This document shows positions 1 to 64,000 of a DNA stretch of 64,000 bases, piece after piece. Source of the stretch: Actinomycetota bacterium (GTDB lineage: Bacteria; Actinomycetota; Geothermincolia; Geothermincolales; RBG-13-55-18). Location: positions 76,834 to 140,833 of the forward strand of contig JAQVFR010000003.1 in assembly GCA_028697145.1 (NCBI GenBank), read 5' to 3'. Under the pieces are notes generated by a model. The model saw only the letters and a program-made list of their open reading frames with translations. It made no database searches and had not been told where the DNA came from. The position numbers and the translations under genes are program-made. Numbering within the stretch: the first letter of the stretch is position 1; each line of letters starts with the position of its first letter.

Positions 1-2548
1 CGCCGGCCGTGGCCAGGGCTGCGTTGAGGGCATCTGCCAGCGCGTTGGCATCGAGGGCCCCCACCAGGGAGGTGATCCATGCCTCGTTGGCGTTCAGACC
101 CTCGGCCATGGCCGCCCCGTCGAGGTGGTTGAGGATGTTCTCCACCAGCGCCGCGTTGCCGTTCAACCCCCGCGCCACCGCATCAGCCGTCTGGGCGTTG
201 AGGTTCTGGATCAGCGTGGCGATGAAGTCGTCCATGGGGTAAGGCCCCGTGGGCGGGTTCATGACATCGGCGATCACCTGGGCGAGCGCGGGGTCGGTCG
301 CCTCCACCAGTGCCTGTAGAAAACCTCCTCCGCCGGGTCCTGCGTTCTCGTTCAGGCCCATCGCCACCTCGTGCCCCACGTTGGCGTCCAGCCGTGGCAA
401 CAGGGTGGTTATAAGCTGGGTGTTGTTCTTGAGGCCCTGGGCTATCTCGACGGCGACCTGGTCGTTTAGGTTAGCCATGAGTTGCGTGGTCAAATCCGTT
501 GTGTTCTGGTTCAACCCCTCGGCAATGGCCATTCCCACCTGCGGGGAGAGGTTCTGAACAAGGGGGGCGATGATGGCCGGATTGGCGTTGAGGGCATCCG
601 CGATCCGGCGGCTGGTGCTGCCGCTGAGATAGCGGGCCACTGTTGTCGCCGTGGCCGGGTTGGCGTTCATGCCGTCCGCTATGGCCGCCGCCGCGGTATC
701 GTTGAGGTTCTCCAGCATGCCCGCGACGAAGTCGGGATTCGAGTTCACCGCGTCGGCAACCACCCTTGCGTCGGTCGAGACGAGCAGCGAGCGGATCATG
801 GACTGCGCCAGCGGCTGGCCGGCGTCGGTATTGACCCCGTTCGCTATGGCCTGGGCTGCCCCCTCGTTGAGGAGCGGTATGAGCCCGGCGATGAGCGCAT
901 CCGCGGCCCCCGAGTTCAGGATGCCGGCCAGCACCGCCGGATCCGCCGTCCCGAGTACGGTATCCAGCATGGCCGGGTTGGCGTTGAGGGCCTGCGCCGC
1001 GGCCTGGGCGACGTTATTGGGCAGCATGGCCAGAAGGGTGGGCACGAACAGTCCCGAGAGGTCCAGGGCGTGAGACACCTGTGCAGCGTCCAGGCTGTTG
1101 GTCAGGTTTATCAGCAACTGGGGGTTGTCGTTCGATCCCTTGAGGGCCGCCTCGACCAGCCCGGGGGATATCCCCCGCACCAGGCCGGTCAAGAAAGACG
1201 GGGCCTGGGCCAGGGCGGAGGCTATTTGCGCCCCGTCCAGGTTTGCCAGCAGGGCCTTGGCCAGCTCCGGGTTACCCTCCAGGGCCTCGTTGGTCATCTC
1301 GGCCATCACGGGGTCGAGCAGCGGCAGCAGGCGCGTAACGAAGTCGGTGTTCTCCCCCAGGGCAGCCCCGAGCGCCGCGGTGTCGATGAGGGGGAGCACC
1401 CGCGTGACCATGCTCTGGTTGTTGAGCATGGTCGCCACCAGCTCCGGATCTATCCTGTCCATGACCTTGTAGATGAGGTCGGGGTTGGCGTTGGCAATGC
1501 CCGCCGCCCAGGCGGGGTCGATGGCGTTGATGAGACCCGATGTGAACGGGGAGGAGTTGTTCATCATCGCCACTATCACCCCGGGGTCCAGCCTCGCCAT
1601 GAGATCGTTGATCCAGACGTGATCGTGCGCGGTGAGGGCGAGCACGTTGGACAGCAGCTGGTCGGAGAGGCTGCCCACCAGGTCGGCGGTGGAGCCGGAA
1701 TTGGCATTGAGAACCGCCGCGATGACCGCGGGATTGAGGTAGCTCATCATCCTGGACATGAAGGTGGGATGGGCGTTCATCCCCGCCGAGAGGACCGCGG
1801 GGTCGAGATATCTCATGATCCCCGAGACGAAGGAGCCGTTGGCGTTCACCACGCCGGCCACCACGGCGGTGTCCAGATACCCCAGGAGGTCGCCCACCAT
1901 GGACGGGTTGCCGTTCAGCGCCCCGGCCAGGACGGCCGGGTCCAGGAACCCTATGAGCGAGGTGACGAAGGGGCCGTTGGCGTTCACCGCTCCCGCTATG
2001 ACCGCCGCGTCCATGGCCCCCGTCATGGCCGTGAGAAACTCCACGTTCACGTTCAGCGCGTCCGCTATGACCTTGGGATCGAGCTGCCCCAGGAGATCCG
2101 CCACGACGGGCCCGCTCTCGTTGACTATGGTGGCTATAGCCTCGGGATCCAGGTATTCCATCACTTCCGTGATGAAATCGGCCGCGACCTGGTCGTTCAG
2201 GGCGTAGGCCAGGGTCGCCGGGTCCAGTTCGGAGAGAAGCGCGGCTACGAACTCCGGGCTCTCGTTTATCCCATCTGCTATGGTCTCGACGCCCTCTCCC
2301 TCCAGCGCCGTGAAGAGGTCCGCCATCATCTGGGGATTGTTGCGCATCGCCTCGGCCAGGGCTGCGGGGTCCAGGTTCTCGATGAGGCCCGAGAGGATGC
2401 GCTTTGTACAGGCGAGTTTGCCGATGAGGGGTCCGGCGGGATTACGGGAAGGGATGAAGGCCAGAGCGCCCACGACCAGCGCCCCGATGACCAGGACGAT
2501 GACCACGATGTTGATCACTGTCTGGACTGAAGTCCTCAGCATCCATAT
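1..2548 (-). CDS. Large membrane-anchored tandem-repeat protein, 3' end outside window; more than 30 copies of a ~25-aa repeat with consensus LDPxxLAxxLNxNPxF
   Basis: I translated the minus strand myself; this ORF is missing from the track because it has no stop inside the window. ATG at 2546-2548 is preceded by GAGGA. The N-terminus MLRTSVQTVINIVVIVLVIGALVVGALAFI is a TM/signal anchor. More than 850 aa follow with the recurring LDP..LA..LN.N motif. All plus-strand ORFs here are low-complexity G/V/R shadows. Confidence 0.6.
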   Translation of the reverse strand, partial: MWMLRTSVQTVINIVVIVLVIGALVVGALAFIPSRNPAGPLIGKLACTKRILSGLIENLDPAALAEAMRNNPQMMADLFTALEGEGVETIADGINESPEFVAALLSELDPATLAYALNDQVAADFITEVMEYLDPEAIATIVNESGPVVADLLGQLDPKVIADALNVNVEFLTAMTGAMDAAVIAGAVNANGPFVTSLIGFLDPAVLAGALNGNPSMVGDLLGYLDTAVVAGVVNANGSFVSGIMRYLDPAVLSAGMNAHPTFMSRMMSYLNPAVIAAVLNANSGSTADLVGSLSDQLLSNVLALTAHDHVWINDLMARLDPGVIVAMMNNSSPFTSGLINAIDPAWAAGIANANPDLIYKVMDRIDPELVATMLNNQSMVTRVLPLIDTAALGAALGENTDFVTRLLPLLDPVMAEMTNEALEGNPELAKALLANLDGAQIASALAQAPSFLTGLVRGISPGLVEAALKGSNDNPQLLINLTNSLDAAQVSHALDLSGLFVPTLLAMLPNNVAQAAAQALNANPAMLDTVLGTADPAVLAGILNSGAADALIAGLIPLLNEGAAQAIANGVNTDAGQPLAQSMIRSLLVSTDARVVADAVNSNPDFVAGMLENLNDTAAAAIADGMNANPATATTVARYLSGSTSRRIADALNANPAIIAPLVQNLSPQVGMAIAEGLNQNTTDLTTQLMANLNDQVAVEIAQGLKNNTQLITTLLPRLDANVGHEVAMGLNENAGPGGGGFLQALVEATDPALAQVIADVMNPPTGPYPMDDFIATLIQNLNAQTADAVARGLNGNAALVENILNHLDGAAMAEGLNANEAWITSLVGALDANALADALNAALATAG

Positions 2549-2574
2549 CCTCGCTTCAAACCTTCAGCCAATCG

Positions 2575-2690
2575 ATATTATACAAATATCCTGACTATAT
2601 ATAATAAACATCAAGACGGGCAGCCCTGTAAACCCCCAGTACGCTAATTTGCACCATTGTAGCAGCACGGTAACACATTTGTAACAACGC
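2575..2690 (-). promoter_or_regulatory. AT-rich promoter region for the repeat-protein gene, with TTACAA-N17-TACAAT and TGTATAAT-like elements on the minus strand
   Basis: This is the only AT-rich stretch in an otherwise GC-rich region. The hexamers were read directly on the reverse complement. It sits in the 283-bp gap between the S8 stop (2832) and the repeat-protein ATG (2548). Confidence 0.3.
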
Positions 2691-2831
2691 AAGCAAGCAT
2701 CTTTTGACCGGGGTGCTGTCTTGGCGGCCCGGACCGGCACCTGGTTTCCCGTTTCGTCCGACGCCCTCGCCCCGGTCCCCATCATCCGGCATCACGGAGT
2801 CAATCGTTGCTTTCGGCTCCCCCCGCCGCCG

Positions 2832-5657
2832 TCATGGATTCAATGCCCCGAGGGCGGCGCTCCCACCCTCCCGCTCGGACCAGTACATGGCGCGCTCCAC
2901 GACAAGGGGGGTATCCGAGGTGACCTGGACGGAAACATCCCGGCCGGGATCCACCTCGCCCGCGGTAACGGTTGCACGCTCGTACGCTCCCAGCTTCACC
3001 TGGTAGTCGAGGCTGCTGCCGTCGTTGCGCATGAAGCGGAGGGTAGCATGGGCGACGCGCTCCGTGGGATTGAGCAAGAGGACGAATTCCTCGAATCCCC
3101 ACGCGGTGGTGCCCTCGGCCAGGTACCATTCTCGCGACGCCGTAAGAGATCCCGAGCTGCCATGCCCGCCCGCGCGGGCGCGGGAGCCCCGGGGCCAGTA
3201 CATGGCCCGTTCTACGATGACCGGTTGTTCGCTGCGCACGTAGGTGGACACCTCGCTTCCCGGCACCGACTCGGCCATGTTCAGGGTAAGGCGCGAGCGC
3301 GGGCCCGCCGTGCGCACCGCTCGCACCACGCTCCCATCAGGCCTCATGAAGGAAAAGGTCACGCTCGCCGGGACATCGTTCGGGTTCTGCACCAGCACCC
3401 AGGTCTCGAACCCGTAATCGGTACATCCCTCTGCGAGGTACCAGGTGTTGCATCCGCCTGCGACCCCCAGGGTAGCGTGGCCACCGTCCCTCCCGTTCCA
3501 GTACATCGCCCTCTCCACCACCACCGGCACGTCGGATTGGATACGGGTGGAGGCATCGCTCGATCCGACCAGGTCGTTCAAGGGGAGGGTGAGGCGCGAA
3601 AACGCGGCTGTGGAGAAATCGAACTGCTGGGTGGAACCGTCCGGCCTCATGAAGGTCGCACGCACCGCTGCCGGGGTGGGGTTGGGGTTCTGCACCAGCA
3701 CGTATGTCTCGAAACCCCAGGCGGTCGAACCCTCGGCCAGGTACCAGTCCGATCCCAATGAGTTCGATCCCACCGCGACATGGCCTCCCCTCCTCCCGCC
3801 CCAGTACATGGCCCTTTCGGCCACCACCGGCACGTCTGCCCTCACGTGGGTGGAGACGTCGCTTGCGCTTACGAGTGAGTTGACCGCGATGGTAAGCCTC
3901 GAGTTGCCGCCCATCACGTAGGAATGACCCTGGGTCGCGCCCCCGGGCTTCATGAAATCCACCTGAACCTCTGCCGGGGTGGGGTTAGGATTCTGGATCA
4001 GCACGTAGGTCTCGAAACCCCAGGCGGTGCTTCCTTCCGCCAGGTACCAGTCCCGGGAGGGGCGCGGCTGGCTGCGGTTGTTGTACACCGTCACGGCGTG
4101 CTCGCCCTCCCATGTGCCGCCGGGATCGATGGCCTTGACGGTTATGATATGGGTCCCCTCCGCGAGCTGGCTGAGGTCCCATGACGTGAACTCGTGGCTC
4201 GAGTTGAACCCTGGTACAGGCTCGGAATAGGACTCGATGAGCGCTCCGTCCAGGTGGAACTCCAGGTACTTTACGGTCGTATTGGTACTGGCGGCCGCCG
4301 CGGACACCTTTCCCGAGGCCGGATAGGAGTAGTCCAGCGGATAGGTCACCGTTACCAGGGGTACCCTCAGGGCTCCACTGGCGTCGAGCAGCCCCCAGCC
4401 GTATTCCTCATCATAACCCGGGCTTCCCAGGTCGCGGGCGCTGTCCCTCAACCTGCGCCACACCTCGTCCGGGGTGGAGCCGGGGTATTCCGCCAGCACC
4501 AGCAGGGCGGCAGCCGACACGTGGGGGGTGGCCTCCGACGTGCCTGCGCCAAACTGGTAATCGTCGTTCAGCATGGTGCCGTAGATCCTCTCTCCGGGCG
4601 CCACAATGTCCACGCTGGAGTTACGGTTGGAAAACCAGGATCGGCTGCCGTCCATGCCTACGGAACCGACGCCGATGACGCCGGTGATGCCGGCGGGGTA
4701 ATTGACGCGAGCGTCGCCCTCGTTTCCGACCGCCGCCGTCAATACGCACCCCATGGAGATGGCGAACTCGACGGCATCGGCCAGTTCCTGCGAGTAAATC
4801 GACGAGGTCAGGCTCATGTTGATCACGTCGGCTCCGTTGGTGGCGGCATGGTAGATGGAGCTCACCACGCTGTCCAGGTAGCCCTCCCCATCGCTCCCCA
4901 GCGCCTTGAGGGGCATGATGCGCGCCTGCCAGTCCAGTCCGGCTATGCCGATACCGTTGTCGGTGTTGGCGCAGGCCATCCCGGACACCATGGTCCCGTG
5001 GCCGTTATCGTCCCAGGGGTCCGGGTCGTTGTTGAAGTAATCCCACCCCCCACTGTGGCGGCCGCTGAGGTCCTCGTGGGTATATTCCAGGCCGGTGTCG
5101 ATCACGGCCAGGGTCATTCCCGGCGACCCCTGCTGCATGTCCCATGCCTCGCCGGCGTTAACTCCGAAGGCGCCGCTCAGGTTCCATTGCTCGTCATAGA
5201 GGGCATCGTTCGGCTCCGTGGCGCAGACGCTGAAGACGATATTCGGCTCGGCCGCTCTGACCAGCGGCGAAGCCATGAGCTTGCGGGCGGCCTCCAGCTC
5301 GTCCTGCCCTGGACGCAGCCGCAGTCTTATCGCCGTCTTGCGGCGGCTCGCGACGAATTCGGAGAGGGCCTCCCCAGCGTCTCCGGCCAGGATGGCCGCG
5401 AACTCCCCGATGAGGCTGCCCAGGTCCTGGAGCGAGGGGGTCTCGAGCACCACCACGACCTCCCCGGGCTTGAAACTGCCGGGGGGATAATGCGACTTAT
5501 CGAGGCGCGCCGCAAGCGCTCTCTTCTCGGTATCGGTTTCCGCGGCCTCGGAGGCGGCGCACACCATGCCGGACAGGATGCCTAAACACAGCAAGGCGGC
5601 GATCAGGATGGAGGCGGCGGCGCGCAGGGCGGTCTCCGTCGTTTTTCTTCCGTGCAA
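2832..5657 (-). CDS. Secreted subtilisin-like serine peptidase (S8) with five C-terminal ~115-aa repeat domains
   Basis: Signal peptide (…ILIAALLCLGILSGMVCAASEA). S8 triad motifs VIDTGLEY (Asp), HGTMVSGMA (His), GTSEATPHVSAAA (Ser). Five copies of WYLAEG.T.GFET.VL.QNPN…PVVVERAMYW. TTG start preceded by GGGAGGAG. Confidence 0.85.
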   Translation of the reverse strand: MHGRKTTETALRAAASILIAALLCLGILSGMVCAASEAAETDTEKRALAARLDKSHYPPGSFKPGEVVVVLETPSLQDLGSLIGEFAAILAGDAGEALSEFVASRRKTAIRLRLRPGQDELEAARKLMASPLVRAAEPNIVFSVCATEPNDALYDEQWNLSGAFGVNAGEAWDMQQGSPGMTLAVIDTGLEYTHEDLSGRHSGGWDYFNNDPDPWDDNGHGTMVSGMACANTDNGIGIAGLDWQARIMPLKALGSDGEGYLDSVVSSIYHAATNGADVINMSLTSSIYSQELADAVEFAISMGCVLTAAVGNEGDARVNYPAGITGVIGVGSVGMDGSRSWFSNRNSSVDIVAPGERIYGTMLNDDYQFGAGTSEATPHVSAAALLVLAEYPGSTPDEVWRRLRDSARDLGSPGYDEEYGWGLLDASGALRVPLVTVTYPLDYSYPASGKVSAAAASTNTTVKYLEFHLDGALIESYSEPVPGFNSSHEFTSWDLSQLAEGTHIITVKAIDPGGTWEGEHAVTVYNNRSQPRPSRDWYLAEGSTAWGFETYVLIQNPNPTPAEVQVDFMKPGGATQGHSYVMGGNSRLTIAVNSLVSASDVSTHVRADVPVVAERAMYWGGRRGGHVAVGSNSLGSDWYLAEGSTAWGFETYVLVQNPNPTPAAVRATFMRPDGSTQQFDFSTAAFSRLTLPLNDLVGSSDASTRIQSDVPVVVERAMYWNGRDGGHATLGVAGGCNTWYLAEGCTDYGFETWVLVQNPNDVPASVTFSFMRPDGSVVRAVRTAGPRSRLTLNMAESVPGSEVSTYVRSEQPVIVERAMYWPRGSRARAGGHGSSGSLTASREWYLAEGTTAWGFEEFVLLLNPTERVAHATLRFMRNDGSSLDYQVKLGAYERATVTAGEVDPGRDVSVQVTSDTPLVVERAMYWSEREGGSAALGALNP

Positions 5658-5686
5658 TGCTGGCTCCTCCCGAATCGTCCGCGGAG

Positions 5687-6973
5687 TTATTCCGGGCCGC
5701 CGTTGAACTCGTCGTCCACGCCGGCGCGGGCTATATCCGCCCCCAGGGCGGAGAGCTTCTGCTCCAGCCTCTGATAACCCCGGTCGACGTGATGCACGTC
5801 CAGCAGGTGCGTCTCTCCCTCCGCCGTCAGTCCGGCCAGCACCAGGGCGGCGCCGGCGCGAAGATCCGGGGCGCAGACCTCGGCGCCGCTCAGGGCGCCG
5901 ACTCCCCGCACGATGGCATGATGGCCCTCGATATCGATGTCACACCCCATACGGTTGAGCTCGTCAACGAACATGAAGCGGCTCTCGAAGACGTTCTCGG
6001 TGATCACGCTGGTGCCGGAGGCAAGGCTCAGAAGGACCATCATCTGCGGCTGCAGATCGGTGGGGAAACCCGGGTAAGGCAGGGTGGCGAGGTTAACCGG
6101 CTCATACCCGCCGTCGCCCCTGACCATCATGCCGTCCTGGCGCTCCTCTACCTCCACTCCCGTCTCGCGCAGTTTCTCCAAAGGCAGGCCCAGGTGGGCC
6201 GGGTCTATGCCGCTCACGACCACCTCTCCCGCGGTCACCGCTGCCGCAACTGCCAGGGTGCCGGCCTCGATGCGGTCTCCGATGGCCTCGTGCTCCACTC
6301 CACTCAGCCTTGACGGTCCTGTGACCTCGATGACCGCCGTGCCCGCCCCCTCGATCTCCGCTCCCATGGAGCGCAGGAAGGCGACCAGGTCCTGTATCTC
6401 GGGTTCGCGGGCTGCGTTCTCTATTACCGTCCGTCCCTCTGCCCCCACGGCCGCCATGATGAGGTTCTCGGTCGCACCCACGCTGGGGAAATCCAGTATT
6501 ATCTGCGCCCCCTTCAGCCGCGGGGCGCGCGCACGCACGTAGCCGTGCTCGCTGCTTATCTCCGCCCCGAGTTCTGCCAGGCCCTTGAGGTGCATGTCGA
6601 TCTTGCGCGAGCCTATGTTGCATCCTCCCGGGATGGCCACTGACGCCTCGCCCCAGCGGGCGACCAGGGGCCCGAGGACGACGATGGACGCCCGCATCCT
6701 TCTCACCAGCTGGTAGGGGGCCTCCCGCGACGAGAAGTCCCCGGACCGTATTCTCAGCGCCTCGCCGTCCCATTCGACCTCCGCCCCCAGGTGCCGCAAC
6801 ACCTCGACCATTATCTCCACGTCGGTGATGCGGGGGACGTTGCGGATGACGCATTCCTCGGGGGTGAGCAGGCTTGCGGCCATAAGCTTGAGCACGGAGT
6901 TCTTCGCTCCGCCGACGCGAACCTCCCCCCGCAGGGAATTCCCGCCTGTGATAACGAACTTGCTCTTTTTCAT
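5687..6973 (-). CDS. murA: UDP-N-acetylglucosamine 1-carboxyvinyltransferase
   Basis: MKKSKFVITGGNSLRGEVRVGGAKNSVLKLMAASLL… is a typical MurA N-terminus and the fold runs full length. Start chosen at the ATG giving MKKSKF. Confidence 0.9.
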   Translation of the reverse strand: MKKSKFVITGGNSLRGEVRVGGAKNSVLKLMAASLLTPEECVIRNVPRITDVEIMVEVLRHLGAEVEWDGEALRIRSGDFSSREAPYQLVRRMRASIVVLGPLVARWGEASVAIPGGCNIGSRKIDMHLKGLAELGAEISSEHGYVRARAPRLKGAQIILDFPSVGATENLIMAAVGAEGRTVIENAAREPEIQDLVAFLRSMGAEIEGAGTAVIEVTGPSRLSGVEHEAIGDRIEAGTLAVAAAVTAGEVVVSGIDPAHLGLPLEKLRETGVEVEERQDGMMVRGDGGYEPVNLATLPYPGFPTDLQPQMMVLLSLASGTSVITENVFESRFMFVDELNRMGCDIDIEGHHAIVRGVGALSGAEVCAPDLRAGAALVLAGLTAEGETHLLDVHHVDRGYQRLEQKLSALGADIARAGVDDEFNGGPE

Positions 6974-7109
6974 ACCGAAAATGATACCACCTGCACCCAC
7001 CCTCCGCCTGTGCCGCGGGGTCAGGTTTTGCTTTCATGCAGAAAACCGCTGTTGCCAACAGGCAACATACCGGGGTATGCAAAAAACAAGACCTGACCCC
7101 ATCGAGCCG

Positions 7110-7769
7110 CTAGCCTCGCAACCTCTCCATACGCGCGGCTTCCTTGCGCTCCAGGGCCTTCTTGACCTTCTTGAGGCGGAAGATGTCCTCGCGGGCGCGC
7201 TCCTCGAGGCTCATCTGGATGAACTTGATCTGCTCGTCGTAATCGGGGATGACGATGTTCTCCAGCGCGTTCACGCGGCGGTTGGTCTTGCGCAGCTCCT
7301 CTCCAAGGCGCCTCAGCCGTGTCTCGATGTCGGCGGATTCGATGATAACGTCGATGATCTCCTCGAACTTCTCCGCCGCCGCGTCCACCCTGCTGGAGAC
7401 GCCGGTAATGCCGTACCCCCGCTTGAGGATATTGCGCATGCTGCTCTGCCCCTTGCGGATGACCGGGATAGGGACCCCCATGACGTGGGTACCCGTGATA
7501 TCCACCAGCACATCGCCCTGGGCGGCGTAGGACGCCGAGCGGACCTTCGTGCCCCCGTCCTTGGCCTTGGCCATGGCCAGGTCGAACTGGGCGTCGGCGG
7601 TAACTCTCTCCAGGCGCAGCGACAGACGCATGGTCTCATCGATGATGGGCATGAACTCCGCGAGCAGGGCGTCCCGCTTGCGTTTCAGAAGGTTCATCCC
7701 CTGGTCGGCCAGTGCGCGGTTGGCCTTGCGCTTTAAAAGCTCGCTCCGGGTCGGATGGACTTGTTCCAT
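7110..7769 (-). CDS. atpD: V/A-type ATP synthase subunit D
   Basis: 219 aa. The coiled-coil-rich sequence matches V-ATPase D; it is the last gene of the operon. Confidence 0.85.
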   Translation of the reverse strand: MEQVHPTRSELLKRKANRALADQGMNLLKRKRDALLAEFMPIIDETMRLSLRLERVTADAQFDLAMAKAKDGGTKVRSASYAAQGDVLVDITGTHVMGVPIPVIRKGQSSMRNILKRGYGITGVSSRVDAAAEKFEEIIDVIIESADIETRLRRLGEELRKTNRRVNALENIVIPDYDEQIKFIQMSLEERAREDIFRLKKVKKALERKEAARMERLRG

Positions 7770-7800
7770 GCGCCTTCTTCTCCTGCTCCGCCGCGCGCGA

Positions 7801-9222
7801 TCAGCTCTCGGCTGCGGCGAACTCCTCCGCCATCTCCGGGTTGTAGTTCTTGTCCACGTACTCCATCTTGATGCGCTTTATCGAGTCCTTAGGCATCATG
7901 CTGATGAGTTTCCACCCCAGTTCAAGGGTCTGGTCCAGCTCGCGGTTCTCTTCCTTCTGGTCGAGGTAGTTCTGCTCGAAGGCATCGGCGAACTTGAGCG
8001 CCATGCGGTCTATGTCCGTGAGGGCTTCCTCTCCCACGATAGCCACCAGGCGCCGCAGGTCCACGCCCTCTGCGTAGTAGGCGTAGAGCTGGTCGGCGAC
8101 GCCGCGGTGGTCCCCGCGCGTGCGCCCCTCGCCGATCCCCAGGTTCATGAGGCGTGAGAGGCAGGGCAAGACGTCGATGCAGGGGAAGATGCCGCGGCGG
8201 TGCAGGGTGCGCGAGAGCACGATCTGCCCCTCGGTGATATATCCCGTGAGGTCGGGGATGGGATGGGTGATGTCGTCGTCGGGCATTGCCAGGATGGGCA
8301 CCTGGGTGACGGAGCCGGGCTTGCCCTTGATGCGCCCCGCCCGCTCGTAGATGGAGGCCAGGTCGGTGTACATGTAACCGGGATATCCACGGCGGCCCGG
8401 CACCTCCTCGCGCGCGGTCGAGATCTCGCGCAGGGCCTCGCAATAGTTGGTCATGTCGGTGAGGATGACCAGCACCTGCATGTCGTGCTCGAAGGCCAGG
8501 AACTCCGCCACGGTAAGGGCGCAGCGCGGGGTCTGCAGCCTCTCCACCGTGGGGTCGTCGGCCAGATTGAGGAAGAAGACCACGCGCTCGAGGGCGCCCG
8601 AACGCGCGAAGCTGTCCTGGAAGAAAGAGGCCTCGCGGCGGGTGATGCCCATGGCTGCGAAGACGATGGCGAACTCCTCCCCTCCCACGATCTTCGCGTT
8701 CTTCACGATCTGCGCCGCGAGCTCGTTACCGGGAAGGCCGGCTCCCGAGAAGATGGGGAGCTTCTGCCCGCGCACCAGGGTGTTGAGGCCGTCGATGGCG
8801 GAAACCCCGGTCTGGATGAAGTCGCGGGGCTCCTCACGGCTCCAGGGGTTGATGGGCGAGCCGGAGATCTCCCGCTCCTCCTCCGGGAACACCTCGGGGC
8901 CCCCGTCGATGGGCTGCCCCAGGCCGTTGAGGACGCGCCCCAGGAGGTTGGCGGAGCAGGGCATCTTGGCTACCTCTCCCTGGAAACGCACGTTGGTCTT
9001 ATCCACGTCGAGCCCCGCCGTGGGGCCGAAGACCTGCACCACGGCCAGTTCACCCGAAAGCTCGATGACCTGTCCGTACTTGGTCGAGCCGTCCGCGGAG
9101 TGTATCTCCACCATCTCGTTGTAAGAAGCGCCCTTGACCTTGCTCACGAAGAGCAGGGGTCCGGCGACCTCTCCTACCGTGCGGTATTCCGTCGTGGCCA
9201 GGTAAGTACTACCGTTCGACAT
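7801..9222 (-). CDS. atpB: V/A-type ATP synthase subunit B
   Basis: 473 aa. A/B-family nucleotide-binding fold without a full P-loop (…[16 protein letters not shown]…). Confidence 0.9.
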
Positions 9223-9246
9223 CTTTAATCTCCCGCTTCCTCTTCC

Positions 9247-10995
9247 TTACCATTCGCTCAGCGACCTGAGCTCCTGCTGGACTCTATCCACCAGATCCGA
9301 TATCTTTTCCTCCGCCTGCTCGGACGGGATCTCTTTCATGCGCGCTATCTCGTTCTTGATGGGGTGCTCGGTGGCCTGACGCAGCGGCACGCCCTGCACC
9401 AGCACCTCCTCCAGGCAGTCGTAATAGGTGAGTATGACCTTGAGCATCAGGTACTGCTTGCGCAGCGAACAGAAGGCGTCGGTGTCGGAGAAGGCGAACT
9501 GCTGCAGGAAGTCCTCGCGCAGCATGCGCGTGGTCTCGAGCACCGCCTTGGCGAAGTCGGGCAGGGCGTCGGGCCCAACCAGCTGCACGATCTCCTGCAG
9601 CTCGACCTCCTTTTGCAGCAGGCTCATGGCCTTGTCGCGCAAGGCCCTCCATTCCTCGTCCACGTTCTTCAGGTACCACTCCTGGATCTGGTCGAGGTAA
9701 AGGGTGTAGCTCTTTATCCAGCTGATAGCCGGGAAGTGGCGGCGGTAGGCCAGCGAGGTGTCCAGCGCCCAGAAGGCCCCGGTGATGCGCAGGGAGTTCT
9801 GGGTCATAGGCTCGGAGAAGTCGCCGCCGGGGGGCGAGACCGCCCCGATGGCGGTGATGGAGCCCATGCGCTCGTCGCTTCCCAGGCAGACCGCGCGGCC
9901 GCAACGCTCGTAGAAGTCCGCCAGGCGTGTGGCCAGATATGCGGGATACCCTTCCTCCCCGGGCATCTCCTCCAGGCGCCCGGAGACCTCGCGCAGCGCC
10001 TCTCCCCAACGCGAGGTGGAGTCGGCCATGAGCGCCACGTTATAGCCCATGTCGCGGTAATATTCGGCCAGGGTGATGCCGGTGTAGATGGAAGCCTCGC
10101 GGGCGGCCACGGGCATGTTCGAGGTGTTGGCCACCAGGATGGTACGCTGCATGAGCGGCACCCCCGTCTTGGGGTCGATGAGGCTGGGGAACTCCGCCAG
10201 CACCTCGGTTATCTCGTTGCCCCTCTCCCCACAGCCGATGTAGATGACGATGTCGGCGTCCGCCCATTTGGCCAGGGTGGTCTCGGTCACCGTCTTGCCG
10301 GTGCCGAAACCTCCGGGGATGATGCTGTATCCGCCCTGGGCGATGGGGAAGAAGGTGTCCAGGATGCGGGTGCCGGTGATGAAAGGTACGGTGGGGTTCT
10401 CCTTGTTCTTGACCGGCCGGGGCACGCGCGCCGGCCAGGTCTGGTGCAGCTTGATCTCGCCTCCGCCTTCCAGGACTACCACCGTATCGTCGACCGTGAA
10501 ATCGCCCTCCTTGACCTGGGCCACCTTGCCGGACATGCCGGGCGGGACCATGATGCGGTGGGCGATGTGGGCGGTCTCCTGAACCTCGCCCACGATGTCC
10601 CCCTCGCCGACCTCGTCGCCCTCCTCCACCATGGGCTCGAAGGTCCAGGTGCGGTCACGTGGAAGGGCGAGAGTGGTGACGCCGCGCACCATGAAGTCGC
10701 CGTGTTCTTCGGCGATATCGACCAGCCTTCTCTGGATGCCGTCGTAGATGGAGGACAGCAAGCCCGGCCCCAGCTCGATGAGCAGGGGCTCCTCGGTGCA
10801 CTCCACCCTCTCCCCCACCTTGAGGCCCGAGGTGTCCTCGTAGACCTGCACGATGGCGACGTCCCCGTCCAGGCGCACCACCTCACCGATGAGCCCGAGA
10901 TCGCCCACTTTGGTGATATCATACATCTTGGCGCCGGCCATACCCTCGGCGTTCACCACGGGTCCGGATACCTTGGCAATCGTTCCCTCGATCAT
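9247..10995 (-). CDS. atpA: V/A-type ATP synthase catalytic subunit A
   Basis: 582 aa. P-loop GGFGTGKT and the non-homologous insert typical of A subunits. Confidence 0.9.
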
Positions 10996-11060
10996 ACCGA
11001 CACTCTCCCGTCTCCTAATCCTTCCCGCCTGCTAATATCCATCGCATCGCACCGGCTCAC

Positions 11061-11402
11061 CTATTCTCCCTCGCGACCCCGCAGGGTTATGTCGAACCCT
11101 ATGGCGCGATGGATGAGGCGGGCCAGGTACGCCCGCCGCTCCCCCGCCATCTCCACCGTCTCCTTGATGGGGAGGGGGATGACGATCGGCCGGTAGATGC
11201 TGTCTATCTTCTCCTGGGTCTTCTCGTCGATGTTATCGTAGAAGTGCTCGTTTACGGCCAGTATGCCGGCGTTGGGGTCATCCAGGAGGAGCTTGATCTT
11301 CTCCGATGCCTCGTCGGCGTTCTCGGCCTCCACCACGCTCACGCCCGCCAGGCGGAACCCATCCGCCGTCTCCGGGTCGGTCACCACTATGGCCTTGTAC
11401 AC
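11061..11402 (-). CDS. atpF: V/A-type ATP synthase subunit F
   Basis: 113 aa. MYKAIVVTDPETADGFRLAGV… is subunit F-like. GTG start. Confidence 0.8.
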   Translation of the reverse strand: MYKAIVVTDPETADGFRLAGVSVVEAENADEASEKIKLLLDDPNAGILAVNEHFYDNIDEKTQEKIDSIYRPIVIPLPIKETVEMAGERRAYLARLIHRAIGFDITLRGREGE

Positions 11403-11424
11403 CGGTCCCCACCTCTCCGGGCCG

Positions 11425-12522
11425 CTACTTCTCCCGTCCTTCCGTCTCCCGCATGTAGAGTTCCTTGCGGATCTGGGACTCGATCAGCCCGATGCTCTTT
11501 CCGCGCAGTATGATGCGCAGGTTCGTTATCTCCAGGTATTTCCTCCACATATATTCGATGATCACCCCGATGCCCAGGGGATCCTTGGACATCTTGAGGC
11601 AGCTCTCTATGACGTGCTTCTCCATCTCGTCCTCGAACGCGCTCTCTCCGCGCTCCTCGAAATTGCTCCATGCTTTCTCCAGGACTTTGCGGTAAGGGGT
11701 CTTCCTGCACAGCGCCTCGTACACCTGCTCCGGCTGCCCCAGCTCCATGATCCTCGTGAACTCCTTGGCGGTGGCGATGGTCCCGCCAGGCACAAAATAA
11801 TCTTCCGCCTTGGCGTCGGCGAGCTCGAGGCCGCAGATGCGCATGAGGGTCACGATGTTGATGGTGTCGATCTCCATCTTCACCACCTCGCGCACCAGCC
11901 CGGTGTTGGCATCGCCCCCCTTGAGCTGCTCGACGATCTTCGTGTAATGCAGCTTGTCCAGCGCCAGCTCCAGGATGGAGAGGTCCTGCTCCCGCAGGTA
12001 TTCGTCGAGGTGCTCGGTGAGAGCCTGCCCGTAGGGGACGCGCCAGTCGATGCTGAACATCACGATGGCGTCGATGGAGGCGCGCAGGTCGGGCTGGCTC
12101 ACGATCTCCTCGAGCACCACCTCGTCCAGGTAACCTATGGGTACCATGTTGCGCATGATCTCCGCCTTGGGGACGAGGGCGCGCATGCCACGCAGGGCGG
12201 TCTTGAGGTTATAGAGGTCCCAGCGGGCGAGGAGCGCATTCATCATCTCCTCGGGCTTGCCCATGAAGAATTCCTTTATCCTGGAGAAATTGCGCACGAA
12301 ATTGCGGTTGAAGGCGCGGTCCATGATGGTTGGCCGGGCGCCCTCCATCATGAAATGCTCGATGTCCTCCGCGTACTCGGTTTCCTCCAGTACCGCGATG
12401 GCCCGGTTGTAATCCGGCGCTTCGAGCAAGCTCTTGTATACGCTGTCGTCAAGGAGGCGGGCGTTCATAGCCCGCACCCTGGCATTGGCGTAGCTGTAAT
12501 CTTTCAGCGGGACCTGAACCAT
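11425..12522 (-). CDS. atpC: V/A-type ATP synthase subunit C (d)
   Basis: The track ORF (to 13131) has a spurious R/G-rich N-terminal extension that overlaps atpE. The real start is the ATG giving MVQVPLKDYSYANARVRAMNARLL…, preceded by GGAAA. Confidence 0.8.
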   Translation of the reverse strand: MVQVPLKDYSYANARVRAMNARLLDDSVYKSLLEAPDYNRAIAVLEETEYAEDIEHFMMEGARPTIMDRAFNRNFVRNFSRIKEFFMGKPEEMMNALLARWDLYNLKTALRGMRALVPKAEIMRNMVPIGYLDEVVLEEIVSQPDLRASIDAIVMFSIDWRVPYGQALTEHLDEYLREQDLSILELALDKLHYTKIVEQLKGGDANTGLVREVVKMEIDTINIVTLMRICGLELADAKAEDYFVPGGTIATAKEFTRIMELGQPEQVYEALCRKTPYRKVLEKAWSNFEERGESAFEDEMEKHVIESCLKMSKDPLGIGVIIEYMWRKYLEITNLRIILRGKSIGLIESQIRKELYMRETEGREK

Positions 12523-12560
12523 TATTTCCGCCTTTCGCCGCCGACATCGAAAGAGGGGGC

Positions 12561-13169
12561 TTAACCCCCTCCCGCCGCGGCCTTGACCTCCTCGCCGAAG
12601 AGGATTCCCGAGACGTGCATGCGCAATTTTTCTCGCGCGCGGTTCAATCTCTCCTCCACGGTGTTGACGATCCTCACCCTTCCATCCGCGTCGGTGATCG
12701 TGGCTCCTCCGGCGGTCTCGATATCTGAGCGCAGCTCGTAATCGCACCCCCGCTTGCGCATCACCATCTCCGCCGCCGCTTCGTCCGCGGGATCGACGTG
12801 CACCACGACCTTGCCGCTGATACGCGTCATCCCTTCGTCGATCAGGCTCTCCAGGATGGACGGGTAATCCTGGCGCGACCTCAGGTCGCGCAACCTCTCC
12901 TCCGTTTGCGCCAGGGCTTTTTCCGCGATCACTTCCTTGGCCGAGATGACCGCGTTCTTCGATTTCAGGCGGGCGGAATAGAGCATGGAGGTCGTCTCGC
13001 TCTGCGCCTCCGCCTTCACTTTCGCCAGCTTGGCCTGGCGGATGGCCTCGGCTTCCACCTGGGCTTTGTCCAGGATCTGCTTGGCCTCCGCTTCGGCCCG
13101 GCTGAAGATCTCCTGGCACTCCTGACGGCACTGGTCGTCAAGCGCCTGCAGGATGTCCTCTATAGACAT
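12561..13169 (-). CDS. atpE: V/A-type ATP synthase subunit E
   Basis: 202 aa. Charged helical stator-stalk sequence. Confidence 0.8.
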   Translation of the reverse strand: MSIEDILQALDDQCRQECQEIFSRAEAEAKQILDKAQVEAEAIRQAKLAKVKAEAQSETTSMLYSARLKSKNAVISAKEVIAEKALAQTEERLRDLRSRQDYPSILESLIDEGMTRISGKVVVHVDPADEAAAEMVMRKRGCDYELRSDIETAGGATITDADGRVRIVNTVEERLNRAREKLRMHVSGILFGEEVKAAAGGG

Positions 13170-13224
13170 GCCTTCACTTCCTGTAGTGTTAAGGTTGGGT
13201 ACGTGCCGGGTATCGTCCTACGGA

Positions 13225-13458
13225 TTATTCTCCGGGTTTCAGCCCGATAATCAGGAAGGATATAACGAATCCCAGTACTACCATGGTCTCGGGAATGGCG
13301 ATCATGATGATTGCGTTACCAACGAGCTCCGGTTTTTCCGCCAGCGCTCCCGCCATTGCAGCCCCGATCTTCGACTGCGACCACCCGGTCGCCAGAGCGG
13401 CCAGGCCTATAGCAAGGGCAGCTCCGATGGCGATGAGTCCAAGTTCCAAGCTATTCAC
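13225..13458 (-). CDS. atpK: V/A-type ATP synthase proteolipid subunit K (c)
   Basis: 77 aa. Two-helix proteolipid with a conserved carboxylate (…IPETMVVLGFV…). Confidence 0.85.
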   Translation of the reverse strand: MNSLELGLIAIGAALAIGLAALATGWSQSKIGAAMAGALAEKPELVGNAIIMIAIPETMVVLGFVISFLIIGLKPGE

Positions 13459-15469
13459 CTCCTGATCGTTTGAACGGCTTATAGACTACGTCTGCTTCCT
13501 GGTAAAACTTGGTGAAACTCTCAACCAAGTTGAGACGGAGGGATTGGATGGATGGGCTGAGTATTCCCAGGGCGATGTTCAACGTATGCAGCGCTCCCGC
13601 GACGATCACCCCCAGGATGATCATGAAGCCGCCACCGAATTCCGCGCCCAGCTCGTTGGCCACCTCGGCCAGGATCACCGAGGCCAGTCCGATGCCGTAG
13701 AGTCGGGCGTAGGACAGGAGGTTGCCGAAGGTGAGCGCCGCCTCCAGACCGCCCCCGAAGCCTCCACCGTAGCCGGCGAATCCGATGCCGACCACCGCCA
13801 TCACCGCCCACAGCGGCATGAGCACGCTCTTGGCGTCCTTGAAAGCCCACATGCCGAGGCCGACGAAGACCAGGCCGAGGATGAACATCAGGTACCCCGC
13901 CTTCTCGAAGGCATGCTTGCGGTCGTGATGGCGTATGCCGTCGATGAGCCCGATGGTCAGGGCCGCGCCCATGTGCAGGGCCCCGATGCAGATAACGATG
14001 ACGAGCAGCAGGCCGAAGAGGTTCTCGTTGGCCTGGGCTATACGTTCAAGGGGCCATCCCCAGGGTTTGCCGTTGGAGGTGTAACCCCATATCCACTGCA
14101 CCTCGGCGTGCCCGGCGGCATCTTTCCAGCCGAAGAGGCGGAAGAGCAGGTCTCCGAAGAACTCGAAGTAGAGAAGACCGAATATGAAAGACGATATTCC
14201 CGAGATAAAGAGAACATTCGCGAAGAGGGTCATGAAGACGCTCTTTGATTCGCGTTTCTTCATGATGCGCTTCATGAGCCATACCGCCCCGAATATAACC
14301 AGGGCATACCCCATGTCCCCCAGCATGAACCCGAAGAGGAGGGGGAAGAAGATGGCCACCAGGAAGGTGGGGTCGAGATGCCCGTACTTTGGCGGCTTGA
14401 TGAGGAGGTAGATGAACTCGAAGGGCTTGACCGCCGCCGGGTTATGCATGGCGGAGGGAGCCTCCTCCATCTCCGCGTGGGTGGGCATCTCCTCGGTGAT
14501 CTCCACCTTCCCCTCGTACTTTTCCTCCAGGAGCTTGCGCGTCTCCTCGACCTTGTCCGAGGGCATCCAGCCCGTGATCACGAAGACGTGCCCGCTCTGC
14601 CCGAACTTGGGGATGGCGTTGAGGGATTCCACGCGATCGGCGAGATATCCCTTTAGCGCCACCAGGGTTGCGTACCATTTGTTGGAAATATCCTCCAGGT
14701 CTTCCTTGACCTTCTTCAGCTTGGGGGGTATCTCCTTGTAGCGGGTCTCTATCTCCTGCAGCGCCTCGTCGTAGGGCTTGTCGGCAAGCTCGGTGGGAAG
14801 GCGCACCTGGTTGACGTTCTCCGCGGCCAGGAAGTTGTGCACCTGCTCGGAGTAGCGCTTGTGAAATACCAGGATGGCGGCGTGGGTGTTCTCGTCCACT
14901 CGGGCCGAGAATACGTCGCACTGCCCGCTGGTAATCCTCTCCAGCTCCTGCTCGATATAATCCAGGACCTGCTTGTAACGCTCCTCGATGAGCAGGGCTA
15001 CGGAGGTGTATTGCTCGGTGGTGGTGACCTTGCTGGCCAGGGGATAGACCTTCTTGATGATGGGCTCGTACTTCGAGAGGCGGGACATCTCCACTTCCAG
15101 CTCGTTCTTGTAGGAGATCAGCTCCCTGGTCGCGCTCTCTTCCTCTTCCACCATGGCCGATATGTCGGCGAGGGTCCTGCCCTGGAACGACCCGTATTTC
15201 TCGTCAATAACGGCGCTGCTTATCCGCTCCTTCGGCGGCGCCAGTTCGGAGAGAATGGCGTTGTTGCGCATCGCCAGGTTCTGTAAAAGGTTTCTTTCCT
15301 CCTCCAGTGCCGGGTCCATCTCCATGGGGATAAGATCCGCGTAGCGCGGGCCCCTCTTCTTGGTGATGTCCTCGAGATGGAGCGTGCCCAGGTCCTGCAG
15401 GGTCTCGAGCACCTGGAAGAACAGGGTCTTCACCCCCACGATCTCCACTTTTGACATCGTCAATAACAT
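13451..15469 (-). CDS. atpI: V/A-type ATP synthase subunit I (a)
   Basis: 672 aa. Soluble N-domain plus a C-terminal polytopic membrane domain. Confidence 0.85.
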   Translation of the reverse strand: MLLTMSKVEIVGVKTLFFQVLETLQDLGTLHLEDITKKRGPRYADLIPMEMDPALEEERNLLQNLAMRNNAILSELAPPKERISSAVIDEKYGSFQGRTLADISAMVEEEESATRELISYKNELEVEMSRLSKYEPIIKKVYPLASKVTTTEQYTSVALLIEERYKQVLDYIEQELERITSGQCDVFSARVDENTHAAILVFHKRYSEQVHNFLAAENVNQVRLPTELADKPYDEALQEIETRYKEIPPKLKKVKEDLEDISNKWYATLVALKGYLADRVESLNAIPKFGQSGHVFVITGWMPSDKVEETRKLLEEKYEGKVEITEEMPTHAEMEEAPSAMHNPAAVKPFEFIYLLIKPPKYGHLDPTFLVAIFFPLLFGFMLGDMGYALVIFGAVWLMKRIMKKRESKSVFMTLFANVLFISGISSFIFGLLYFEFFGDLLFRLFGWKDAAGHAEVQWIWGYTSNGKPWGWPLERIAQANENLFGLLLVIVICIGALHMGAALTIGLIDGIRHHDRKHAFEKAGYLMFILGLVFVGLGMWAFKDAKSVLMPLWAVMAVVGIGFAGYGGGFGGGLEAALTFGNLLSYARLYGIGLASVILAEVANELGAEFGGGFMIILGVIVAGALHTLNIALGILSPSIQSLRLNLVESFTKFYQEADVVYKPFKRSGGE

Positions 15470-15578
15470 GCCAGTTTCCCCCTATTGCCTTCCCGTCTTG
15501 TCGACCATGTCCGATGTGATCCTTCTCTTATCCTCGCTCTCCCGCCCCACCGCGTCGCGGCTCAGAAGCCGCAGGGCT

Positions 15579-16007
15579 TCAGGCCTGCTGAGCCGTGGTG
15601 AAAATCGCGCTGACAATAAAATCCACCGCCTGGTCCAGGTTCTTCTCGCCGACTCTCTCGACCTCGGCGATCTCCTTGGCGGTGGCGTTCTCTATCTCGC
15701 CGATCTCCTCGTGGGCGGCGGCGATCATCTTGGCATAAGCGTCTTTTCCGATCTCCTCCAGGGTGGCTTTGCGCTTGATCGCGGCTGCTTGCCCCTTGGC
15801 ATCCTCGATAAGGCGATCTCCCCTGATCCTCTCGTTGCTCGTCTTGGTCCGGATCTCCACCTCTTTGGCGGATATGCGGCTGAAAACCTCGGTCTTTGCC
15901 CCTACGAACTTCTCTTCCAGTTGGTCGGATATGTGTTTCTCTTCCTTGCCCCTTACCCTGACTTTCTCGGTTTTGCCCTTCTTCACCTTTTCCTTTGTTC
16001 CTGCCAT
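15579..16007 (-). CDS. V/A-type ATP synthase subunit H/G-like; first gene of the operon
   Basis: 142 aa. Lys/Glu-rich helical protein. Its position matches atpG/H in the Thermus-type order G-I-L-E-C-F-A-B-D. Confidence 0.55.
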   Translation of the reverse strand: MAGTKEKVKKGKTEKVRVRGKEEKHISDQLEEKFVGAKTEVFSRISAKEVEIRTKTSNERIRGDRLIEDAKGQAAAIKRKATLEEIGKDAYAKMIAAAHEEIGEIENATAKEIAEVERVGEKNLDQAVDFIVSAIFTTAQQA

Positions 16008-16104
16008 GCTGTTTCGACCTCTTGCTTCGACTCTGGCCGGCCTTCGTCTTCCCGCCGGAACTGGTTTTCCAGCCCTTCAACTGGCGTCCTGCCAATCCCG
16101 TAAC

Positions 16105-16133
16105 ATAATATATGCAGGGGTAATACATGTCAA
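16105..16133 (-). promoter_or_regulatory. Sigma70-like promoter of the V-ATPase operon (TTGACA-N17-TATTAT)
   Basis: Read directly on the minus strand: -35 TTGACA at 16133-16128, a 17-nt spacer, -10 TATTAT at 16110-16105. This is about 95 nt upstream of the first ATG (16007). Confidence 0.5.
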
Positions 16134-16212
16134 TAAATCTGCGGTGTTAATCGGTATCCCCGCTAGTAACGCCGCCAGCAGGCCAGCTTTTGGCCTTGCA
16201 CTCCGGGGGGGC

Positions 16213-16992
16213 TCATTGCGATTTCCCCTTGTTTTCCCTGTCGTAGATCAACCGCAGGCCGTGGAGGGTGAGCAGCGGGTCGTGGAACTGCACGGTTCGG
16301 CACTCATCCACCACCACCTCGGCGAGCCCTCCCGTCGCCACCACCGTGACCCCTTCCCCCAGCTCTTCCTGCATGAGTTCGACCACGCGGTCGACCTGGC
16401 CCGCGAAGCCGAAGACGATGCCCGATTGCAGGCTCCATACCGTGTTCTTGCCGATGATCGTCGGGGGGCGGCGCATGTCCACGCGCGTGAGGCGGGCGGC
16501 GGCTCTGAACAGGGCCTGCGACGATATCTCGATCCCCGGCGCTATCACCCCTCCGAGATACTCGCCTTGCCTTGAAATGGCGTCAAACGTGGTCGCGGTG
16601 CCGAAATCGACCACTATACCCGGCCCGCCGTATCTCTCGTAGGCGGCCACCGCGTTCACCAGCCGGTCGGGCCCGACCTCGCCGGGATTGTCGATGAGGA
16701 CGCTGATGCCCGCGTCCACGTTGATGCCCACGATGAGCGGCTCGAAGTCCCAGTATTCCCTGGTCATATGCTCCAGGGCCATGGTGGCCGAAGGGACCAC
16801 GGAGGAGATGATCACGGCGTCGAACGCGGAGAACGAAAGCCCCTTGAGCAGGAGAAAGCCCTGGTAGTTGAGGGCCAGTTCGTCCCCGGTCTTGTTGGAG
16901 TCGGTCGAGATCCTCCAGTTTCCCACCAGCTCGTCTCCACGGTAAGCCCCGATCACCGTCTGGGTGTTTCCGACGTCAATGGCAAGCAACAT
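16213..16992 (-). CDS. coaX: Type III pantothenate kinase
   Basis: MLLAIDVGNTQTVIGAY… is a CoaX/Bvg accessory-factor family N-terminus. 259 aa. Confidence 0.85.
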   Translation of the reverse strand: MLLAIDVGNTQTVIGAYRGDELVGNWRISTDSNKTGDELALNYQGFLLLKGLSFSAFDAVIISSVVPSATMALEHMTREYWDFEPLIVGINVDAGISVLIDNPGEVGPDRLVNAVAAYERYGGPGIVVDFGTATTFDAISRQGEYLGGVIAPGIEISSQALFRAAARLTRVDMRRPPTIIGKNTVWSLQSGIVFGFAGQVDRVVELMQEELGEGVTVVATGGLAEVVVDECRTVQFHDPLLTLHGLRLIYDRENKGKSQ

Positions 16993-17405
16993 GATGGACC
17001 TCCAGTTGTCGGATCGACAAGACCCTTTTGCCTCCGGTGCGACACCTCACTTATTATCCTAGACCCTGGCTGTTCCCGCCACTCTGTATTCCCGCTTATC
17101 TGCGCATTTCCGCTCTCTCCATAACCACCAACAGGGCTCACGCGCTGCATTTAGCGCCCGCGGCGCGAAACGTCAAGTCTGCGCAGCTGCGTGTGCCGGG
17201 ATTTATCCTGGCACCATATCCCTTTACCTTGTGCCTAACGTACCGATACATGGCCACCCCTGCCTTTTGAGACCAGGTCTCATCCGGGGAAACGCAGGGA
17301 AGATCGTGACACCCACCCCCCCAAAGCCGCCTGCGCGCAGTGCCAGGGCCAGGTTTTATCCTACCCCCGATCGCCATTACCTCAGACCAACGACCTCTCC
17401 AGCAA

Positions 17406-18254
17406 CTACTCAGAGAGTAGATCCAGCGCTATATCCAGAGCCCTGGCGCTGTGCGTGAGGGCACCCGCGGAGATGAAATCCACCCCGGTCTGCGCGTAGG
17501 CGGCCACGTTTTCCAGGTTTATCCCGCCAGAGGCCTCCAGCCTTACCCGGCCACGCGCTCTCTCCACCGCCTCCCTCACCTCTCCAGGGTCCATATTATC
17601 CAGCATGATCACGTCGGCCCCCGCCTGGATGGCCTCCTCGAGGTCCTCGAGCCGCTGCACCTCGACCTCGATGCTCATATCCTTCCCTACGGCCTCCCGG
17701 GCCGACTTCACCGCCTTGCCGGTGCCGCCCACGGCCGCCACGTGGTTGTCTTTTATCAGCACGGCGTCGTAAAGACCGAAGCGGTGGTTTTTGCCTCCCC
17801 CGGCCCGCACGGCATATTTCTCCAGGCTCCGCAAGCCGGGAGTGGTCTTGCGCGTGTCCATTATCACCGCTCCATGGGGGGCGGCCGCGGCCACGAAGCG
17901 CGACGTCAGGGTGGCTATCCCCGACAGCCTCTGCAGGAAGTTCAATGCCGTCCTCTCACCCTCCAGGATAACCAGGACCGGGCCCTCCACCACGGCTATC
18001 TCGCTGCCGGCGGGAAGGTGGTCTCCATCGTTCGCCGTGGGCATGAATTTCACCCTGGTGTCCAGGAGCCTGAAAACCATGGAGGCCAGGGGAAGGCCCG
18101 CCACCACACCGTCTTCGCGCAGGACCATCCGCCCCCTGCCCCTGGCCCCGGGGGATATGAGGGCTCGGGAGGTGATATCGCCCGAGCTCTGGAGGTCCTC
18201 GTCCAGCGCCCTCCTGACCGCCTCCAGGCAAATATGTCGAAACTCCTCGTCCAT
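17406..18254 (-). CDS. nadC: Nicotinate-nucleotide pyrophosphorylase (quinolinate phosphoribosyltransferase)
   Basis: 282 aa. NadC fold. Adjacent to nadA and nadB. Confidence 0.85.
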   Translation of the reverse strand: MDEEFRHICLEAVRRALDEDLQSSGDITSRALISPGARGRGRMVLREDGVVAGLPLASMVFRLLDTRVKFMPTANDGDHLPAGSEIAVVEGPVLVILEGERTALNFLQRLSGIATLTSRFVAAAAPHGAVIMDTRKTTPGLRSLEKYAVRAGGGKNHRFGLYDAVLIKDNHVAAVGGTGKAVKSAREAVGKDMSIEVEVQRLEDLEEAIQAGADVIMLDNMDPGEVREAVERARGRVRLEASGGINLENVAAYAQTGVDFISAGALTHSARALDIALDLLSE

Positions 18255-18359
18255 TCTCCCTACCCCTCTCGCTGCCGCGCCGCCCGCTCAAGACCGTGAC
18301 CTCGCTTCTGACCGCGTTGCGGTGCAGCCAGGTCCCGATCTTGCCCTGCCTGGTCGCTG

Positions 18360-20030
18360 TTATTCATCCCCCACCCCTCCGTCTCCGGCACCCGTAAGCG
18401 CGCCGACCGCCCTGAGCTCGTGGGCGATTTCGCCATCCTCGACGCGAAAAACGATGTGCTTGCGCCAGAACTCCGCCTGACCGGGAAAATCGACGCGGTA
18501 ATGGCAGCCCCGGCTCTCCTCGCGCAGGAGCGAAGCCCTTATCATCAAGGCGGAGAGGGTGATCATGTTCTGGAGCTCGAATCCCTGGGGATTGAGGTAT
18601 TCCACCCTGAGGACCTCGAGGTTCTTCGCGATGAACTCCATGGCCTCCTCCAGGCCCTCCTTGCTCCTGCGGAACCCTACGCAGTCCATCATCATCTGTT
18701 GCACGAAACGGCGCAGCAGGCTCATCTCCACCGGAAGGCGGCTCCTCTTGGACCTGTGCCTGAGCCCACTGAGACCATCCAGCTCCCTCGCTCCCTCGGA
18801 GACGGCCCGCGGCAGCTCCTGCATGATGCGCCAGCTGAAAACCAGTCCCTCCAGGAGGGAGTTGGAGGCCAGGCGGTTCGCTCCGTGAACGCCGGTGCAG
18901 GCCACCTCGCCGCAAGCGTAGAGGCCCTTGACGCGCGTCCTGCCGTGCAGGTCCGTCACCACCCCCCCGCTCATATAGTGCGCGGCGGGCGATACCGGTA
19001 TGGGCACCTGGGTGATGTCCACGCCGGCCTCCAGGCAATGCCTGTAGATGGTGGGAAAGCGTTCCTTGAGCTTATCCGCGGGGATGTGCGTGGCGTCGAG
19101 GAGGAGATGATCGATCCCCTGCTCCTTCATCACCCTTACCATCTCGTTGACCACCGTGTCCCGGGGCGCCAGGTCCTTGAGGGGATGGACGCCGTCCATG
19201 ATCCTGTTCCCGGAGTGATCCACTATCACGGCCCCCTCTCCCCGCAACGCCTCGCTGATCAGCCAGCGCGGCGTCTCCGGCAGGTGCAGCGAGGTGGGGT
19301 GAAACTGCAGGAACTCCAGGTCGGCGACCTCCGCCCCGGCGCGCAGCGCCATGGACACCCCGTCACCCGTGCATATCTCCGGGTTGGTGGTCACCGGGTA
19401 CAGTTGGCCCATGCCGCCCATGGCCAGCACCACGGCCGGCGCACGGAAATAATTCATCGTCCCCTCCTCGGCGTTCATGCCGAGGACGCCGGCACAGCGT
19501 CCGTCCAGGGTGAGGATATCGATGGCGTAGTAATTCTCGAAAACGTCGAGGCGCTTGTTGTAGAGGAGTCGCCGTGTCAGGCTCGCCTCCAGCTCGCTGC
19601 CCGTGGCGTCCCCCTGCGCGTGGGCGACCCTGCGCCTGGAGTGACCGCCTTCGATGGTCAGGTCGAGGTGCCCGTCGACGCAGTCGAAGTGGGCGCCTAC
19701 CTCCTCGATGAGCTCGGTTATGCGCCTCGGACCCTCGCGCACCAGGGTCCACACCGCTTCCTCCTCGCACAGCCCCTTGCCGGCCTTGATGGTGTCCTCG
19801 AAATGGAGCTCGGGGCTGTCATCGGCCCCGAGGGCGGAGGCTATGCCCCCCTGTGCGATCCTCGTCGCCGTCACGGTGAGCGTGGTCTTGGTGAGCAGGG
19901 CCACCCGGAAGCGGCGTGCCGCCCGCAGCGCGGTGGAGAGGCCGGCCACGCCGCTCCCCACCACTACCAGGTCGAAGCCGACACCCGGCAGGTCCTCCAG
20001 GTCGAAATTGACGAGATAGCGTGGGATCAC
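18360..20030 (-). CDS. nadB: L-aspartate oxidase
   Basis: 556 aa. FAD motif DLVVVGSGVAGLSTAL and succinate-DH/fumarate-reductase flavoprotein family fold. GTG start. Confidence 0.9.
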   Translation of the reverse strand: MIPRYLVNFDLEDLPGVGFDLVVVGSGVAGLSTALRAARRFRVALLTKTTLTVTATRIAQGGIASALGADDSPELHFEDTIKAGKGLCEEEAVWTLVREGPRRITELIEEVGAHFDCVDGHLDLTIEGGHSRRRVAHAQGDATGSELEASLTRRLLYNKRLDVFENYYAIDILTLDGRCAGVLGMNAEEGTMNYFRAPAVVLAMGGMGQLYPVTTNPEICTGDGVSMALRAGAEVADLEFLQFHPTSLHLPETPRWLISEALRGEGAVIVDHSGNRIMDGVHPLKDLAPRDTVVNEMVRVMKEQGIDHLLLDATHIPADKLKERFPTIYRHCLEAGVDITQVPIPVSPAAHYMSGGVVTDLHGRTRVKGLYACGEVACTGVHGANRLASNSLLEGLVFSWRIMQELPRAVSEGARELDGLSGLRHRSKRSRLPVEMSLLRRFVQQMMMDCVGFRRSKEGLEEAMEFIAKNLEVLRVEYLNPQGFELQNMITLSALMIRASLLREESRGCHYRVDFPGQAEFWRKHIVFRVEDGEIAHELRAVGALTGAGDGGVGDE

Positions 20031-20055
20031 AGCGCACCTTTCTCCGGTCTGGGGG

Positions 20056-20967
20056 CTACCCTATCTCAAGCATCCTCTCCACGGCCAGCAGGGCGTTAAG
20101 GCGGATGTCTTCCGGCACCGTGACCCTGGGCTCCAGTTCGCGCAGGGACTTCTCCACTTTTTCCAGCGTGGTGAGCTTCATGTCCGGGCACAGCGGTTCC
20201 TCGCTGGGGAAGAACAGCTCCCTGTCGGGAAACCTCTTGCCGAGCGGGTATCCCATGCCCGCCTCGGTCAGCACGATTATCTCACGGGAGGAGGCCTCCT
20301 CGATCACCTTGAACATGCCGGAAGTGCTGGCCACCTCGTCCGCTAGCTCGATCACGTCCTCTCTGCATTCGGGGTGTGCCACGACCAGCGCCGAGGGGTG
20401 GAGGCCTTTCTGTTCCAGCACCATCTCGACGGTGATCCTGTCGTGGATGGGGCAGCATCCCTCCCAGATGATCAGCTCCCGCCCCGTCGCCTTCTGTACG
20501 TAGCGGCCGAGGTTCTTGTCGGGGGTGAAGATGATCTCGGGCGCGTCGATCGCCATCACCACCTCGACGGCATTCCCCGACGTGCAGCAGTAATCGCTTT
20601 CCGCCTTCACCGCGGCGCTGGAGTTCACGTAGGTCACCACCACGGCCCGCGGATGCAGTTTCTTAAGGGTCATCAACCCCTCGGGGGTGATGGTGTCGGC
20701 CAGGGGGCAGCCCGCTCGCGGCTCGGGCAACAGGGTTATCTTGTCCGGGTTGACGATGGCCGAGGTCTCCGCCATGAAATTGACGCCGCAGAACACGATG
20801 ACCTCCGCGTCAACCCCGGCCGCCTGGCGCGCCAGGCCCAGGGAATCGCCCACGAAATCGGCCACGTCCTGCACTTCCGGCCTCTGGTAGTTATGGGCGA
20901 GGATGACCGCGTTGCGCCGCCGGCGCAACCGCTCCAGGCTTTCAAGTATCCCCTTGTCCCCTTCCAT
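20056..20967 (-). CDS. nadA: Quinolinate synthase
   Basis: …AVILAHNYQRPEVQDVADFVGDSL… is typical NadA. Start placed at the ATG giving MEGDKGIL. Confidence 0.85.
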   Translation of the reverse strand: MEGDKGILESLERLRRRRNAVILAHNYQRPEVQDVADFVGDSLGLARQAAGVDAEVIVFCGVNFMAETSAIVNPDKITLLPEPRAGCPLADTITPEGLMTLKKLHPRAVVVTYVNSSAAVKAESDYCCTSGNAVEVVMAIDAPEIIFTPDKNLGRYVQKATGRELIIWEGCCPIHDRITVEMVLEQKGLHPSALVVAHPECREDVIELADEVASTSGMFKVIEEASSREIIVLTEAGMGYPLGKRFPDRELFFPSEEPLCPDMKLTTLEKVEKSLRELEPRVTVPEDIRLNALLAVERMLEIG

Positions 20968-21145
20968 CTCTCGAATCCATCTCCCCGTGTCCCGGCCCTT
21001 ACCTGCCCATCCCCGCCGCGCTGGGCGCCACGCCATCCAGGTCCGGCGAATGCCCGTTCTTTATATATAGAGGATTATCTCTTGACGCGAAAGGTTCAGA
21101 TGGAAATGCGCCGTGGTCCCGGCTCGCTGGCCCGGGCCGGAGCGC

Positions 21146-21517
21146 TCAGCAGATGTCATCTGCCGTCACGTGGTCTTCGATGTGGCTGACGTGGTTCTGT
21201 TCGTCGACGTAAACCACCCGCGGCCTGATGCCGCGAGCCTCTTCTTCATCCACTATGCTGAAGGAGAAGATGATGATGATGTCTCCCTTGTGAATGAGAC
21301 GGGCCGCGGCCCCGTTCATGGCGATGGTTCCCGACCCCGGTTTTCCCCCGATAACGTACGTCTCCAGGCGGCTGCCGTTGTCGATGTCCACCACCATGAC
21401 TTTCTCGTAGGGCATGAGGTCGGCCGCCGCCATGAGTTCTTTGTCTATGGTTATACTGCCGATGTAGTGCAGGTCCGCATCGGTCACGGTCGCCCTGTGT
21501 ATCTTGCTCTTGAGCAT
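21146..21517 (-). CDS. panD: Aspartate 1-decarboxylase
   Basis: [25 protein letters not shown]… is a canonical PanD N-terminus with the G-S cleavage site. Confidence 0.9.
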
Positions 21518-21668
21518 CGTGCGCTGTGCCACTTCTTCCGTCTCCCCTCGCTCTGCCTTTCTATCGGGCGACACCCGCTATCAGCTTAACACCTGGCTCG
21601 CGCCAACTAAAATATAACACATCAAAGCCCAGGTACACAGCAAAGAGAGATATCGCCGGCCGCCGTCC

Positions 21669-22520
21669 TCAGGCGGGCACATCCAGCAGGATATTGTCGA
21701 TGAGGCGGGCCTTGCCCACGCGCGCGGCAAGGGCGATGAGCACTTCGCCGCGGAGCATGCCTGCCGGCCCTAGCGTCTCCCAGTCCACCGCCTCGACATA
21801 TTCGGTGCGCACCAGGGGTTCCCCCGCGATGAGCGCATTCATCTCCTCCAGGACCCTGGCCGCGTGGCGCTCTCCCCCTGCAACCAGGTCCCCGGCGAGG
21901 CGCAGCGAGCGATAGAGCACGGTGGCTGCCTTGCGCTCCTCGGGCTTCAGGTAGATGTTGCGCGAACTCATGGCCAGTCCGTCTTCCTCCCTCACCGTGG
22001 GACAGGCCACGACCTCGACGTCGAAGTCCAGATCACGCACCATCCTGCGGATGACCCACACCTGCTGGGCATCCTTGAGACCGAAATATGCGCGGTGGGC
22101 GGGGATGATGTTGAAAAGCTTGGCTACCACCGTGGCCACCCCGCGAAAGTGGCCGTGGCGCGACGCGCCGCAGAGGACTTCGCCTGCTTCCTTCACTTCC
22201 ACGTAGGCGAGGAAGCGCTCGGGGTACATCTCCCGGGCTTCAGGGTGGAAGATGCAGTCTACCCCGGCCGCCTCCGCCATCTCCACGTCGCGGTCGAGAT
22301 CGCGCGGGTACTCCGCGAGGTCCTCTCCCGGACCGAACTGGGTGGGGTTCACGAAGAGGCTCACCACCACGAAAGCGCAGTCCTCGCGGGCGGCCTGCAT
22401 TAAAGAGACGTGCCCGGCATGGAAGAAGCCCATGGTCGGCACCAGCCCCACCAACTGCCCCGCCCCGCGCCGCTCCCTGACCGTGTCCCTCATCTCCCCG
22501 ATAGAGGTGACGATGCGCAT
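21669..22520 (-). CDS. panC: Pantoate--beta-alanine ligase
   Basis: …LVPTMGFFHAGHVSLM… HIGH-type motif of PanC. 283 aa. Confidence 0.9.
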   Translation of the reverse strand: MRIVTSIGEMRDTVRERRGAGQLVGLVPTMGFFHAGHVSLMQAAREDCAFVVVSLFVNPTQFGPGEDLAEYPRDLDRDVEMAEAAGVDCIFHPEAREMYPERFLAYVEVKEAGEVLCGASRHGHFRGVATVVAKLFNIIPAHRAYFGLKDAQQVWVIRRMVRDLDFDVEVVACPTVREEDGLAMSSRNIYLKPEERKAATVLYRSLRLAGDLVAGGERHAARVLEEMNALIAGEPLVRTEYVEAVDWETLGPAGMLRGEVLIALAARVGKARLIDNILLDVPA

Positions 22521-22551
22521 CTCATGCTCCTTTGCCTAGCGAGGCGGGATC

Positions 22552-23439
22552 CTACGAGAAGTGCAGCAGCAGCTCCTCGATCTCCTCGCATCGCGCCTTG
22601 CTCACCTCGGCCTCGGCCAGGTCGAGGGCGAACATGGACAAAGAGGTGTAGACCTTGAGGAGCTGCTCCCTCTCCTCGTGCTCCAGACACTCCAGGTGAC
22701 GGCGCAGCACCCCGATGTCGCCCCGTGCCACGGGGCCCGTGAGGGCCTTCTCCGTCCCCAGCCTCCTCAGGTTCCGCACCGTTCCCTCGATGAGGGGCAT
22801 CAGGGCCTTGAGCGCCTTCTCCTCGTGCAGGCCGATCTCCTGGTAGATCAGTTCCGCGGCATGTTCCAGGGCCACCAGCAGGTTGCTGGCCACCACCGCC
22901 CCGATATGGTACAGGGTCTTGTCCTCCTCGGCCAGGAGCACCGGGTCGCCCCCCAGCTTGCGCACGAGCCCCCCCGCCCACGCCTGCGGCCCCTTCTCTC
23001 GCGTAGTCACGGCGAACACCGAGCCCGGGATGTTCCTGACCGCGCCGCGGACGTCGGCGAAGGTCTGCAGCGGGTGGATGCTGGCCGTCCTGGCGCCCAT
23101 CTCCTCCGCCGGTTCGAGCACGTCCAGGCCCAGGGCCCCGCTCATGTGCACGAGATAGTCCCCTTTCTTCACGGCCCGCGCGCTCGCCAGGCTCAGGCAG
23201 GTATCGGCGATGAGGTCGTCGGGGGTGGTGATGATGATGGCGTTGCCCTTTTTGCCTGCTTTCACCACGTCCGTGGTGAGCAGGACCCCTTTTATATATC
23301 GCTCGACCGTGCGCAGTGAATCGCTGCTGCGCGAGGCGACGGCGACCACCTGCTCTCCCTTGCGCTGCAGGATATTCCCCACGGCCGTTCCCACCCTGCC
23401 GCCGCCGATGATCGCGAAGCGGTCCACCCTCCTAGCCAT
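22552..23439 (-). CDS. Rossmann-fold NAD(P)-binding protein (DUF2520-like), putative ketopantoate reductase
   Basis: N-terminal FAIIGGGRVGTAVG dinucleotide-binding motif. It lies directly upstream of panC-panD; DUF2520 proteins in pan clusters are established ketopantoate reductases (PanG type). Confidence 0.55.
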   Translation of the reverse strand: MARRVDRFAIIGGGRVGTAVGNILQRKGEQVVAVASRSSDSLRTVERYIKGVLLTTDVVKAGKKGNAIIITTPDDLIADTCLSLASARAVKKGDYLVHMSGALGLDVLEPAEEMGARTASIHPLQTFADVRGAVRNIPGSVFAVTTREKGPQAWAGGLVRKLGGDPVLLAEEDKTLYHIGAVVASNLLVALEHAAELIYQEIGLHEEKALKALMPLIEGTVRNLRRLGTEKALTGPVARGDIGVLRRHLECLEHEEREQLLKVYTSLSMFALDLAEAEVSKARCEEIEELLLHFS

Positions 23440-23953
23440 GCCATTCCTCCTTGTCGTACCGGAAGGCCACGCGCGCCCCCTCGCTGTCTCCCCGCGAGAA
23501 GTGGCGGCGCGCCTCTCCCCTCCCCGGCAGTCTCACGCGTGGCCGCAACTCGAGCAGGGGTACCATGACGAAGTCCCGCTCCAGCATGCGCGGATGCGGG
23601 ATTATCAGGTCTTCCTCCTCTAACTCTAAGTCGTCCATGAGCAAGATGTCCACGTCGATGACGCGAGGGCCCCATCTCTTCCCCCGCACCCTGCCGAGTT
23701 CCTCCTCTACCTCCCTGCAGACCGCGAGCATCCCCCTGGGCCCGAGGGAGGTGTGCACCAGCGCCACCATGTTCAGGAAGTCCGGCTGCTCGGTAACCCC
23801 CCAGGGCTTCGTCTCGTACACCGACGACACCTCCGCCACCCTCACGTCCTCGTTGCCATCGAGGAGGCGCAGTGCCGCCAGGAGATTTTCCCTGCGGTCG
23901 CCCAGGTTGCTGCCCAGCCCCAGGAAGACCGCGCGATCCTCAGCCTTGCCCAT
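23432..23953 (-). CDS. folK: 2-amino-4-hydroxy-6-hydroxymethyldihydropteridine pyrophosphokinase
   Basis: …AVFLGLGSNLGDR… is a HPPK motif. ATG start at 23953 (the track uses an upstream TTG). Confidence 0.85.
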   Translation of the reverse strand: MGKAEDRAVFLGLGSNLGDRRENLLAALRLLDGNEDVRVAEVSSVYETKPWGVTEQPDFLNMVALVHTSLGPRGMLAVCREVEEELGRVRGKRWGPRVIDVDILLMDDLELEEEDLIIPHPRMLERDFVMVPLLELRPRVRLPGRGEARRHFSRGDSEGARVAFRYDKEEWHG

Positions 23954-24317
23954 CTCTTTCAAAAACCATCTCCACCGCCACTTCCTCCACCTTTTTCTCC
24001 AGCGGGGCGTGGGGCTTGCGCACCCTCACCCGAAGGAGTGTCGCGGGCGTCTCCTGCATGATGTATTCCCCGATGCGCGATGCCAGGGCCTCGATAAGAT
24101 CGTACCTGTCCCGAGTGGCGAGGTCGTGTACGGCTGTGGCCAGCTCGTCGTAGTCCACCGCCCCGGCGAGGTCGTCCGCCTCGACCGCTCGGGCGGCATC
24201 ATACTCCAGTTCGATGTCGATGAGGAATTGCTGACCTTCCTCTTTTTCCCTTTGCGTGCAGCCGTGGTAGGCGAAGACTTTCAGGCCTCTGATGAGGATT
24301 TTTGCCTTGGGGGCCAT
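23940..24317 (-). CDS. folB: Dihydroneopterin aldolase
   Basis: 125 aa. …IRGLKVFAYHGCTQREKEEGQ… is a FolB motif. Confidence 0.85.
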   Translation of the reverse strand: MAPKAKILIRGLKVFAYHGCTQREKEEGQQFLIDIELEYDAARAVEADDLAGAVDYDELATAVHDLATRDRYDLIEALASRIGEYIMQETPATLLRVRVRKPHAPLEKKVEEVAVEMVFERDGQG

Positions 24318-24318
24318 G

Positions 24319-25017
24319 CTATTTCTCTCTTATCGTCACGGCCTTCAGGATGTCCGTCGCCTCCAGGGAGTCCACCACATCCATCCCCGAGGTGACCACC
24401 CCGAACACGCTGAAATAAGGATCCAGGTCCGTCCTGTCCGTCTTGAGGATGAAGAAATCCGTTGTCGCGGAATTGGCTTTGTACTGGCCGGTCTGGGGGT
24501 CACTCGGCTTGGCGAAAGATATGGCTCCCCTGGTGGCGGATATCCCGATCTCGTCCATGACGACCCCCACGCCCTGATCCTCCATCAGCGCTTCCTGCAG
24601 TCTCGTCTCGTCCGGCTGGGCATCCCCCGTCTCCGCCATCAGCGACTGGTAATGGCTCCCGGTCTGGACCACGAAATCCTCCACCCGGTACCAGAGAAGG
24701 CCATCGTAGAATCCCCTGTTCGCCAGGTCGGTGATATGCTGCACGTTCAGGGGCGCGTCCTCTCCGTAGAGGCCGACGACGATCTCCCCCTTCGTGGTCT
24801 CCATGAACAGTTCGGCGGTTATCCCGGGTTCTTTCTCCTTCTCTGCCTCTTCCTCCTTCATGTAATTGACCAGAAGGATGAGGCCCACGGTCACGGCGAT
24901 GGTCACGATGGAGGCGGTGATGATGACGATCCTGCGCCAGAACTTCGCCCTCTCCTCCTGCCGCCGTTTCTCCTCTTCCTCTTTGCGCTGCTGCTTAAGC
25001 TTCTGAGCCTTGCCCAA
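24319..25017 (-). CDS. Membrane-anchored cyclophilin-type peptidyl-prolyl cis-trans isomerase
   Basis: N-terminal TM helix, then a cyclophilin core (…GFYDGLLWYRVEDFVVQTG…FGVVTSGMDVVD…). TTG start. Confidence 0.75.
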   Translation of the reverse strand: MGKAQKLKQQRKEEEEKRRQEERAKFWRRIVIITASIVTIAVTVGLILLVNYMKEEEAEKEKEPGITAELFMETTKGEIVVGLYGEDAPLNVQHITDLANRGFYDGLLWYRVEDFVVQTGSHYQSLMAETGDAQPDETRLQEALMEDQGVGVVMDEIGISATRGAISFAKPSDPQTGQYKANSATTDFFILKTDRTDLDPYFSVFGVVTSGMDVVDSLEATDILKAVTIREK

Positions 25018-25030
25018 TTCTCCTCACCCC

Positions 25031-26239
25031 TTATCCCTTGCCCACGATGGCATCGGCCACCCGGGCCACGCGCACCATCTCCTTCACGTCGTGCACCCTC
25101 ACGATATCGGCGCCGCCCGCTATTCCCAGCGCGACGCTCGCCGCCGTGCCCTCCACCCTCTCGCCCTCGGGAAGGTCGAGTATCCTCCCGATGAAGCGCT
25201 TGCGCGAGGTGCCGAGGACCAGTATATAGCCGAGCGACTTCAACTCTCCCAGGCGGTGGATTATCTCCAGGTTATGCTGGATTGTCTTGCCGAAACCGAT
25301 CCCCGGATCGACCATTATCTTCGCCATGGCGACTCCCCCTTCCACCGCCGCCTCGGCCCGCTCGCGCAGGAAAGAGGCTATCTCCCCCATGAGGTCGTCG
25401 TATCGCGGCTCGACCTGCATGTCCTTGGGCATGCCCTGCATGTGCATGAGGCAGACGGGGACCTTCTCCTCCGCCACCAGGGGGAGCATCTCCGGGTCCA
25501 GGCGCATGGCGCTGATCTCGTTGACCATGGCGCAACCCGCCGCCAGCGCCCGCCGTGCCACCTCCGCCTTGGTGGTGTCGATGGACACGGGCACGCTCGC
25601 CCTCTCCATGACCCCCTCGATTACCGGCATCACCCGGTGCAGTTCCTCTTCGAGGGGGATGAAATCCGACCCGGGGCGGGTGGATTCACCCCCGATGTCC
25701 AGGATGTCCGCTCCCTCCTCCTCCAGCCGCAGGGCGTGCTCGACCGCCGCCCGCGCGTCCGCGAAAAGGCCGCCGTCGGAGAAGGAGTCCGGTGTGACGT
25801 TCACCACGCCCATGACCAGGGTGCGCTCTCCCAGGTCATATTCTCTTCCTCCCATGCGCAGGGTGCGCCCCACCTCCGCCAGGGAGCTGCGCAGCAGCTC
25901 CTCGAGCTCCAGGGCCAGGGCCTTGAGCCCGAATGGCTGCCTCTTCAGCTTGGATATCAATTGCCTGTAATGCTTGAGGTTCCCCGAGATGACCGCCGGG
26001 ACCTTGACGCCCCCGTAGTCGAACACCTCGCGCGGCAGTGACACCTCGCCCCCGATGGAGAGCATGTTCTGTTTCAGTATGTTGGCAGCCTTCGTGTCCA
26101 GGTTGTCCACGCGCACCACGCGGAAGACCATCTTGGGGGCCATGATCGCCCTCCCCTGCTCGCTGGGCTTCAGTTCGTCGAGCCTGGCGTAAGCCTCTTC
26201 CAGGCCGTCCACGTCGAGAAAACGGGGGTTGAACCTCAT
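25031..26239 (-). CDS. folP: Dihydropteroate synthase with a ~125-aa N-terminal extension
   Basis: Pterin-binding domain (…VMGVVNVTPDSFSDGG…ILDIGGESTRPG…). I place the start at the ATG giving MRFNPRFLDV, 8 nt after the folE stop. The longer track ORF overlaps folE and is spurious upstream of that ATG. Confidence 0.8.
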   Translation of the reverse strand: MRFNPRFLDVDGLEEAYARLDELKPSEQGRAIMAPKMVFRVVRVDNLDTKAANILKQNMLSIGGEVSLPREVFDYGGVKVPAVISGNLKHYRQLISKLKRQPFGLKALALELEELLRSSLAEVGRTLRMGGREYDLGERTLVMGVVNVTPDSFSDGGLFADARAAVEHALRLEEEGADILDIGGESTRPGSDFIPLEEELHRVMPVIEGVMERASVPVSIDTTKAEVARRALAAGCAMVNEISAMRLDPEMLPLVAEEKVPVCLMHMQGMPKDMQVEPRYDDLMGEIASFLRERAEAAVEGGVAMAKIMVDPGIGFGKTIQHNLEIIHRLGELKSLGYILVLGTSRKRFIGRILDLPEGERVEGTAASVALGIAGGADIVRVHDVKEMVRVARVADAIVGKG

Positions 26240-26247
26240 GCCCGCCC

Positions 26248-26844
26248 TCAGCTCTTCTGGCGGATGAGGGACATGGCCTCGGCCCGCGAGGCCGCGTTGG
26301 TATGGAAGGTGCCCCTTACCGCGGAGGTGATGGTCAGGGTACCGGGCTTTTTCACACCGCGCATGGACATGCACAGGTGCTCCGCCTCGATGACCACCAG
26401 CACCCCGCGCGGCCGCAGGGCTTTGACCAGGGTGTCGGCAACCTCGGTGGTAATCCGTTCCTGTACCTGCAGACGCTTGGAGAGCACGTCCACGACCCGG
26501 GCCAGTTTGCTGATGCCGGTTATCTGGCCCTCGGGGCCGGGTATGTAGGCCACGTGGGCCTTGCCGAGGAAGGGGATGAGGTGGTGTTCGCAGATGGAGT
26601 AGAACGGGATGTCCTTGACCACGATCATCTCCTCGTGCTCCTCCATGAACATGGCCTGGATCACGTCGGCCGGGTTGATGTCCACACCCCACAGGAGCTC
26701 CTCGTACATCTTGGCCACCCGTTCGGGGGTCTTCACGAGGCCTTCGCGCTCCAGGTCCTCGCCGACCCCCTCCAGGATCATGCGTACGCCCTGCATTATC
26801 TTCTCTTTGTCCACTTCATCCCTCCTTCGCGGATTTACCGCCAT
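26248..26844 (-). CDS. folE: GTP cyclohydrolase I
   Basis: …[19 protein letters not shown]… is the FolE signature. Start at the ATG giving [10 protein letters not shown]. Confidence 0.9.
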
Positions 26845-26966
26845 ATTATAGCGCACCGGTGTGGGGTGAAGCCTCAAACGCTGTGTTTAGCGGCACGCGG
26901 TTCTCCTTCACTGTCATCGCGACTGGAATGCAACGATCGAGGTTTGATCCCGGGGATGCGAGCCGG

Positions 26967-28946
<1,980 letters not shown>

Positions 28947-28948
28947 GT

Positions 28949-29497
28949 TCAACTCTCCTCGCCGCTTCCTTCCTTCTCCTTGAGCACCCCCACATAGGGC
29001 AGTTGCCGGAACCTCTCCGCGTAATCCAGGCCGTAGCCGACCACGAAGAGCGGCGGCACCTCGAAGCCACAATATTTGACTACGATATCAACCTTACGCG
29101 CGTCGAGTTTGTTAAGCAAGGCGCACACCTCCACCGAGGCGGGACCCCTCTCTCGCAGCATTCCGGCAAGGTATTTCAGGGTCAGCCCGGTGTCCACGAT
29201 GTCCTCCACGAGGAGGACGTCCCTGCCCTCGATATCCAGATCGAGGTCCTTTATTATCCTGACGACTCCGGATGACTCCGTATCCGCGCCATAGCTGGAG
29301 ACGGCCACGAAGTCTATCTGCAGCGGTAACTCCACCTCCCTTGCCAGGTCAGCGAGGAAGACGAAGGCTCCCTTGAGCACACCGACCATGACCAGTTCCC
29401 GCCCTCGATAGTCCCTGGTTATCTCCTCGGCCATCCGTGTGACACGAGCCCTTATCTCCTCCTCGCCGATGAGCGGTTTTCCCGTATCCAGTTCCAT
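28949..29497 (-). CDS. hpt: Hypoxanthine-guanine phosphoribosyltransferase
   Basis: 182 aa. PRPP-binding motif [13 protein letters not shown]. Confidence 0.9.
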
Positions 29498-29640
29498 GAT
29501 GCGATTCTCCTCCTCCAGCGGCTATCACCGGATGAGATATCTCAGTGCGGCGCCACTTCGTCTTCCCCTCGCCGTCCCGCGGCACATACGTCTCCAGCGG
29601 CGTTACAGCCCCCCACCAGCCGCCGCTCTTCGCTCAATAT

Positions 29641-31083
29641 CTATCGTCTACCCGCGTCCCGCCCTGAACTCCAGGGGCCCTCCCCGGCGCTCCCTCCCAG
29701 CCGTTCGGCCTTCAGCGCCGCGATCTGCCTGGTGCCATCGCCTACTTTGAACCTCTCGTCGATGCGCATGCCCACGACCCATGCGATCTCCCCGCTTGAC
29801 TCGAGGACCACGACGCGCGCCCTGTCCTCGCGCGGGACCTTGGCGTCCACCAGAAAATCCTGCAGCTTGCGCCTGCCCGGCGCGCCCAGGGGATGGAATC
29901 GGTCGCCCGGGCGGATGCCCCTCGCGAGCAAGGGGAAGACCAGGCGGTCCGCATCCAGCCAGGCCAGGCAGGGGTCGTTTGCCGCCTCGCGCGGATCCTC
30001 GCTCCCCCGCCGCCGCGTGCTCACCTCGAGCCGTAACCCGGCCTCCGGCAGGGAGAATACGCCATCCCCGGGTATGGGGGTCTCGGGAAGCGGGCCCATA
30101 CGCGGGGTGGGGCCCATGATCAAGCGGTCGTAAACGCGGCGGGCGGATAACCCGGGGGAGAGGTCCAACCGGGAGCTGCCCTCTATCTCCAGCAGCTTGA
30201 TGCGTATGTCCTCGACCAGGTCGAAATCGGGCTCCACCCCCAGCCGGCGCAGAGATGCGGCGATAACCTCGCGGCGCACCGCGAGCGGGCGGGAGCGCAT
30301 CGCCTCCACCGCGATCTCCTCTCCCCTCGAGGTAGCCGAGACGACCTCCACCGCCGCCTCCGACGCCAGAACGTCCACGACGTCCGCCAGCGAGGCGAGC
30401 ATCTCCGCCTCCGCCAGGAGCACCCTCCTCACAGCCGGGTTGTACTCCTCCTCGAGCAGGGGGATCAGGCGGTGCCTGACGCGGTTACGGGGGATCGAGG
30501 TGTTCAGGTTGGTCGGATCGACCCGGGGTGCCATGGGCAGGAAAAGCGAGTACGCCTCTATCTCGCTCCTCCACACGCGTATGAGAGGCCTCACGAAGGG
30601 CGGGCGTGACGGAGGGATCGACCCCATGCCGCGAGGGCCGGTGCCGGTGAGCAGGCGCAGGAGCAGCGTTTCTACGCGATCGTCGGCGCTATGCCCGGTG
30701 GCGAGCCGCGCGGCTCCGGTGGCCTCCAGCTCGGACTCGAAGGCTGCGTAGCGCGCATCGCGCAGGGCCTCTTCCGGGCTGGCGCCGCCGCCGCTTACCG
30801 TCACCTTTCGCACGGAACAGGGCAGGCCGTAACGGGCGGAGGCTTCCTCCACCCAGGCGGCGTCCTCCCCCGACTCCGGGCGCACGCCGTGGTCCACATG
30901 CAACACGCGCAGCTCGATGCCGAGCTCCCCTGCCAGCTGCACCAGGACGTCCAGCAGCACCAGGGAGTCCGCTCCTCCCGATACTGCCGCCACCACCAGG
31001 TCGCCGGGCGAGAACATGGGCCAGCGGCGCAGGGTCTCCCTTACCCTGGAGATAACGGTGAACCTCTCCTTTTCCCACCTCAT
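29641..31083 (-). CDS. tilS: tRNA(Ile)-lysidine synthetase
   Basis: PP-loop SGGADS near the N-terminus. Start at the ATG giving MRWEKERF…. Confidence 0.85.
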   Translation of the reverse strand: MRWEKERFTVISRVRETLRRWPMFSPGDLVVAAVSGGADSLVLLDVLVQLAGELGIELRVLHVDHGVRPESGEDAAWVEEASARYGLPCSVRKVTVSGGGASPEEALRDARYAAFESELEATGAARLATGHSADDRVETLLLRLLTGTGPRGMGSIPPSRPPFVRPLIRVWRSEIEAYSLFLPMAPRVDPTNLNTSIPRNRVRHRLIPLLEEEYNPAVRRVLLAEAEMLASLADVVDVLASEAAVEVVSATSRGEEIAVEAMRSRPLAVRREVIAASLRRLGVEPDFDLVEDIRIKLLEIEGSSRLDLSPGLSARRVYDRLIMGPTPRMGPLPETPIPGDGVFSLPEAGLRLEVSTRRRGSEDPREAANDPCLAWLDADRLVFPLLARGIRPGDRFHPLGAPGRRKLQDFLVDAKVPREDRARVVVLESSGEIAWVVGMRIDERFKVGDGTRQIAALKAERLGGSAGEGPWSSGRDAGRR

Positions 31084-31307
31084 AAACGGCCTTTCTCGCC
31101 ATATCCATAATAACCCGCGCCTGCCCCGGGCCCTACTCTCCATTATGTACGCCCGGCATTACAATGGTAACCGGGAAGGAGGGTGGACCATGAGGGACAG
31201 GCCCCGGCCGGGCGAAGAGAAGGGAGATCTCGGAAGAGACAAGGGTACCATCGGGGTGGAGGGCGACGGAGTGGAGGAGATGGAGGCCATTCTGGCCATG
31301 TTGGGCG

Positions 31308-32486
31308 TCACAACATGATATTGGCGGTGCCCGTCACGGGCGACATATCGAAGTCAACGCCGGGGGATGCCGTTTTCAGATAATTCAGCACGTCCACCGC
31401 CCGCTCACCGGAGAGGGGCACCGGTTTTCCCCCATCCACATCGAGCGGTACGATCTCGAGTCCGGTCAATCCGCCGCCGTTGAAACGGCAGCCCACGAAT
31501 ATGGCGGACTTTCCCGTCTCGCTCTCCGGGGAGAAGACAAGGTTGCCGAGGGAATATATCACCGGTACGCCCTCGATCAGCTCTATGCCCTGCACCACGT
31601 GGGGGTGGTATCCCACCACCAGGTCCGCTCCGGCATCGACGCAGGCTTTTGCTATCTCTCTCTGGCGTTGCGTTATCTCCTGCGATCCCACCTCGCCCCA
31701 GTGCGCTAAAACGACCGTGTAGTGCGCGTCCGTTTCCGCGGCCCCTATCGTCTCCCCGATACGCTCCAGGGACAACCCCGCAATACCCGGGGTGTCATCC
31801 CCGGCCTCGCGGGCCGGTGAAGACACGTCGCAGAACGAGACCATGGCGACCTTCGCGCCGTTCTCCGCCTCGAGTACAAGCGGCCTTTCCGCCGCCACCA
31901 GGTTGCATCCAGCGCCGAAAGACGCCAGCCCCTCGGCCCGCAGCACGTTCAGGGTCTCCTCCAGGCCCGCGGTGCCGTAGTCCATGATGTGGTCGTTGGC
32001 AAGGCACACCGCGTCTATGCCGGCATCCGCCATGGGCGCCGCGCAGGACGCATCTCCCCGCAGGCACACGGATGACTGGACGGAAGCGGGGATGTCGTCG
32101 CGGCACAGCGGGCCTTCCATGTTGACCGCGATGATCTCGTAGGCGCCGAAGAGCGGCGATATATCCGTCCAGGGATAGGCGGTCCCCTCCGACGCGATCA
32201 CGTCGGCCACGGCCAGCCCGAAGGTGACGTCGCCGCCCACTCCCAGGCTCAGCGGTGGGGCTTCGAGGCTCAGCGGGGCCTGGGCCCGGCCCTGCGGCCG
32301 CGCGATGGCCTCTTCCGCCGCCTGGGCCTCGGCGCCCGCATACGAGGACTCGCCGTTATAGTGCGGGGAAGTGAGGGTAAAGACCAGCAGCACCATCCCG
32401 ACGACCGCCGTGCATCCGAAGACCAGGAACACGGCTTGCCTCCTGGCCCGTTGACGCTTCAATCTGCTCTGCAGGGTCCTGGTCAA
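31308..32486 (-). CDS. capA: CapA/PgsA-family metallophosphoesterase (poly-gamma-glutamate synthesis-like)
   Basis: N-terminal TM helix. Metallophosphatase motifs …ANDHIMDYG… and …GYHPHVVQGIE… TTG start. Confidence 0.7.
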   Translation of the reverse strand: MTRTLQSRLKRQRARRQAVFLVFGCTAVVGMVLLVFTLTSPHYNGESSYAGAEAQAAEEAIARPQGRAQAPLSLEAPPLSLGVGGDVTFGLAVADVIASEGTAYPWTDISPLFGAYEIIAVNMEGPLCRDDIPASVQSSVCLRGDASCAAPMADAGIDAVCLANDHIMDYGTAGLEETLNVLRAEGLASFGAGCNLVAAERPLVLEAENGAKVAMVSFCDVSSPAREAGDDTPGIAGLSLERIGETIGAAETDAHYTVVLAHWGEVGSQEITQRQREIAKACVDAGADLVVGYHPHVVQGIELIEGVPVIYSLGNLVFSPESETGKSAIFVGCRFNGGGLTGLEIVPLDVDGGKPVPLSGERAVDVLNYLKTASPGVDFDMSPVTGTANIML

Positions 32487-32642
32487 TTTCCGCCCTCCCG
32501 TATGTAGGTTTTCTGCGCCCGGAGGTCCAGTTCCTGCCGCCTCCCCGCCTTCCCGCTCCTCCGCTCTCTGCGGCCGACATTCATTCCATGATAGTGGACG
32601 TGCGTGCGGAGGCGCTGAACAAACCCCGGCCCGGCATACGCT

Positions 32643-34154
32643 CTACCTTCCGAGGAGGGAATATATCAGGGGGATGTCCAGGGAGCGGCGGACAACGACG
32701 GCAAGGCGGTCGAGATGCCCTTCCCTCCATTCCAGCCAGTCCCGCTCCAGGTGCATCTCGGGGAGGCCGCGGCGTCGGCGCAGTTGATTCAGGAATGCCT
32801 CCATCAGGGGGCGGTTTTCGAAAAGACCGTGCAGATAGCACCCGAAAACGGGGAGGCGGTCGTGGTGGGCGCCGTCCGGGATGTTTGCCTCCACCCCGTC
32901 CCTTTCCGTGATAAGCAATGGGGGTCGCGACCCGCCCCGCGTATCTCCCATGTGGATCTCGTATCCCGCGAGGGCTGCGGCGGATGGCTCCAGCCCCATG
33001 AACGGCACGGCACGCTCGACCACCGCCCTGACGCGGTGCGTGCTCTTGCCGCCGCCGAGGACGGTCGTGACCGGCAACAGCCCGAGCCCTTCCGTCTCAC
33101 GGCGGCAGGATTCAACGCTCCCGGGGTCCTCTATCCTCTCTCCCAGCATCTGGTAGCCGCCGCAGATGCCGATGACCGGGACACCCAGGTGCGCCAGGCG
33201 GACGACCTGCGCGGCCAGCCCGTTCTCCCGCAGGTAATCCAGGTCGGCTACGGTACTCTTGCAGCCGGGAAGGATAACCGCGTCCGGGATGCCCAGGCGC
33301 GCGGGCCCGCTCACGAATCGCAAACCGACCCCCGGCTCGCGGGCCAGGGGGTCGAAGTCGGTGGCGTTGGAGATATGCGGGAGGTGGAGCACGGCGATGT
33401 CCAGGGCTTGCGCGGCGTCCTTGCCCGCGGCGGCGGAGCGCAGTTCCTCCAGGTTGACCGTGTCCTCCTCCTCGAGGCCGAGATCACGTATATACGGCAC
33501 CACGCCCAGGACCGGTTTTCCCGTCCTCTCCTCCAGGAATTCCAGGCCTCCCCCCAGCAGCTCGAGGGAGCCGCGGAACTTGTTGATGATGAAGCCGGCC
33601 ACCAGGTCTCTCTCCTCCGGCTCCAGCAGCTCCAGGGTGCCCACCAGGGCGGCGAACACGCCCCCGCGGTCAATGTCCCCCACCAGGATTACCGGGGCGC
33701 CCGCCGCCCGGGCCACGCGCATGTTCGCTATGTCACGGTCCGCGAGGTTTATCTCCGCCGGGCTGCCCGCGCCCTCCATGACCACGATGTCGTACGTGGC
33801 GCGCAACCTCTCCAGAGCCTCCAGCGCGGCGGGCAGGAATTCCAGCTTGAGGAGGTGGTATTCCCCCGCCGCCATGTGCCGCACCGGCCTGCCGTTGAGG
33901 ATGACCTGCGCCATTTCGTCAGAGGCGGGCTTGAGCAGGATGGGATTCATGTCGGTATGCGGTTCTGTGCCCGCCGCCTGGGCCTGCAACACCTGGGCTC
34001 GCCCCATCTCCCCCCCCTGGGGAGTCACGTAAGAGTTGAGGGACATGTTCTGGGACTTGAACGGCGCCACCCGCCAGCCGTCCTGCGCGAAGATGCGGCA
34101 GAGCGCCGCTGCCATGACGCTCTTTCCCGTGTGGGAGCCGGTGCCCTGCACCAT
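32643..34154 (-). CDS. cobQ: Cobyric acid synthase
   Basis: CobQ/CbiP ATPase N-domain (GTGSHTGKS) and a C-terminal glutamine amidotransferase domain. Start at the ATG giving MVQGTGS. Confidence 0.85.
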   Translation of the reverse strand: MVQGTGSHTGKSVMAAALCRIFAQDGWRVAPFKSQNMSLNSYVTPQGGEMGRAQVLQAQAAGTEPHTDMNPILLKPASDEMAQVILNGRPVRHMAAGEYHLLKLEFLPAALEALERLRATYDIVVMEGAGSPAEINLADRDIANMRVARAAGAPVILVGDIDRGGVFAALVGTLELLEPEERDLVAGFIINKFRGSLELLGGGLEFLEERTGKPVLGVVPYIRDLGLEEEDTVNLEELRSAAAGKDAAQALDIAVLHLPHISNATDFDPLAREPGVGLRFVSGPARLGIPDAVILPGCKSTVADLDYLRENGLAAQVVRLAHLGVPVIGICGGYQMLGERIEDPGSVESCRRETEGLGLLPVTTVLGGGKSTHRVRAVVERAVPFMGLEPSAAALAGYEIHMGDTRGGSRPPLLITERDGVEANIPDGAHHDRLPVFGCYLHGLFENRPLMEAFLNQLRRRRGLPEMHLERDWLEWREGHLDRLAVVVRRSLDIPLIYSLLGR

Positions 34155-34186
34155 GATGCAGCGCGCGCGGCCATGCGTCACGCCCG

Positions 34187-35482
34187 TCACGGCTCCCCCT
34201 CCCCGCTCACCAGCTCGATCAGCTCCTCTTTCTCCCGACACTCCACCGCCCCCATGTCAAGCAGCCGTTTGTACAGCTCGCGCGCCGCGCCCCCGGTATG
34301 GTCGCGCTCTTCGACGGGGCGGGGAGAGAACAGGTACACCCTCTTCCCCCATTCCAGCGCGGTCGCGGCCGCCTCCAGGTTGACCAGGTTACCCGGCCCG
34401 ACGTGCACGTCGCTCAGCACCACTGCGTCCGCCTGCCTCACCAGCTCGAGGTTGTCGCGGTGCGCCGCGTCTGATATATGCGAGAACGGCGACTCGGTCG
34501 CCATGCGTATCTCCAGCGATCGTCCCACCTCCTCGTCGCCGTCCCCCAGGTTGAGCACCCCCGCCGTGAGGTAGCAGCCGCGCTCGAGCAGCTCGCGCAT
34601 GAAAGAAGCCCCGCTGGCCCCCCCGCATATGAGGTGGACGCGGGGTCCAGTGGCTGCTCCAGCGTCGGAGGTGGGCAGAAAGACCACGTGGGGCCGCCCG
34701 GTCACCGCATGGCGGGTGACGATGGAGCCGACCCCGAAGACCTCCCGCAACACACCGGCGGTGAGCACCTGCGCGGGCTCACCGCGCGCGTATTCCCTCC
34801 CCTTGAGCATGACTATGATGCGGTCACAATACTGCGACGCCAGGTTGAGGTCATGCATGACCATGATCACGGCCACCCCCCGGGAGCACATGGACGAGAG
34901 CATCTCCAGGAGCGAGAGCTGGTGGTTGATGTCCAGGTGCTGGGTGGGCTCGTCGAGCAGCAGCAGCCCCGTGTCCTGGGCCAGGGCCTGGGCAATGATC
35001 ACCCTCTGCCGCTCGCCCCCCGAGAGCTCGTTCACCTGCCGGTCGGCCAGGTGCCATACGTTGGCCCTCTCCATGGCCTGGCGCGCCAGCTCCAGGTCCT
35101 CCGGCCCAGCACCCTGCAGGCGGCCCAGGTGGGGGTTCCTTCCCATGAGCACTACCTCCAGGGCGGTGAAGCCGAAGGACAGGGAGGAGTCCTGCGGCAC
35201 CAGGGCCATGTTCCGCGCCACGCGGCGCGCCGGCAGGCCGTAGACGTCCTCACCCTCCAGGAGCACCACGCCCTCGCGGGGACGCAGCGCGCGGGAGAGG
35301 GTCTTGAGGAAACTCGTCTTACCGGAGCCGTTGGGGCCCACGATGGCGATGAAATCCCCCGCGCTGACCTCGATGTTCATGCCCGCGACGACGTCGTCGC
35401 GGTAATAGGCAGCGTGCACCTCCCTCGCCTCGAGGGTGCTCCACCGCTTCCCTTCCACGCGCGGCCACTCAGGCGATGGCAT
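34187..35482 (-). CDS. ABC transporter ATP-binding protein (FecE/BtuD family) fused to a ~160-aa C-terminal domain of unknown function
   Basis: Walker A GPNGSGKT, signature LSGGERQR, Walker B LLLDEP within the first ~260 aa. A further ~160 aa follow (…HLICGGASGASFMREL…VVLSDVHVGPGNLVNLEAA…). Confidence 0.8.
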   Translation of the reverse strand: MPSPEWPRVEGKRWSTLEAREVHAAYYRDDVVAGMNIEVSAGDFIAIVGPNGSGKTSFLKTLSRALRPREGVVLLEGEDVYGLPARRVARNMALVPQDSSLSFGFTALEVVLMGRNPHLGRLQGAGPEDLELARQAMERANVWHLADRQVNELSGGERQRVIIAQALAQDTGLLLLDEPTQHLDINHQLSLLEMLSSMCSRGVAVIMVMHDLNLASQYCDRIIVMLKGREYARGEPAQVLTAGVLREVFGVGSIVTRHAVTGRPHVVFLPTSDAGAATGPRVHLICGGASGASFMRELLERGCYLTAGVLNLGDGDEEVGRSLEIRMATESPFSHISDAAHRDNLELVRQADAVVLSDVHVGPGNLVNLEAAATALEWGKRVYLFSPRPVEERDHTGGAARELYKRLLDMGAVECREKEELIELVSGEGEP

Positions 35483-36542
35483 GTCTCCTCCTCTTGAGCA
35501 GGTAGATGAAGAAAGGCGCCCCGAAGAAGGCGGTAACGATGCCCACCGGCAGCTCGTTGGGGGCGATCACCGTGCGGGCCAGGGTATCGGCCAGCACCAG
35601 GAAGAGGCCGCCCCCGATAAGCGAACCGGGGATGAGGTAACGGTGGTCCGGGCCAGTGAGCAATCTCACGATATGGGGCGTCATCAGCCCCACGAAACCT
35701 ATGATGCCCGAGACCGAGACCGCGGCCCCCACCACCACGGCGGCCACGACGAACATGATCCACAGGAACCTGCGCGTCTCGAGCCCCAACTGCGCCGCCC
35801 GCTCCTCTCCCAGCATGAGCAGGTTAAGATCCCTCGCGTAGAAGGCGCTCACCGCCGCTCCGACCACGATGAAGGGGAGCACCGCGAGCACCGCGTCCCA
35901 GCTCCCCGTCCCGAGCCCTCCCATGAGCCAGAAGAAGATGTTGTGCAAGCGGTCCTCGCTCATCACCGCGAGCAGGGAGACGATGGAGGACAGAAAGGAC
36001 GACAGGGCGAAGCCGACCAGCAGCAGATAGGCGACGGACACGCGCCCTCCGGCCCGGGCGATGAAGTAGACCAGAAGCACGGCCAGGAAAGCCCCGACGA
36101 AAGCGAACAACTGCACCGCCGTAAGCCCGCCCCATCCGAAGCTGATGCCGAAGAAGAGGGCGAAGGTCGCCCCCAGGGCGGCCCCCTGCGAGGAACCGAT
36201 GATGCCGGGGTCCGCCATGGGATTGCGAAAGATGCCCTGGAATATCGCTCCCGCCAGCGCCAGTCCCATGCCCACCAGCAGGGCCAGCAGGACACGGGGC
36301 AGCCTGACCGAGATGATGATGGTCTCCTGCACGGGGGACCAGGTAGCGTCCACCAGGCGGCCCAGCAGGGGCACGCGTGAGAGTATGATCCTGGCGGAGG
36401 TGGTGATGGGCACGTACACCGCGCCCAGGGCGACCGCGATGACCACCGCCGCGACCAGGAGCAGCCCCAGCACGACCAGCACGCTGACGCGCCGCCTGCG
36501 CAGCGCCGCGAGCTTGCCCGCGATCCCGGCTACGGCTTCCAT
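35469..36542 (-). CDS. FecCD-family ABC permease (B12/iron-siderophore type)
   Basis: Polytopic membrane protein with BtuC/FecCD-like topology. ATG at 36542. Confidence 0.8.
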   Translation of the reverse strand: MEAVAGIAGKLAALRRRRVSVLVVLGLLLVAAVVIAVALGAVYVPITTSARIILSRVPLLGRLVDATWSPVQETIIISVRLPRVLLALLVGMGLALAGAIFQGIFRNPMADPGIIGSSQGAALGATFALFFGISFGWGGLTAVQLFAFVGAFLAVLLVYFIARAGGRVSVAYLLLVGFALSSFLSSIVSLLAVMSEDRLHNIFFWLMGGLGTGSWDAVLAVLPFIVVGAAVSAFYARDLNLLMLGEERAAQLGLETRRFLWIMFVVAAVVVGAAVSVSGIIGFVGLMTPHIVRLLTGPDHRYLIPGSLIGGGLFLVLADTLARTVIAPNELPVGIVTAFFGAPFFIYLLKRRRHAIA

Positions 36543-36762
36543 GTCACCTTTGTGCGCGCGGGGCTGTGGATCTCGTAAGAATCCAGGCGCCGGCACTTCC
36601 GCGCCGCCCTGCCGCTAAGGCCTTCCGCCGCAACGCGGGATCCGATCGGGCTTGCAGCGCTGACTCCGCCTCCTCGCGACACGGTCTCCCCGCGCGAAAA
36701 ACCGGCTTCCGCGGTATATGCCGTCGAGCGTCCTCGCTTGAACAATGCGACCTCCTGCGGGA

Positions 36763-37695
36763 TCAATCCTCCGGATACAGCGCCGCGTGCATGGCCTCCA
36801 GGCCTTCGATGAGGCGCGGCCCGGTGCGGTAGACCAGGTTCTCGTCGATGGTGTAGACCCTGCCGTTCTTCACAGCGTCGATGCGCTCCCAACCAGAGCG
36901 GGCGGTGATGTCGCCGGGGTCGAACATGGAGCCGCTGCCTACCAGGTAGACCTGGGGATTCTCGGCGATGAGGCGCTCCGCGCTGAACTCGTAGTATCCG
37001 CTGCTGTCGGCGTCGCCGATGTTCTCTCCACCGGCCATGCGGACGAGATCGGAGATGATGCTGCCGCTTCCGGCCGTCCACGCGTTGTTCTCGTAGAAGA
37101 TCTCATAGAACACCCGCGGACGCTCCTTCCCCTCCGCCTCCGCGGCGCTGACGGCCCTGGCGATATCCACCGCCCGCGCGTTCATCTCCGCCACAATGTC
37201 CTGTGCGCTTCCGGCCGCTCCCGTGATCTCTCCTATCTCCAGGATAGTCGCCAGCGTCTGATCGAAGGAGTTGGGGTTAACGGCGTAGGTCGGGATGCCC
37301 ATCTCGTCCATGCGGCCGAGGAACTCAAGCTGCTCCAACCCCGTGGCCAGCACCAGGTCGGGCTCCTGGGCGAGGATGGTCTCCGTGTTGGGGGACGAAA
37401 AGGTCCCTATGCTGGGCTTCGACCTGGCTTCGGGGGGGTAGTCGCAGTAATCCGTCACCCCCACCACCCTGTCCCCGAGGCCCAGGGCGAAAAGGATCTC
37501 GGTGCAGGCGGGTGAGGCCGAGACGATGCGCTCGGGGACTCCCTCCAGGGACACCTCTCGCCCCAGGTCATCGGTGAACAGCAGCGATTCCTCCGCCGGC
37601 TCGGTGCCGCCGCCGGAGTCACCGCATCCCGAAAACGCGGCGAGGCAGAGCAGCACGACGGCGAGTAGCGGCAGCGCCGCATATTTCCTTCTCAT
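36763..37695 (-). CDS. ABC substrate-binding lipoprotein (BtuF/FhuD-like class III)
   Basis: Lipoprotein signal …LLCLAAFSGCGDSGG. Periplasmic-binding fold. ATG at 37695 preceded by GGAGGAG. Confidence 0.8.
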   Translation of the reverse strand: MRRKYAALPLLAVVLLCLAAFSGCGDSGGGTEPAEESLLFTDDLGREVSLEGVPERIVSASPACTEILFALGLGDRVVGVTDYCDYPPEARSKPSIGTFSSPNTETILAQEPDLVLATGLEQLEFLGRMDEMGIPTYAVNPNSFDQTLATILEIGEITGAAGSAQDIVAEMNARAVDIARAVSAAEAEGKERPRVFYEIFYENNAWTAGSGSIISDLVRMAGGENIGDADSSGYYEFSAERLIAENPQVYLVGSGSMFDPGDITARSGWERIDAVKNGRVYTIDENLVYRTGPRLIEGLEAMHAALYPED

Positions 37696-37753
37696 CTTCT
37701 CCTCCTTTTTCCGTTGCGGGATCTTTCCGAACTTCCATGGCATGCGGACCCTT

Positions 37754-38551
37754 TCACGCCAGCAATGCGGGTATGCGGCTGGTCATTACGAGCAAGGCCA
37801 GAGCCTCGGCCAGCATCCCGGTCGCGCCGATGACGTCGCCGGTCACTCCTCCCAGGGAACGGGAGAAGAAGCCCCCCGCCATCTCCGCGAAGGCCAGGGC
37901 CGCAAGCGGGAGCACCGCTATCAGCAGGGGCACGTCGGCCAGGAAGAGGAAACAGCCGGCCAGGATAGCGGCGGCCAGAATCGTGGCCAGCGCGAGGTGG
38001 CGGGCCCTCGACTTCCCCACCATGGCGGCTCCCGTGCCCTCGAAGCGCGCGTACGGGAAGCGCACGCACATGTAAGCCATGACCCAGCGACCCAGGACCG
38101 GAAAAGCCAGCAGCGCCGCCCAGCGGAACCTTCCCGACGAGACCGTGAGTTGCGCCGGCAGTGCGTATATCGCTGCCAGCTCCACCAGCAGGAAAAGGGC
38201 CATTGCGGTGACCCCCAGCGCTCCGGCACGGGAGTCCTTCATGATGCGCAGGCGCTGCTCGCGGGTCCGCCTCCCCCAGAAGGCATCGGCGGTATCCATG
38301 AGCCCGTCGTGATGAAGCCCCCCGCTGAAGAGGGCGTAGACGGCTAGCACCAGGGCGGCGGAGAGGAAGTGCGAGACGCGGGGGAAGGCACGCCCGCAAG
38401 CCCAATCGGTGAGGACGAGCAATCCCCCCAGCACCCCTCCCACCAGGGGAAAGAAAGCCACGGCAGCCGCCAGCTCGGCATCTTCTCCCCCACGACGTGC
38501 GGGCAGGGGCACCGCCGACAGGAAGCGGAAGGCATCGAGGACCGCGCTCAT
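37754..38551 (-). CDS. cobS: Adenosylcobinamide-GDP ribazoletransferase (cobalamin synthase)
   Basis: 265 aa polytopic membrane protein of the CobS family. Sits in the cob cluster. Confidence 0.85.
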   Translation of the reverse strand: MSAVLDAFRFLSAVPLPARRGGEDAELAAAVAFFPLVGGVLGGLLVLTDWACGRAFPRVSHFLSAALVLAVYALFSGGLHHDGLMDTADAFWGRRTREQRLRIMKDSRAGALGVTAMALFLLVELAAIYALPAQLTVSSGRFRWAALLAFPVLGRWVMAYMCVRFPYARFEGTGAAMVGKSRARHLALATILAAAILAGCFLFLADVPLLIAVLPLAALAFAEMAGGFFSRSLGGVTGDVIGATGMLAEALALLVMTSRIPALLA

Positions 38552-38588
38552 CTAAGGCACCCGGTATCGATTTCCATCGCCATCTCCT

Positions 38589-39641
38589 TTACTCCGGTCC
38601 GGAGACCCCCGCCTCTTCGAAGGTGGCCATCTCCGCCAGTATCTTCAGGGACGCTTCCACGAGGAAAAATGCCAGCGCCGCGCCCGTGCCCTCACCCAGG
38701 CGCATGTTGGCGCGGATGATGGGGTGCAGGCCCAGGCGTTCCAGGATCGCCGCATGCCCCCTCTCGACCGAGAGGTGCGACGCTAGCATGAAGTCCGCGG
38801 CGCCGGGATGCAGCCCCGCTGCGATAAGCGCGCCCGCGGCGGAGATGAAGCCGTCCACCAGAACGGGACGCCGCGCCGCCGCCGCCGCCAGCAGCACGCC
38901 CGCGATACCCGCGATCTCCAGGCCGCCCACCCGGGAGAGGACGTCGAGGGCGTCCGCGGGGTCAGGGCTGTTCACCTCCAGGGCACGGCGCACGACCGCC
39001 GCCTTCCGCTCCAGGCCCTCATCGTCCATGCCCGTGCCGCGCCCCGTGACCTCGACCGCGTCGAGGCCGGTGATGCAGGCGGTGATGGCACTGGCGGCGG
39101 TGGTGTTCCCGATACCCATGTCCCCGGTGGCAAGGAGCCGTACGCCCCTGGCGATCTCCGCTTCTGCCACCTCTATCCCCACCTCCAGGGCGGCCACGGC
39201 GGCCTCGCAGGACATGGCCGGGCCAGCGGCCATGTTCGCCGTGCCCGCCATTATCTTGCGCGAGATCAGGCCCTCTCCCTCCAGGGGAACAGCCACGCCG
39301 ACGTCGACCACGCGCACCTCCGCTCCGGCGTGGCGGGCGAGCACGTTGATGGCCGCCCCTCCGGCCAGGAGATTGGCGACCATCTGGCCGGTCACCTCGG
39401 GCGGATAGAGGCTTACCCCTTCGCTGGTCACGCCGTGGTCGGCGGCCATGACGATCACCGTTTTCGTGCCCGGGGAGGGACGGGGGTCGCCGGTGATTCC
39501 CGCAATCCTCACCGCGATATCCTCCAGGACTCCCAGGGACCCCCTCGGCTTGGTCAGGCGGTCCTGCCTGGCGCTGGCCGCCCGCATGGCCTCCTCGTCC
39601 AGGCCGCCGATGCGCCGCAGCGCGTTCTCAAGTATCTCCAA
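38589..39641 (-). CDS. cobT: Nicotinate-nucleotide--dimethylbenzimidazole phosphoribosyltransferase
   Basis: 350 aa CobT fold (…GIGNTTAASAI…). TTG start. Confidence 0.85.
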   Translation of the reverse strand: MEILENALRRIGGLDEEAMRAASARQDRLTKPRGSLGVLEDIAVRIAGITGDPRPSPGTKTVIVMAADHGVTSEGVSLYPPEVTGQMVANLLAGGAAINVLARHAGAEVRVVDVGVAVPLEGEGLISRKIMAGTANMAAGPAMSCEAAVAALEVGIEVAEAEIARGVRLLATGDMGIGNTTAASAITACITGLDAVEVTGRGTGMDDEGLERKAAVVRRALEVNSPDPADALDVLSRVGGLEIAGIAGVLLAAAAARRPVLVDGFISAAGALIAAGLHPGAADFMLASHLSVERGHAAILERLGLHPIIRANMRLGEGTGAALAFFLVEASLKILAEMATFEEAGVSGPE

Positions 39642-40227
39642 GTTCTCCTCCCCTTCCGCCCTTTACGAGTATATGCAGCCCCGCTACGACCAGGTACACT
39701 TCGTCCGCCCTCTCCGCCAGTCTCTGGTTGAGGCGGCCGGCCAGGTCGCGGAAGATGCGGCCCAGCCGGTACGGCGGCACCACGCCCATCCCGACCTCGT
39801 TGGAGACGATGATGGTGGTCTCCGCTTCCTCGTGCATGCGCTCCACCATGTGCATGGCCTCCCCCTCGCACTCCTCCATGAGCCGCAACACCTCCTCCTC
39901 GGCCATGAGGTCCTCCTCCTCCACCGGCCAGTCCAGGCCCTTCGTCGCCATGAGGTTGGAGAGGTAAACGGTGAAGCAATCCAGGAGCGCCAGCCCGGCG
40001 CTCGCGGGTAACCCGTTCAGGACCGTGCCGCCTTCCAGCTCAAGGGTCAGCCAGCCGGCTGGACGCGCCCGGCGGTGGTGGCTGATGCGCTCGTCCATCT
40101 CCCCGTCCCTTGCCTCGGCCGTGGCCACGTAGCAGACCCTGCGGCCGGATTCCTCCGCCTTGCGTTGGGCGAAGGTGCTCTTGCCGCTGCGAGCCCCGCC
40201 GATCACCAGTACCATCTTCTTTTCCAT
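39628..40227 (-). CDS. cobU: Adenosylcobinamide kinase / adenosylcobinamide-phosphate guanylyltransferase
   Basis: P-loop IGGARSGKS. 199 aa. ATG at 40227 preceded by GAAGGA. Confidence 0.85.
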   Translation of the reverse strand: MEKKMVLVIGGARSGKSTFAQRKAEESGRRVCYVATAEARDGEMDERISHHRRARPAGWLTLELEGGTVLNGLPASAGLALLDCFTVYLSNLMATKGLDWPVEEEDLMAEEEVLRLMEECEGEAMHMVERMHEEAETTIIVSNEVGMGVVPPYRLGRIFRDLAGRLNQRLAERADEVYLVVAGLHILVKGGRGGELGDT

Positions 40228-40307
40228 GTCCCGTCCTTCTCTCTGGCTCTATCCGCCGGAGGACCGACATCTGCGGCATCCCAGGCACGGGGCGAGGCTT
40301 GACCCCA

Positions 40308-40345
40308 ATGCCTGGGGATGGAAATAAAATCTCCGCCCTCGAAAA
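40308..40345 (-). terminator. Intrinsic terminator hairpin plus U-tract forming the riboswitch expression platform
   Basis: Minus-strand RNA: CUCCGC…GCGGAG stem followed by AUUUUAUUUCC. It lies immediately 3' of the aptamer and 5' of cobU. Confidence 0.5.
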
Positions 40346-40560
40346 GAGAGCGGAGGTGGTTTGCCTGTGCCGCCAGGTCCTCTCTGATGCGGAGAGCTTG
40401 CTGACTCCTGTCGGGCAGGTCTTCTGACTCCTGGATCCTCGCTTCGCCCCCCCTTCCCAACTCGTAGTCAGTGGTTTCGCGGGGCTTTGCTCCCCAGTTA
40501 CAGCGGCGCTACCGTGCCGGCCTCTCACCGGCTTCCCTCTCGGGCCTTGCGGCACCCGCC
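40310..40560 (-). promoter_or_regulatory. Cobalamin (AdoCbl) riboswitch
   Basis: The minus strand contains GGUGCC…AGGGAAGCCGGUGAGAGGCCGGCACGGUAGCGCCGCUGUAAC… and the B12 box AGUCAGAAGACCUGCC at 40429-40414. It is upstream of cobU-cobT-cobS-btuFCD-cobQ. Confidence 0.85.
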
Positions 40561-40636
40561 AGGCATGTTATTAAACTGTCAACGCCCCCATGCTACCACA
40601 AGACGCGCGAAAAACGGAAGCGGGCGAGCCTTCCCT

Positions 40637-40765
40637 CTGCTTGACCCTCGCCAGCCCGGTGAACTACCAGGTCGGTCGCAGCGAGGCTTTGCGAGCGAGA
40701 CCGTTACCTGGAGGCCCCGGGCTGGACGAAAGGCAGGGAGAGACCGTTACCCTGAGGCTCGGGCC
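40637..40765 (+). repeat. Copy A of a ~125-bp intergenic direct repeat; contains two internal ~27-bp sub-repeats GAGACCGTTACC(C)TG(G)AGGC.C.GGGC
   Basis: Near-identical to 47060..47183, including CTGCTTGACC.TCGCCAGCCC… GGTCGCAGCGAGGCTTTGCGAGCGAGACCGTTACCTGGAGGCCCCGGGCT…GACCGTTACCCTGAGGCTCGGGCC. Confidence 0.8.
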
Positions 40766-40773
40766 TTAAATAT

Positions 40774-42400
<1,627 letters not shown>

Positions 42401-42517
42401 TTCTCCCTCCCTCTCCGCTTATCTTGATGCATCCTTATCTCACCGGTTGCCGGCAAGGGCTCCGCGTGCCTCTCCTACCACCCTCCCGGCGCGGCCCGGC
42501 TCCTTCCGCGAGGAGCC

Positions 42518-42715
42518 TTACTGGCATTTTATGAAGCGCCGGATGGAGCGGTCGTAGGTGCGCTCCACCTCGGGCGGGAAATAACAGGCCGGCAGTTCCC
42601 CCATGCGCCGGTGATATTCCAGACACTCGCAGCAGTAACCCTTGCGGGAGCAGGGTTCGTAGGTGCAGTTACACCTTTCCAGGTTGGCCTGATGGTTCTT
42701 GCATTCCCCCGCCAT
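42518..42715 (-). CDS. Small cysteine-rich protein (65 aa, 8 Cys), probably metal-binding
   Basis: [47 protein letters not shown]… The ATG is at 42713-42715; the track ORF extends further upstream. Confidence 0.5.
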
Positions 42716-42941
42716 ACGCACTCCTCCTCGTCCTGAGCTGACCTGCTGTCGAAGCACAGTTTACAACATTAATCAGAGTTCGCGTATTGCGCAAGAAAGA
42801 GCTTGTGGGCGAGGTAGAGGATCCGGCGGGGCTGGGGCGGCATCACCCTTCTCGCCGCGAAGCCCGGTGATGTCGTGGGGCCGACAGGCTTGCTGCGTAC
42901 TGCCGTTGCTACCTGTGTCCGGTCCAGCAAACGTCCCGGCC

Positions 42942-43769
42942 CTATCCGCCGTCGACAGGTCCGGGCCCGTAGATGATGACGATATCGCCGGCGCGAATGC
43001 CCGTCCGCGCCGCCATGGAGCCGCCGCTCACTCCCGCGGCCATCACGCCCGACGAGTCCTCGAAGAGGAGCGCCGCGCCCGCCTCCACGTCGCCGAAGGT
43101 GGAGGCGAGGGTGGCCTCCAGGTCCTCCTCGCCCAGCCCCAGCAGCACGCGCGCGCCCTCCGCGTGGCCCAGCGCCCGTACCTGTTCGGGATAGGCGTTG
43201 AGGCGCAGGGAGCCGAAACGGTCGGCGTCTATCACCATAGCATATACGGCGCCCTCGCCCTCCCGGGCCCTGCCCCACGGCGCCGGGACCAGGTCATCCG
43301 GGTCCATCGGCTCCCCCATCTCGAGCGGGTCCACCCCCAGGGAGAGGTGTGCCGCCACGGGGGCGAAGATGTCCCGGGCATGAAACGTGGGGTGGACCGG
43401 CGTGCGAAAGAAATCCTGTTCGTCGAGGAAGTATGCCTTCTTCACGCCGCCAAGCCTTGCCGCCGCGGGGATGAGCAGGCCGTTGTCGGGTCCCACCAGC
43501 GCATCCCCTCTCTCCGTCACCAGGGCTATGGCCAGCCTGCGCGTCCCGACCCCCGGGTCGACCACCGCCACGTGCACCCCCATCGGCATGTACGGCAGCG
43601 CCGCCGCCAGCACGAAAGCCCCCTTCCCTATATCGAAAGGAGGGATATCATGGCTGATGTCCACGATGGCCGCCGCGGGATTTATGGAGAGGATCACCCC
43701 CTTCACCGCCCCCACCCATTCCTCCGAGAGGCCGAAATCGCTCATCAGGGTGATTATCATCTCAGTCAT
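42942..43769 (-). CDS. S-adenosyl-L-methionine hydroxide adenosyltransferase (DUF62; fluorinase/chlorinase-family SAM hydrolase)
   Basis: N-terminus MIITLMSDFGLSEEWVGAVKGVILSINP…DISHDIPPFD is the typical DUF62 pattern. 275 aa. Confidence 0.75.
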   Translation of the reverse strand: MTEMIITLMSDFGLSEEWVGAVKGVILSINPAAAIVDISHDIPPFDIGKGAFVLAAALPYMPMGVHVAVVDPGVGTRRLAIALVTERGDALVGPDNGLLIPAAARLGGVKKAYFLDEQDFFRTPVHPTFHARDIFAPVAAHLSLGVDPLEMGEPMDPDDLVPAPWGRAREGEGAVYAMVIDADRFGSLRLNAYPEQVRALGHAEGARVLLGLGEEDLEATLASTFGDVEAGAALLFEDSSGVMAAGVSGGSMAARTGIRAGDIVIIYGPGPVDGG

Positions 43770-44193
43770 CGGGTATCACCTTCACCCATACCCGCCGGCG
43801 GCGCGGGCCGTCGAACTCGCACAAAAAGATCCCCTGCCAGGTGCCCAGCGACAGCTCGCCCTCCTCCAGCATGAGGGCGAGGGAGAATCCCATCAGGCTC
43901 GCCTTGATGTGGGCGTCGGCGTTGCCCTCACGGTGGCGGTACCTGCCCCGCGGCACCAGTTTCTCCAGGTGCTCGAGGATGTCCGCGGCCACGGCCGGGT
44001 CGGCGCTCTCGTTAACAGTGATTCCCGCCGTGGTATGGGGCACGTATACCACGCATACGCCGTGCCTGGCGCCAGACTGTTTCATCGCCGTCCTCACCCT
44101 CGCGGTGATGTCCACCATCTGCGAACGGGTGGAGGTCTCCACGTCGAACGACCTTACAGGAATCATGTCCTCACTCTCCGCTCTTCGAACCAT
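43762..44193 (-). CDS. YjbQ/UPF0047-family protein (secondary thiamine-phosphate synthase-like)
   Basis: …DITARVRTAM…GVCVVYVPHTTAGITVNESADPAV…GNADAHIKASLMG… is the YjbQ signature. An alternative ATG start at 44166 is possible. Confidence 0.75.
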   Translation of the reverse strand: MVRRAESEDMIPVRSFDVETSTRSQMVDITARVRTAMKQSGARHGVCVVYVPHTTAGITVNESADPAVAADILEHLEKLVPRGRYRHREGNADAHIKASLMGFSLALMLEEGELSLGTWQGIFLCEFDGPRRRRVWVKVIPDD

Positions 44194-44234
44194 CGATCAC
44201 CGACTCCCCATGCCCTCTGACGCATGCGTTGCTC

Positions 44235-45911
44235 TCAGCCCATGCCCATGCGCAGGGTGGCCTCCAGGTTCATCGGGGGCAGGTCATCGGGGTCGATGAT
44301 CACGTCCACCACCGCCGGACCCGGCGCCGCGAGCGCCTCCCCCAGGACCTCGCCGATGTCCTCCACCCGCTCCAGCCTGAAACCCGCCGCGCCGAAGGAA
44401 CGCGCCAGGGCGGCGAAATCGGGATTGCCGTGGCAGGTTCCCAGTATCCTCCCGCCGCACTGTACGCGCTGCCTGATGTTCAGCACCCTGTACATGTTAT
44501 CGTTCATTACCAGCACGCGCACCCCGATCTTCTCTCGGCATGCCGTCTCCAGGTCCTGCAGGGTCATCATGAAATCGCCGTCGCCAAGGATGGCCACCAC
44601 CTCTGCCCCGGGGCGTACGAGTTTCGCGGCAAGAGCGGCGGGAAAGCCGAAGCCCATGGCGCCGAAGTTGACCGCCGAGAGGAAGCTCAGGGGCTCCCGG
44701 CAGGGCAGGAAATCCATGGGATAGAGCAGATGGGTGCCCGCGCCCACGGTGATGATATGTCCCCCGGACAGCAGGCGGCCCAACTCGTGCACCACCCGCC
44801 CCGGGGAGAGCGGCACCTTGTCCGAGGCGATGGACGCCTCGATCTGGCTTTCCCATTCCCGCCTCTTCGGCTCCAGGAGACCCCACCATTTCCCGCGCGA
44901 AGGGGGGCGGTAATCCCTCACGGCCCCCAACGCTTCCACGAGGAAGTCCCTCACGTCGGCCTCCACCATATAGCTGGCGCGGAAGCGGCTCGTCAGCATG
45001 GCCTCCAGGTCTATATTCACCAGGACCACGTCGCCGTTGATCGGCAGCGTATACTCGTAGCTGGTCATGTCCGAGATGGTGCATCCCAGGCCCAGCACCA
45101 CGTCCGCCTCCATGAGGGCGGTGTCCGCGACCGTGTTACCGCCCCCGAAACCCGCCCTGCCCAGGCAGAGGGGGTGGTCCTCGGGGATGGTGCCGCGGCC
45201 GTTGCCGGTGGTTATCACCGGCACGTGCAGTGCCTCGGCGAAACGCACCAGGAGGTCCGAGCTTCGCGAGTAGGCCACCCCTCCTCCCGAGAGCAGCAGG
45301 GGCCTTTCCGCCTCCTTCACCGTACCCAGGGCGCGCCACACGTCCTCCACGTGCAGGGGCGGCCGGAATTCGGCAGAGAGCCTGAAATCAGGAGGTGGGC
45401 CGTGCAGCTCCTCACCCCATACGTCCTCGGGAACCTCGATGAGCACGGGCCCGCGCGCCCCCGATACCGCCAGGGTGTAGGCCTTTGAGAAGACGGCGGC
45501 CGCCCGCCCGGCGTCCTCCAGCCGGAAGACCCCCTTGCACAGCGGGGCGAAGATGCCCACATGATCGGCCTCAAGCATGCCGTCGGATCCCCTGAGCTTC
45601 CTTTTCACGGCGCCGCTGATGACGACCATGGGGCTGCAGTCCTTGTAGGCGTTGCCCGCAGAGATGAGGGCGTTCAGGGTGCCCGGCCCGGAGTGGGTTA
45701 GTGCGACCCCGGGCACGCCGGTAAGGCGGCCCTCGGCATCCGCCATGCTGGCGGCCACCTGCTCGTGGCGGCAGGATATATAGCGAATCTCCTCCTGGTG
45801 ATCGTAGAGGGCATCGACGAAGGAGATATTGGAGGTGCCGATGACGCCGTATATCCTCTCCGCTCCCATGGCCTTTATCCCCTCGATAAGCACCTGCGCG
45901 CAGTTCATCAT
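44235..45911 (-). CDS. Thiamine-pyrophosphate enzyme of the acetolactate-synthase large-subunit family
   Basis: 558 aa. N-terminal Pyr domain, central domain, and C-terminal PP domain with a GDG(X)n motif (…AILGDGDFMMT…). Confidence 0.8.
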   Translation of the reverse strand: MMNCAQVLIEGIKAMGAERIYGVIGTSNISFVDALYDHQEEIRYISCRHEQVAASMADAEGRLTGVPGVALTHSGPGTLNALISAGNAYKDCSPMVVISGAVKRKLRGSDGMLEADHVGIFAPLCKGVFRLEDAGRAAAVFSKAYTLAVSGARGPVLIEVPEDVWGEELHGPPPDFRLSAEFRPPLHVEDVWRALGTVKEAERPLLLSGGGVAYSRSSDLLVRFAEALHVPVITTGNGRGTIPEDHPLCLGRAGFGGGNTVADTALMEADVVLGLGCTISDMTSYEYTLPINGDVVLVNIDLEAMLTSRFRASYMVEADVRDFLVEALGAVRDYRPPSRGKWWGLLEPKRREWESQIEASIASDKVPLSPGRVVHELGRLLSGGHIITVGAGTHLLYPMDFLPCREPLSFLSAVNFGAMGFGFPAALAAKLVRPGAEVVAILGDGDFMMTLQDLETACREKIGVRVLVMNDNMYRVLNIRQRVQCGGRILGTCHGNPDFAALARSFGAAGFRLERVEDIGEVLGEALAAPGPAVVDVIIDPDDLPPMNLEATLRMGMG

Positions 45912-46891
45912 CTCACCCCGTTTACCACGTATAGCGGCTTCTCTCCGGACAGCACCCGGTTCACGTTCTCCATGGTTATGGTAAGCATCCTGACCCTGCT
46001 CTCGTTGGTCCCGCCCGATACGTGGGGGGAGAGGATGACTTTGTCCGAGGCCAGCAGGGGGTTGTAGGGGTCGACGGGCTCACGCGTGAAGACGTCTATG
46101 CCGGCGCCCGCCAGGCGGCCTTCTCCCAGGGCCTCGGCCAATGCCGCTTCGTCCACCACCTCCCCGCGTGCCAGGTTGAGCAGGTGTGCGTCCGGCTTCA
46201 TCATGGCCAGGCGCTCGCGGTCGATGAGCCGGGTGGTCTCGGGCGTCAGGGGCACGTGCAGGGTGGCTATGTCCGCCGCCGGCAGGAGTTCCTCCAGGTC
46301 GAGACGCTCCGCCTCCAGTTCCTCCTCGAGCTCCGCGGGCAGGGCGACCGTGTCGCTGTAAACGATGCGGCACCCGAAGGCCTTGGCCCTTTTCGCCACC
46401 TCCCTGCCGATATTGCCCATGCCGATTATGCCCAGGGTCTTGCCGTGCAGCTCGGACAGGCCCAGGGTGAAGATTTCCTGCTGCGCCCACTCCCCCGCCG
46501 CGGTCTTGTCGTGGAAATAAAGCGCCCTCTTGAGCAGGCACAGCATGAACATGATGGCCTGTTCGGCCACCCCTATGGCGTTGGCCGCGCCCACGTTGGC
46601 CACCGGGATGCCCGCAAGCCGGGTAGCCTCGAGGTCGATGTGCTGATAACCGATGCTGGGTTGCTGGATGAGCATGCAGCCCCTCGCCGCCTCGGCGACG
46701 GTAGCGTCTATGGGGATGCGAAACGTGAAATCGCCGATGATCACACCCGCCCCCCTCACGGCATCGACGAGGCCCGGCCCCGGATCCCCCGCGTACGTCT
46801 CTATGAAGACATCGTCGCTTCCCGCCGCGGCGGCAAACATGCCTTGGGCAACCTCCTGCGGCAGCGGTGCGAGCACCACTATCTTCACCAT
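45908..46891 (-). CDS. D-isomer-specific 2-hydroxyacid dehydrogenase (PGDH-like), NAD-binding
   Basis: GIIGMGNIGREVA Rossmann motif and catalytic …LARGEVVDE…SPHVSG… Start at the ATG giving MVKIVVLAPL; the track ORF extends upstream from a GTG. Confidence 0.8.
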   Translation of the reverse strand: MVKIVVLAPLPQEVAQGMFAAAAGSDDVFIETYAGDPGPGLVDAVRGAGVIIGDFTFRIPIDATVAEAARGCMLIQQPSIGYQHIDLEATRLAGIPVANVGAANAIGVAEQAIMFMLCLLKRALYFHDKTAAGEWAQQEIFTLGLSELHGKTLGIIGMGNIGREVAKRAKAFGCRIVYSDTVALPAELEEELEAERLDLEELLPAADIATLHVPLTPETTRLIDRERLAMMKPDAHLLNLARGEVVDEAALAEALGEGRLAGAGIDVFTREPVDPYNPLLASDKVILSPHVSGGTNESRVRMLTITMENVNRVLSGEKPLYVVNGVR

Positions 46892-47059
46892 CTCGACCTC
46901 CCTCTGTTCCCGCGACTGCGCATACGACCAGCCACTCTTATAATATCCTGTCGCCCCTGTTTGAAAACAATCCCCATGCCGCTCGGCGGCGCTCGCCTCA
47001 ACGGGCCCGCGAGCCATAGGCGACCTGTTTACGAGCGAGACTGCCGTCTGCGCTCCCAC

Positions 47060-47183
47060 CTGCTTGACCGTCGCCAGCCCTGGGAACTCCTCGGTCGCAG
47101 CGAGGCTTTGCGAGCGAGACCGTTACCTGGAGGCCCCGGGCTATTTCGGAAGGAGGCGGGACCGTTACCCTGAGGCTCGGGCC
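47060..47183 (+). repeat. Copy B of the ~125-bp direct repeat (see 40637..40765)
   Basis: Same sequence and internal sub-repeats as copy A. It lies in the divergent region between the 2-hydroxyacid DH gene (minus) and the acyl-CoA DH gene (plus). Confidence 0.8.
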
Positions 47184-47205
47184 GGTAAGCGCCGGGGCTC
47201 GCCTA

Positions 47206-47214
47206 TGATATAAT
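47206..47214 (+). promoter_or_regulatory. Extended -10 element TGATATAAT for the acyl-CoA dehydrogenase gene
   Basis: Perfect TGnTATAAT about 70 nt upstream of the ATG at 47284, immediately after repeat copy B. Confidence 0.4.
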
Positions 47215-47283
47215 CTCACCGCATCCAGGCGCGCTTTTCCGGCCGCGGCTGCCATAGCCGCGCAACGAAGCAGGGAGGTAGAT

Positions 47284-48426
47284 ATGAGCTATGATATCTT
47301 TCAGCCGGTACACGAGGATTTCCGCAAGACCGTAAGGGAGTTCATCGAGAACGAACTGGCACCCCACGCCGATGAGTGGGAGGAGGCGGAGGAGTTCCCC
47401 CGCGAGGTCTTCAAGCGCATGGGCGACCTCGGTTTCCTGGGCATGTCCTATCCGGAGGAATACGGTGGAGACGACGACCGCCTCGCCGAGGCGGTGCTTA
47501 CCGAAGAGTTGCCCCGCTGCGGGTCCGCAGGGGTGGCCTCCGGCATCGGCGCCCATATCGGCATCGCCATGCCCCAGATAAACCGCTTCGGGACCCCGGA
47601 GCAGAAGGAGAAATACCTCATCCCCGGGATCAAGGGAGAGACCATCGGCGCCCTGGGCGTGACCGAGCCCGAAGCGGGCTCCGACGTGGCGGGCATCAAG
47701 ACCTACGCCGTCCGGGACGGTTCGGACTGGATCGTCAACGGCTCCAAGACCTTCATCACCAACGGGGTGCGCTGCGACTGGGTTGTGGCCCTGGTGAAGA
47801 CGGACCGCGAGAAGGGCTACCGGGGCATCTCCCATATTATCATCGACCGCGGCTTACCCGGCTTCGAGACCTCTAAGAAGATAAAGAAGCTGGGCTGGAA
47901 GGCCTCGGACACCGGCGAGCTCTCCTTTATCGACGTGCGCGTGCCCGCCGACGCACTGCTGGGAGAGGAGGGCAACGGCTTCTTCCAGACCATGGCCAAC
48001 TTCATCTGGGAGAGGTTGATCATGGCCCTGGGGGCGGTGTCCGGCGCGGAGATCGTCTTCCAGGTCGCACTGCAGTATGCCAAGGACCGCCAGGCCTTCG
48101 GCAAGCCCATCGGCAAGTTCCAGGCCATCTCCCACATGCTGGCGGACATGGCCACGGAGATAGAGCTGGGCCGCGCCCTTACCTACCACGTGCTCAAGCT
48201 GTACATCGAGGGCAAGGAGCCGATGAAGGAGGTGGCCATGGCCAAGCTCTTCACCCAGTCCATGGCCGTGCGCGTGGCCGATCGCGCCATCCAGATACAC
48301 GGCGGCTACGGTTATACCGAGGAGTACCCCATCGCCCGCGCCTGGCGCGACATGCGCCTGGGCCCCATAGGCGGCGGTACCGACGAGATAATGAAGGAGA
48401 TCATCGCCCGCTCCTACGGCCTGTAA
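47284..48426 (+). CDS. Acyl-CoA dehydrogenase
   Basis: 380 aa ACAD fold. The catalytic Glu is near the C-terminus (…YGGYGYTEEYP…). Confidence 0.9.
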   Translation: MSYDIFQPVHEDFRKTVREFIENELAPHADEWEEAEEFPREVFKRMGDLGFLGMSYPEEYGGDDDRLAEAVLTEELPRCGSAGVASGIGAHIGIAMPQINRFGTPEQKEKYLIPGIKGETIGALGVTEPEAGSDVAGIKTYAVRDGSDWIVNGSKTFITNGVRCDWVVALVKTDREKGYRGISHIIIDRGLPGFETSKKIKKLGWKASDTGELSFIDVRVPADALLGEEGNGFFQTMANFIWERLIMALGAVSGAEIVFQVALQYAKDRQAFGKPIGKFQAISHMLADMATEIELGRALTYHVLKLYIEGKEPMKEVAMAKLFTQSMAVRVADRAIQIHGGYGYTEEYPIARAWRDMRLGPIGGGTDEIMKEIIARSYGL

Positions 48427-49153
48427 CAACACGCCGGTTTCGGAGGAATACGGTCGCCGAACATCCCAGGAAGAGAGCCATGCTCAGCACCTGGAAGAAT
48501 ATGGCCGCATTGGGATCGGTATGGATGCGTAAGAACTCCATGAAGAAACGGATGAGACCGTACGAGGCGAGGGAGACGAGGAAAAGGTCCCAGTCACGGC
48601 GCAACCTCTTCCTCGCCCAGAGGAGGAAAGCGAAGGCCGCGAGGTCCAGCACCATCTCGTAGAGCTGGACGGGATGAACGGCCACGGCCGCCCCCGGAAA
48701 GGTCACCGCCCACGGCAGCCCGGAGGGCTTGCCGCCGCAGCAGCCGTTGAGGAAGCAACCCACACGGGCTATGGCCAGCGCCAGGGGCATGCCCAGGCCC
48801 ACCGCGTCCGCCACCGCTCCCGGCGGGAGCTTCATGCGCCTTAGCAGCAGGATGCACGAGGGCACCGCCAGGGCCAGCCCGCCGTAGAAGACCAGGCCTC
48901 GCATGTTGAGGTCGAAAACCTGGCCCCAGTTGCCGGAGAAATGCTCGAGATTGCCCAGGACGTAGAAGATCCGAGCCCCGACGACCCCGGTGATGGCGGC
49001 GACGGAAGCGGTGAGGTAGATGGCCGATCCGTCCAGGCCGCGCCGGTTCAGCTCGGCGCGCGCCACGAATATGGCCGCGAGGAATGCCAGGAAGAGCATG
49101 ACCCCGTAGGAATAGACCGCGAAGCCGCCTATGTGGAAGAGCACCGGACGCAT
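48401..49153 (-). CDS. lgt: Prolipoprotein diacylglyceryl transferase
   Basis: MRPVLFHIGGFAVYSYGVMLFLAF… with Lgt signature region …GCFLNGCCGGKP… Converges on the ACAD gene and overlaps it by 26 nt. Confidence 0.85.
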   Translation of the reverse strand: MRPVLFHIGGFAVYSYGVMLFLAFLAAIFVARAELNRRGLDGSAIYLTASVAAITGVVGARIFYVLGNLEHFSGNWGQVFDLNMRGLVFYGGLALAVPSCILLLRRMKLPPGAVADAVGLGMPLALAIARVGCFLNGCCGGKPSGLPWAVTFPGAAVAVHPVQLYEMVLDLAAFAFLLWARKRLRRDWDLFLVSLASYGLIRFFMEFLRIHTDPNAAIFFQVLSMALFLGCSATVFLRNRRVVTGRRSGR

Positions 49154-49459
49154 CGATTTACCTTCCTTTCCTGTCGTCCAGTCATACAAGTCTAGCAGAA
49201 TCGGAACCGCCGTAACGACAGGCGCCGTTGCCTTTTAGCCTGCCCCCTCCCCGCCGCCGTCCTGATGTCTCACCGGGGGCATGTCTTGCCGCCTCTCGCC
49301 GTCTCCATACCTTTTCAGCCGGGATGTTCGGGGCCGTGACCCGGGGCATTAAATCTCCGGCCCGCGGATTCCGAATCATATAGAGGAGCCCGGCCGTGCC
49401 TTGCCGCGCAAAGCGGGCGGGCAGGGGAAAGATTTCGCGAGAAAAGGACGGGGTGCCGC

Positions 49460-50317
49460 ATGGCCGTCGATGCGGAGAAAAAGCAGAGTATCTTCACCCA
49501 AAAACTGGCCGACAAACTCCGGGAAGAGGGGATGGCCGTCCCCCCTTACGTCCTCGATCTTCTCGACAAGCCGTTCGCCGCCTTCTCGGACGATGACAGG
49601 AAGCTGTACGAGACGCAGGTCAAGCAGAAAGAGCTGCTGGCCCTCTTCGCCAGGATGCTGCGGCATATATACCAGGCCGCGGGCCAGAGCACCCGGCACA
49701 GCTGGAAGAGCTTGTGCCACCTGACCAAGGACTCTCCCATCAAGGTATGCGTCTCCTACATCATCAACCAGGAAGAGGCGGAGGATGCGGAAACAACAGG
49801 GAGCGCGGCCGCCGGTACCGCGAGGGCGGTGACGCCGCGTGAGGCCGCCGGGGAAGAACCCGGAAAGGAAAGCGCCGACGCCTCCCGCAAGAGCTTCTTC
49901 ACCAAGAAGCTGGAGCGCAAGCTCGCTGAACGCGACATAAAGGTGCCCGCCGCCATCACCGCCCTCCTGGACAAGCCCTTCGAGGATTTCTCCCCCGAGG
50001 AGCAGCGCCTCTACGAGATGGAGTTCAAGGGGCGGCAGCTCACCATCCTCTTCTCGGACCTGCTTGACGAGCTCTACGAGGAGACCGGCCGGGTGGCAAG
50101 CGGCTGGAGCGCCATGTGCCGCTACCTCAAGGAAACCCCGATGAAGCTCATCGCCACCTACGTGATCGAGGAGGAGGAGCGCCTGGAGGAGGTCGCCAGG
50201 CGGGAGCCGGAGGAGATGATGCCCGCCCAGCCCGCGCGGGAGAAGATCAGCGTAAAGCGCTATCAGCCGCAGCGGGACGAGCAGGGAGAAGCGCAACCTC
50301 GCTGGCGCAGGAAATAG
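49460..50317 (+). CDS. Hypothetical protein built from two tandem ~100-aa homologous domains
   Basis: One half (KQSIFTQKLADKLREEGMAVPPYVLDLLDKPFAAFSDDDRKLYE…) parallels the other (RKSFFTKKLERKLAERDIKVPAAITALLDKPFEDFSPEEQRLYE…). ATG start. This is one of only two plus-strand genes in the window. Confidence 0.6.
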   Translation: MAVDAEKKQSIFTQKLADKLREEGMAVPPYVLDLLDKPFAAFSDDDRKLYETQVKQKELLALFARMLRHIYQAAGQSTRHSWKSLCHLTKDSPIKVCVSYIINQEEAEDAETTGSAAAGTARAVTPREAAGEEPGKESADASRKSFFTKKLERKLAERDIKVPAAITALLDKPFEDFSPEEQRLYEMEFKGRQLTILFSDLLDELYEETGRVASGWSAMCRYLKETPMKLIATYVIEEEERLEEVARREPEEMMPAQPAREKISVKRYQPQRDEQGEAQPRWRRK

Positions 50318-50552
50318 ATCGAGCCCGGTCCACCGCCGCCTGCGGTCCGGTCAACTCGAACTGAAAATATGCCGCGAAGATGAGCAACAGATATGCGGCG
50401 TGCAGAAAAAGGTCCGCGATCTCGGTGTGCCGTCCTAGAACGGGCGCATGATCACGGCAATGCTACCAAGTCATGCGCATGACGCTCCTGGCGGCGGGTA
50501 GGATCGTGCGGTTATCGGCAATATCCCTTGCGCGCGGCGGCTACGGAGAGGG

Positions 50553-52010
50553 CTATTCGTAACTTGGCATTTCCTTCCAGTCATAGACCTTGATGTCTAT
50601 GGGCCATGCGGCGATATCGATGTCCGGCCCCCGGTAGAAGACCTCTGTCTTGCACTTGTGGGCGGGCTGCTTCTTGCTCTCGATGTGTATGTCCCGCACG
50701 GCGGTGCATTGCAGCAACTGCTGGGCGAACATCGCCATCTCGACGTAGATGTCGTTTCCGGACCAGAAGAAGAACTCCGAGCTGGAGCCCCCCTTGGGGA
50801 ACTGCCAGTCGTTGTCGAACCTGACGTCGCCCCTCGCTATCACCTGGAAAATCGAGTTGTTCTCGAACTTCAGCTTGCGGGCGTTCTCGGCCGTGAAGTT
50901 CCCCTCGCAGACGAATATCCCCCGCAGGTCCGGGATCTCCCAGTTCACGTCCTTGAGGATCATGTCGCCGGTGCAGTAGATGACGGTGAGCGACGATACC
51001 CCCATCGCTCCCAGGGAGCCTTGCACGGTATAGTTGCCGATATGATAATTCCCCTGATCGATGGCCAGCGCCTTGTAGTACGCCAGGTCGGGCTCGGGGA
51101 TGAACACCTTCTCCATGCCGGGCCCGTTTAACCGGTTGCCGTACTCCAGGACGTCATTGGGCCCCAGCTCCTCGGCGGTGAAGGAGCTGGTGTGGATGTC
51201 CCACGTTAGGCCGCCTCCCGTGGCGGCTTTGAGCGTGGCCACCGCTTTTCCCGCTCCCTCGGTCCTGAGGGTCACGGATCCCGCGGGCGAACCGGTGCGC
51301 AGGTCTCCCGATTTGATGTCCCCGAAGACGTAACCGGCCGACGGCTGGCCGGCGCCCGATCCGCTGGTCTTGACGTACACGGTGACCGACTCCTTGCCTT
51401 CCACGCTGCCGTTCACGGTGAGCCCGTCCGGGATCTTCACCCAGGGGGCGACGCTGATGAGGAGGTCTCTCTCTGCCCGGATGTTGCCGCTGAAGATCAT
51501 CTCGTTGAGGTTGGTGCTGTCTGCTCCGACGTTTATGGTGAGGTCGCGGCCCGCGAAGAACATGTAGTTACGGATGGCGTCGAACGAGCGTTCCGCGCTG
51601 TACATGGCCGTTTCCTGAATCTTGCGCCGGTATGTCTTCCCGCCATCATCGTATTCGCCGGAGGAGGTGATCCTGTAGTCGTATCCACCCAGCGGCTCCA
51701 CCAGGAACTCGTATCTCCCTCCCATGATATATCCTTCATCACCGTAGCCATCTTCGCCGATCTCGTTCGCGACTATCATGGCGTGGGCGACGTTCAGGCC
51801 GCCCTTCGCGATCTGGAACGCGCGGTCCTCGGGCTTGTTGCCCTCCACTCCCTTCAGGGTGGAGACCATGAGCAGGAGGCTGGTCGCCCCCAGGACGGCG
51901 AGCATGAGCAATGCGGCAAGCACCAGCACCATGGCGAATCCGCGCTCGCCTGCCGGGGTAGTCCCTTCCGCCTTTCCCGCCTTCCGATATCCGTTCATCT
52001 CACGTCTCAT
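50553..52010 (-). CDS. PilX-like type IV pilus minor pilin/assembly protein
   Basis: N-terminus …ERGFAMVLVLAALLMLAVLGATSLL matches the PilX N-terminal pattern. 485 aa. Last gene of the pilin cluster. Confidence 0.6.
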   Translation of the reverse strand: MRREMNGYRKAGKAEGTTPAGERGFAMVLVLAALLMLAVLGATSLLLMVSTLKGVEGNKPEDRAFQIAKGGLNVAHAMIVANEIGEDGYGDEGYIMGGRYEFLVEPLGGYDYRITSSGEYDDGGKTYRRKIQETAMYSAERSFDAIRNYMFFAGRDLTINVGADSTNLNEMIFSGNIRAERDLLISVAPWVKIPDGLTVNGSVEGKESVTVYVKTSGSGAGQPSAGYVFGDIKSGDLRTGSPAGSVTLRTEGAGKAVATLKAATGGGLTWDIHTSSFTAEELGPNDVLEYGNRLNGPGMEKVFIPEPDLAYYKALAIDQGNYHIGNYTVQGSLGAMGVSSLTVIYCTGDMILKDVNWEIPDLRGIFVCEGNFTAENARKLKFENNSIFQVIARGDVRFDNDWQFPKGGSSSEFFFWSGNDIYVEMAMFAQQLLQCTAVRDIHIESKKQPAHKCKTEVFYRGPDIDIAAWPIDIKVYDWKEMPSYE

Positions 52011-52028
52011 GACATCTCCTCCCGGCCC

Positions 52029-52619
52029 TCACCGCAAAGCGTTCATGATGGTCGCGCTGCCGTTGTACGTCCGCTTGAGCGCCACATCCATCGAGTCCAT
52101 GGACATCTCCAGGGTGACCAGGACGCGGTGTATCATGTCGTTCCATCCCGGGAACTGTCCCGGCTCGAGTTCCACTTCCTCCCTGATGGCCATGTCGTAC
52201 CAGTAATAGGTGACGGTGAGGGAGGAGACCCCGTCCACCCATGGCTGGCCGTCCTTGACGAGCACGCCGTCCTCCACCCGGAAGGCCTGGTTGGTGATTG
52301 TGTCGTCGCCGTTCAGGTCTCCGGAGAAGATTATCTGGCTGTTGTCGCTGTCCGGGCTTATGCTCGTGGCCACGCGTATCTGGCGGGTCATGGTGTTCAC
52401 CGCCTCGTTCGCGGCCTCCTCCATCCTCACCAGGTTGTACGAAGCGGTCGAACTCCTCGCCCCCGACTGGATCATGCCGCCGAGCCCGATGATGAGGATC
52501 ATCATAATCAGCATGGTCACCAGGAGTTCGGCCAGGGTGAAGCCGCCCTCTTGCCGAAGGGATGAGAGGAACGCTCCTCCGCCCTTATCGCCCTTTGAAA
52601 AAGGTGACCTGATTCTCAT
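52029..52619 (-). CDS. Type IV prepilin-like minor pilin (PilW/GspJ-like)
   Basis: Prepilin cleavage/methylation motif G|FTLAELLVTMLIMMILII after a 25-aa leader. The ATG overlaps the upstream stop (ATGA). Confidence 0.75.
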   Translation of the reverse strand: MRIRSPFSKGDKGGGAFLSSLRQEGGFTLAELLVTMLIMMILIIGLGGMIQSGARSSTASYNLVRMEEAANEAVNTMTRQIRVATSISPDSDNSQIIFSGDLNGDDTITNQAFRVEDGVLVKDGQPWVDGVSSLTVTYYWYDMAIREEVELEPGQFPGWNDMIHRVLVTLEMSMDSMDVALKRTYNGSATIMNALR

Positions 52620-55024
52620 TTGTTCACCAGCTCCCAGCGCCCGGTATGGAGGTCAAATACCCCGCTTCCGGTGCGCTCCACGGAAATATCGCAGAGCCCG
52701 GTGGCCGTGGGGAAGTCCATGGACAGCGAGACGATCTTCACCGTCTTGCTGGCGCGATCCCAGGTGGTCGCGCAGTTCATCCAGTTGAACCACACCCCGG
52801 GAAGCGCCAGCCGCAGGGTAGTGGACCCGACCATGGGGAAGCCCATTCCCTCGACCTCGAATACCCCCTTCTCGTTCTTACCCGCTGCGGAAGCGACGCC
52901 GTAAGCCCGCTGAGTAGAGGTCTCTGCGCTTACGAATGTGCCGACACCACCGGAGCTGTTTATCTTGATGGCGGGCTTTGCATCGTTAGGCGGCAGGATC
53001 ACCGCCGGCCCCAGGGCGACGCTGAACGGGAAGGTGAAGACCTTCTCCACGCCGACCTCCACCCTCAGGGTCCAGTTCCCGTTGAGGCAGTCGATGAGGT
53101 TCAGCTTGGCCGAGATGCTGTAGGTATCGTTCACGGTGAACTCATCAACCGGGTAGGTCACGCTGCCGTTTGAGAAGCTCACCGCGGTCGTGCCCAAGAG
53201 GCCGTATCCCTCGATGGTGGCCATCACGTCGTAATAGTTCTCGTAGAAAGCGGGGTAGGCGTCGGGAGTGAATGCGTCGATGCCCGCTTTATAATCCACC
53301 CTCAGCGGGGCATCGCCGCTCCAGCCGGCGACGCCGTTTATGAGGTTTCTCACGTAGACGATGTAATCGCCGACGGGCAGTGCTTCGACGTTGAAGGTGC
53401 CTATTATTTCCGTGGTATTGACCGAAACGAGCGAGCCCTGCACCCAGGAGCCCGCCGGAAGCCCGTCCGTTACCTCGCTGCACAGGAATATCTCCACCGG
53501 GGGCGAGCCGACCATGTTGAAATGATCTCCGCTTATGTTCATCGTCCACGGGTTGCCGGCGTTCTTGTAGGCGGTATGCGGGTCATCGGAACCCTGCACG
53601 GTGATATCGTTCACGATGGGCTGGTACTCGTAGATGGTGTAGACGTTGTCATGGTCCGCCACGCCGTCGTTGGTCTCGTCATGGTCCGAGGCGCGGTGTC
53701 CGACCAGCGTCGGTTCCTTGGTGTTCACGATCTGCAGGTAGTAATCTCCCGCCGCAGCGACGGTGAAGTCGAACCTCGCCGTGATTGTGCAGGTGGTATT
53801 GGTGTACCCATAGCTACCCGAGGGCACGACCATATCGGTCACCACCCCGGTCAACATGTTGAGGATGAGCCCCGTCTCGTCCTCCCTGATCAGGCGGACC
53901 GAGGGATAGTCGAGGAGGTTGATGAACGGGCAGCCCTCGATCTTTACTATCGCGGCCGTCTCGTTGTTGTAGCCAATCCTCTCGTCCATGTTCGCGAGGT
54001 TGCCGTATCGCTTGATATTGGGCTTCGGGTATTCAACGATAAATCCGTTGAAGAGGTAGGAGGAGAAGAGGTTCTCCTGGCGCGTCTTGAGGGTCCAGTA
54101 GCCCACCGCGGCCCTGCCTTTCCAGTCGGGCTCGGTGGGGTCCTCGGATCCCGGGACGTTGGTGGAGAGGTTTATAAAGCCCTCCAGCCTGTTCTCGGTC
54201 TTGTAAGTCAGATCGATCTCGAGGTCGGGGTACTTGTAGCGCACGATGTGCGCCGAGACCGTGTCCGGATCGAAACCCCAGCCCTCTACGATCACTCTCA
54301 CACCTCTGGGATCGGGGGCTGGGGGCCAGTGCGCGGCCGCGTTGGGCCTGTCCGGATTAAGGAGCGCATCCGGGGTCGAGATCTGGTCCACGGTGATCCT
54401 GGCGGCGCCGAAATTATATATGGCCTGGGTGTCGCTGATGATGCTTTCCAGCACGTAGCTCGACTCCCCTTCGCTGCTTTTGGTCCAGTAGACGCTGATC
54501 CTCGCCAGGACCATCTGCAGGGTTTCATTGCTGGCGTTCGTGGGCCGGTCGAGCCCGCTTCCGTTGGGCAACCAGTCCTCGTGCATGTCGGCCACGCCGA
54601 GGTCGTCATCGAGGTAGGCCAGCTGCACCCCGACTCGGAAATCCGGGAATTCCTCGAACTCACCGTAAGCATAGAACTGCGCCTCCGGGATCTCCTGCCA
54701 GAGAGGGACGCCGCCGTCTACGGGGTCCTTCGGGTTGTAGTTGACCGGATCGCGTTCGCCCCAGAAATGGTCGTCGATGTCCCATTTCTCCGTATCGCCC
54801 TCTGTGGTGTGGGGAGTAAAGAACGGCAGGGCCTGTATCTCCTCCAGGGCTACCTTGGCGCAGTTCAGGCTCTTCTGCGACTGTTCGAAGGAACGGATCC
54901 CCTTGAAGGAGGTGTCGAACATGCTCACCATGGGGACCAGGGCCACCACCATGATCACGCCGGCGACCAGGATCTCAACGATGGTGAAACCGCCTTCCTT
55001 CCCCGCTTTACGCCTTAACCACAT
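52616..55024 (-). CDS. Giant prepilin-like protein (~800 aa) with an N-terminal prepilin motif and a large C-terminal domain
   Basis: KEGG|FTIVEILVAGVIMVVALVPMV prepilin motif. Start chosen at the ATG giving MWLRRKAGKEG, preceded by GGAGGGG; the track uses an upstream TTG. Confidence 0.7.
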   Translation of the reverse strand: MWLRRKAGKEGGFTIVEILVAGVIMVVALVPMVSMFDTSFKGIRSFEQSQKSLNCAKVALEEIQALPFFTPHTTEGDTEKWDIDDHFWGERDPVNYNPKDPVDGGVPLWQEIPEAQFYAYGEFEEFPDFRVGVQLAYLDDDLGVADMHEDWLPNGSGLDRPTNASNETLQMVLARISVYWTKSSEGESSYVLESIISDTQAIYNFGAARITVDQISTPDALLNPDRPNAAAHWPPAPDPRGVRVIVEGWGFDPDTVSAHIVRYKYPDLEIDLTYKTENRLEGFINLSTNVPGSEDPTEPDWKGRAAVGYWTLKTRQENLFSSYLFNGFIVEYPKPNIKRYGNLANMDERIGYNNETAAIVKIEGCPFINLLDYPSVRLIREDETGLILNMLTGVVTDMVVPSGSYGYTNTTCTITARFDFTVAAAGDYYLQIVNTKEPTLVGHRASDHDETNDGVADHDNVYTIYEYQPIVNDITVQGSDDPHTAYKNAGNPWTMNISGDHFNMVGSPPVEIFLCSEVTDGLPAGSWVQGSLVSVNTTEIIGTFNVEALPVGDYIVYVRNLINGVAGWSGDAPLRVDYKAGIDAFTPDAYPAFYENYYDVMATIEGYGLLGTTAVSFSNGSVTYPVDEFTVNDTYSISAKLNLIDCLNGNWTLRVEVGVEKVFTFPFSVALGPAVILPPNDAKPAIKINSSGGVGTFVSAETSTQRAYGVASAAGKNEKGVFEVEGMGFPMVGSTTLRLALPGVWFNWMNCATTWDRASKTVKIVSLSMDFPTATGLCDISVERTGSGVFDLHTGRWELVNK

Positions 55025-55082
55025 TTCCAACCCCTCCGTTTGGACGACCTTGAAGCCGCGCCTGAACAGCTCCAATCATCAA

Positions 55083-55667
55083 TTACCTCGTGATCCTGCC
55101 CTGCGAATCCACGGTAACGCTTCCAGACCTACCCCCGGACAGGAGGTTGATGGTCATCTCGCTCCCGGCCGGATCAAAGGAGACTTCCTGATCCGTTCCC
55201 ACCGGCTTGAATATGACCGTGCCCCCGCTGGTTATCTTCGCGGAGTTCCCGATCTGCACGTAGGTGTGATCGCCCGAGGAAACGGTCTTTTCGTCCCCGA
55301 CGGAATTGTCCGTGGGCTGAAGGCTCCAGGCTTCGTTCCACTCATCCTTCGCTTCATCGTATGTTCTCTCGCACTTGAAGCACATGACCTCGTAGGTATT
55401 CGCGTTGCTGCCACCGTCCGGATAGAAGATTACGTGGTATTCCACGTTCTCCTGGCGGGCAGAGAGCTTGGCCCGGGTGAGGGCCGCTTCCACCTGTTTC
55501 TCGGCGGCCTGCAGGTTCATTCCCTCCCTGATGTTCGCGTAACCAACAACGCCTATGGCGAGGAGCAGCCCCAGCACTATGATGGTTATCGCCAACTCCA
55601 CCACGGTGAAGCCGGCGCTCGAGCCGCAACCTTCGCCCCCGCCCCTCTTAACAGGTTTGTTTTTCAT
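55083..55667 (-). CDS. Type IV prepilin-like pseudopilin (FimT/GspH-like)
   Basis: SSAG|FTVVELAITIIVLGLLLAIGV prepilin motif. 194 aa. First gene of the cluster. Confidence 0.75.
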   Translation of the reverse strand: MKNKPVKRGGGEGCGSSAGFTVVELAITIIVLGLLLAIGVVGYANIREGMNLQAAEKQVEAALTRAKLSARQENVEYHVIFYPDGGSNANTYEVMCFKCERTYDEAKDEWNEAWSLQPTDNSVGDEKTVSSGDHTYVQIGNSAKITSGGTVIFKPVGTDQEVSFDPAGSEMTINLLSGGRSGSVTVDSQGRITR

Positions 55668-55845
55668 GCCCGTATGACTCCCAGCACGCCGGAAACCGTG
55701 GATCGTCTATTGCAATTTAATTATCGCCACCGCCCGTCAGGCCCTTAACCCCTCTGAGGTAAAAGTATCGTCAAACATGTTACGGTTGTGTCACGAACGC
55801 AGGTAAACGCCGGTCTTGGCAGTCTTCAGCAACTCGGATCGAGGA

Positions 55846-56466
55846 TCAAACCACCTTCTGGTCCATATTTTTTCGCAAATGCCCGGGTAGAGTCGTCTCA
55901 TTTTTATTGCCCCTGCCCTTTCCCTTTCCCTTTCCTACTCCTTTTCCTTTTCCGGCAGGTGCGCCCTCGCCTTCCTCCGTCATCTCCTCCATTTCGGCGC
56001 CCTCGCCGTCGCATGCATCCTCTTCTCCTGCCCTCTCCGTGAACTCAAAGGCGTTCGCATGGCCCCTGGTGCCCTTCACCAGGGCGTTTCCGATACCCTT
56101 CCTCGCCTCCTCCGGCGCCTTGTCGTAGACCCTCATGAGCACGGCAAGGTGCTTGGAGGTGACGTGGAGAACGTGGGCCGCGTGGGCTTCCGCTTCCATC
56201 AGGCCTTCGGGGTTCTCGGCAAGGTCCTTGAGGGCGGCGAGGTACTCCTCCATGACCTTGAAGGCCTCCTCTGTCTCTCCTTCCCCCATGAGCCGTAGAT
56301 ATTCTTCCAGGTCCTCCCGCAACTGTTCCAGGACAGGCACCTCCTCCCCGGACGGAGGCTCCTCCGCCTCCTGGGCCAGGCAAACGGGCAGGAACAACCC
56401 CGAGATCAGGAAGATGAGCGTAAGAAAGAGGACGAACAGGGGCAGGGACTTGTGCGTTCCGAGCAT
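55846..56466 (-). CDS. Secreted acidic protein with a C-terminal Lys/Gly repeat tail
   Basis: Signal peptide MLGTHKSLPLFVLFLTLIFLISGLFLPVCLAQEA. Glu-rich. Ends …KGKGVGKGKGKGRGNKNE. ATG at 56466 preceded by GAGGAGG. Confidence 0.55.
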   Translation of the reverse strand: MLGTHKSLPLFVLFLTLIFLISGLFLPVCLAQEAEEPPSGEEVPVLEQLREDLEEYLRLMGEGETEEAFKVMEEYLAALKDLAENPEGLMEAEAHAAHVLHVTSKHLAVLMRVYDKAPEEARKGIGNALVKGTRGHANAFEFTERAGEEDACDGEGAEMEEMTEEGEGAPAGKGKGVGKGKGKGRGNKNETTLPGHLRKNMDQKVV

Positions 56467-56614
56467 AGCCGACACCTCCTCGTCGCATGGCCTCAAGGAT
56501 CATATCGGCAGTTCCGGGCTTGTTCTGCATACAAAAGAGGCCCGTATGTCCTGTGGCGGGATCGGCGCGTCTCCGCCGGACCTTGCGCCCGGAACGTACC
56601 AGCCCGGAGATGGC

Positions 56615-57787
56615 CTACTTCGCGTGTCCCTGGGGATACGGCCGGCCCTCCCCCAGCACGGCATGCACTCCCGGCATGCGTTCGCTAACCGGGATGTCCT
56701 GGGGGCATTTCCCCTCGCATTCGCCGCAGGCGGTGCAGGCGCCGGCGCGGTCGGCCTCGGTGTAAAACCGGAAGTAGCGGAAGCGCGAGACCGGCAGGTC
56801 GTCGTATATCAGGCCGTTGTTGTAAAGCTCGAACATGGCCGGTATATCGACCCCCTGCGGGCAGGGCAGGCAGTAGCCGCACCCGGTGCAGGGGATTGCG
56901 GCCTTGCGCTCGAACGTTTCCCTCACGTGGGCTATGAGCTCCATGTCTTCCCGCCCCAGGCGGCGCTCCGCCGCATTTCGGGCCGTGAGGATGTTCTCCT
57001 CGAGCTGACCCATGTCGCTCATGCCGCTCAACACCACCGCGACCTCCGGCTGGTCCCATATCCACTGCAGCGCCCATTCCGCGGGAGTGCGCCCTTCCCC
57101 GTGGGCGTGGAATAACTCCCGCACGTCCGCGGGAGGCCTGGCCAGGTTCCCTCCCAGCAACGGCTCCATCACTACCACCGCGATCCCCCGCGACGCGGCG
57201 TACTGGAGCCCCCGCGTACCGGCCTGGTTCTCCGTGTCCATGTAGTTGTACTGTATCTGGCACATGGACCAGCCGTCGTAGCCGTCGATTATCTCCTCGA
57301 AGATCCCGTAGGCGTCGTGAAAGGAGAAGCCGACGCGGCCTATCCTGCCGTCGGCCACGGCGGCCTCCGCCCTGGCGAGAAGACCCTGAGCCTGGATGTT
57401 CTCCCACCTCTTCTTGTTCAGGCCGTGGAAGAGGTAGTAGTCGATTGGCCCGACCTGCAGCCTCTCCAACTGCTCATCCAGAAAACGATCGAAGTCGTCC
57501 GCGTTCTCCACAAGCCACACCGGCGACTTGGTGGCGATGTGCACCCTCTCGCGGTACCCGTCCCGCAGCGCCTTTCCCAGCAGGACCTCGCTGCGGCCTT
57601 CGTGATAGGTGTACGCGGTATCGAGGTAGTTGATCCCCTCGTCGATGGCGCGCCGGATCATCCTTATGGCCTCGTCCTCGACGATGTTGGCGCTGATGGG
57701 GATGCCGTCGCTGGTCGGCAACCGCATGCATCCGAAACCCAGGATAGACGCATCCCACCCGTCGCGCCCGAACTTCCTGTAAAGCAT
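56615..57787 (-). CDS. Aldo/keto reductase fused to a C-terminal 2x[4Fe-4S] ferredoxin-like domain
   Basis: AKR N-terminus (…GFGCMRLP…DTAYTYHEG…). C-terminal CTGCGYCLPCP and CTACGECEGKCP cysteine clusters. Confidence 0.8.
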   Translation of the reverse strand: MLYRKFGRDGWDASILGFGCMRLPTSDGIPISANIVEDEAIRMIRRAIDEGINYLDTAYTYHEGRSEVLLGKALRDGYRERVHIATKSPVWLVENADDFDRFLDEQLERLQVGPIDYYLFHGLNKKRWENIQAQGLLARAEAAVADGRIGRVGFSFHDAYGIFEEIIDGYDGWSMCQIQYNYMDTENQAGTRGLQYAASRGIAVVVMEPLLGGNLARPPADVRELFHAHGEGRTPAEWALQWIWDQPEVAVVLSGMSDMGQLEENILTARNAAERRLGREDMELIAHVRETFERKAAIPCTGCGYCLPCPQGVDIPAMFELYNNGLIYDDLPVSRFRYFRFYTEADRAGACTACGECEGKCPQDIPVSERMPGVHAVLGEGRPYPQGHAK

Positions 57788-57828
57788 CTTTCGCCACGAC
57801 CTCCTCGGCCCGCTACCGCTTCTCTTAT

Positions 57829-57876
57829 GGCATCTGTTTTTCCCGGCCTGGGTATATTAGATTTTCCCGGCCCGGG
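57829..57876 (+). repeat. Tandem 24-bp direct repeat (2 copies, 1 mismatch) in the AKR promoter region
   Basis: TTCCCGGCCTGGGTATATTAGATT / TTCCCGGCCCGGGTATATTAGATT, 42-89 bp upstream of the AKR start. Each copy carries a TAATAT -10-like hexamer and a CCGGGCC palindrome on the minus strand. Confidence 0.7.
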
Positions 57877-58090
57877 TATATTAGATTATCGTCATATCGT
57901 GCCGTAGTCCATGCGACGGATATAGGGGGTGGATGCGATGGGGGCAATGGACGCCCGGCTGGTTCGTGAGGGGCTGAAAAGGCACAACGCCGAGGAGATT
58001 GCCAGATTCAGTGATTTCCTCCCCCGGCTTTACAAGGAGTCCATATCAAGTCCACCGAGGGGATGATGGTAGCGGCAACTGCAATAAAAA

Positions 58091-58166
58091 TGGAGCCGAC
58101 GAGCGGACTCGAACCGCTGACCTGCTCATTACGAGTGAGCTGCTCTACCTGCTGAGCTACGTCGGC
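58091..58166 (-). tRNA. tRNA-Thr (anticodon CGU)
   Basis: Reverse complement GCCGACGTAGCTCAGCAGGTAGAGCAGCTCACTCGTAATGAGCAGGTCAGCGGTTCGAGTCCGCTCGTCGGCTCCA. 7-bp acceptor stem, GTTCGAGTC T-arm, anticodon loop CT-CGT-AA, encoded CCA. Confidence 0.85.
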
Positions 58167-58206
58167 ACCGTTTTAACAACCATAGATTATATCGTCAACC
58201 GCCCCT

Positions 58207-58405
58207 GGGGTCAGCCCTTAACATTCATCAAAACGTTAGCTGAGCTAACGGCTTTACCTTCGGGCAATCGAGAATAATATCGATCGACAAGTTGACTGTG
58301 GCCAGGCAACGGGTCTCGGCGGAATCCCATGTGCATCCTCGCAGCTAAGCATGATCATTATAATTAGCATTGCTAATGAAATGATGAATGTTAAGGGCTG
58401 ACCCC
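58207..58405. repeat. 199-bp AT-rich element bounded by perfect 22-bp terminal inverted repeats (GGGGTCAGCCCTTAACATTCAT); MITE-like or structured-RNA locus
   Basis: The left arm (58207-58228) is the exact reverse complement of the right arm (58384-58405). The interior is visibly AT-rich and holds two further short hairpins (CGTTAGC-TGA-GCTAACG; ATTAGCA-T-TGCTAAT). The right arm abuts the porB stop codon. Confidence 0.7.
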
Positions 58406-59368
58406 TTAGCGGGGTGGGGCGAGCTCGATGTCCATGATGTGTTCCTTCATCTTGTGGGTGAACTGCAGGGTCTCGAAGATGTGGTTGATACGCCCCTGTA
58501 TCTCCCCTATCCTCTCCTCGTCCTTCTCCGGCGAGAAGAGGTGGCGGAAACGCCCCTGCGCCCGCAGGTATTCCTCCACCGGGAGCAGCTTTGACTGCCC
58601 CTGGATGATGCGCTGCGTCCCCGCGGTATAGGTGGTCTTGCCCCCCTCGTGCTCATAGAGCATCCACATGCCGCTCTGCACCGCCATGCGGGCCACCTTG
58701 ATGGTGTGGGCGGATGGGAACTTCCACCCCGGCGGGCAGGGCGCCTGGATCTCGATGTAGCGCGTGCCCTTTATCTCCTTGGCCTTGGCGAACTTGCGGT
58801 ACATGTCGGTGGGATAGGCAAGGGAGGCGGTGGCCACGTAGGGGACGCCGTGGGCTACCATGATCTGGGCTACGTCCTTGCGCCACTCGTCCTTGCCCCG
58901 GGTGGTGTTGGAGGTCCAGGCGGCATAGGGTGTGGCGCCACTGCGCTGCGTGCCGGTGTTGGAGTAGGCCTCGTTGTTGTAGCACACGTAGATGAAATCG
59001 GTGTTGCGCTCCGCCGCCCCGGAAAGGGCCTGGATGCCGATGTCGTAGGTGCCGCCGTCCCCCGCCCACACCAGGATGGTGGGCTTTTCCTTGAAGGTGC
59101 CCCTGGCCACCAGGCGATCCGCCGCGGCGGTGAGCCCGGAGGCGGTTGCTCCTCCCGTGGCGAAGGCCATGTTCAGGGTGGGCAGGTTGAGCGCCGAGAC
59201 CGGGAAGGGGCTCTGCAGCACCGAGGTGCAGGAGGCGATGACGCAGAGTATGGTCTCCCTGCCCAGCGCCTTGAAGGCCACGCGCAAGGCGGCGCTGCCG
59301 GGACACCCCTGGCACGCGGCGCTGCCCTGCAGGAATAGTTCCTCCTCGGGGAAGTCGCGCAGCCTCAC
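58406..59368 (-). CDS. porB: Pyruvate/2-oxoacid:ferredoxin oxidoreductase beta subunit (TPP-binding)
   Basis: …SAACQGCPGS… N-terminal Cys motif and a TPP-binding GDG region. GTG start overlapping the porA stop (GTGA). Confidence 0.85.
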   Translation of the reverse strand: MRLRDFPEEELFLQGSAACQGCPGSAALRVAFKALGRETILCVIASCTSVLQSPFPVSALNLPTLNMAFATGGATASGLTAAADRLVARGTFKEKPTILVWAGDGGTYDIGIQALSGAAERNTDFIYVCYNNEAYSNTGTQRSGATPYAAWTSNTTRGKDEWRKDVAQIMVAHGVPYVATASLAYPTDMYRKFAKAKEIKGTRYIEIQAPCPPGWKFPSAHTIKVARMAVQSGMWMLYEHEGGKTTYTAGTQRIIQGQSKLLPVEEYLRAQGRFRHLFSPEKDEERIGEIQGRINHIFETLQFTHKMKEHIMDIELAPPR

Positions 59369-60585
59369 AGCACTCCCTCCCTTTTCCAGTACTCTTCCAG
59401 GCCCCGTTTGCTCACGCGGTGGTGCTCGGTCAGGCGCAGGCTGGGCCAGTTGCTCTCCGGCGCCATCTTGCCCTCCAGGGCGGCCTCGGTCCTCTCCGCG
59501 ACGAGGTCATACCTGACATCGCGCCCCCCCAGGCCGGTGATGAGGTTGTACACTATGGCGTCGCCGTGGCCGTAGATGGCCGCCTTGACCTCGGAGAAAA
59601 GCGCTCCTTCGAGACCGAAGGATACGCCGCGGTCCAATACCATGACCGCCCGCATGGGGGACAACAGTTCGCGAAGCTCCGCGATGGGAAAAGGCCGGTA
59701 CGAGCGCACCCGTACCAACCCGCATCGGTATCCCTTATCCCGCAGCATGTCCACGGCCATCTTGCACTCCGAGGCCATGCTTCCCATGGCCACCAGGGCG
59801 CAGTCCGCGTCATCGATGCGGTAGGTCTCCACCATGTCGCCGTGGTAATTGCCGATTATGTCGCGGTACTCCTCCGCCGCCCGCCTGATCGCCCCGCGCG
59901 CGTTGTCCAGCCCCTGGAACATGGAGAAGCGCACCTCCTCGTAGTCGTCGGGGTAGATGACCGAGCCGTGGGTGAGCGGGTAGTCGAGGTCCAGTTTCCA
60001 AAGGGAGCGGAAAGGCGGCAGGAAGCGGTCCACATTTTCCTGGTCCGGCACCTCCACCTGCATGTAGCTGTGGCTGATGAAGATGGCGTCGTAGCAGACC
60101 ATTACCGGCAGGATGACCTTGAAGTCCTCGGAGATGCGGTAGGCCTGGATCACGGTGTCGAGCACCTCCTGGTGGGAGGCGCAATAGAGCTGTATCCAAC
60201 CCGTGTCCCGCGCCGCCAGGGCGTCCTGGTGATCGCACCAGATATTCCAGCCCGGCCCCATGGCGCGGTTGACGTTGACCATGACCATGGGCAGGCGGAT
60301 GCCCGCCGCCCAGTGCAGGAGCTCGTGCATGTAGGCCAGGCCGTGGGATGAGGTGGCGGAGAAGGAGCGCACCCCCATGGCCGCCGAGCCGATCATGGCG
60401 GCCATGGCGCTGTGCTCGCTCTCCACGGGGATGTATTCGCAGTCCATCTCCCCCTCGTCGATAAAGCGCGATATCTCCTCGATCACCTGGGTCTGCGGGG
60501 TTATGGGATAGGCGGAGACCACCTCCACGCGCGCCAAGCGCGCGCCCCAGGCCGCGAAGTGGTTTCCGGTGTCGACCAGTTTCAT
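59365..60585 (-). CDS. porA: Pyruvate/2-oxoacid:ferredoxin oxidoreductase alpha subunit
   Basis: Start at the ATG giving MKLVDTGNHFAAWGARLARVEVVSAYPITPQT, preceded by AGGAAAAGAAGGA. The track ORF's upstream extension overlaps porD. Confidence 0.85.
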   Translation of the reverse strand: MKLVDTGNHFAAWGARLARVEVVSAYPITPQTQVIEEISRFIDEGEMDCEYIPVESEHSAMAAMIGSAAMGVRSFSATSSHGLAYMHELLHWAAGIRLPMVMVNVNRAMGPGWNIWCDHQDALAARDTGWIQLYCASHQEVLDTVIQAYRISEDFKVILPVMVCYDAIFISHSYMQVEVPDQENVDRFLPPFRSLWKLDLDYPLTHGSVIYPDDYEEVRFSMFQGLDNARGAIRRAAEEYRDIIGNYHGDMVETYRIDDADCALVAMGSMASECKMAVDMLRDKGYRCGLVRVRSYRPFPIAELRELLSPMRAVMVLDRGVSFGLEGALFSEVKAAIYGHGDAIVYNLITGLGGRDVRYDLVAERTEAALEGKMAPESNWPSLRLTEHHRVSKRGLEEYWKREGVL

Positions 60586-60920
60586 TCCTTCTTTTCCTCT
60601 TTTTCCATGACGATGGCCTTGCTCGGGCATTCCTCGGCGCAGATGCCGCAGCCCTTGCAGTAGTCGTAGTCGATCCTTATGTCCTTGGTGATGCATGCCT
60701 CGGGGCAGTATATCCAGCAGAGCAGGCACTTGTTGCACTTGCCCTCGTCAAGCACGGGGATGAAGATGCGCCAGCTCCCCGTCAGGCCTACGCTGCCCTC
60801 GCCGGGCACGGACAGGGTGGTGACGAAACCTATCTCCTCTTCCTCGTCCTTTTTCTTGCGTTTCGGCATCTCGCTGATTTCCTTCCGCCGCCGGCCACGG
60901 TCTCCACGGCTGCTCGACAT
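60582..60920 (-). CDS. porD: Pyruvate:ferredoxin oxidoreductase delta subunit (2x[4Fe-4S] ferredoxin)
   Basis: CNKCLLCWIYCP and CKGCGICAEECP clusters. The ATG overlaps the porG stop (TAATG). An alternative internal start MPKRKKK at 60869 is possible. Confidence 0.8.
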   Translation of the reverse strand: MSSSRGDRGRRRKEISEMPKRKKKDEEEEIGFVTTLSVPGEGSVGLTGSWRIFIPVLDEGKCNKCLLCWIYCPEACITKDIRIDYDYCKGCGICAEECPSKAIVMEKEEKKE

Positions 60921-61525
60921 TACTTTCTGCGCCGCGCCGCTCCGCCCCCACCGGCCGCCGCCTTTGCCTTCTTTATCTCCACCACCGAGGTGAACCCCCT
61001 GCGGGCAGCCTCCATGCTGGCGTCGAGCCGCGAGGCCGGGGTGTTCTCACGGATGATCTCGGTAACCGCCTCCAGGGGCACCAGCTCGGTTACATAGGAC
61101 ACCGCGCCCAGGAAGGCGATGTTGGTGACCGGCAGGCCTTCCACCTCCATGCCCAACTCTATGGCTATGGAGGTGCCGTCCACGGCGTAGGAGGCAAACG
61201 GGAGCTGCTCCAGGCGGCCCCTCGCCTCCTCCTCCTCCATGTTGACCAGCAACACCGTGCTTTCCTTTGTGCCCTCGGCTATGGCTGCTTCGAGCACGGT
61301 CGGGCTCATGACCACCAGAAAATCGGGGCGGTAGATCTGGCTGCGCAGGTCGATGGGCTTGTCGTCCATGCGCAGAAAGCACATCACGGGGGCGCCACGG
61401 CGTTCCGCGCCGAAAAAGGGGAAGGCCTGCACGTTTCTCCCGACGAGGTCGCCCGCCTGGGCCAGCATGTTGATGAGCGTTACGGCCCCCTGGCCGCCCA
61501 GGCTGTGAAACCTTACTTCTACCAT
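60920..61525 (-). CDS. porG: Pyruvate:ferredoxin oxidoreductase gamma subunit
   Basis: MVEVRFHSLGGQGAVTLINMLAQAG… is the PorG family N-terminus. 201 aa. Confidence 0.85.
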   Translation of the reverse strand: MVEVRFHSLGGQGAVTLINMLAQAGDLVGRNVQAFPFFGAERRGAPVMCFLRMDDKPIDLRSQIYRPDFLVVMSPTVLEAAIAEGTKESTVLLVNMEEEEARGRLEQLPFASYAVDGTSIAIELGMEVEGLPVTNIAFLGAVSYVTELVPLEAVTEIIRENTPASRLDASMEAARRGFTSVVEIKKAKAAAGGGGAARRRK

Positions 61526-61656
61526 ATTCTTCCTGCCGATTTCCCTTCTCTATCCCGCGGGCGGATCTATCAACGGAACAGTAACAATATATAGCACACT
61601 AGCAGGGACGATGTCGATGAGATGCGGTCAGGCGCGGGGCGCTCCGGGCGATCTTC

Positions 61657-62538
61657 TCACTCCAGTTCCTCGCCCAGTTCCAGGTCGCTTTCTTCCACGA
61701 TCTCGTCCTCGGCCTCCTCCATGGCGATCTCCACCTCCGCGGGCTCGGGACCGAAACGGGAGGCCGGCAAGGTGAATCTCTCCCCGTCGTCCAGCTCCAG
61801 GGTTATCTTTTCGTTCATCATATCGTGCGCCACCACCCTGGCCGGGCCTCGTTCCGTATCCACCCGCTCTCCCACGCCTGGCACCCATAACCGGAAACGC
61901 CGATAGGAGTCCTGCTCGTAACGGAGGCAGCACATCAACCTGCCGCATACACCGGATATCTTGGCCGGGTTCAGGGGCAGGTGCTGCTCCTTGGCCATGC
62001 GGATGGAGATGGGGTAGAACTCGTCCAGGAATAGCGCGCAACAGAGGGGGCGGCCGCAGGGTCCGAGCCCCCCGATCATCTTGGCCTCGTCGCGCACTCC
62101 TATCTGACGCAGCTCGATGCGCGTCTTCAGCGCGGAGGCGAGGTCCCGCACCAGGGCCCTGAAATCGACCCTGCCCTCGGCGGTGAAATAGAAGGTGATG
62201 GAACTTCCGTCGAAGGCGTAGTCTATATCTATGAGCTTCATGGGAAGCTGGTGCTTGACGATCAGCTCCTGGCACTTGCGGAAGGCGCGGTCGCGCCTGA
62301 TCTCGTTGCGTTCTCTCTGCTGGCGGTCACGGTCGGTGGCGCGTCTCACCACCTTCTTGAGCTCGTCCTTTATGCCGCTGTCGGGGATCTCCCGCGGCGG
62401 TGACATCACCACGCCGAACTCCACGCCCCGCGGCGTCGGTATGATCACCTCGTCACCGGTGCGCAGTGAAAGCCGGTCCGGATCGAAATATCCTACTTTG
62501 CATCCTTTCCTCATACTCACTCCGACCACCTGCGCCAT
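61657..62538 (-). CDS. PSP1-domain protein YaaT/RicT-like
   Basis: PSP1 C-terminal domain with conserved Cys (…GLGPCGRPLCCALFL…GVCGRLMCCLRYE…). 293 aa. Confidence 0.8.
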   Translation of the reverse strand: MAQVVGVSMRKGCKVGYFDPDRLSLRTGDEVIIPTPRGVEFGVVMSPPREIPDSGIKDELKKVVRRATDRDRQQRERNEIRRDRAFRKCQELIVKHQLPMKLIDIDYAFDGSSITFYFTAEGRVDFRALVRDLASALKTRIELRQIGVRDEAKMIGGLGPCGRPLCCALFLDEFYPISIRMAKEQHLPLNPAKISGVCGRLMCCLRYEQDSYRRFRLWVPGVGERVDTERGPARVVAHDMMNEKITLELDDGERFTLPASRFGPEPAEVEIAMEEAEDEIVEESDLELGEELE

Positions 62539-62568
62539 TTACTCTCCTCCTCCGCCGCCTGCGGCGGC

Positions 62569-63732
62569 TTATCCCTTCAAGCCCTTGATCTCGAGGACCA
62601 GACTGTCAAGGAGCAGTCCTATGTCGACGTTGGCCTCCACGGCCTTCCTCGCCCTGTGCAGCGACTCCAGCTGCCGCATCGCCGCCTCGGTCCCGATATG
62701 AAGCGCCTCTCTTTCCAGGTCCTCCATCCATTCCCGGTTGAGCAAGGGGGCGTCGCCCGCTCCCTTTCCTTTTTCCTCCATTAGATTCAAAAGCATTATA
62801 TCCCGGTAGAAGGAGCTCATGCCATCGAAGAGGTCAAGCGCGGCCTGCCCGCGCCTTTTCTGCTTTTCGCGTTTCTCCCGTTTCTCCCATCGCTTCCGCA
62901 GCAGGTCGCCTCCGCGCTTGTCCATCGCCTTTACGTAGGCCTCCAGCTCGTCGGAGCCGGGGGCAAGCGGCGCACCCCTTGCATTCGCCTCTCTCGCCAC
63001 ATCATTTATATGCTCCCTCTCCGCGGCCGCCATTTCCAGCGCCTCAAGCAGGGAGGAGCGGCGCAGGGAAGCGGCCAGTTCGACCCCCCGGCCCCAGTGC
63101 GCGGCCTGTTCGGGGCTGCGGGCCCAGAGCAGGGCACGGCCGAAGATGCCGCCGCTCAACCTGGCCAGCCTCTCCGCCTCGGCGCCGTCCAGGCCCTCCT
63201 CTTCCACGAGGAAAGCCTCTATATCCCGCTTGCCCAGGGCGGAGAACCTCACCTCGTGACAGCGGGAGGCGACGGTCTCCAGCAGTTCCTCCCTGCTTTC
63301 CGCCACGAGGATGATGAAGGTATCCGGGGGCGGTTCCTCGAGTGTCTTGAGGAAGGCGTTCGCCGCTTCCTGGTTCATCGTCCCTGCCTCGTCTATGATG
63401 GCTACCTTGCACCGTGATTCCTTGGGCCTGATGTTCAGCTCCCCCTCCAGATCGCGCACCTGGTCGATGAGGATATGGCTGCCCTCGGGCTCCAGGAGAT
63501 GGAGGTCGGGGTGCACCTTCCTCGCCACCTTGAGACAGGAGGGGCAGGCGTCGGGTTCCCCGGCGGCGCACAACAGGGCGGCGGCGCACAACAGCGCGGT
63601 GCTGGATTTCCCTATCCCCCTCGGGCCGGTGAACACGAGGGCATGGGGCATCTCGTCCCGCCGCAGGGCCTCCGCGAGAAAGCCTACGGCCCTTTCCTGC
63701 CCGTAGATCTCTTTCCAGCCTCTACATTCCAT
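62569..63732 (-). CDS. holB: DNA polymerase III subunit delta'
   Basis: AAA+ clamp-loader fold: …ALVFTGPRGIGKSS… P-loop-like motif and the Zn-module CPSC. 387 aa. Confidence 0.8.
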   Translation of the reverse strand: MECRGWKEIYGQERAVGFLAEALRRDEMPHALVFTGPRGIGKSSTALLCAAALLCAAGEPDACPSCLKVARKVHPDLHLLEPEGSHILIDQVRDLEGELNIRPKESRCKVAIIDEAGTMNQEAANAFLKTLEEPPPDTFIILVAESREELLETVASRCHEVRFSALGKRDIEAFLVEEEGLDGAEAERLARLSGGIFGRALLWARSPEQAAHWGRGVELAASLRRSSLLEALEMAAAEREHINDVAREANARGAPLAPGSDELEAYVKAMDKRGGDLLRKRWEKREKREKQKRRGQAALDLFDGMSSFYRDIMLLNLMEEKGKGAGDAPLLNREWMEDLEREALHIGTEAAMRQLESLHRARKAVEANVDIGLLLDSLVLEIKGLKG

Positions 63733-63832
63733 GCGTCCCTGCTGGCCTCCATAACTGATATCGATGCCATCGGCCTCGCGCTGGTGCGGCGTCGTGCGGA
63801 ACCGGCAGGCCCTCGCGGGCCTCCGCGGGCGG

Positions 63833-64000
63833 TCAGCCCAGGAGCCTGTTGACTTCCTGCATTACGGCGTGGTGTATGTTCTCGGGTTTGTCCTCACCAT
63901 TGAGTACCTTGATACGCAGGGGGAAGAATTTCGCCAGGGTCCTGTACGCTTCCTGCACCTGCTCGTGGAAGGAACTCGCCTCGCCCTCCAGGCGGTCAAA
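63833..64000 (-). CDS. tmk: Thymidylate kinase, C-terminal fragment (5' end outside window)
   Basis: The minus-strand translation …FHEQVQEAYRTLAKFFPLRIKVLNGEDKPENIHHAVMQEVNRLLG* is a Tmk C-terminus. tmk-holB is the usual gene order. Confidence 0.6.
   Translation of the reverse strand, partial: FDRLEGEASSFHEQVQEAYRTLAKFFPLRIKVLNGEDKPENIHHAVMQEVNRLLG

Follow-up and report, generated by a model that had tools for sequence, protein, structure and literature searches.

At the left end of the 64,000-nt window (the whole stretch of DNA that was analysed), a minus-strand frame opens with an ATG at 2542-2540 and continues for 847 codons to window base 2. A GAGGA Shine-Dalgarno sequence lies about 7 nt 5′ of the ATG (about 2550-2554). 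The uninterrupted ORF of the preliminary description is upheld, and gene A, as we call it, is a genuine conserved coding gene with a membrane-anchored product of about 980 residues: its GC3 (0.86) is similar to that of the neighbouring genes, and homologs with 55-79% identity span 100% of the product encoded in the window. Full-length relatives measure 870-1085 aa and orthologs of gene A about 975-1005 aa (979 aa in locus L005), so that approximately 130 C-terminal residues fall outside the window and the earlier designation as a “giant” protein has to be dropped. The closest copy of gene A was 79% identical in the genome collection and 63% identical in the protein collection, and an exact 30-mer from the left window end had no match in metagenome contigs.

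High-GC DNA yields spurious long ORFs, and the strand antisense to gene A itself carries a 682-aa ORF. Nevertheless, it is highly improbable that the frame is a chance opening in this 65% GC DNA, or that it encodes an overlooked member of a named repeat family (LRV/HEAT). The antisense ORF (482-2530) has a GC3 of 0.66, dozens of full-length homologs exist in conserved gene order, and LRV, HEAT and Arm matches are absent, as described below; both halves of this reading are already contradicted.

Table 1 Features at the left end of the window
Feature	Position	Strand	Description
Gene A of the triad	1..2542	-	Codons 1-847 of an estimated ~980; 3′ end past the left window edge
C-terminal-half repeats, residues 590-847	2..775	-	26-27 aa units, LNxxxAxAIAxGLNxNxxxxxxLxxx
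Degenerate stretch, residues 407-499	1046..1324	-	Between repeat blocks; pLDDT <50 at 406-499, few unit matches
Regular 23-aa repeats, residues 106-456	1175..2227	-	Unit HMM spacing 23
Juxtamembrane motif P31-x3-P35-x-G37-x3-G41-K	2402..2452	-	Common to paralogs A, B and C
TM signal-anchor, residues 9-31	2450..2518	-	23-residue hydrophobic helix; from sequence and N-terminal comparison of 67 members
AT-rich 289-nt spacer	2543..2831	-	Promoter-like site and GAGGA Shine-Dalgarno
Big_7 and four tandem ~105-aa DUF5719-type units	2832..4361	-	Protease residues 433-941
Secreted S8 protease	2832..5657	-	Signal peptide, prodomain, S8 catalytic domain, Big_7+DUF5719 module

The next gene upstream encodes a secreted S8 protease. 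It is co-oriented with gene A, as first described, at a distance of 289 nt (2543-2831) rather than 283 bp. The spacer contains a sigma-70-like match, GTTACA-18-TACAAT at 2685-2656, which is a putative promoter on the basis of its consensus match; no Rfam elements were found in it. Because gene A appears to have its own promoter-like site in this AT-rich spacer, its proximity to the protease gene need not mean that the two are co-transcribed. The protease matched Peptidase_S8 (7e-52), Big_7 and DUF5719, and contains the motifs DTG, HGT and GTSEATP. Its C-terminal Big_7+DUF5719 module shares 35-41% identity with the final ~500 aa of 2100-aa propeller/TIG proteins encoded beside distant triads of gene A relatives. 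A literature search on DUF5719 found no papers, and a PDB sequence search with the module produced no matches.

Most of the gene A product consists of short repeats with the consensus LDPaVIAgaVNaNGpFLsxLxGx. The unit HMM detected 25 repeats scoring above 0 in the window protein, compared with a mean of 0.28 and a maximum of 3 in 50 shuffled sequences. Across 335 units taken family-wide, the signature residues were found at L1 (88%), D2 (82%), P3 (80%), A7 (86%), N11 (90%), N13 (75%), F16 (76%) and L20 (73%). The regular period of ~24-27 aa given in the preliminary description fits residues 590-745, where unit spacing is 26-27 aa, but not residues 106-456, where it is 23 aa. Similarly, its figure of more than 30 repeats is reached only by counting degenerate copies, as in the ~33 hairpins of the structural model. 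Recent repeat expansion at the DNA level was rejected, as TRF showed just one 69-bp × 2.1 array with 76% identity.

AlphaFold2 predicted 66 helices forming about 33 hairpins for the whole window protein (pLDDT 69). Residues 100-365 were modelled as paired 10-residue helices (pLDDT 82.4, pTM 0.78), and DSSP assigned two regular 10-residue alpha helices to each unit. The highest-confidence part of the model is the C-terminal half, with pLDDT of about 85-93 at residues 600-760, while the degenerate stretch between the repeat blocks is possibly a hinge. The tandem antiparallel hairpins are thus predicted to stack as an alpha-solenoid, the fold suspected from the helical look of the repeat, with turns capped by Asp-Pro and Asn-x-Asn. 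In a fold comparison, the nearest structural match was a designed repeat protein. Across the family as a whole, the computed picture of each subunit is an 800-950-residue alpha-solenoid, strongly acidic and poor in Lys/Arg, with about 33-40 helix-turn-helix repeats, followed by a ~70-residue non-repeat tail.

Neither the window protein nor any of 44 relatives gave a Pfam or NCBIfam match at the cutoff of the model, in line with the initial view that the repeat belongs to no named family and is not of the HEAT/PBS, TPR or pentapeptide type. Below threshold, MgtE_N scored 22.3 bits on the window protein (cutoff 25.9, E 2e-4) and FliG_M 16.3 bits (cutoff 25, E 0.011); among the 44 relatives, MgtE_N recurred in 11, and FliG_C and FliG_M in one each. 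FliG and MgtE chains also ranked top in a PDB profile search (E 0.01-0.6), and no sufficient fold similarity to the solved MgtE N domain or to FliG was found. In the representative search with the family profile, two LRV proteins were matched at E about 1e-6. However, LRV, LRV_2, HEAT, HEAT_2 and Arm are missing from the matches listed for the window protein (E up to 1) and from those of the 44 members (E up to 0.01), and hhalign of the family alignment against the LRV protein P0155 (LRV at 2.7e-60) returned a probability of 11% over 68 columns, a weak test given the single-sequence template. LRV membership was rejected. Long matches in the representative search (P0087, P0097 and P0145) were dismissed as unrelated low-complexity repeat proteins. 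Other matches were P0128, with EF-hands and a sub-threshold MgtE_N, P0110, with a BACK domain, and P0144, with no convincing domain.

The family occurs only in uncultured members of the Actinomycetota that branch deeply (Geothermincolia, Anoxymicrobiaceae and Acidimicrobiales MAGs); the source habitats are deep subsurface, hot spring and fen. A 698-aa metagenome protein from one 3.6-kb contig (P0016) has the repeats fused to TIG domains, and the existence of TM-less relatives of ~300 aa indicates that the repeat is not intrinsically extracellular.

The N-terminal TM anchor was correctly recognised at the outset, whereas the “export signal” is an uncleaved hydrophobic signal-anchor and not a classical signal peptide. 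Q7, just before the helix, and N11, where the helix begins, show no variation among the 72 family members, and neither do A65 and P70 in the 72-sequence alignment; P31, G37 and G41 of the juxtamembrane motif are nearly invariant across the family. Window residues 7-42 (TM and motif) and 57-847 (repeats) fit the signature of the proposed family. The N-tails ahead of the helix (8 residues in the window protein, 3-8 in clade-1 members generally) are basic in all of 67 members and acidic in almost none. Tad genes close by in locus L004 prompted the idea of a type IV/Tad prepilin-like N-terminus. This candidate was rejected: neither a G/xxxxEY nor a G/FTLxE motif occurs in the N-termini, and most members have no Gly before the helix.

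The 20 residues after the helix contain 2-4 K/R, exceeding the N-tail in 46 of the 67 members, so that a naive positive-inside count favours a cytoplasmic solenoid. Together with the sub-threshold MgtE_N and FliG similarities and the flagella common in the basal actinobacterial classes concerned (PMC10746217), this charge distribution would suit a cytoplasmic, membrane-tethered superhelix of FliG/MgtE_N type (N-out/C-in), serving as a cation-sensing or motor/switch-like scaffold. We consider this quite unlikely, given that no match reached a curated cutoff and that CBS, MgtE and flagellar-switch domains were absent from the protein and its neighbours in about 30 loci. Moreover, in first paralogs of clade 2 the homologous TM helix follows a ~100-aa N-terminal domain and a K/R-rich linker, and a signal peptide is lacking, which makes export of this domain implausible and implies an N-in/C-out orientation. 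The ectodomain of the window protein is poor in basic residues (K+R 2.7%, pI 4.05, no Cys), of which cytoplasmic proteins encoded in the window contain far more (K+R 9-20%), and neighbouring genes encode secreted proteins. From these sequence features we infer that the solenoid is extracytoplasmic (N-in/C-out); the clade-2 extension and the composition lend indirect support to the surface or periplasmic location first suggested.

The most informative feature of the locus is that gene A probably opens a conserved operon of three paralogs. In 20 loci, which include those of the closest relatives (75-79% identity, same upstream synteny as the window), the relatives form three tandem paralogs in the order A-B-C. 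Their orthology is strictly positional, with mean scores of 560-1080 bits to the same position versus 340-460 to the others. The window ends inside gene A, the first position of the triad, and paralogs B and C presumably lie past its left edge. A ~360-aa candidate for a “fourth member” in clade 2 was rejected, being a Zn-ribbon protein whose C-terminal part is hydrophobic, with about four predicted TM helices. A gene for a Big_7+DUF5719 protein flanks the triad in 19 of the 24 informative loci, spanning two clades with otherwise different neighbours; the other five have a triad without a nearby DUF5719 gene. The link to the S8 protease, whose adjacent co-oriented gene was pointed out in the preliminary description, is real, but it runs through the C-terminal Big_7+DUF5719 module and not through the protease domain. 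Since three tandem paralogs usually stand beside secreted proteins sharing one C-terminal module, the gene A product is probably a cell-envelope scaffold.

What the scaffold might serve was considered in the light of the remaining neighbours. In at least 11 clade-1 loci, gene C is directly followed by ABC_tran (with DrrA1-3_C) and ABC2_membrane genes, after which come a HisKA_7TM kinase and a LuxR-type regulator. This order could reflect an export-channel accessory, in which the triad would scaffold the adjacent DrrA-type ABC/ABC-2 exporter and guide the passage of a polymer or lipid through the wall, the DUF5719 link being secondary. We regard such a role as unlikely, because the exporter is missing in clade 2 and gene C is followed by other genes in L009, L011, L014 and L017. 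The ABC genes near clade-2 triads (PBP_like_2, BPD_transp_1 and ABC_tran+TOBE) encode domains of a substrate-binding-protein-dependent importer, probably for molybdate. An ABC-2 transporter with a HisKA_3-type two-component system is, in addition, a common self-contained module. Part of the clade-1 synteny, which includes V-ATPase and EPSP-synthase family genes, may be lineage inertia.

An ECF sigma gene lies immediately upstream of the first paralog in six loci (L004, L022, L023, L026, L028 and L029), and in L026 it accompanies a single paralog of the first type without the other two. In NCBIfam, this clade-2 sigma factor matches the BldN family best, although its 174 bits fall short of the cutoff of 206, and the layout resembles that of RsbN (PMC6101532). 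These arrangements would be compatible with a signal-transduction device whose solenoids are sensors gating the ECF sigma in clade 2, or the HisKA_7TM kinase in clade 1, and not scaffolds. We give this reading little credence: the clade-2 extension resembles no known anti-sigma domain, with no RsbN or anti-sigma match in Pfam, NCBIfam or PDB, three 900-aa paralogs appear excessive for a sensor, and a cytoplasmic domain is missing from the window protein and from every clade-1 member.

The best explanation, to which we assign about an even chance, is that the ORF in the window encodes subunit A of a hetero-oligomeric extracytoplasmic envelope scaffold docking Big_7+DUF5719 proteins. The solenoids of A, B and C would lie outside the cytoplasmic membrane in N-in/C-out orientation. 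As gene order suggests, the three subunits may assemble via their polar TM helices into a rod-like hetero-oligomer, which could dock or organise the co-encoded secreted Big_7+DUF5719 proteins, at this locus the S8 protease. In the sister clade, the same apparatus would be wired to a BldN-like ECF sigma, one paralog carrying an RsbN-like cytoplasmic N-terminal domain. BldN is a regulator of surface-sheath proteins in Streptomyces. The sigma wiring suggests an envelope or surface programme of which the system is part and on whose state it can report. A more elaborate version, which we find doubtful, envisages a heterotrimeric, envelope-spanning alpha-solenoid stalk that displays a layer of DUF5719 proteins (protease, beta-propeller giants) and in some lineages feeds its assembly state to a BldN-type sigma via the RsbN-like paralog. 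If true, basal Actinomycetota would possess a cell-surface organelle of a new kind, equipped with its own signalling.

Alpha-solenoids are a familiar fold of intracellular eukaryotic proteins; outside the bacterial membrane, large examples are uncommon. The present family, proposed as new, lacks a Pfam/NCBIfam model, a solved relative and any literature, and it is unusual in combining a probably extracytoplasmic solenoid, a 23-residue unit and an occurrence in fixed trios. The orphan DUF5719 module gains its first consistent genomic partner, and one clade links both triad and module to a BldN-like sigma; together, these connections provide a concrete handle on the envelope architecture of lineages not yet grown. 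With a designed repeat protein as its closest match in structure, the highly regular repeat with its Asp-Pro/Asn-x-Asn caps may also be of interest for protein design.

Among known systems, HEAT/ARM proteins (karyopherins, CAND1, beta-catenin) and designed helical repeats share with the modelled family the structural class of stacked hairpins. In contrast to HEAT/ARM, however, its unit is about half as long (23-27 versus 37-47 aa), and its members are bacterial, membrane-anchored and probably located outside the cell. LRV (PF01816), a 24-residue alpha/3-10 repeat, resembles the family in period (24 versus 23 aa) and in Asp-Pro...Asn-Pro punctuation, and two LRV proteins are weak matches of the family profile, whereas each unit of the family is modelled with two regular alpha helices. 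The MgtE_N/FliG domains (PF03448, PF14841, PF01706) likewise build a superhelix from short repeats, each of two helices and about 23-30 aa, and theirs are the sole curated models with recurrent, albeit sub-threshold, sequence matches. They nevertheless comprise 4-10 helices, reside in the cytoplasm and are joined to CBS/transporter modules or the flagellar switch, while in the window family at least 66 helices are predicted, the N-terminus carries a TM anchor, the location is probably extracytoplasmic and partners of this kind are lacking.

The TPR/Sel1 periplasmic scaffolds of secretion systems, AlgK, BcsC and PelB, which guide exopolysaccharides, also place helical repeats outside the cytoplasmic membrane and are encoded with secreted partners and export machinery. 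This likeness is a functional analogy only, as their 34-44-aa repeat is unrelated, their setting is the Gram-negative outer membrane and they are single proteins instead of a fixed paralog trio. Finally, RsbN, the anti-sigma factor of Streptomyces BldN, comprises a cytoplasmic domain, a TM helix and an ectodomain of 272 aa (PMC6101532). It is comparable with the clade-2 first paralog alone, which is likewise encoded right after a BldN-like ECF sigma and has a cytoplasmic domain of similar size (about 100-117 aa), one TM helix and a large ectodomain; the two show no detected sequence similarity, and the RsbN ectodomain is not known as this repeat. The window protein differs further from RsbN in having just 8 residues before the TM helix and an S8 protease gene, not a sigma gene, upstream.

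Gene A, the minus-strand ORF at the left edge of the window, is a real, conserved gene, and is better described as a subunit of a three-paralog, membrane-anchored α-solenoid system linked to DUF5719-module secreted proteins. Upon translation its frame proved open throughout, as the preliminary description had held; GC3 is 0.86, as in every other window gene, and the sequence opens with MLRTSVQTVINIVVIVLVIGALVVGALAFIPSRNP... before entering the repeats. Because the closest orthologs (75–79% identity) are ~950–1000 aa long, only ~130 C-terminal residues should lie beyond the window, and by this comparison the product is large rather than "giant", as it had been called. The AT-rich spacer that separates it from the upstream gene for a secreted S8 protease contains GAGGA and measures 289 nt instead of the 283 bp first given. 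Pattern matching alone picked out, in this spacer, GTTACA-18-TACAAT with a TG upstream, which resembles a sigma-70 promoter, and a weak terminator-like hairpin; triad and protease may have separate transcripts. No Rfam element was found there.

To count repeats, we built an HMM of the 23-residue unit from the gene A product and scored copies above 0, which gave 25 copies, whereas 50 shuffled sequences averaged 0.28 (maximum 3). AlphaFold2 predicted 66 helices of ~10 residues beyond the TM helix, i.e., ~33 short helix-hairpin repeats in a predicted solenoid, so the earlier figure of more than 30 repeats agrees with the modelled structure and not with the sequence count. The array itself was confirmed, while the proposed uniform period of 24–27 residues was not: spacing is exactly 23 residues at positions 106–456 in the N-terminal half, with a few double gaps at degenerate copies, and 26–27 residues at positions 590–745 in the C-terminal half. 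The consensus of 335 ungapped units, drawn from 60 family proteins, is L(88%) D(82) P(80) a V I A(86) g a V N(90) a N(75) G/P x F(76) L s x L(73) x G x. A single short tandem array is detectable in the DNA of gene A, the remaining units having diverged past detection, so the array must be ancient and much diverged. By prediction, the product is an α-solenoid with an unusually short unit.

Pfam returned only sub-threshold matches for this protein (MgtE_N, 22.3 bits vs a cutoff of 25.9; XPC-binding; FliG_M), and NCBIfam nothing meaningful. When 44 relatives were scanned singly, MgtE_N appeared below threshold in 11, XPC-binding in 16, FliG_C and FliG_M in one each, and LRV, HEAT and Arm in none. 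FliG and MgtE chains topped a profile search of PDB sequences, yet with E values of 0.01–0.6. Two LRV-repeat proteins surfaced as weak matches in the representative search; hhalign against one of them gave 11% probability, and this kinship was rejected. Judged by these searches, the repeat lies outside every curated repeat family, in agreement with the initial view, and may be remotely akin to the MgtE_N/FliG type. It defines a genuine, uncharacterised family within the known class of α-solenoid repeat proteins.

The family is limited to uncultured Actinomycetota. Only 17 relatives were found among 5.8 billion proteins, the full-length ones (869–1014 aa) covering 100% of the query at 36–63% identity, and searching 1.84 billion representatives with a profile gave 198 matches at E ≤ 1e-3, mostly fragments. 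A genome scan yielded 29 loci, all but three of them titled as uncultured Actinomycetota (Ca. Geothermincola/Geothermincolales, Anoxymicrobiaceae, Acidimicrobiales or unclassified); not so titled are two MAGs headed just "uncultured bacterium" (three loci) and also L033, a weak match in a Deltaproteobacteria MAG. Separately, Ca. Geothermincola secundus and an uncultured bacterium encode TM-less, more highly charged relatives of ~220–300 aa with about 9 repeats, so the repeat is also present in probably cytoplasmic proteins; the adjoining gene looks like a PlsC-type acyltransferase, judged from its N-terminal NH-x-S motif.

In relatives, the gene belongs to an obligate triad of paralogs. Each homolog contig with called genes carries three genes in a row, alike in orientation and size and without a Pfam domain, all sharing the N-terminal TM motif and repeats upon translation, and an HMM search of the ORFs of all fetched loci found 20 loci with precisely three members in tandem. 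Positional orthology is strict: in the window's own clade (clade 1, L005–L019), BLAST scores are 560–1080 bits to the same position elsewhere vs 340–460 bits to the other two, and a distant clade (clade 2; L004, L022–L024, L026, L028 and L029; 25–32% identity) follows the same pattern. By these scores the gene in the window belongs to type A, which comes first in the triad. All 72 aligned proteins have Q7 and N11, at the cytoplasmic end of the TM helix, and P31, G37 and G41 directly after it are nearly invariant. Because three distinct paralogs persist in a fixed order and the polar TM residues do not vary, a hetero-oligomer seems likely.

Clade 1 loci run from V/A-type ATPase genes through an EPSP_synthase-family gene and the S8 protease to A, B and C, with synteny upstream of the protease kept in ~10–14 related MAGs. 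In the window's protease, a signal peptide and a prodomain are joined to an intact S8 domain, Big_7 and four ~105-aa units, DUF5719 according to Pfam. C is usually followed by ABC_tran(DrrA)/ABC2_membrane/HisKA_7TM/LuxR-type regulator genes, which would suit a rival role for the triad as an accessory of the neighbouring ABC-2 exporter, or else by a 1070–1115-aa secreted TIG/propeller protein. Clade 2 loci comprise an ECF sigma gene, the three paralogs, a ~2100-aa secreted protein (4/7 loci: L022–L024 and L029) and a Zn-ribbon membrane protein. Residues 433–941 of the window's protease share 35–41% identity with the final ~500 residues of these ~2100-aa proteins, which carry an N-terminal β-propeller, BNR and TIG domains in place of the protease. 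Of the 24 loci with enough flank, 19 have a Big_7+DUF5719 gene no more than ~1.2 kb from the triad (all except L001, L002, L004, L026 and L028). Since the association persists across clade, position (upstream or downstream), fusion partner and all other neighbours, we take this module, and not protease activity, as the functional partner of the triad. No PDB sequence relative of the module was found, nor, in the library searched, any paper mentioning DUF5719. Three independent metagenome contigs end 390–455 nt upstream of gene A, possibly at an assembly breakpoint to which the DUF5719 repeats of the preceding gene gave rise.

Features of the window and of related loci (window coordinates unless a locus is named)
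Feature	Location	Strand	Details
Gene A	1–2548	−	Open frame; 847 codons inside the window from the probable start
Probable start of gene A	2542–2540	−	ATG; GAGGA ~7 nt upstream
Antisense ORF	482–2530	+	682 aa; GC3 0.66
Sole DNA-level tandem array in gene A	1714–1856		69 bp × 2.1, 76% identity; repeats at ~residues 229–276
Sigma-70-like match	2685–2656		Pattern match
DUF5719 units of S8 protease	2832–4100	−	Four tandem, C-terminal; WYLAEG[ST]T..GFET.V.[IV]QNP ... ERAMYW
EPSP_synthase-family gene	5687–7000	−	MurA/AroA-type
V/A-type ATPase operon	7110–15469	−	I, C/AC39, A, B, D subunits
AC39/C-subunit ORF	11425–13131	−	568 aa; Pfam match just at residues 215–556; GC3 lower, 0.71
Block downstream of riboswitch	32643–40227		CobT-type phosphoribosyltransferase, FecCD/ABC/binding-protein uptake system, CobQ-type amidotransferase
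Cobalamin riboswitch	40397–40574	−	100 bits
Large ORF	50553–52010	−	485 aa
Large ORF	52616–55075	−	819 aa
Contig ends upstream of gene A	L003 1–455; L006 1–393; L019 1–395
TM-less relatives	L031 9983–10879; L032 9977–10648
~360-aa protein downstream of clade 2 triads	L029 15540–16628; L024 13787–14887; L028 17771–18901; L004 15245–16180
Tad/type-II-like cluster	L004 1–6400; L028 3300–8700		L004: T2SSE, two T2SSF, AAA_31 ATPase, A24 prepilin peptidase, DUF4244

Elsewhere in the window, the first ~214 residues of the AC39 ORF may reflect a start called wrongly, fusion to a small subunit or an unannotated gene. The riboswitch lies upstream of a co-oriented block, and two large ORFs with gene-like GC3 (0.83–0.85) have no Pfam match at E ≤ 1e-5.

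Family N-termini have a tail of 3–8 residues with 1–2 K/R and essentially no acidic residues, and 2–4 K/R in the 20 residues past the TM helix, so the positive-inside rule, applied as a simple count, gives no clear answer and leans slightly towards C-in, the orientation expected of a rival cytoplasmic scaffold resembling FliG/MgtE. The clade 2 first paralog, however, carries a conserved, helical-looking ~75-aa domain and a K/R-rich linker ahead of its TM helix; having no signal peptide, it has to lie in the cytoplasm, and since the TM helix and juxtamembrane motif are homologous throughout, every paralog should be oriented N-in/C-out. The repeat domain (pI 4.05, D+E 10.2%, Asn 9%, no Cys) contains 2.7% K+R, compared with 9–20% in the window's cytoplasmic proteins and 7% in the secreted protease. 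In P0016, a 698-aa metagenome protein from a single 3.6-kb contig, the repeats are fused to TIG domains. The clade 2 extension, the low K+R content, the P0016 fusion and the secreted conserved partners favour N-in/C-out, and the repeat domain is probably extracytoplasmic.

We infer that the solenoids would stand outside the cytoplasmic membrane, with A, B and C assembling via their polar TM helices, and that the triad would act as a scaffold or dock for DUF5719-module proteins, the neighbouring protease included. It may belong to an envelope or surface programme, coupled in clade 2 to a BldN-like sigma factor. The conserved ~360-aa protein of clade 2, with an N-terminal Cys4 zinc-ribbon (not in L004), a charged linker and ~4 predicted TM helices, has no Pfam family. 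At two clade 2 loci a Tad/type-II-like cluster is transcribed divergently from the sigma-triad operon; its Pfam annotation comes from L004 only, the L028 genes being equated by BLAST clustering.

The clade 2 sigma has Sigma70_r2 and r4_2 domains and best matches the NCBIfam BldN model (174 bits vs a cutoff of 206). Streptomyces BldN drives the genes for the chaplins and rodlins of the surface sheath and is restrained by RsbN, which crosses the membrane once and joins a 117-aa cytoplasmic domain to a 272-aa ectodomain whose function is unknown (PMC6101532). L026 encodes the sigma and the first-paralog type alone, a pairing that would also fit a rival, mainly sensory role for the triad. The clade 2 first paralog shares with RsbN the layout of cytoplasmic domain, TM helix and ectodomain; because no sequence similarity of its extension to RsbN or any anti-sigma domain was found, the resemblance is an analogy of architecture. 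This extension is absent from the window protein.

Follow-up and report, generated by a model that had tools for sequence, protein, structure and literature searches.

Between the stop codon of porB and a tRNA-Thr gene, in the 64-kb stretch of DNA analysed here (hereafter the window), lies a 199-bp segment bounded by long inverted repeats. Does this segment belong to the genes beside it, as an RNA or a regulatory signal, or is it one copy of a mobile sequence? The first-pass annotation favoured a MITE and offered, as an alternative, that the inverted repeats close off a structured 3'-UTR or an sRNA belonging to the por transcript. The names given to PorB homologues place the organism in the Geothermincolia/'Candidatus Solincola' part of the Actinomycetota. 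The features of the locus, and a second element of the window, are as follows.

58207..58405, minus strand, read from A end to B end: the whole inverted-repeat element (terminal-inverted-repeat, or TIR, dimer), 199 bp, on the strand common to porB and tRNA-Thr.
58382..58405, minus strand: A-end terminal repeat, GGGGTCAGCCCTTAACATTCATCA, adjoining the porB stop codon.
58364..58376, minus strand: A-end subterminal palindrome, TTAGCAATGCTAA, which with the 5-nt spacer TTTCA (58377-58381) completes a conserved end unit of ~45 nt.
58249..58363, no strand: locus-specific interior of ~115 bp, similar to no other copy.
58236..58248, plus strand: B-end subterminal palindrome, TTAGCTGAGCTAA, with the 5-nt spacer AAACG at 58231-58235.
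58207..58230, plus strand: B-end terminal repeat, the exact reverse complement of the A end.
58406..59368, minus strand: porB, pyruvate:ferredoxin oxidoreductase beta subunit, TPP-binding, whose TAA stop codon touches the element.
58091..58166, minus strand: tRNA-Thr(CGT), which follows the B end downstream at a distance of 40 bp.
58186..58214, minus strand: a speculative promoter-like site, with CTGACC (58209-58214) in the B-end repeat and TATAAT (58186-58191) upstream of the tRNA.
7017..7100, no strand: a second inverted-repeat element, 84 bp, intergenic, of a sister GGGGWSAS family (GGGGTCAGGTCTTGTTTTTTGCAT type, as in the relative L107 described below).

The perfect repeats first given as 22 bp are present and measure exactly 24 bp (58207-58230 and 58382-58405); when extended, the arms remain complementary at 83% over 42 nt. 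The right arm, which had been set one base after the porB stop, abuts it directly (the arm ends at 58405 and the ORF including its stop starts at 58406). The 40-bp distance to the tRNA gene was given correctly, and the two small hairpins reported earlier are the two subterminal palindromes listed above. 'Conspicuously AT-rich' was too strong a wording for a GC content of 47% against 64% in the whole window, although the GC is indeed lower. We found no direct repeat at the borders of the window element, as the annotation had stated of target-site duplications. Identical copies of the element occur at the same locus on the contigs L026 and L048, and L026, a JGI contig, is 100% identical over the entire porB-tRNA spacer.

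A copy-number check, which the first-pass annotation had proposed, showed that the terminus is multi-copy and not a single copy in conserved synteny. In related Actinomycetota MAGs and in metagenomes, ~125 ends carry the sequence GGGGTCAGCCCTTAACATTC[G/A]TCA. With the terminal 20-mer as probe, one genome per species was scanned, which gave 10 loci, 7 of which are contigs of one uncultured Actinomycetota MAG, and a scan of metagenomes gave 73 further loci; these were resolved into 39 pairs and 47 solo ends, partner ends being accepted at up to four mismatches. Since the loci were gathered with the exact 20-mer, the collection carries an ascertainment bias, and the conservation of positions 1-20 is partly built in. 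By our own estimate, about one chance 20-mer match is expected in a collection of this size, and two loci from Paceibacterota (L013 and L085), in which the 20-mer forms part of a self-contained hairpin with an 11-bp stem, were treated as chance or unrelated matches.

The ends are arranged in a strikingly one-sided manner. Among end pairs less than 450 bp apart, 36 face outward, none faces inward and 1 is in tandem, and therefore the dimer is a structured unit rather than two random insertions. These pairs are 71-393 bp long, with a mode of 172-202 bp; the long 'pairs' L086 and L097 merely enclose a hydrolase gene and an RsgA gene, respectively. The outer limit of the repeat could be fixed from assembly behaviour. 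Among Logan contigs (k=31) chosen because they encode exactly the window PorB or exactly the aldo/keto reductase beyond the tRNA, the sequences end 30 nt into the A end or begin ~30 nt into the B end. Such break points arise where the de Bruijn graph meets a repeat, which places the repeat boundary at the outer GGGG.

Inward from this boundary, each end unit of ~45 nt consists of a 24-nt core (GGGGTCAGCCCTTAACATTCATCA in the window), a 5-nt spacer and a 13-nt palindrome, TTAGCnnnGCTAA. When 109 unique ends were pooled, positions 21-24 and the partner ends proved near-invariant, neither being imposed by the search pattern, and conservation at a lower level ran through the spacer and the palindrome to about position 45. 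The information content is ~2 bits per position at 1-25, 0.2-0.5 at 26-45 and essentially zero past 46. Between loci we detected no similarity of the interiors, save for contigs of the same locus and the pair L056/L060, and the interior of the window element has no other occurrence in the 685 kb of fetched DNA. L056 and L060 are 79% identical over the whole element. They had been considered as one locus in diverged lineages, on the grounds of 72% flank identity in a global alignment; blastn and tblastx found the flanks unrelated. The two are thus paralogues, and an argument for constraint that had been built on this pair was dropped. This pair appears to be the only direct sign of whole-dimer copying; it favours copying of the unit and is the sole pair that bears on the interior question. 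Simple copy-and-decay does not account for unrelated interiors combined with lengths within ~10% and near-identical ends. The copies could be old and constrained at their ends only, they could still be interacting with the enzyme, or the dimers could be assembled de novo.

Three end pairs lie 1.1-1.6 kb apart, two of which enclose ordinary genes. The third, L069, has 1152 bp between its termini and contains a 340-aa ORF with its stop codon inside the right terminus. The predicted protein matches Pfam Y1_Tnp at 53 bits (cutoff 23). In NCBIfam its highest-scoring model is REP_Tyr_transpos ('REP-associated tyrosine transposase'), with 69 bits where the cutoff is 80; close homologues bear the JGI label 'REP element-mobilizing transposase RayT'. 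Across an alignment of 40 sequences, H60 and H62 (the HUH motif), Y118, H120, N122 and P123 do not vary. The tail of the protein is DnaA_C-like. As a single sequence it scores 27 bits against Bac_DnaA_C (cutoff 31.5), PF08299 is precomputed on many of its homologues, and a profile of 40 homologues matched DnaA domain IV structures with E = 3.6e-11. The same profile matched E. coli TnpA_REP (4ER8) and ISDra2 TnpA (2XM3) weakly (E ~0.15), and a phmmer search of the PDB with the single protein gave nothing.

Genes of this kind have been described before. In the parts of their paper used here, Di Nocera, De Gregorio & Rocco (2013, PMC3733652) named TIRYTs the products of RAYT-like genes flanked by long TIRs instead of REP hairpins, and TIRtrons the corresponding units; many of the TIRs share the motif GGGGWSAS, and in some genomes they form moderately abundant families of singles, dimers and groups. 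Most TIRYTs belong to subclass 2.1 of TnpA_REP, marked by a C-terminal Bac_DnaA_C/HTH (HTH_23, HTH_28) domain, and the GGGG[AT][CG]A[CG] termini are unlike DnaA boxes, according to the parts of Quentin et al. (2018, PMC6006769) that deal with them. In those portions of the literature that were searched, these two comparative papers are the only ones to use the terms, and a biochemical test of any TIRYT was not found. As far as these descriptions go, the system found here agrees with them in having a Y1/HUH gene with long TIRs, a terminus (GGGGTCAG) that fits GGGGWSAS, a right TIR overlapping the 3' end of the gene, a C-terminal HTH of DnaA_C type, and TIR copies dispersed as singles, dimers and occasional tandems. 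It differs in its host, an uncultured Geothermincolia-type actinomycetote, whereas the hosts named in the same parts are Acidobacteria, Stenotrophomonas, Pseudomonas, Accumulibacter and others. Compared with the TIRtrons as portrayed there, dimers are dominant here, with a narrow length mode and unrelated interiors, and often lie flush with stop codons. Judged by its sequence, the window element appears to be a TIRYT/TIRtron-class repeat, i.e., a member of a known but little-studied class, in a new host lineage.

The TIRYT gene occurs once in the 685 kb of fetched DNA, which holds more than 100 repeat ends, and was not found in the 64-kb window. Homologues with 44-69% protein identity (L104, L105, L110 and L111) occupy the same chromosomal site as the gene of L069, always with a DUF4130/MJ1433 gene on one side and a convergent radical-SAM gene on the other, and the sequence downstream of the gene is common to L069, L104 and L105. 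Single-copy and syntenic down to 44% protein identity, the TIRYT looks like a domesticated gene. Perfect TIRs flank the gene over 27 bp in L069, 26 bp in L105 and 27 bp in L110, and over just 13 bp in L111; the L104 contig begins inside the left TIR. GGGGTCAG starts the window terminus and all five gene-flanking TIRs. The gene-flanking repeats begin GGGGTCAGCC and then vary by lineage, a change to the left of the gene being matched by the same change to its right, and L105, L110 and L111 carry further terminus variants, again on both sides. The flanking repeats appear to diverge together with the TIRYT protein.

This variation connects the window to one of the genes. The right end of L104 reads ...CATTCATCA followed by TTAGCAATGCTAA, which is the window's own variant; the A end of the window element is identical to the right TIR of L104 at 24 of 24 positions, and positions 1-49 of the element are 92% identical. 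L104 comes from run SRR32252321, and the same run yields L021, which is 100% identical to the tRNA-side flank of the window over their overlap. That the window genome itself has the TIRYT is suggested by the shared sample (SRR32252321) and the matching terminus variant. A wider comparison gave the same picture: TIR position 21 is A in 31 of the 34 ends from MTKY01, a dataset of L104 type, and in L104 itself, and G in 40 of the 41 ends from Ga0209254, the source dataset of L069, as well as in L069. The terminus variant at position 21 tracks the local TIRYT gene across datasets.

Our best explanation, which we hold with a probability of roughly 0.78, is that the element is a non-autonomous TIR dimer of a TIRYT-linked repeat family in uncultured Geothermincolia-type Actinomycetota. 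This explanation draws its direct support from the family membership of the element, the association of the family with a TIRYT, the matching of variants to lineages, the lack of target-site duplications, the intergenic placement of the copies and the lineage-specific presence of the element at its site. The dimer would be composed of two end units of ~45 nt, facing outward in inverted orientation around the locus-specific interior of ~115 bp. By homology to IS200/IS605 and RAYT enzymes, and following the REPIN model, the TIRYT would generate and maintain the repeats in the manner put forward for RAYTs and REPINs. When the DNA is single-stranded, the two arms would form a long hairpin; the Y1 enzyme would cleave at its base, around AT|GGGG, and the unit would be rejoined elsewhere without target duplication. 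The DnaA-like domain may bind the duplex terminus. Several findings count against this proposal. The interiors are unrelated, which is unusual for a family spreading by whole-unit copying, and only one paralogous pair was found; the NCBIfam RAYT score is below its cutoff, and the structural match to TnpA_REP, in its N-terminal part, is weak (E = 0.14).

In the REPIN-RAYT model (PMC5581495), non-autonomous inverted doublets are spread by a transposase whose gene is single-copy and passed on vertically. The present system resembles REPIN-RAYT systems (Bertels & Rainey 2011, PMC3116915; Nunvar et al. 2010, PMC2817692) in its single-copy, vertically inherited and flanked Y1 transposase and in inverted doublets that give long hairpins, lie outside genes and show no target duplication. 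Nevertheless, REPs are short self-palindromes tagged with GTAG (or CGTC), whereas the arm of the window family is not a convincing palindrome and lacks GTAG; by inspection, the 24-nt arm pairs with itself at most over 3 bp, GGG/CCC. CGTC is present in the G variant (…TTCGTCA), and the window has CATC. The spacers of REPINs are conserved within a family, in contrast to the unrelated interiors seen here, and the protein differs from RAYTs in its additional DnaA-like domain and in scoring below the NCBIfam RAYT cutoff. With IS200/IS605 elements (IS608, ISDra2) the system shares the Y1_Tnp catalytic domain family and the absence of target duplication, and the preference for AT in the flanks (given below) recalls the fixed target tetra- or pentanucleotides of those elements. 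IS200/IS605 elements, however, have subterminal hairpins without TIRs and are multi-copy, whereas long TIRs surround a single-copy gene at a fixed site here.

The porB-tRNA-Thr site was compared with four relatives. L106 (PorB 92% identical) has ~1.1 kb of unrelated sequence in the spacer. L107 (91%) carries a different dimer, of 124 bp and of the GGGGTCAGGTCTTGTTTTTTGCAT type within GGGGWSAS, directly after the stop codon, and L108 (89%) has a decayed relative of the L107 element in its spacer. In L109 (85%) the spacer is just 32 nt; here a dimer of 71 bp, with a fourth type of terminus, is found on the downstream side of the tRNA. The sister terminus families recorded are GGTCTTGTTTTTTGCAT, GGCCTTAAATGTTAAAT and GACCTCAAAAAT. 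From these spacers it follows that the window element is lineage-specific and that its interior is not ancestral spacer DNA. The porB-tRNA-Thr spacer has received elements of this general class more than once. A search for empty sites in relatives had been recommended by the first-pass annotation. A strict empty-site pattern (the porB end, at most 30 nt, then the tRNA promoter) had no match in the metagenomes, and L109 provides a near-empty site in a relative with 85% PorB identity. Neither a clean filled-versus-empty pair nor a transposition event was observed for the window family.

A further reading of the dimers seems to us possible, on balance doubtful: instead of ordinary transposon copies in decay, they may be enduring partners of a TIRYT that has been domesticated and is inherited vertically. 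If this is the case, only the ends of ~45 nt would be kept, almost identical at dozens of loci and matched to the enzyme of the lineage, by a lasting interaction with the protein (re-mobilisation, conversion or selection for the predicted binding of the DnaA-like domain), and the interiors would be free to drift or to be replaced. In each lineage the current GGGGWSAS family would then re-occupy permissive sites, among them the porB-tRNA-Thr spacer. Such a partnership would offer a natural system for the co-evolution of a tyrosine transposase with its repeats outside Proteobacteria, and for recognition by a DnaA-like domain. Irrespective of this further reading, the lineage presents a clean case, in which a single syntenic gene is accompanied by dozens of repeats whose terminus variants follow the enzyme. 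It may be asked here what is recognised by a Y1 transposase that has a DnaA-like DNA-binding domain, and by what means repeats of this type are maintained.

The positions of the copies relative to genes bear on a different proposal, namely that the repeats are immobile cis-elements recruited by the host, kept as stabilisers or terminators at mRNA 3' ends or as putative binding sites of the DnaA-like domain. All 34 dimers of distinct loci and less than 420 bp are intergenic by a crude ORF-based gene call, none being spanned by a gene. About 20 of the 34 have a stop codon within a few nt of the boundary or use a TAA inside the terminus as the stop, and several of this group separate convergent genes; a tendency of A ends to follow stop codons and of B ends to precede ribosome-binding sites was also considered, and polarity of the A and B ends relative to genes was not established with this crude call. 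The near-invariant termini beside free interiors and the single-copy TIRYT, syntenic down to 44% identity, also fit host recruitment, and REPs and RAYTs have been argued to persist as host-recruited elements (PMC5581495). In the window, the B-end palindrome TTAGCTGAGCTAA, followed on the minus strand by TTTT, scans as a terminator, albeit a weak one (a stem of 5-7 bp and 4 T). Against recruitment, gene-end placement could also result from purifying selection in a compact genome together with an AT target preference (T at 72% of positions -1 and A at 59% of positions -2, just outside the boundary), and the porB-tRNA-Thr site turns over between relatives instead of being conserved. We regard host recruitment as unlikely; it is compatible with the TIRYT-linked dimer that we prefer.

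For a TIRYT-linked dimer, too, consequences at the RNA level may be considered. Its position after the porB stop and ahead of the tRNA-Thr promoter makes it probable that transcription of por runs into the element, which would then form part of the 3' end of the mRNA. Transcripts of por would then probably end in, or read through, a hairpin with a 24-bp stem, which could stabilise the message by protecting its 3' end, terminate transcription or undergo cleavage by RNase III, as for REPs and MITEs. By this analogy, we infer that the element may influence the expression of por and of the tRNA.

The MITE proposed at first holds up only in part. The element is small, non-coding, bounded by TIRs and a member of a multi-copy dispersed family, and its size, perfect TIRs, spread and lower GC content would fit a classical MITE, i.e., an internally deleted derivative of a DDE-type IS or Tn3-like element mobilised in trans through its TIRs. 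The GGGG start, moreover, is superficially like that of Tn3-family inverted repeats. A MITE-type insertion does occur in these genomes: a filled and empty pair (L019 versus L102) revealed a different element, inserted inside the L019 dimer with a 5-bp duplication. The window family, however, has no target-site duplication at any of 34 copies; the AT beside the ends is a palindrome and does not recur consistently on the two sides of a given copy. The interiors are not shared, and the only coding unit between these termini is a Y1/HUH enzyme of RAYT/TIRYT type, not DDE, at five orthologous loci. We saw no DDE gene beside any solo end examined, and those of L011, L016 and L018 adjoin housekeeping genes only, with no autonomous element. 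In the summary given by Di Nocera et al., the Correia/NEMIS, RUP and ERIC MITEs are alike in measuring 70-300 bp, with TIRs of 15-30 bp, and in lying beside coding sequences, and transcribed MITEs fold into strong hairpins that stabilise or destabilise mRNAs, as the window element would do at the RNA level (PMC3733652). They are nevertheless derived from DDE-type ISs and have target duplications and shared interiors, none of which is seen here. Correia elements duplicate TA. Taken as a DDE-type derivative, the element seems improbable to us.

The alternative of a locus-specific structured RNA, either an sRNA or a por 3'-UTR closed by the long terminal helix, fares still worse. The whole element folds far better than shuffled sequences (z = -7.9 as RNA and -7.6 as single-stranded DNA) and follows porB immediately, on the strand that is transcribed. 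Folding of the interior had been suggested as a check, and the 151 nt enclosed by the terminal repeats (58231-58381) fold no better than expected by chance (z = -0.8); the strong score of the whole element is therefore due to the 24-bp stem alone. An Rfam search of 57000-59500 at a permissive threshold (E <= 1) returned the tRNA only. The sequence is not conserved in the spacer of relatives with 85-92% identical PorB, and the termini are common to more than 100 unrelated loci. An RNA specific to this locus is thus very improbable. Finally, that the element is an incidental palindrome without a family is scarcely credible: the terminus pair, taken as a 22-mer, is single-copy inside the 64-kb window, and yet, when the window was shuffled 100 times with its dinucleotides preserved, no shuffle reached two matches to it (at most 3 mismatches), and more than 100 ends exist elsewhere.

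The odd palindrome is accordingly explained by a genome-wide repeat system and not by a signal specific to por or to the tRNA, and neither an sRNA nor an att site should be called here. A tRNA-linked integration site was considered and rejected, as the element is upstream of the tRNA promoter, no integrase was found and no other copy lies beside a tRNA. Likeness to integron attC sites, Xer/dif modules and Tn3 inverted repeats was rejected as well, there being a partial motif match only, copies that are dispersed rather than arrayed, and no duplication.

Two minor observations concern the termini themselves. In the window, the -35-like CTGACC of the B end faces outward, 17 bp upstream of the TATAAT that precedes tRNA-Thr, and the same geometry recurs in L107 and L017. 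It is found in just 4 of 107 flanks overall; a role of the terminal CTGACC as a family-wide -35 box for downstream genes was thus rejected, and the pairing is at most a local accident. The repeats also break short-read assemblies exactly at their boundaries, which fragments the MAGs of this group and can produce chimeric joins. L005, a low-coverage ENA contig that departs from the element after 34 nt into other sequence, is probably such a chimeric join through the repeat.

The longest flanking open reading frame (ORF) enters the terminus and ends at the TAA in CCCTTAAC at the fetched loci L014, L051, L052, L084, L098, L099 and L100; reading in as far as this codon would give the protein an extra ...G-V-S-P. 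In L069, L104 and L110, the gene for TIRYT, a RAYT-like Y1/HUH tyrosine transposase flanked by the same termini, has its stop at a TGA within GGGCTGACCCC. As the flanking ORFs end at the TAA and TIRYT ends at a TGA of the terminus, the latter carries outward-reading stops in all three frames (TGA, TAA and TGA). The left terminus of the TIRYT unit in L110 is duplicated in tandem, with two copies of AAAAATGGGGTCAGCCCCCGAAATTCGAAAC lying 40 bp apart (1072-1140), and L081 has two ends on the same strand, separated by 43 bp.

Besides the dimer between porB and tRNA-Thr, we found a second element in the window:

7017-7100 (84 bp, intergenic): inverted-repeat element from a sister family of the GGGGWSAS type

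The arms of this element, GGGGTCAGGTTTTGCTTT and AAAACAAGACCTGACCCC, match at 89% over 18 nt, and it lies 9 nt beyond the stop of an ORF on the minus strand (7110-7769). The right arm and the interior are similar both to the element found in the porB-tRNA spacer of the relative L107 and to the tail of L005, a locus from a contig of coverage 1.5 (ENA ERZ1026792). In L005 (2034-2302), the contig runs from porB through the first 34 nt of the porB-tRNA-Thr element of the window and then into unrelated sequence, which includes a terminator-like hairpin as well as a GGGGTCAGGTCTTGTTTTTTGCAT element. We regard this join as a probable chimera made through the repeat during assembly; it illustrates the mis-joins of MAG contigs that such repeats can cause.

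L019 (6131-6523) and L102 (5984-6170) represent one locus in two assemblies, and the dimer interior in L019 holds a 206-bp insertion compared with L102. The inserted element has its own TIRs of ~24 nt (TGGTTCTTCTCC...GGAGAAGAACCA), an inner inverted pair of GGGGTCAGACCTCAAAAAT and duplication-like 5-bp flanks (ATTTA/CTTTA, with CTTTA at the empty site). This element differs in kind from the dimers, being of the classical MITE type, and its filled and empty states in the two assemblies are a genuine polymorphism.

The terminal 20-mer of the window's family also occurs in a candidate-phyla-radiation genome (L013 1328-1351 and L085; Paceibacterota MAG / Ga0265297). There it lies within a hairpin that is complete in itself, AATGTTAAGGG-GTCAG-CCCTTAACATT, beyond which the similarity ends; we set both loci aside as a chance or unrelated match. 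Downstream of the solo end in L018 (5100-5180), a further small repeat that has the GGGGTCA core in common, the short palindromic motif CCGGGGTCAACCCCGGCCG, appears twice at a distance of ~50 bp.

On the other side of tRNA-Thr, a ~25-nt unit, TTCCCGGCCYGGGTATATTAGAT, is duplicated in tandem at 57840-57890 of the window, in the spacer separating the tRNA gene from the following:

56615-57787, minus strand: aldo/keto-reductase/ferredoxin-domain gene

The TATATT inside the duplicated unit could be a duplicated -10 region.
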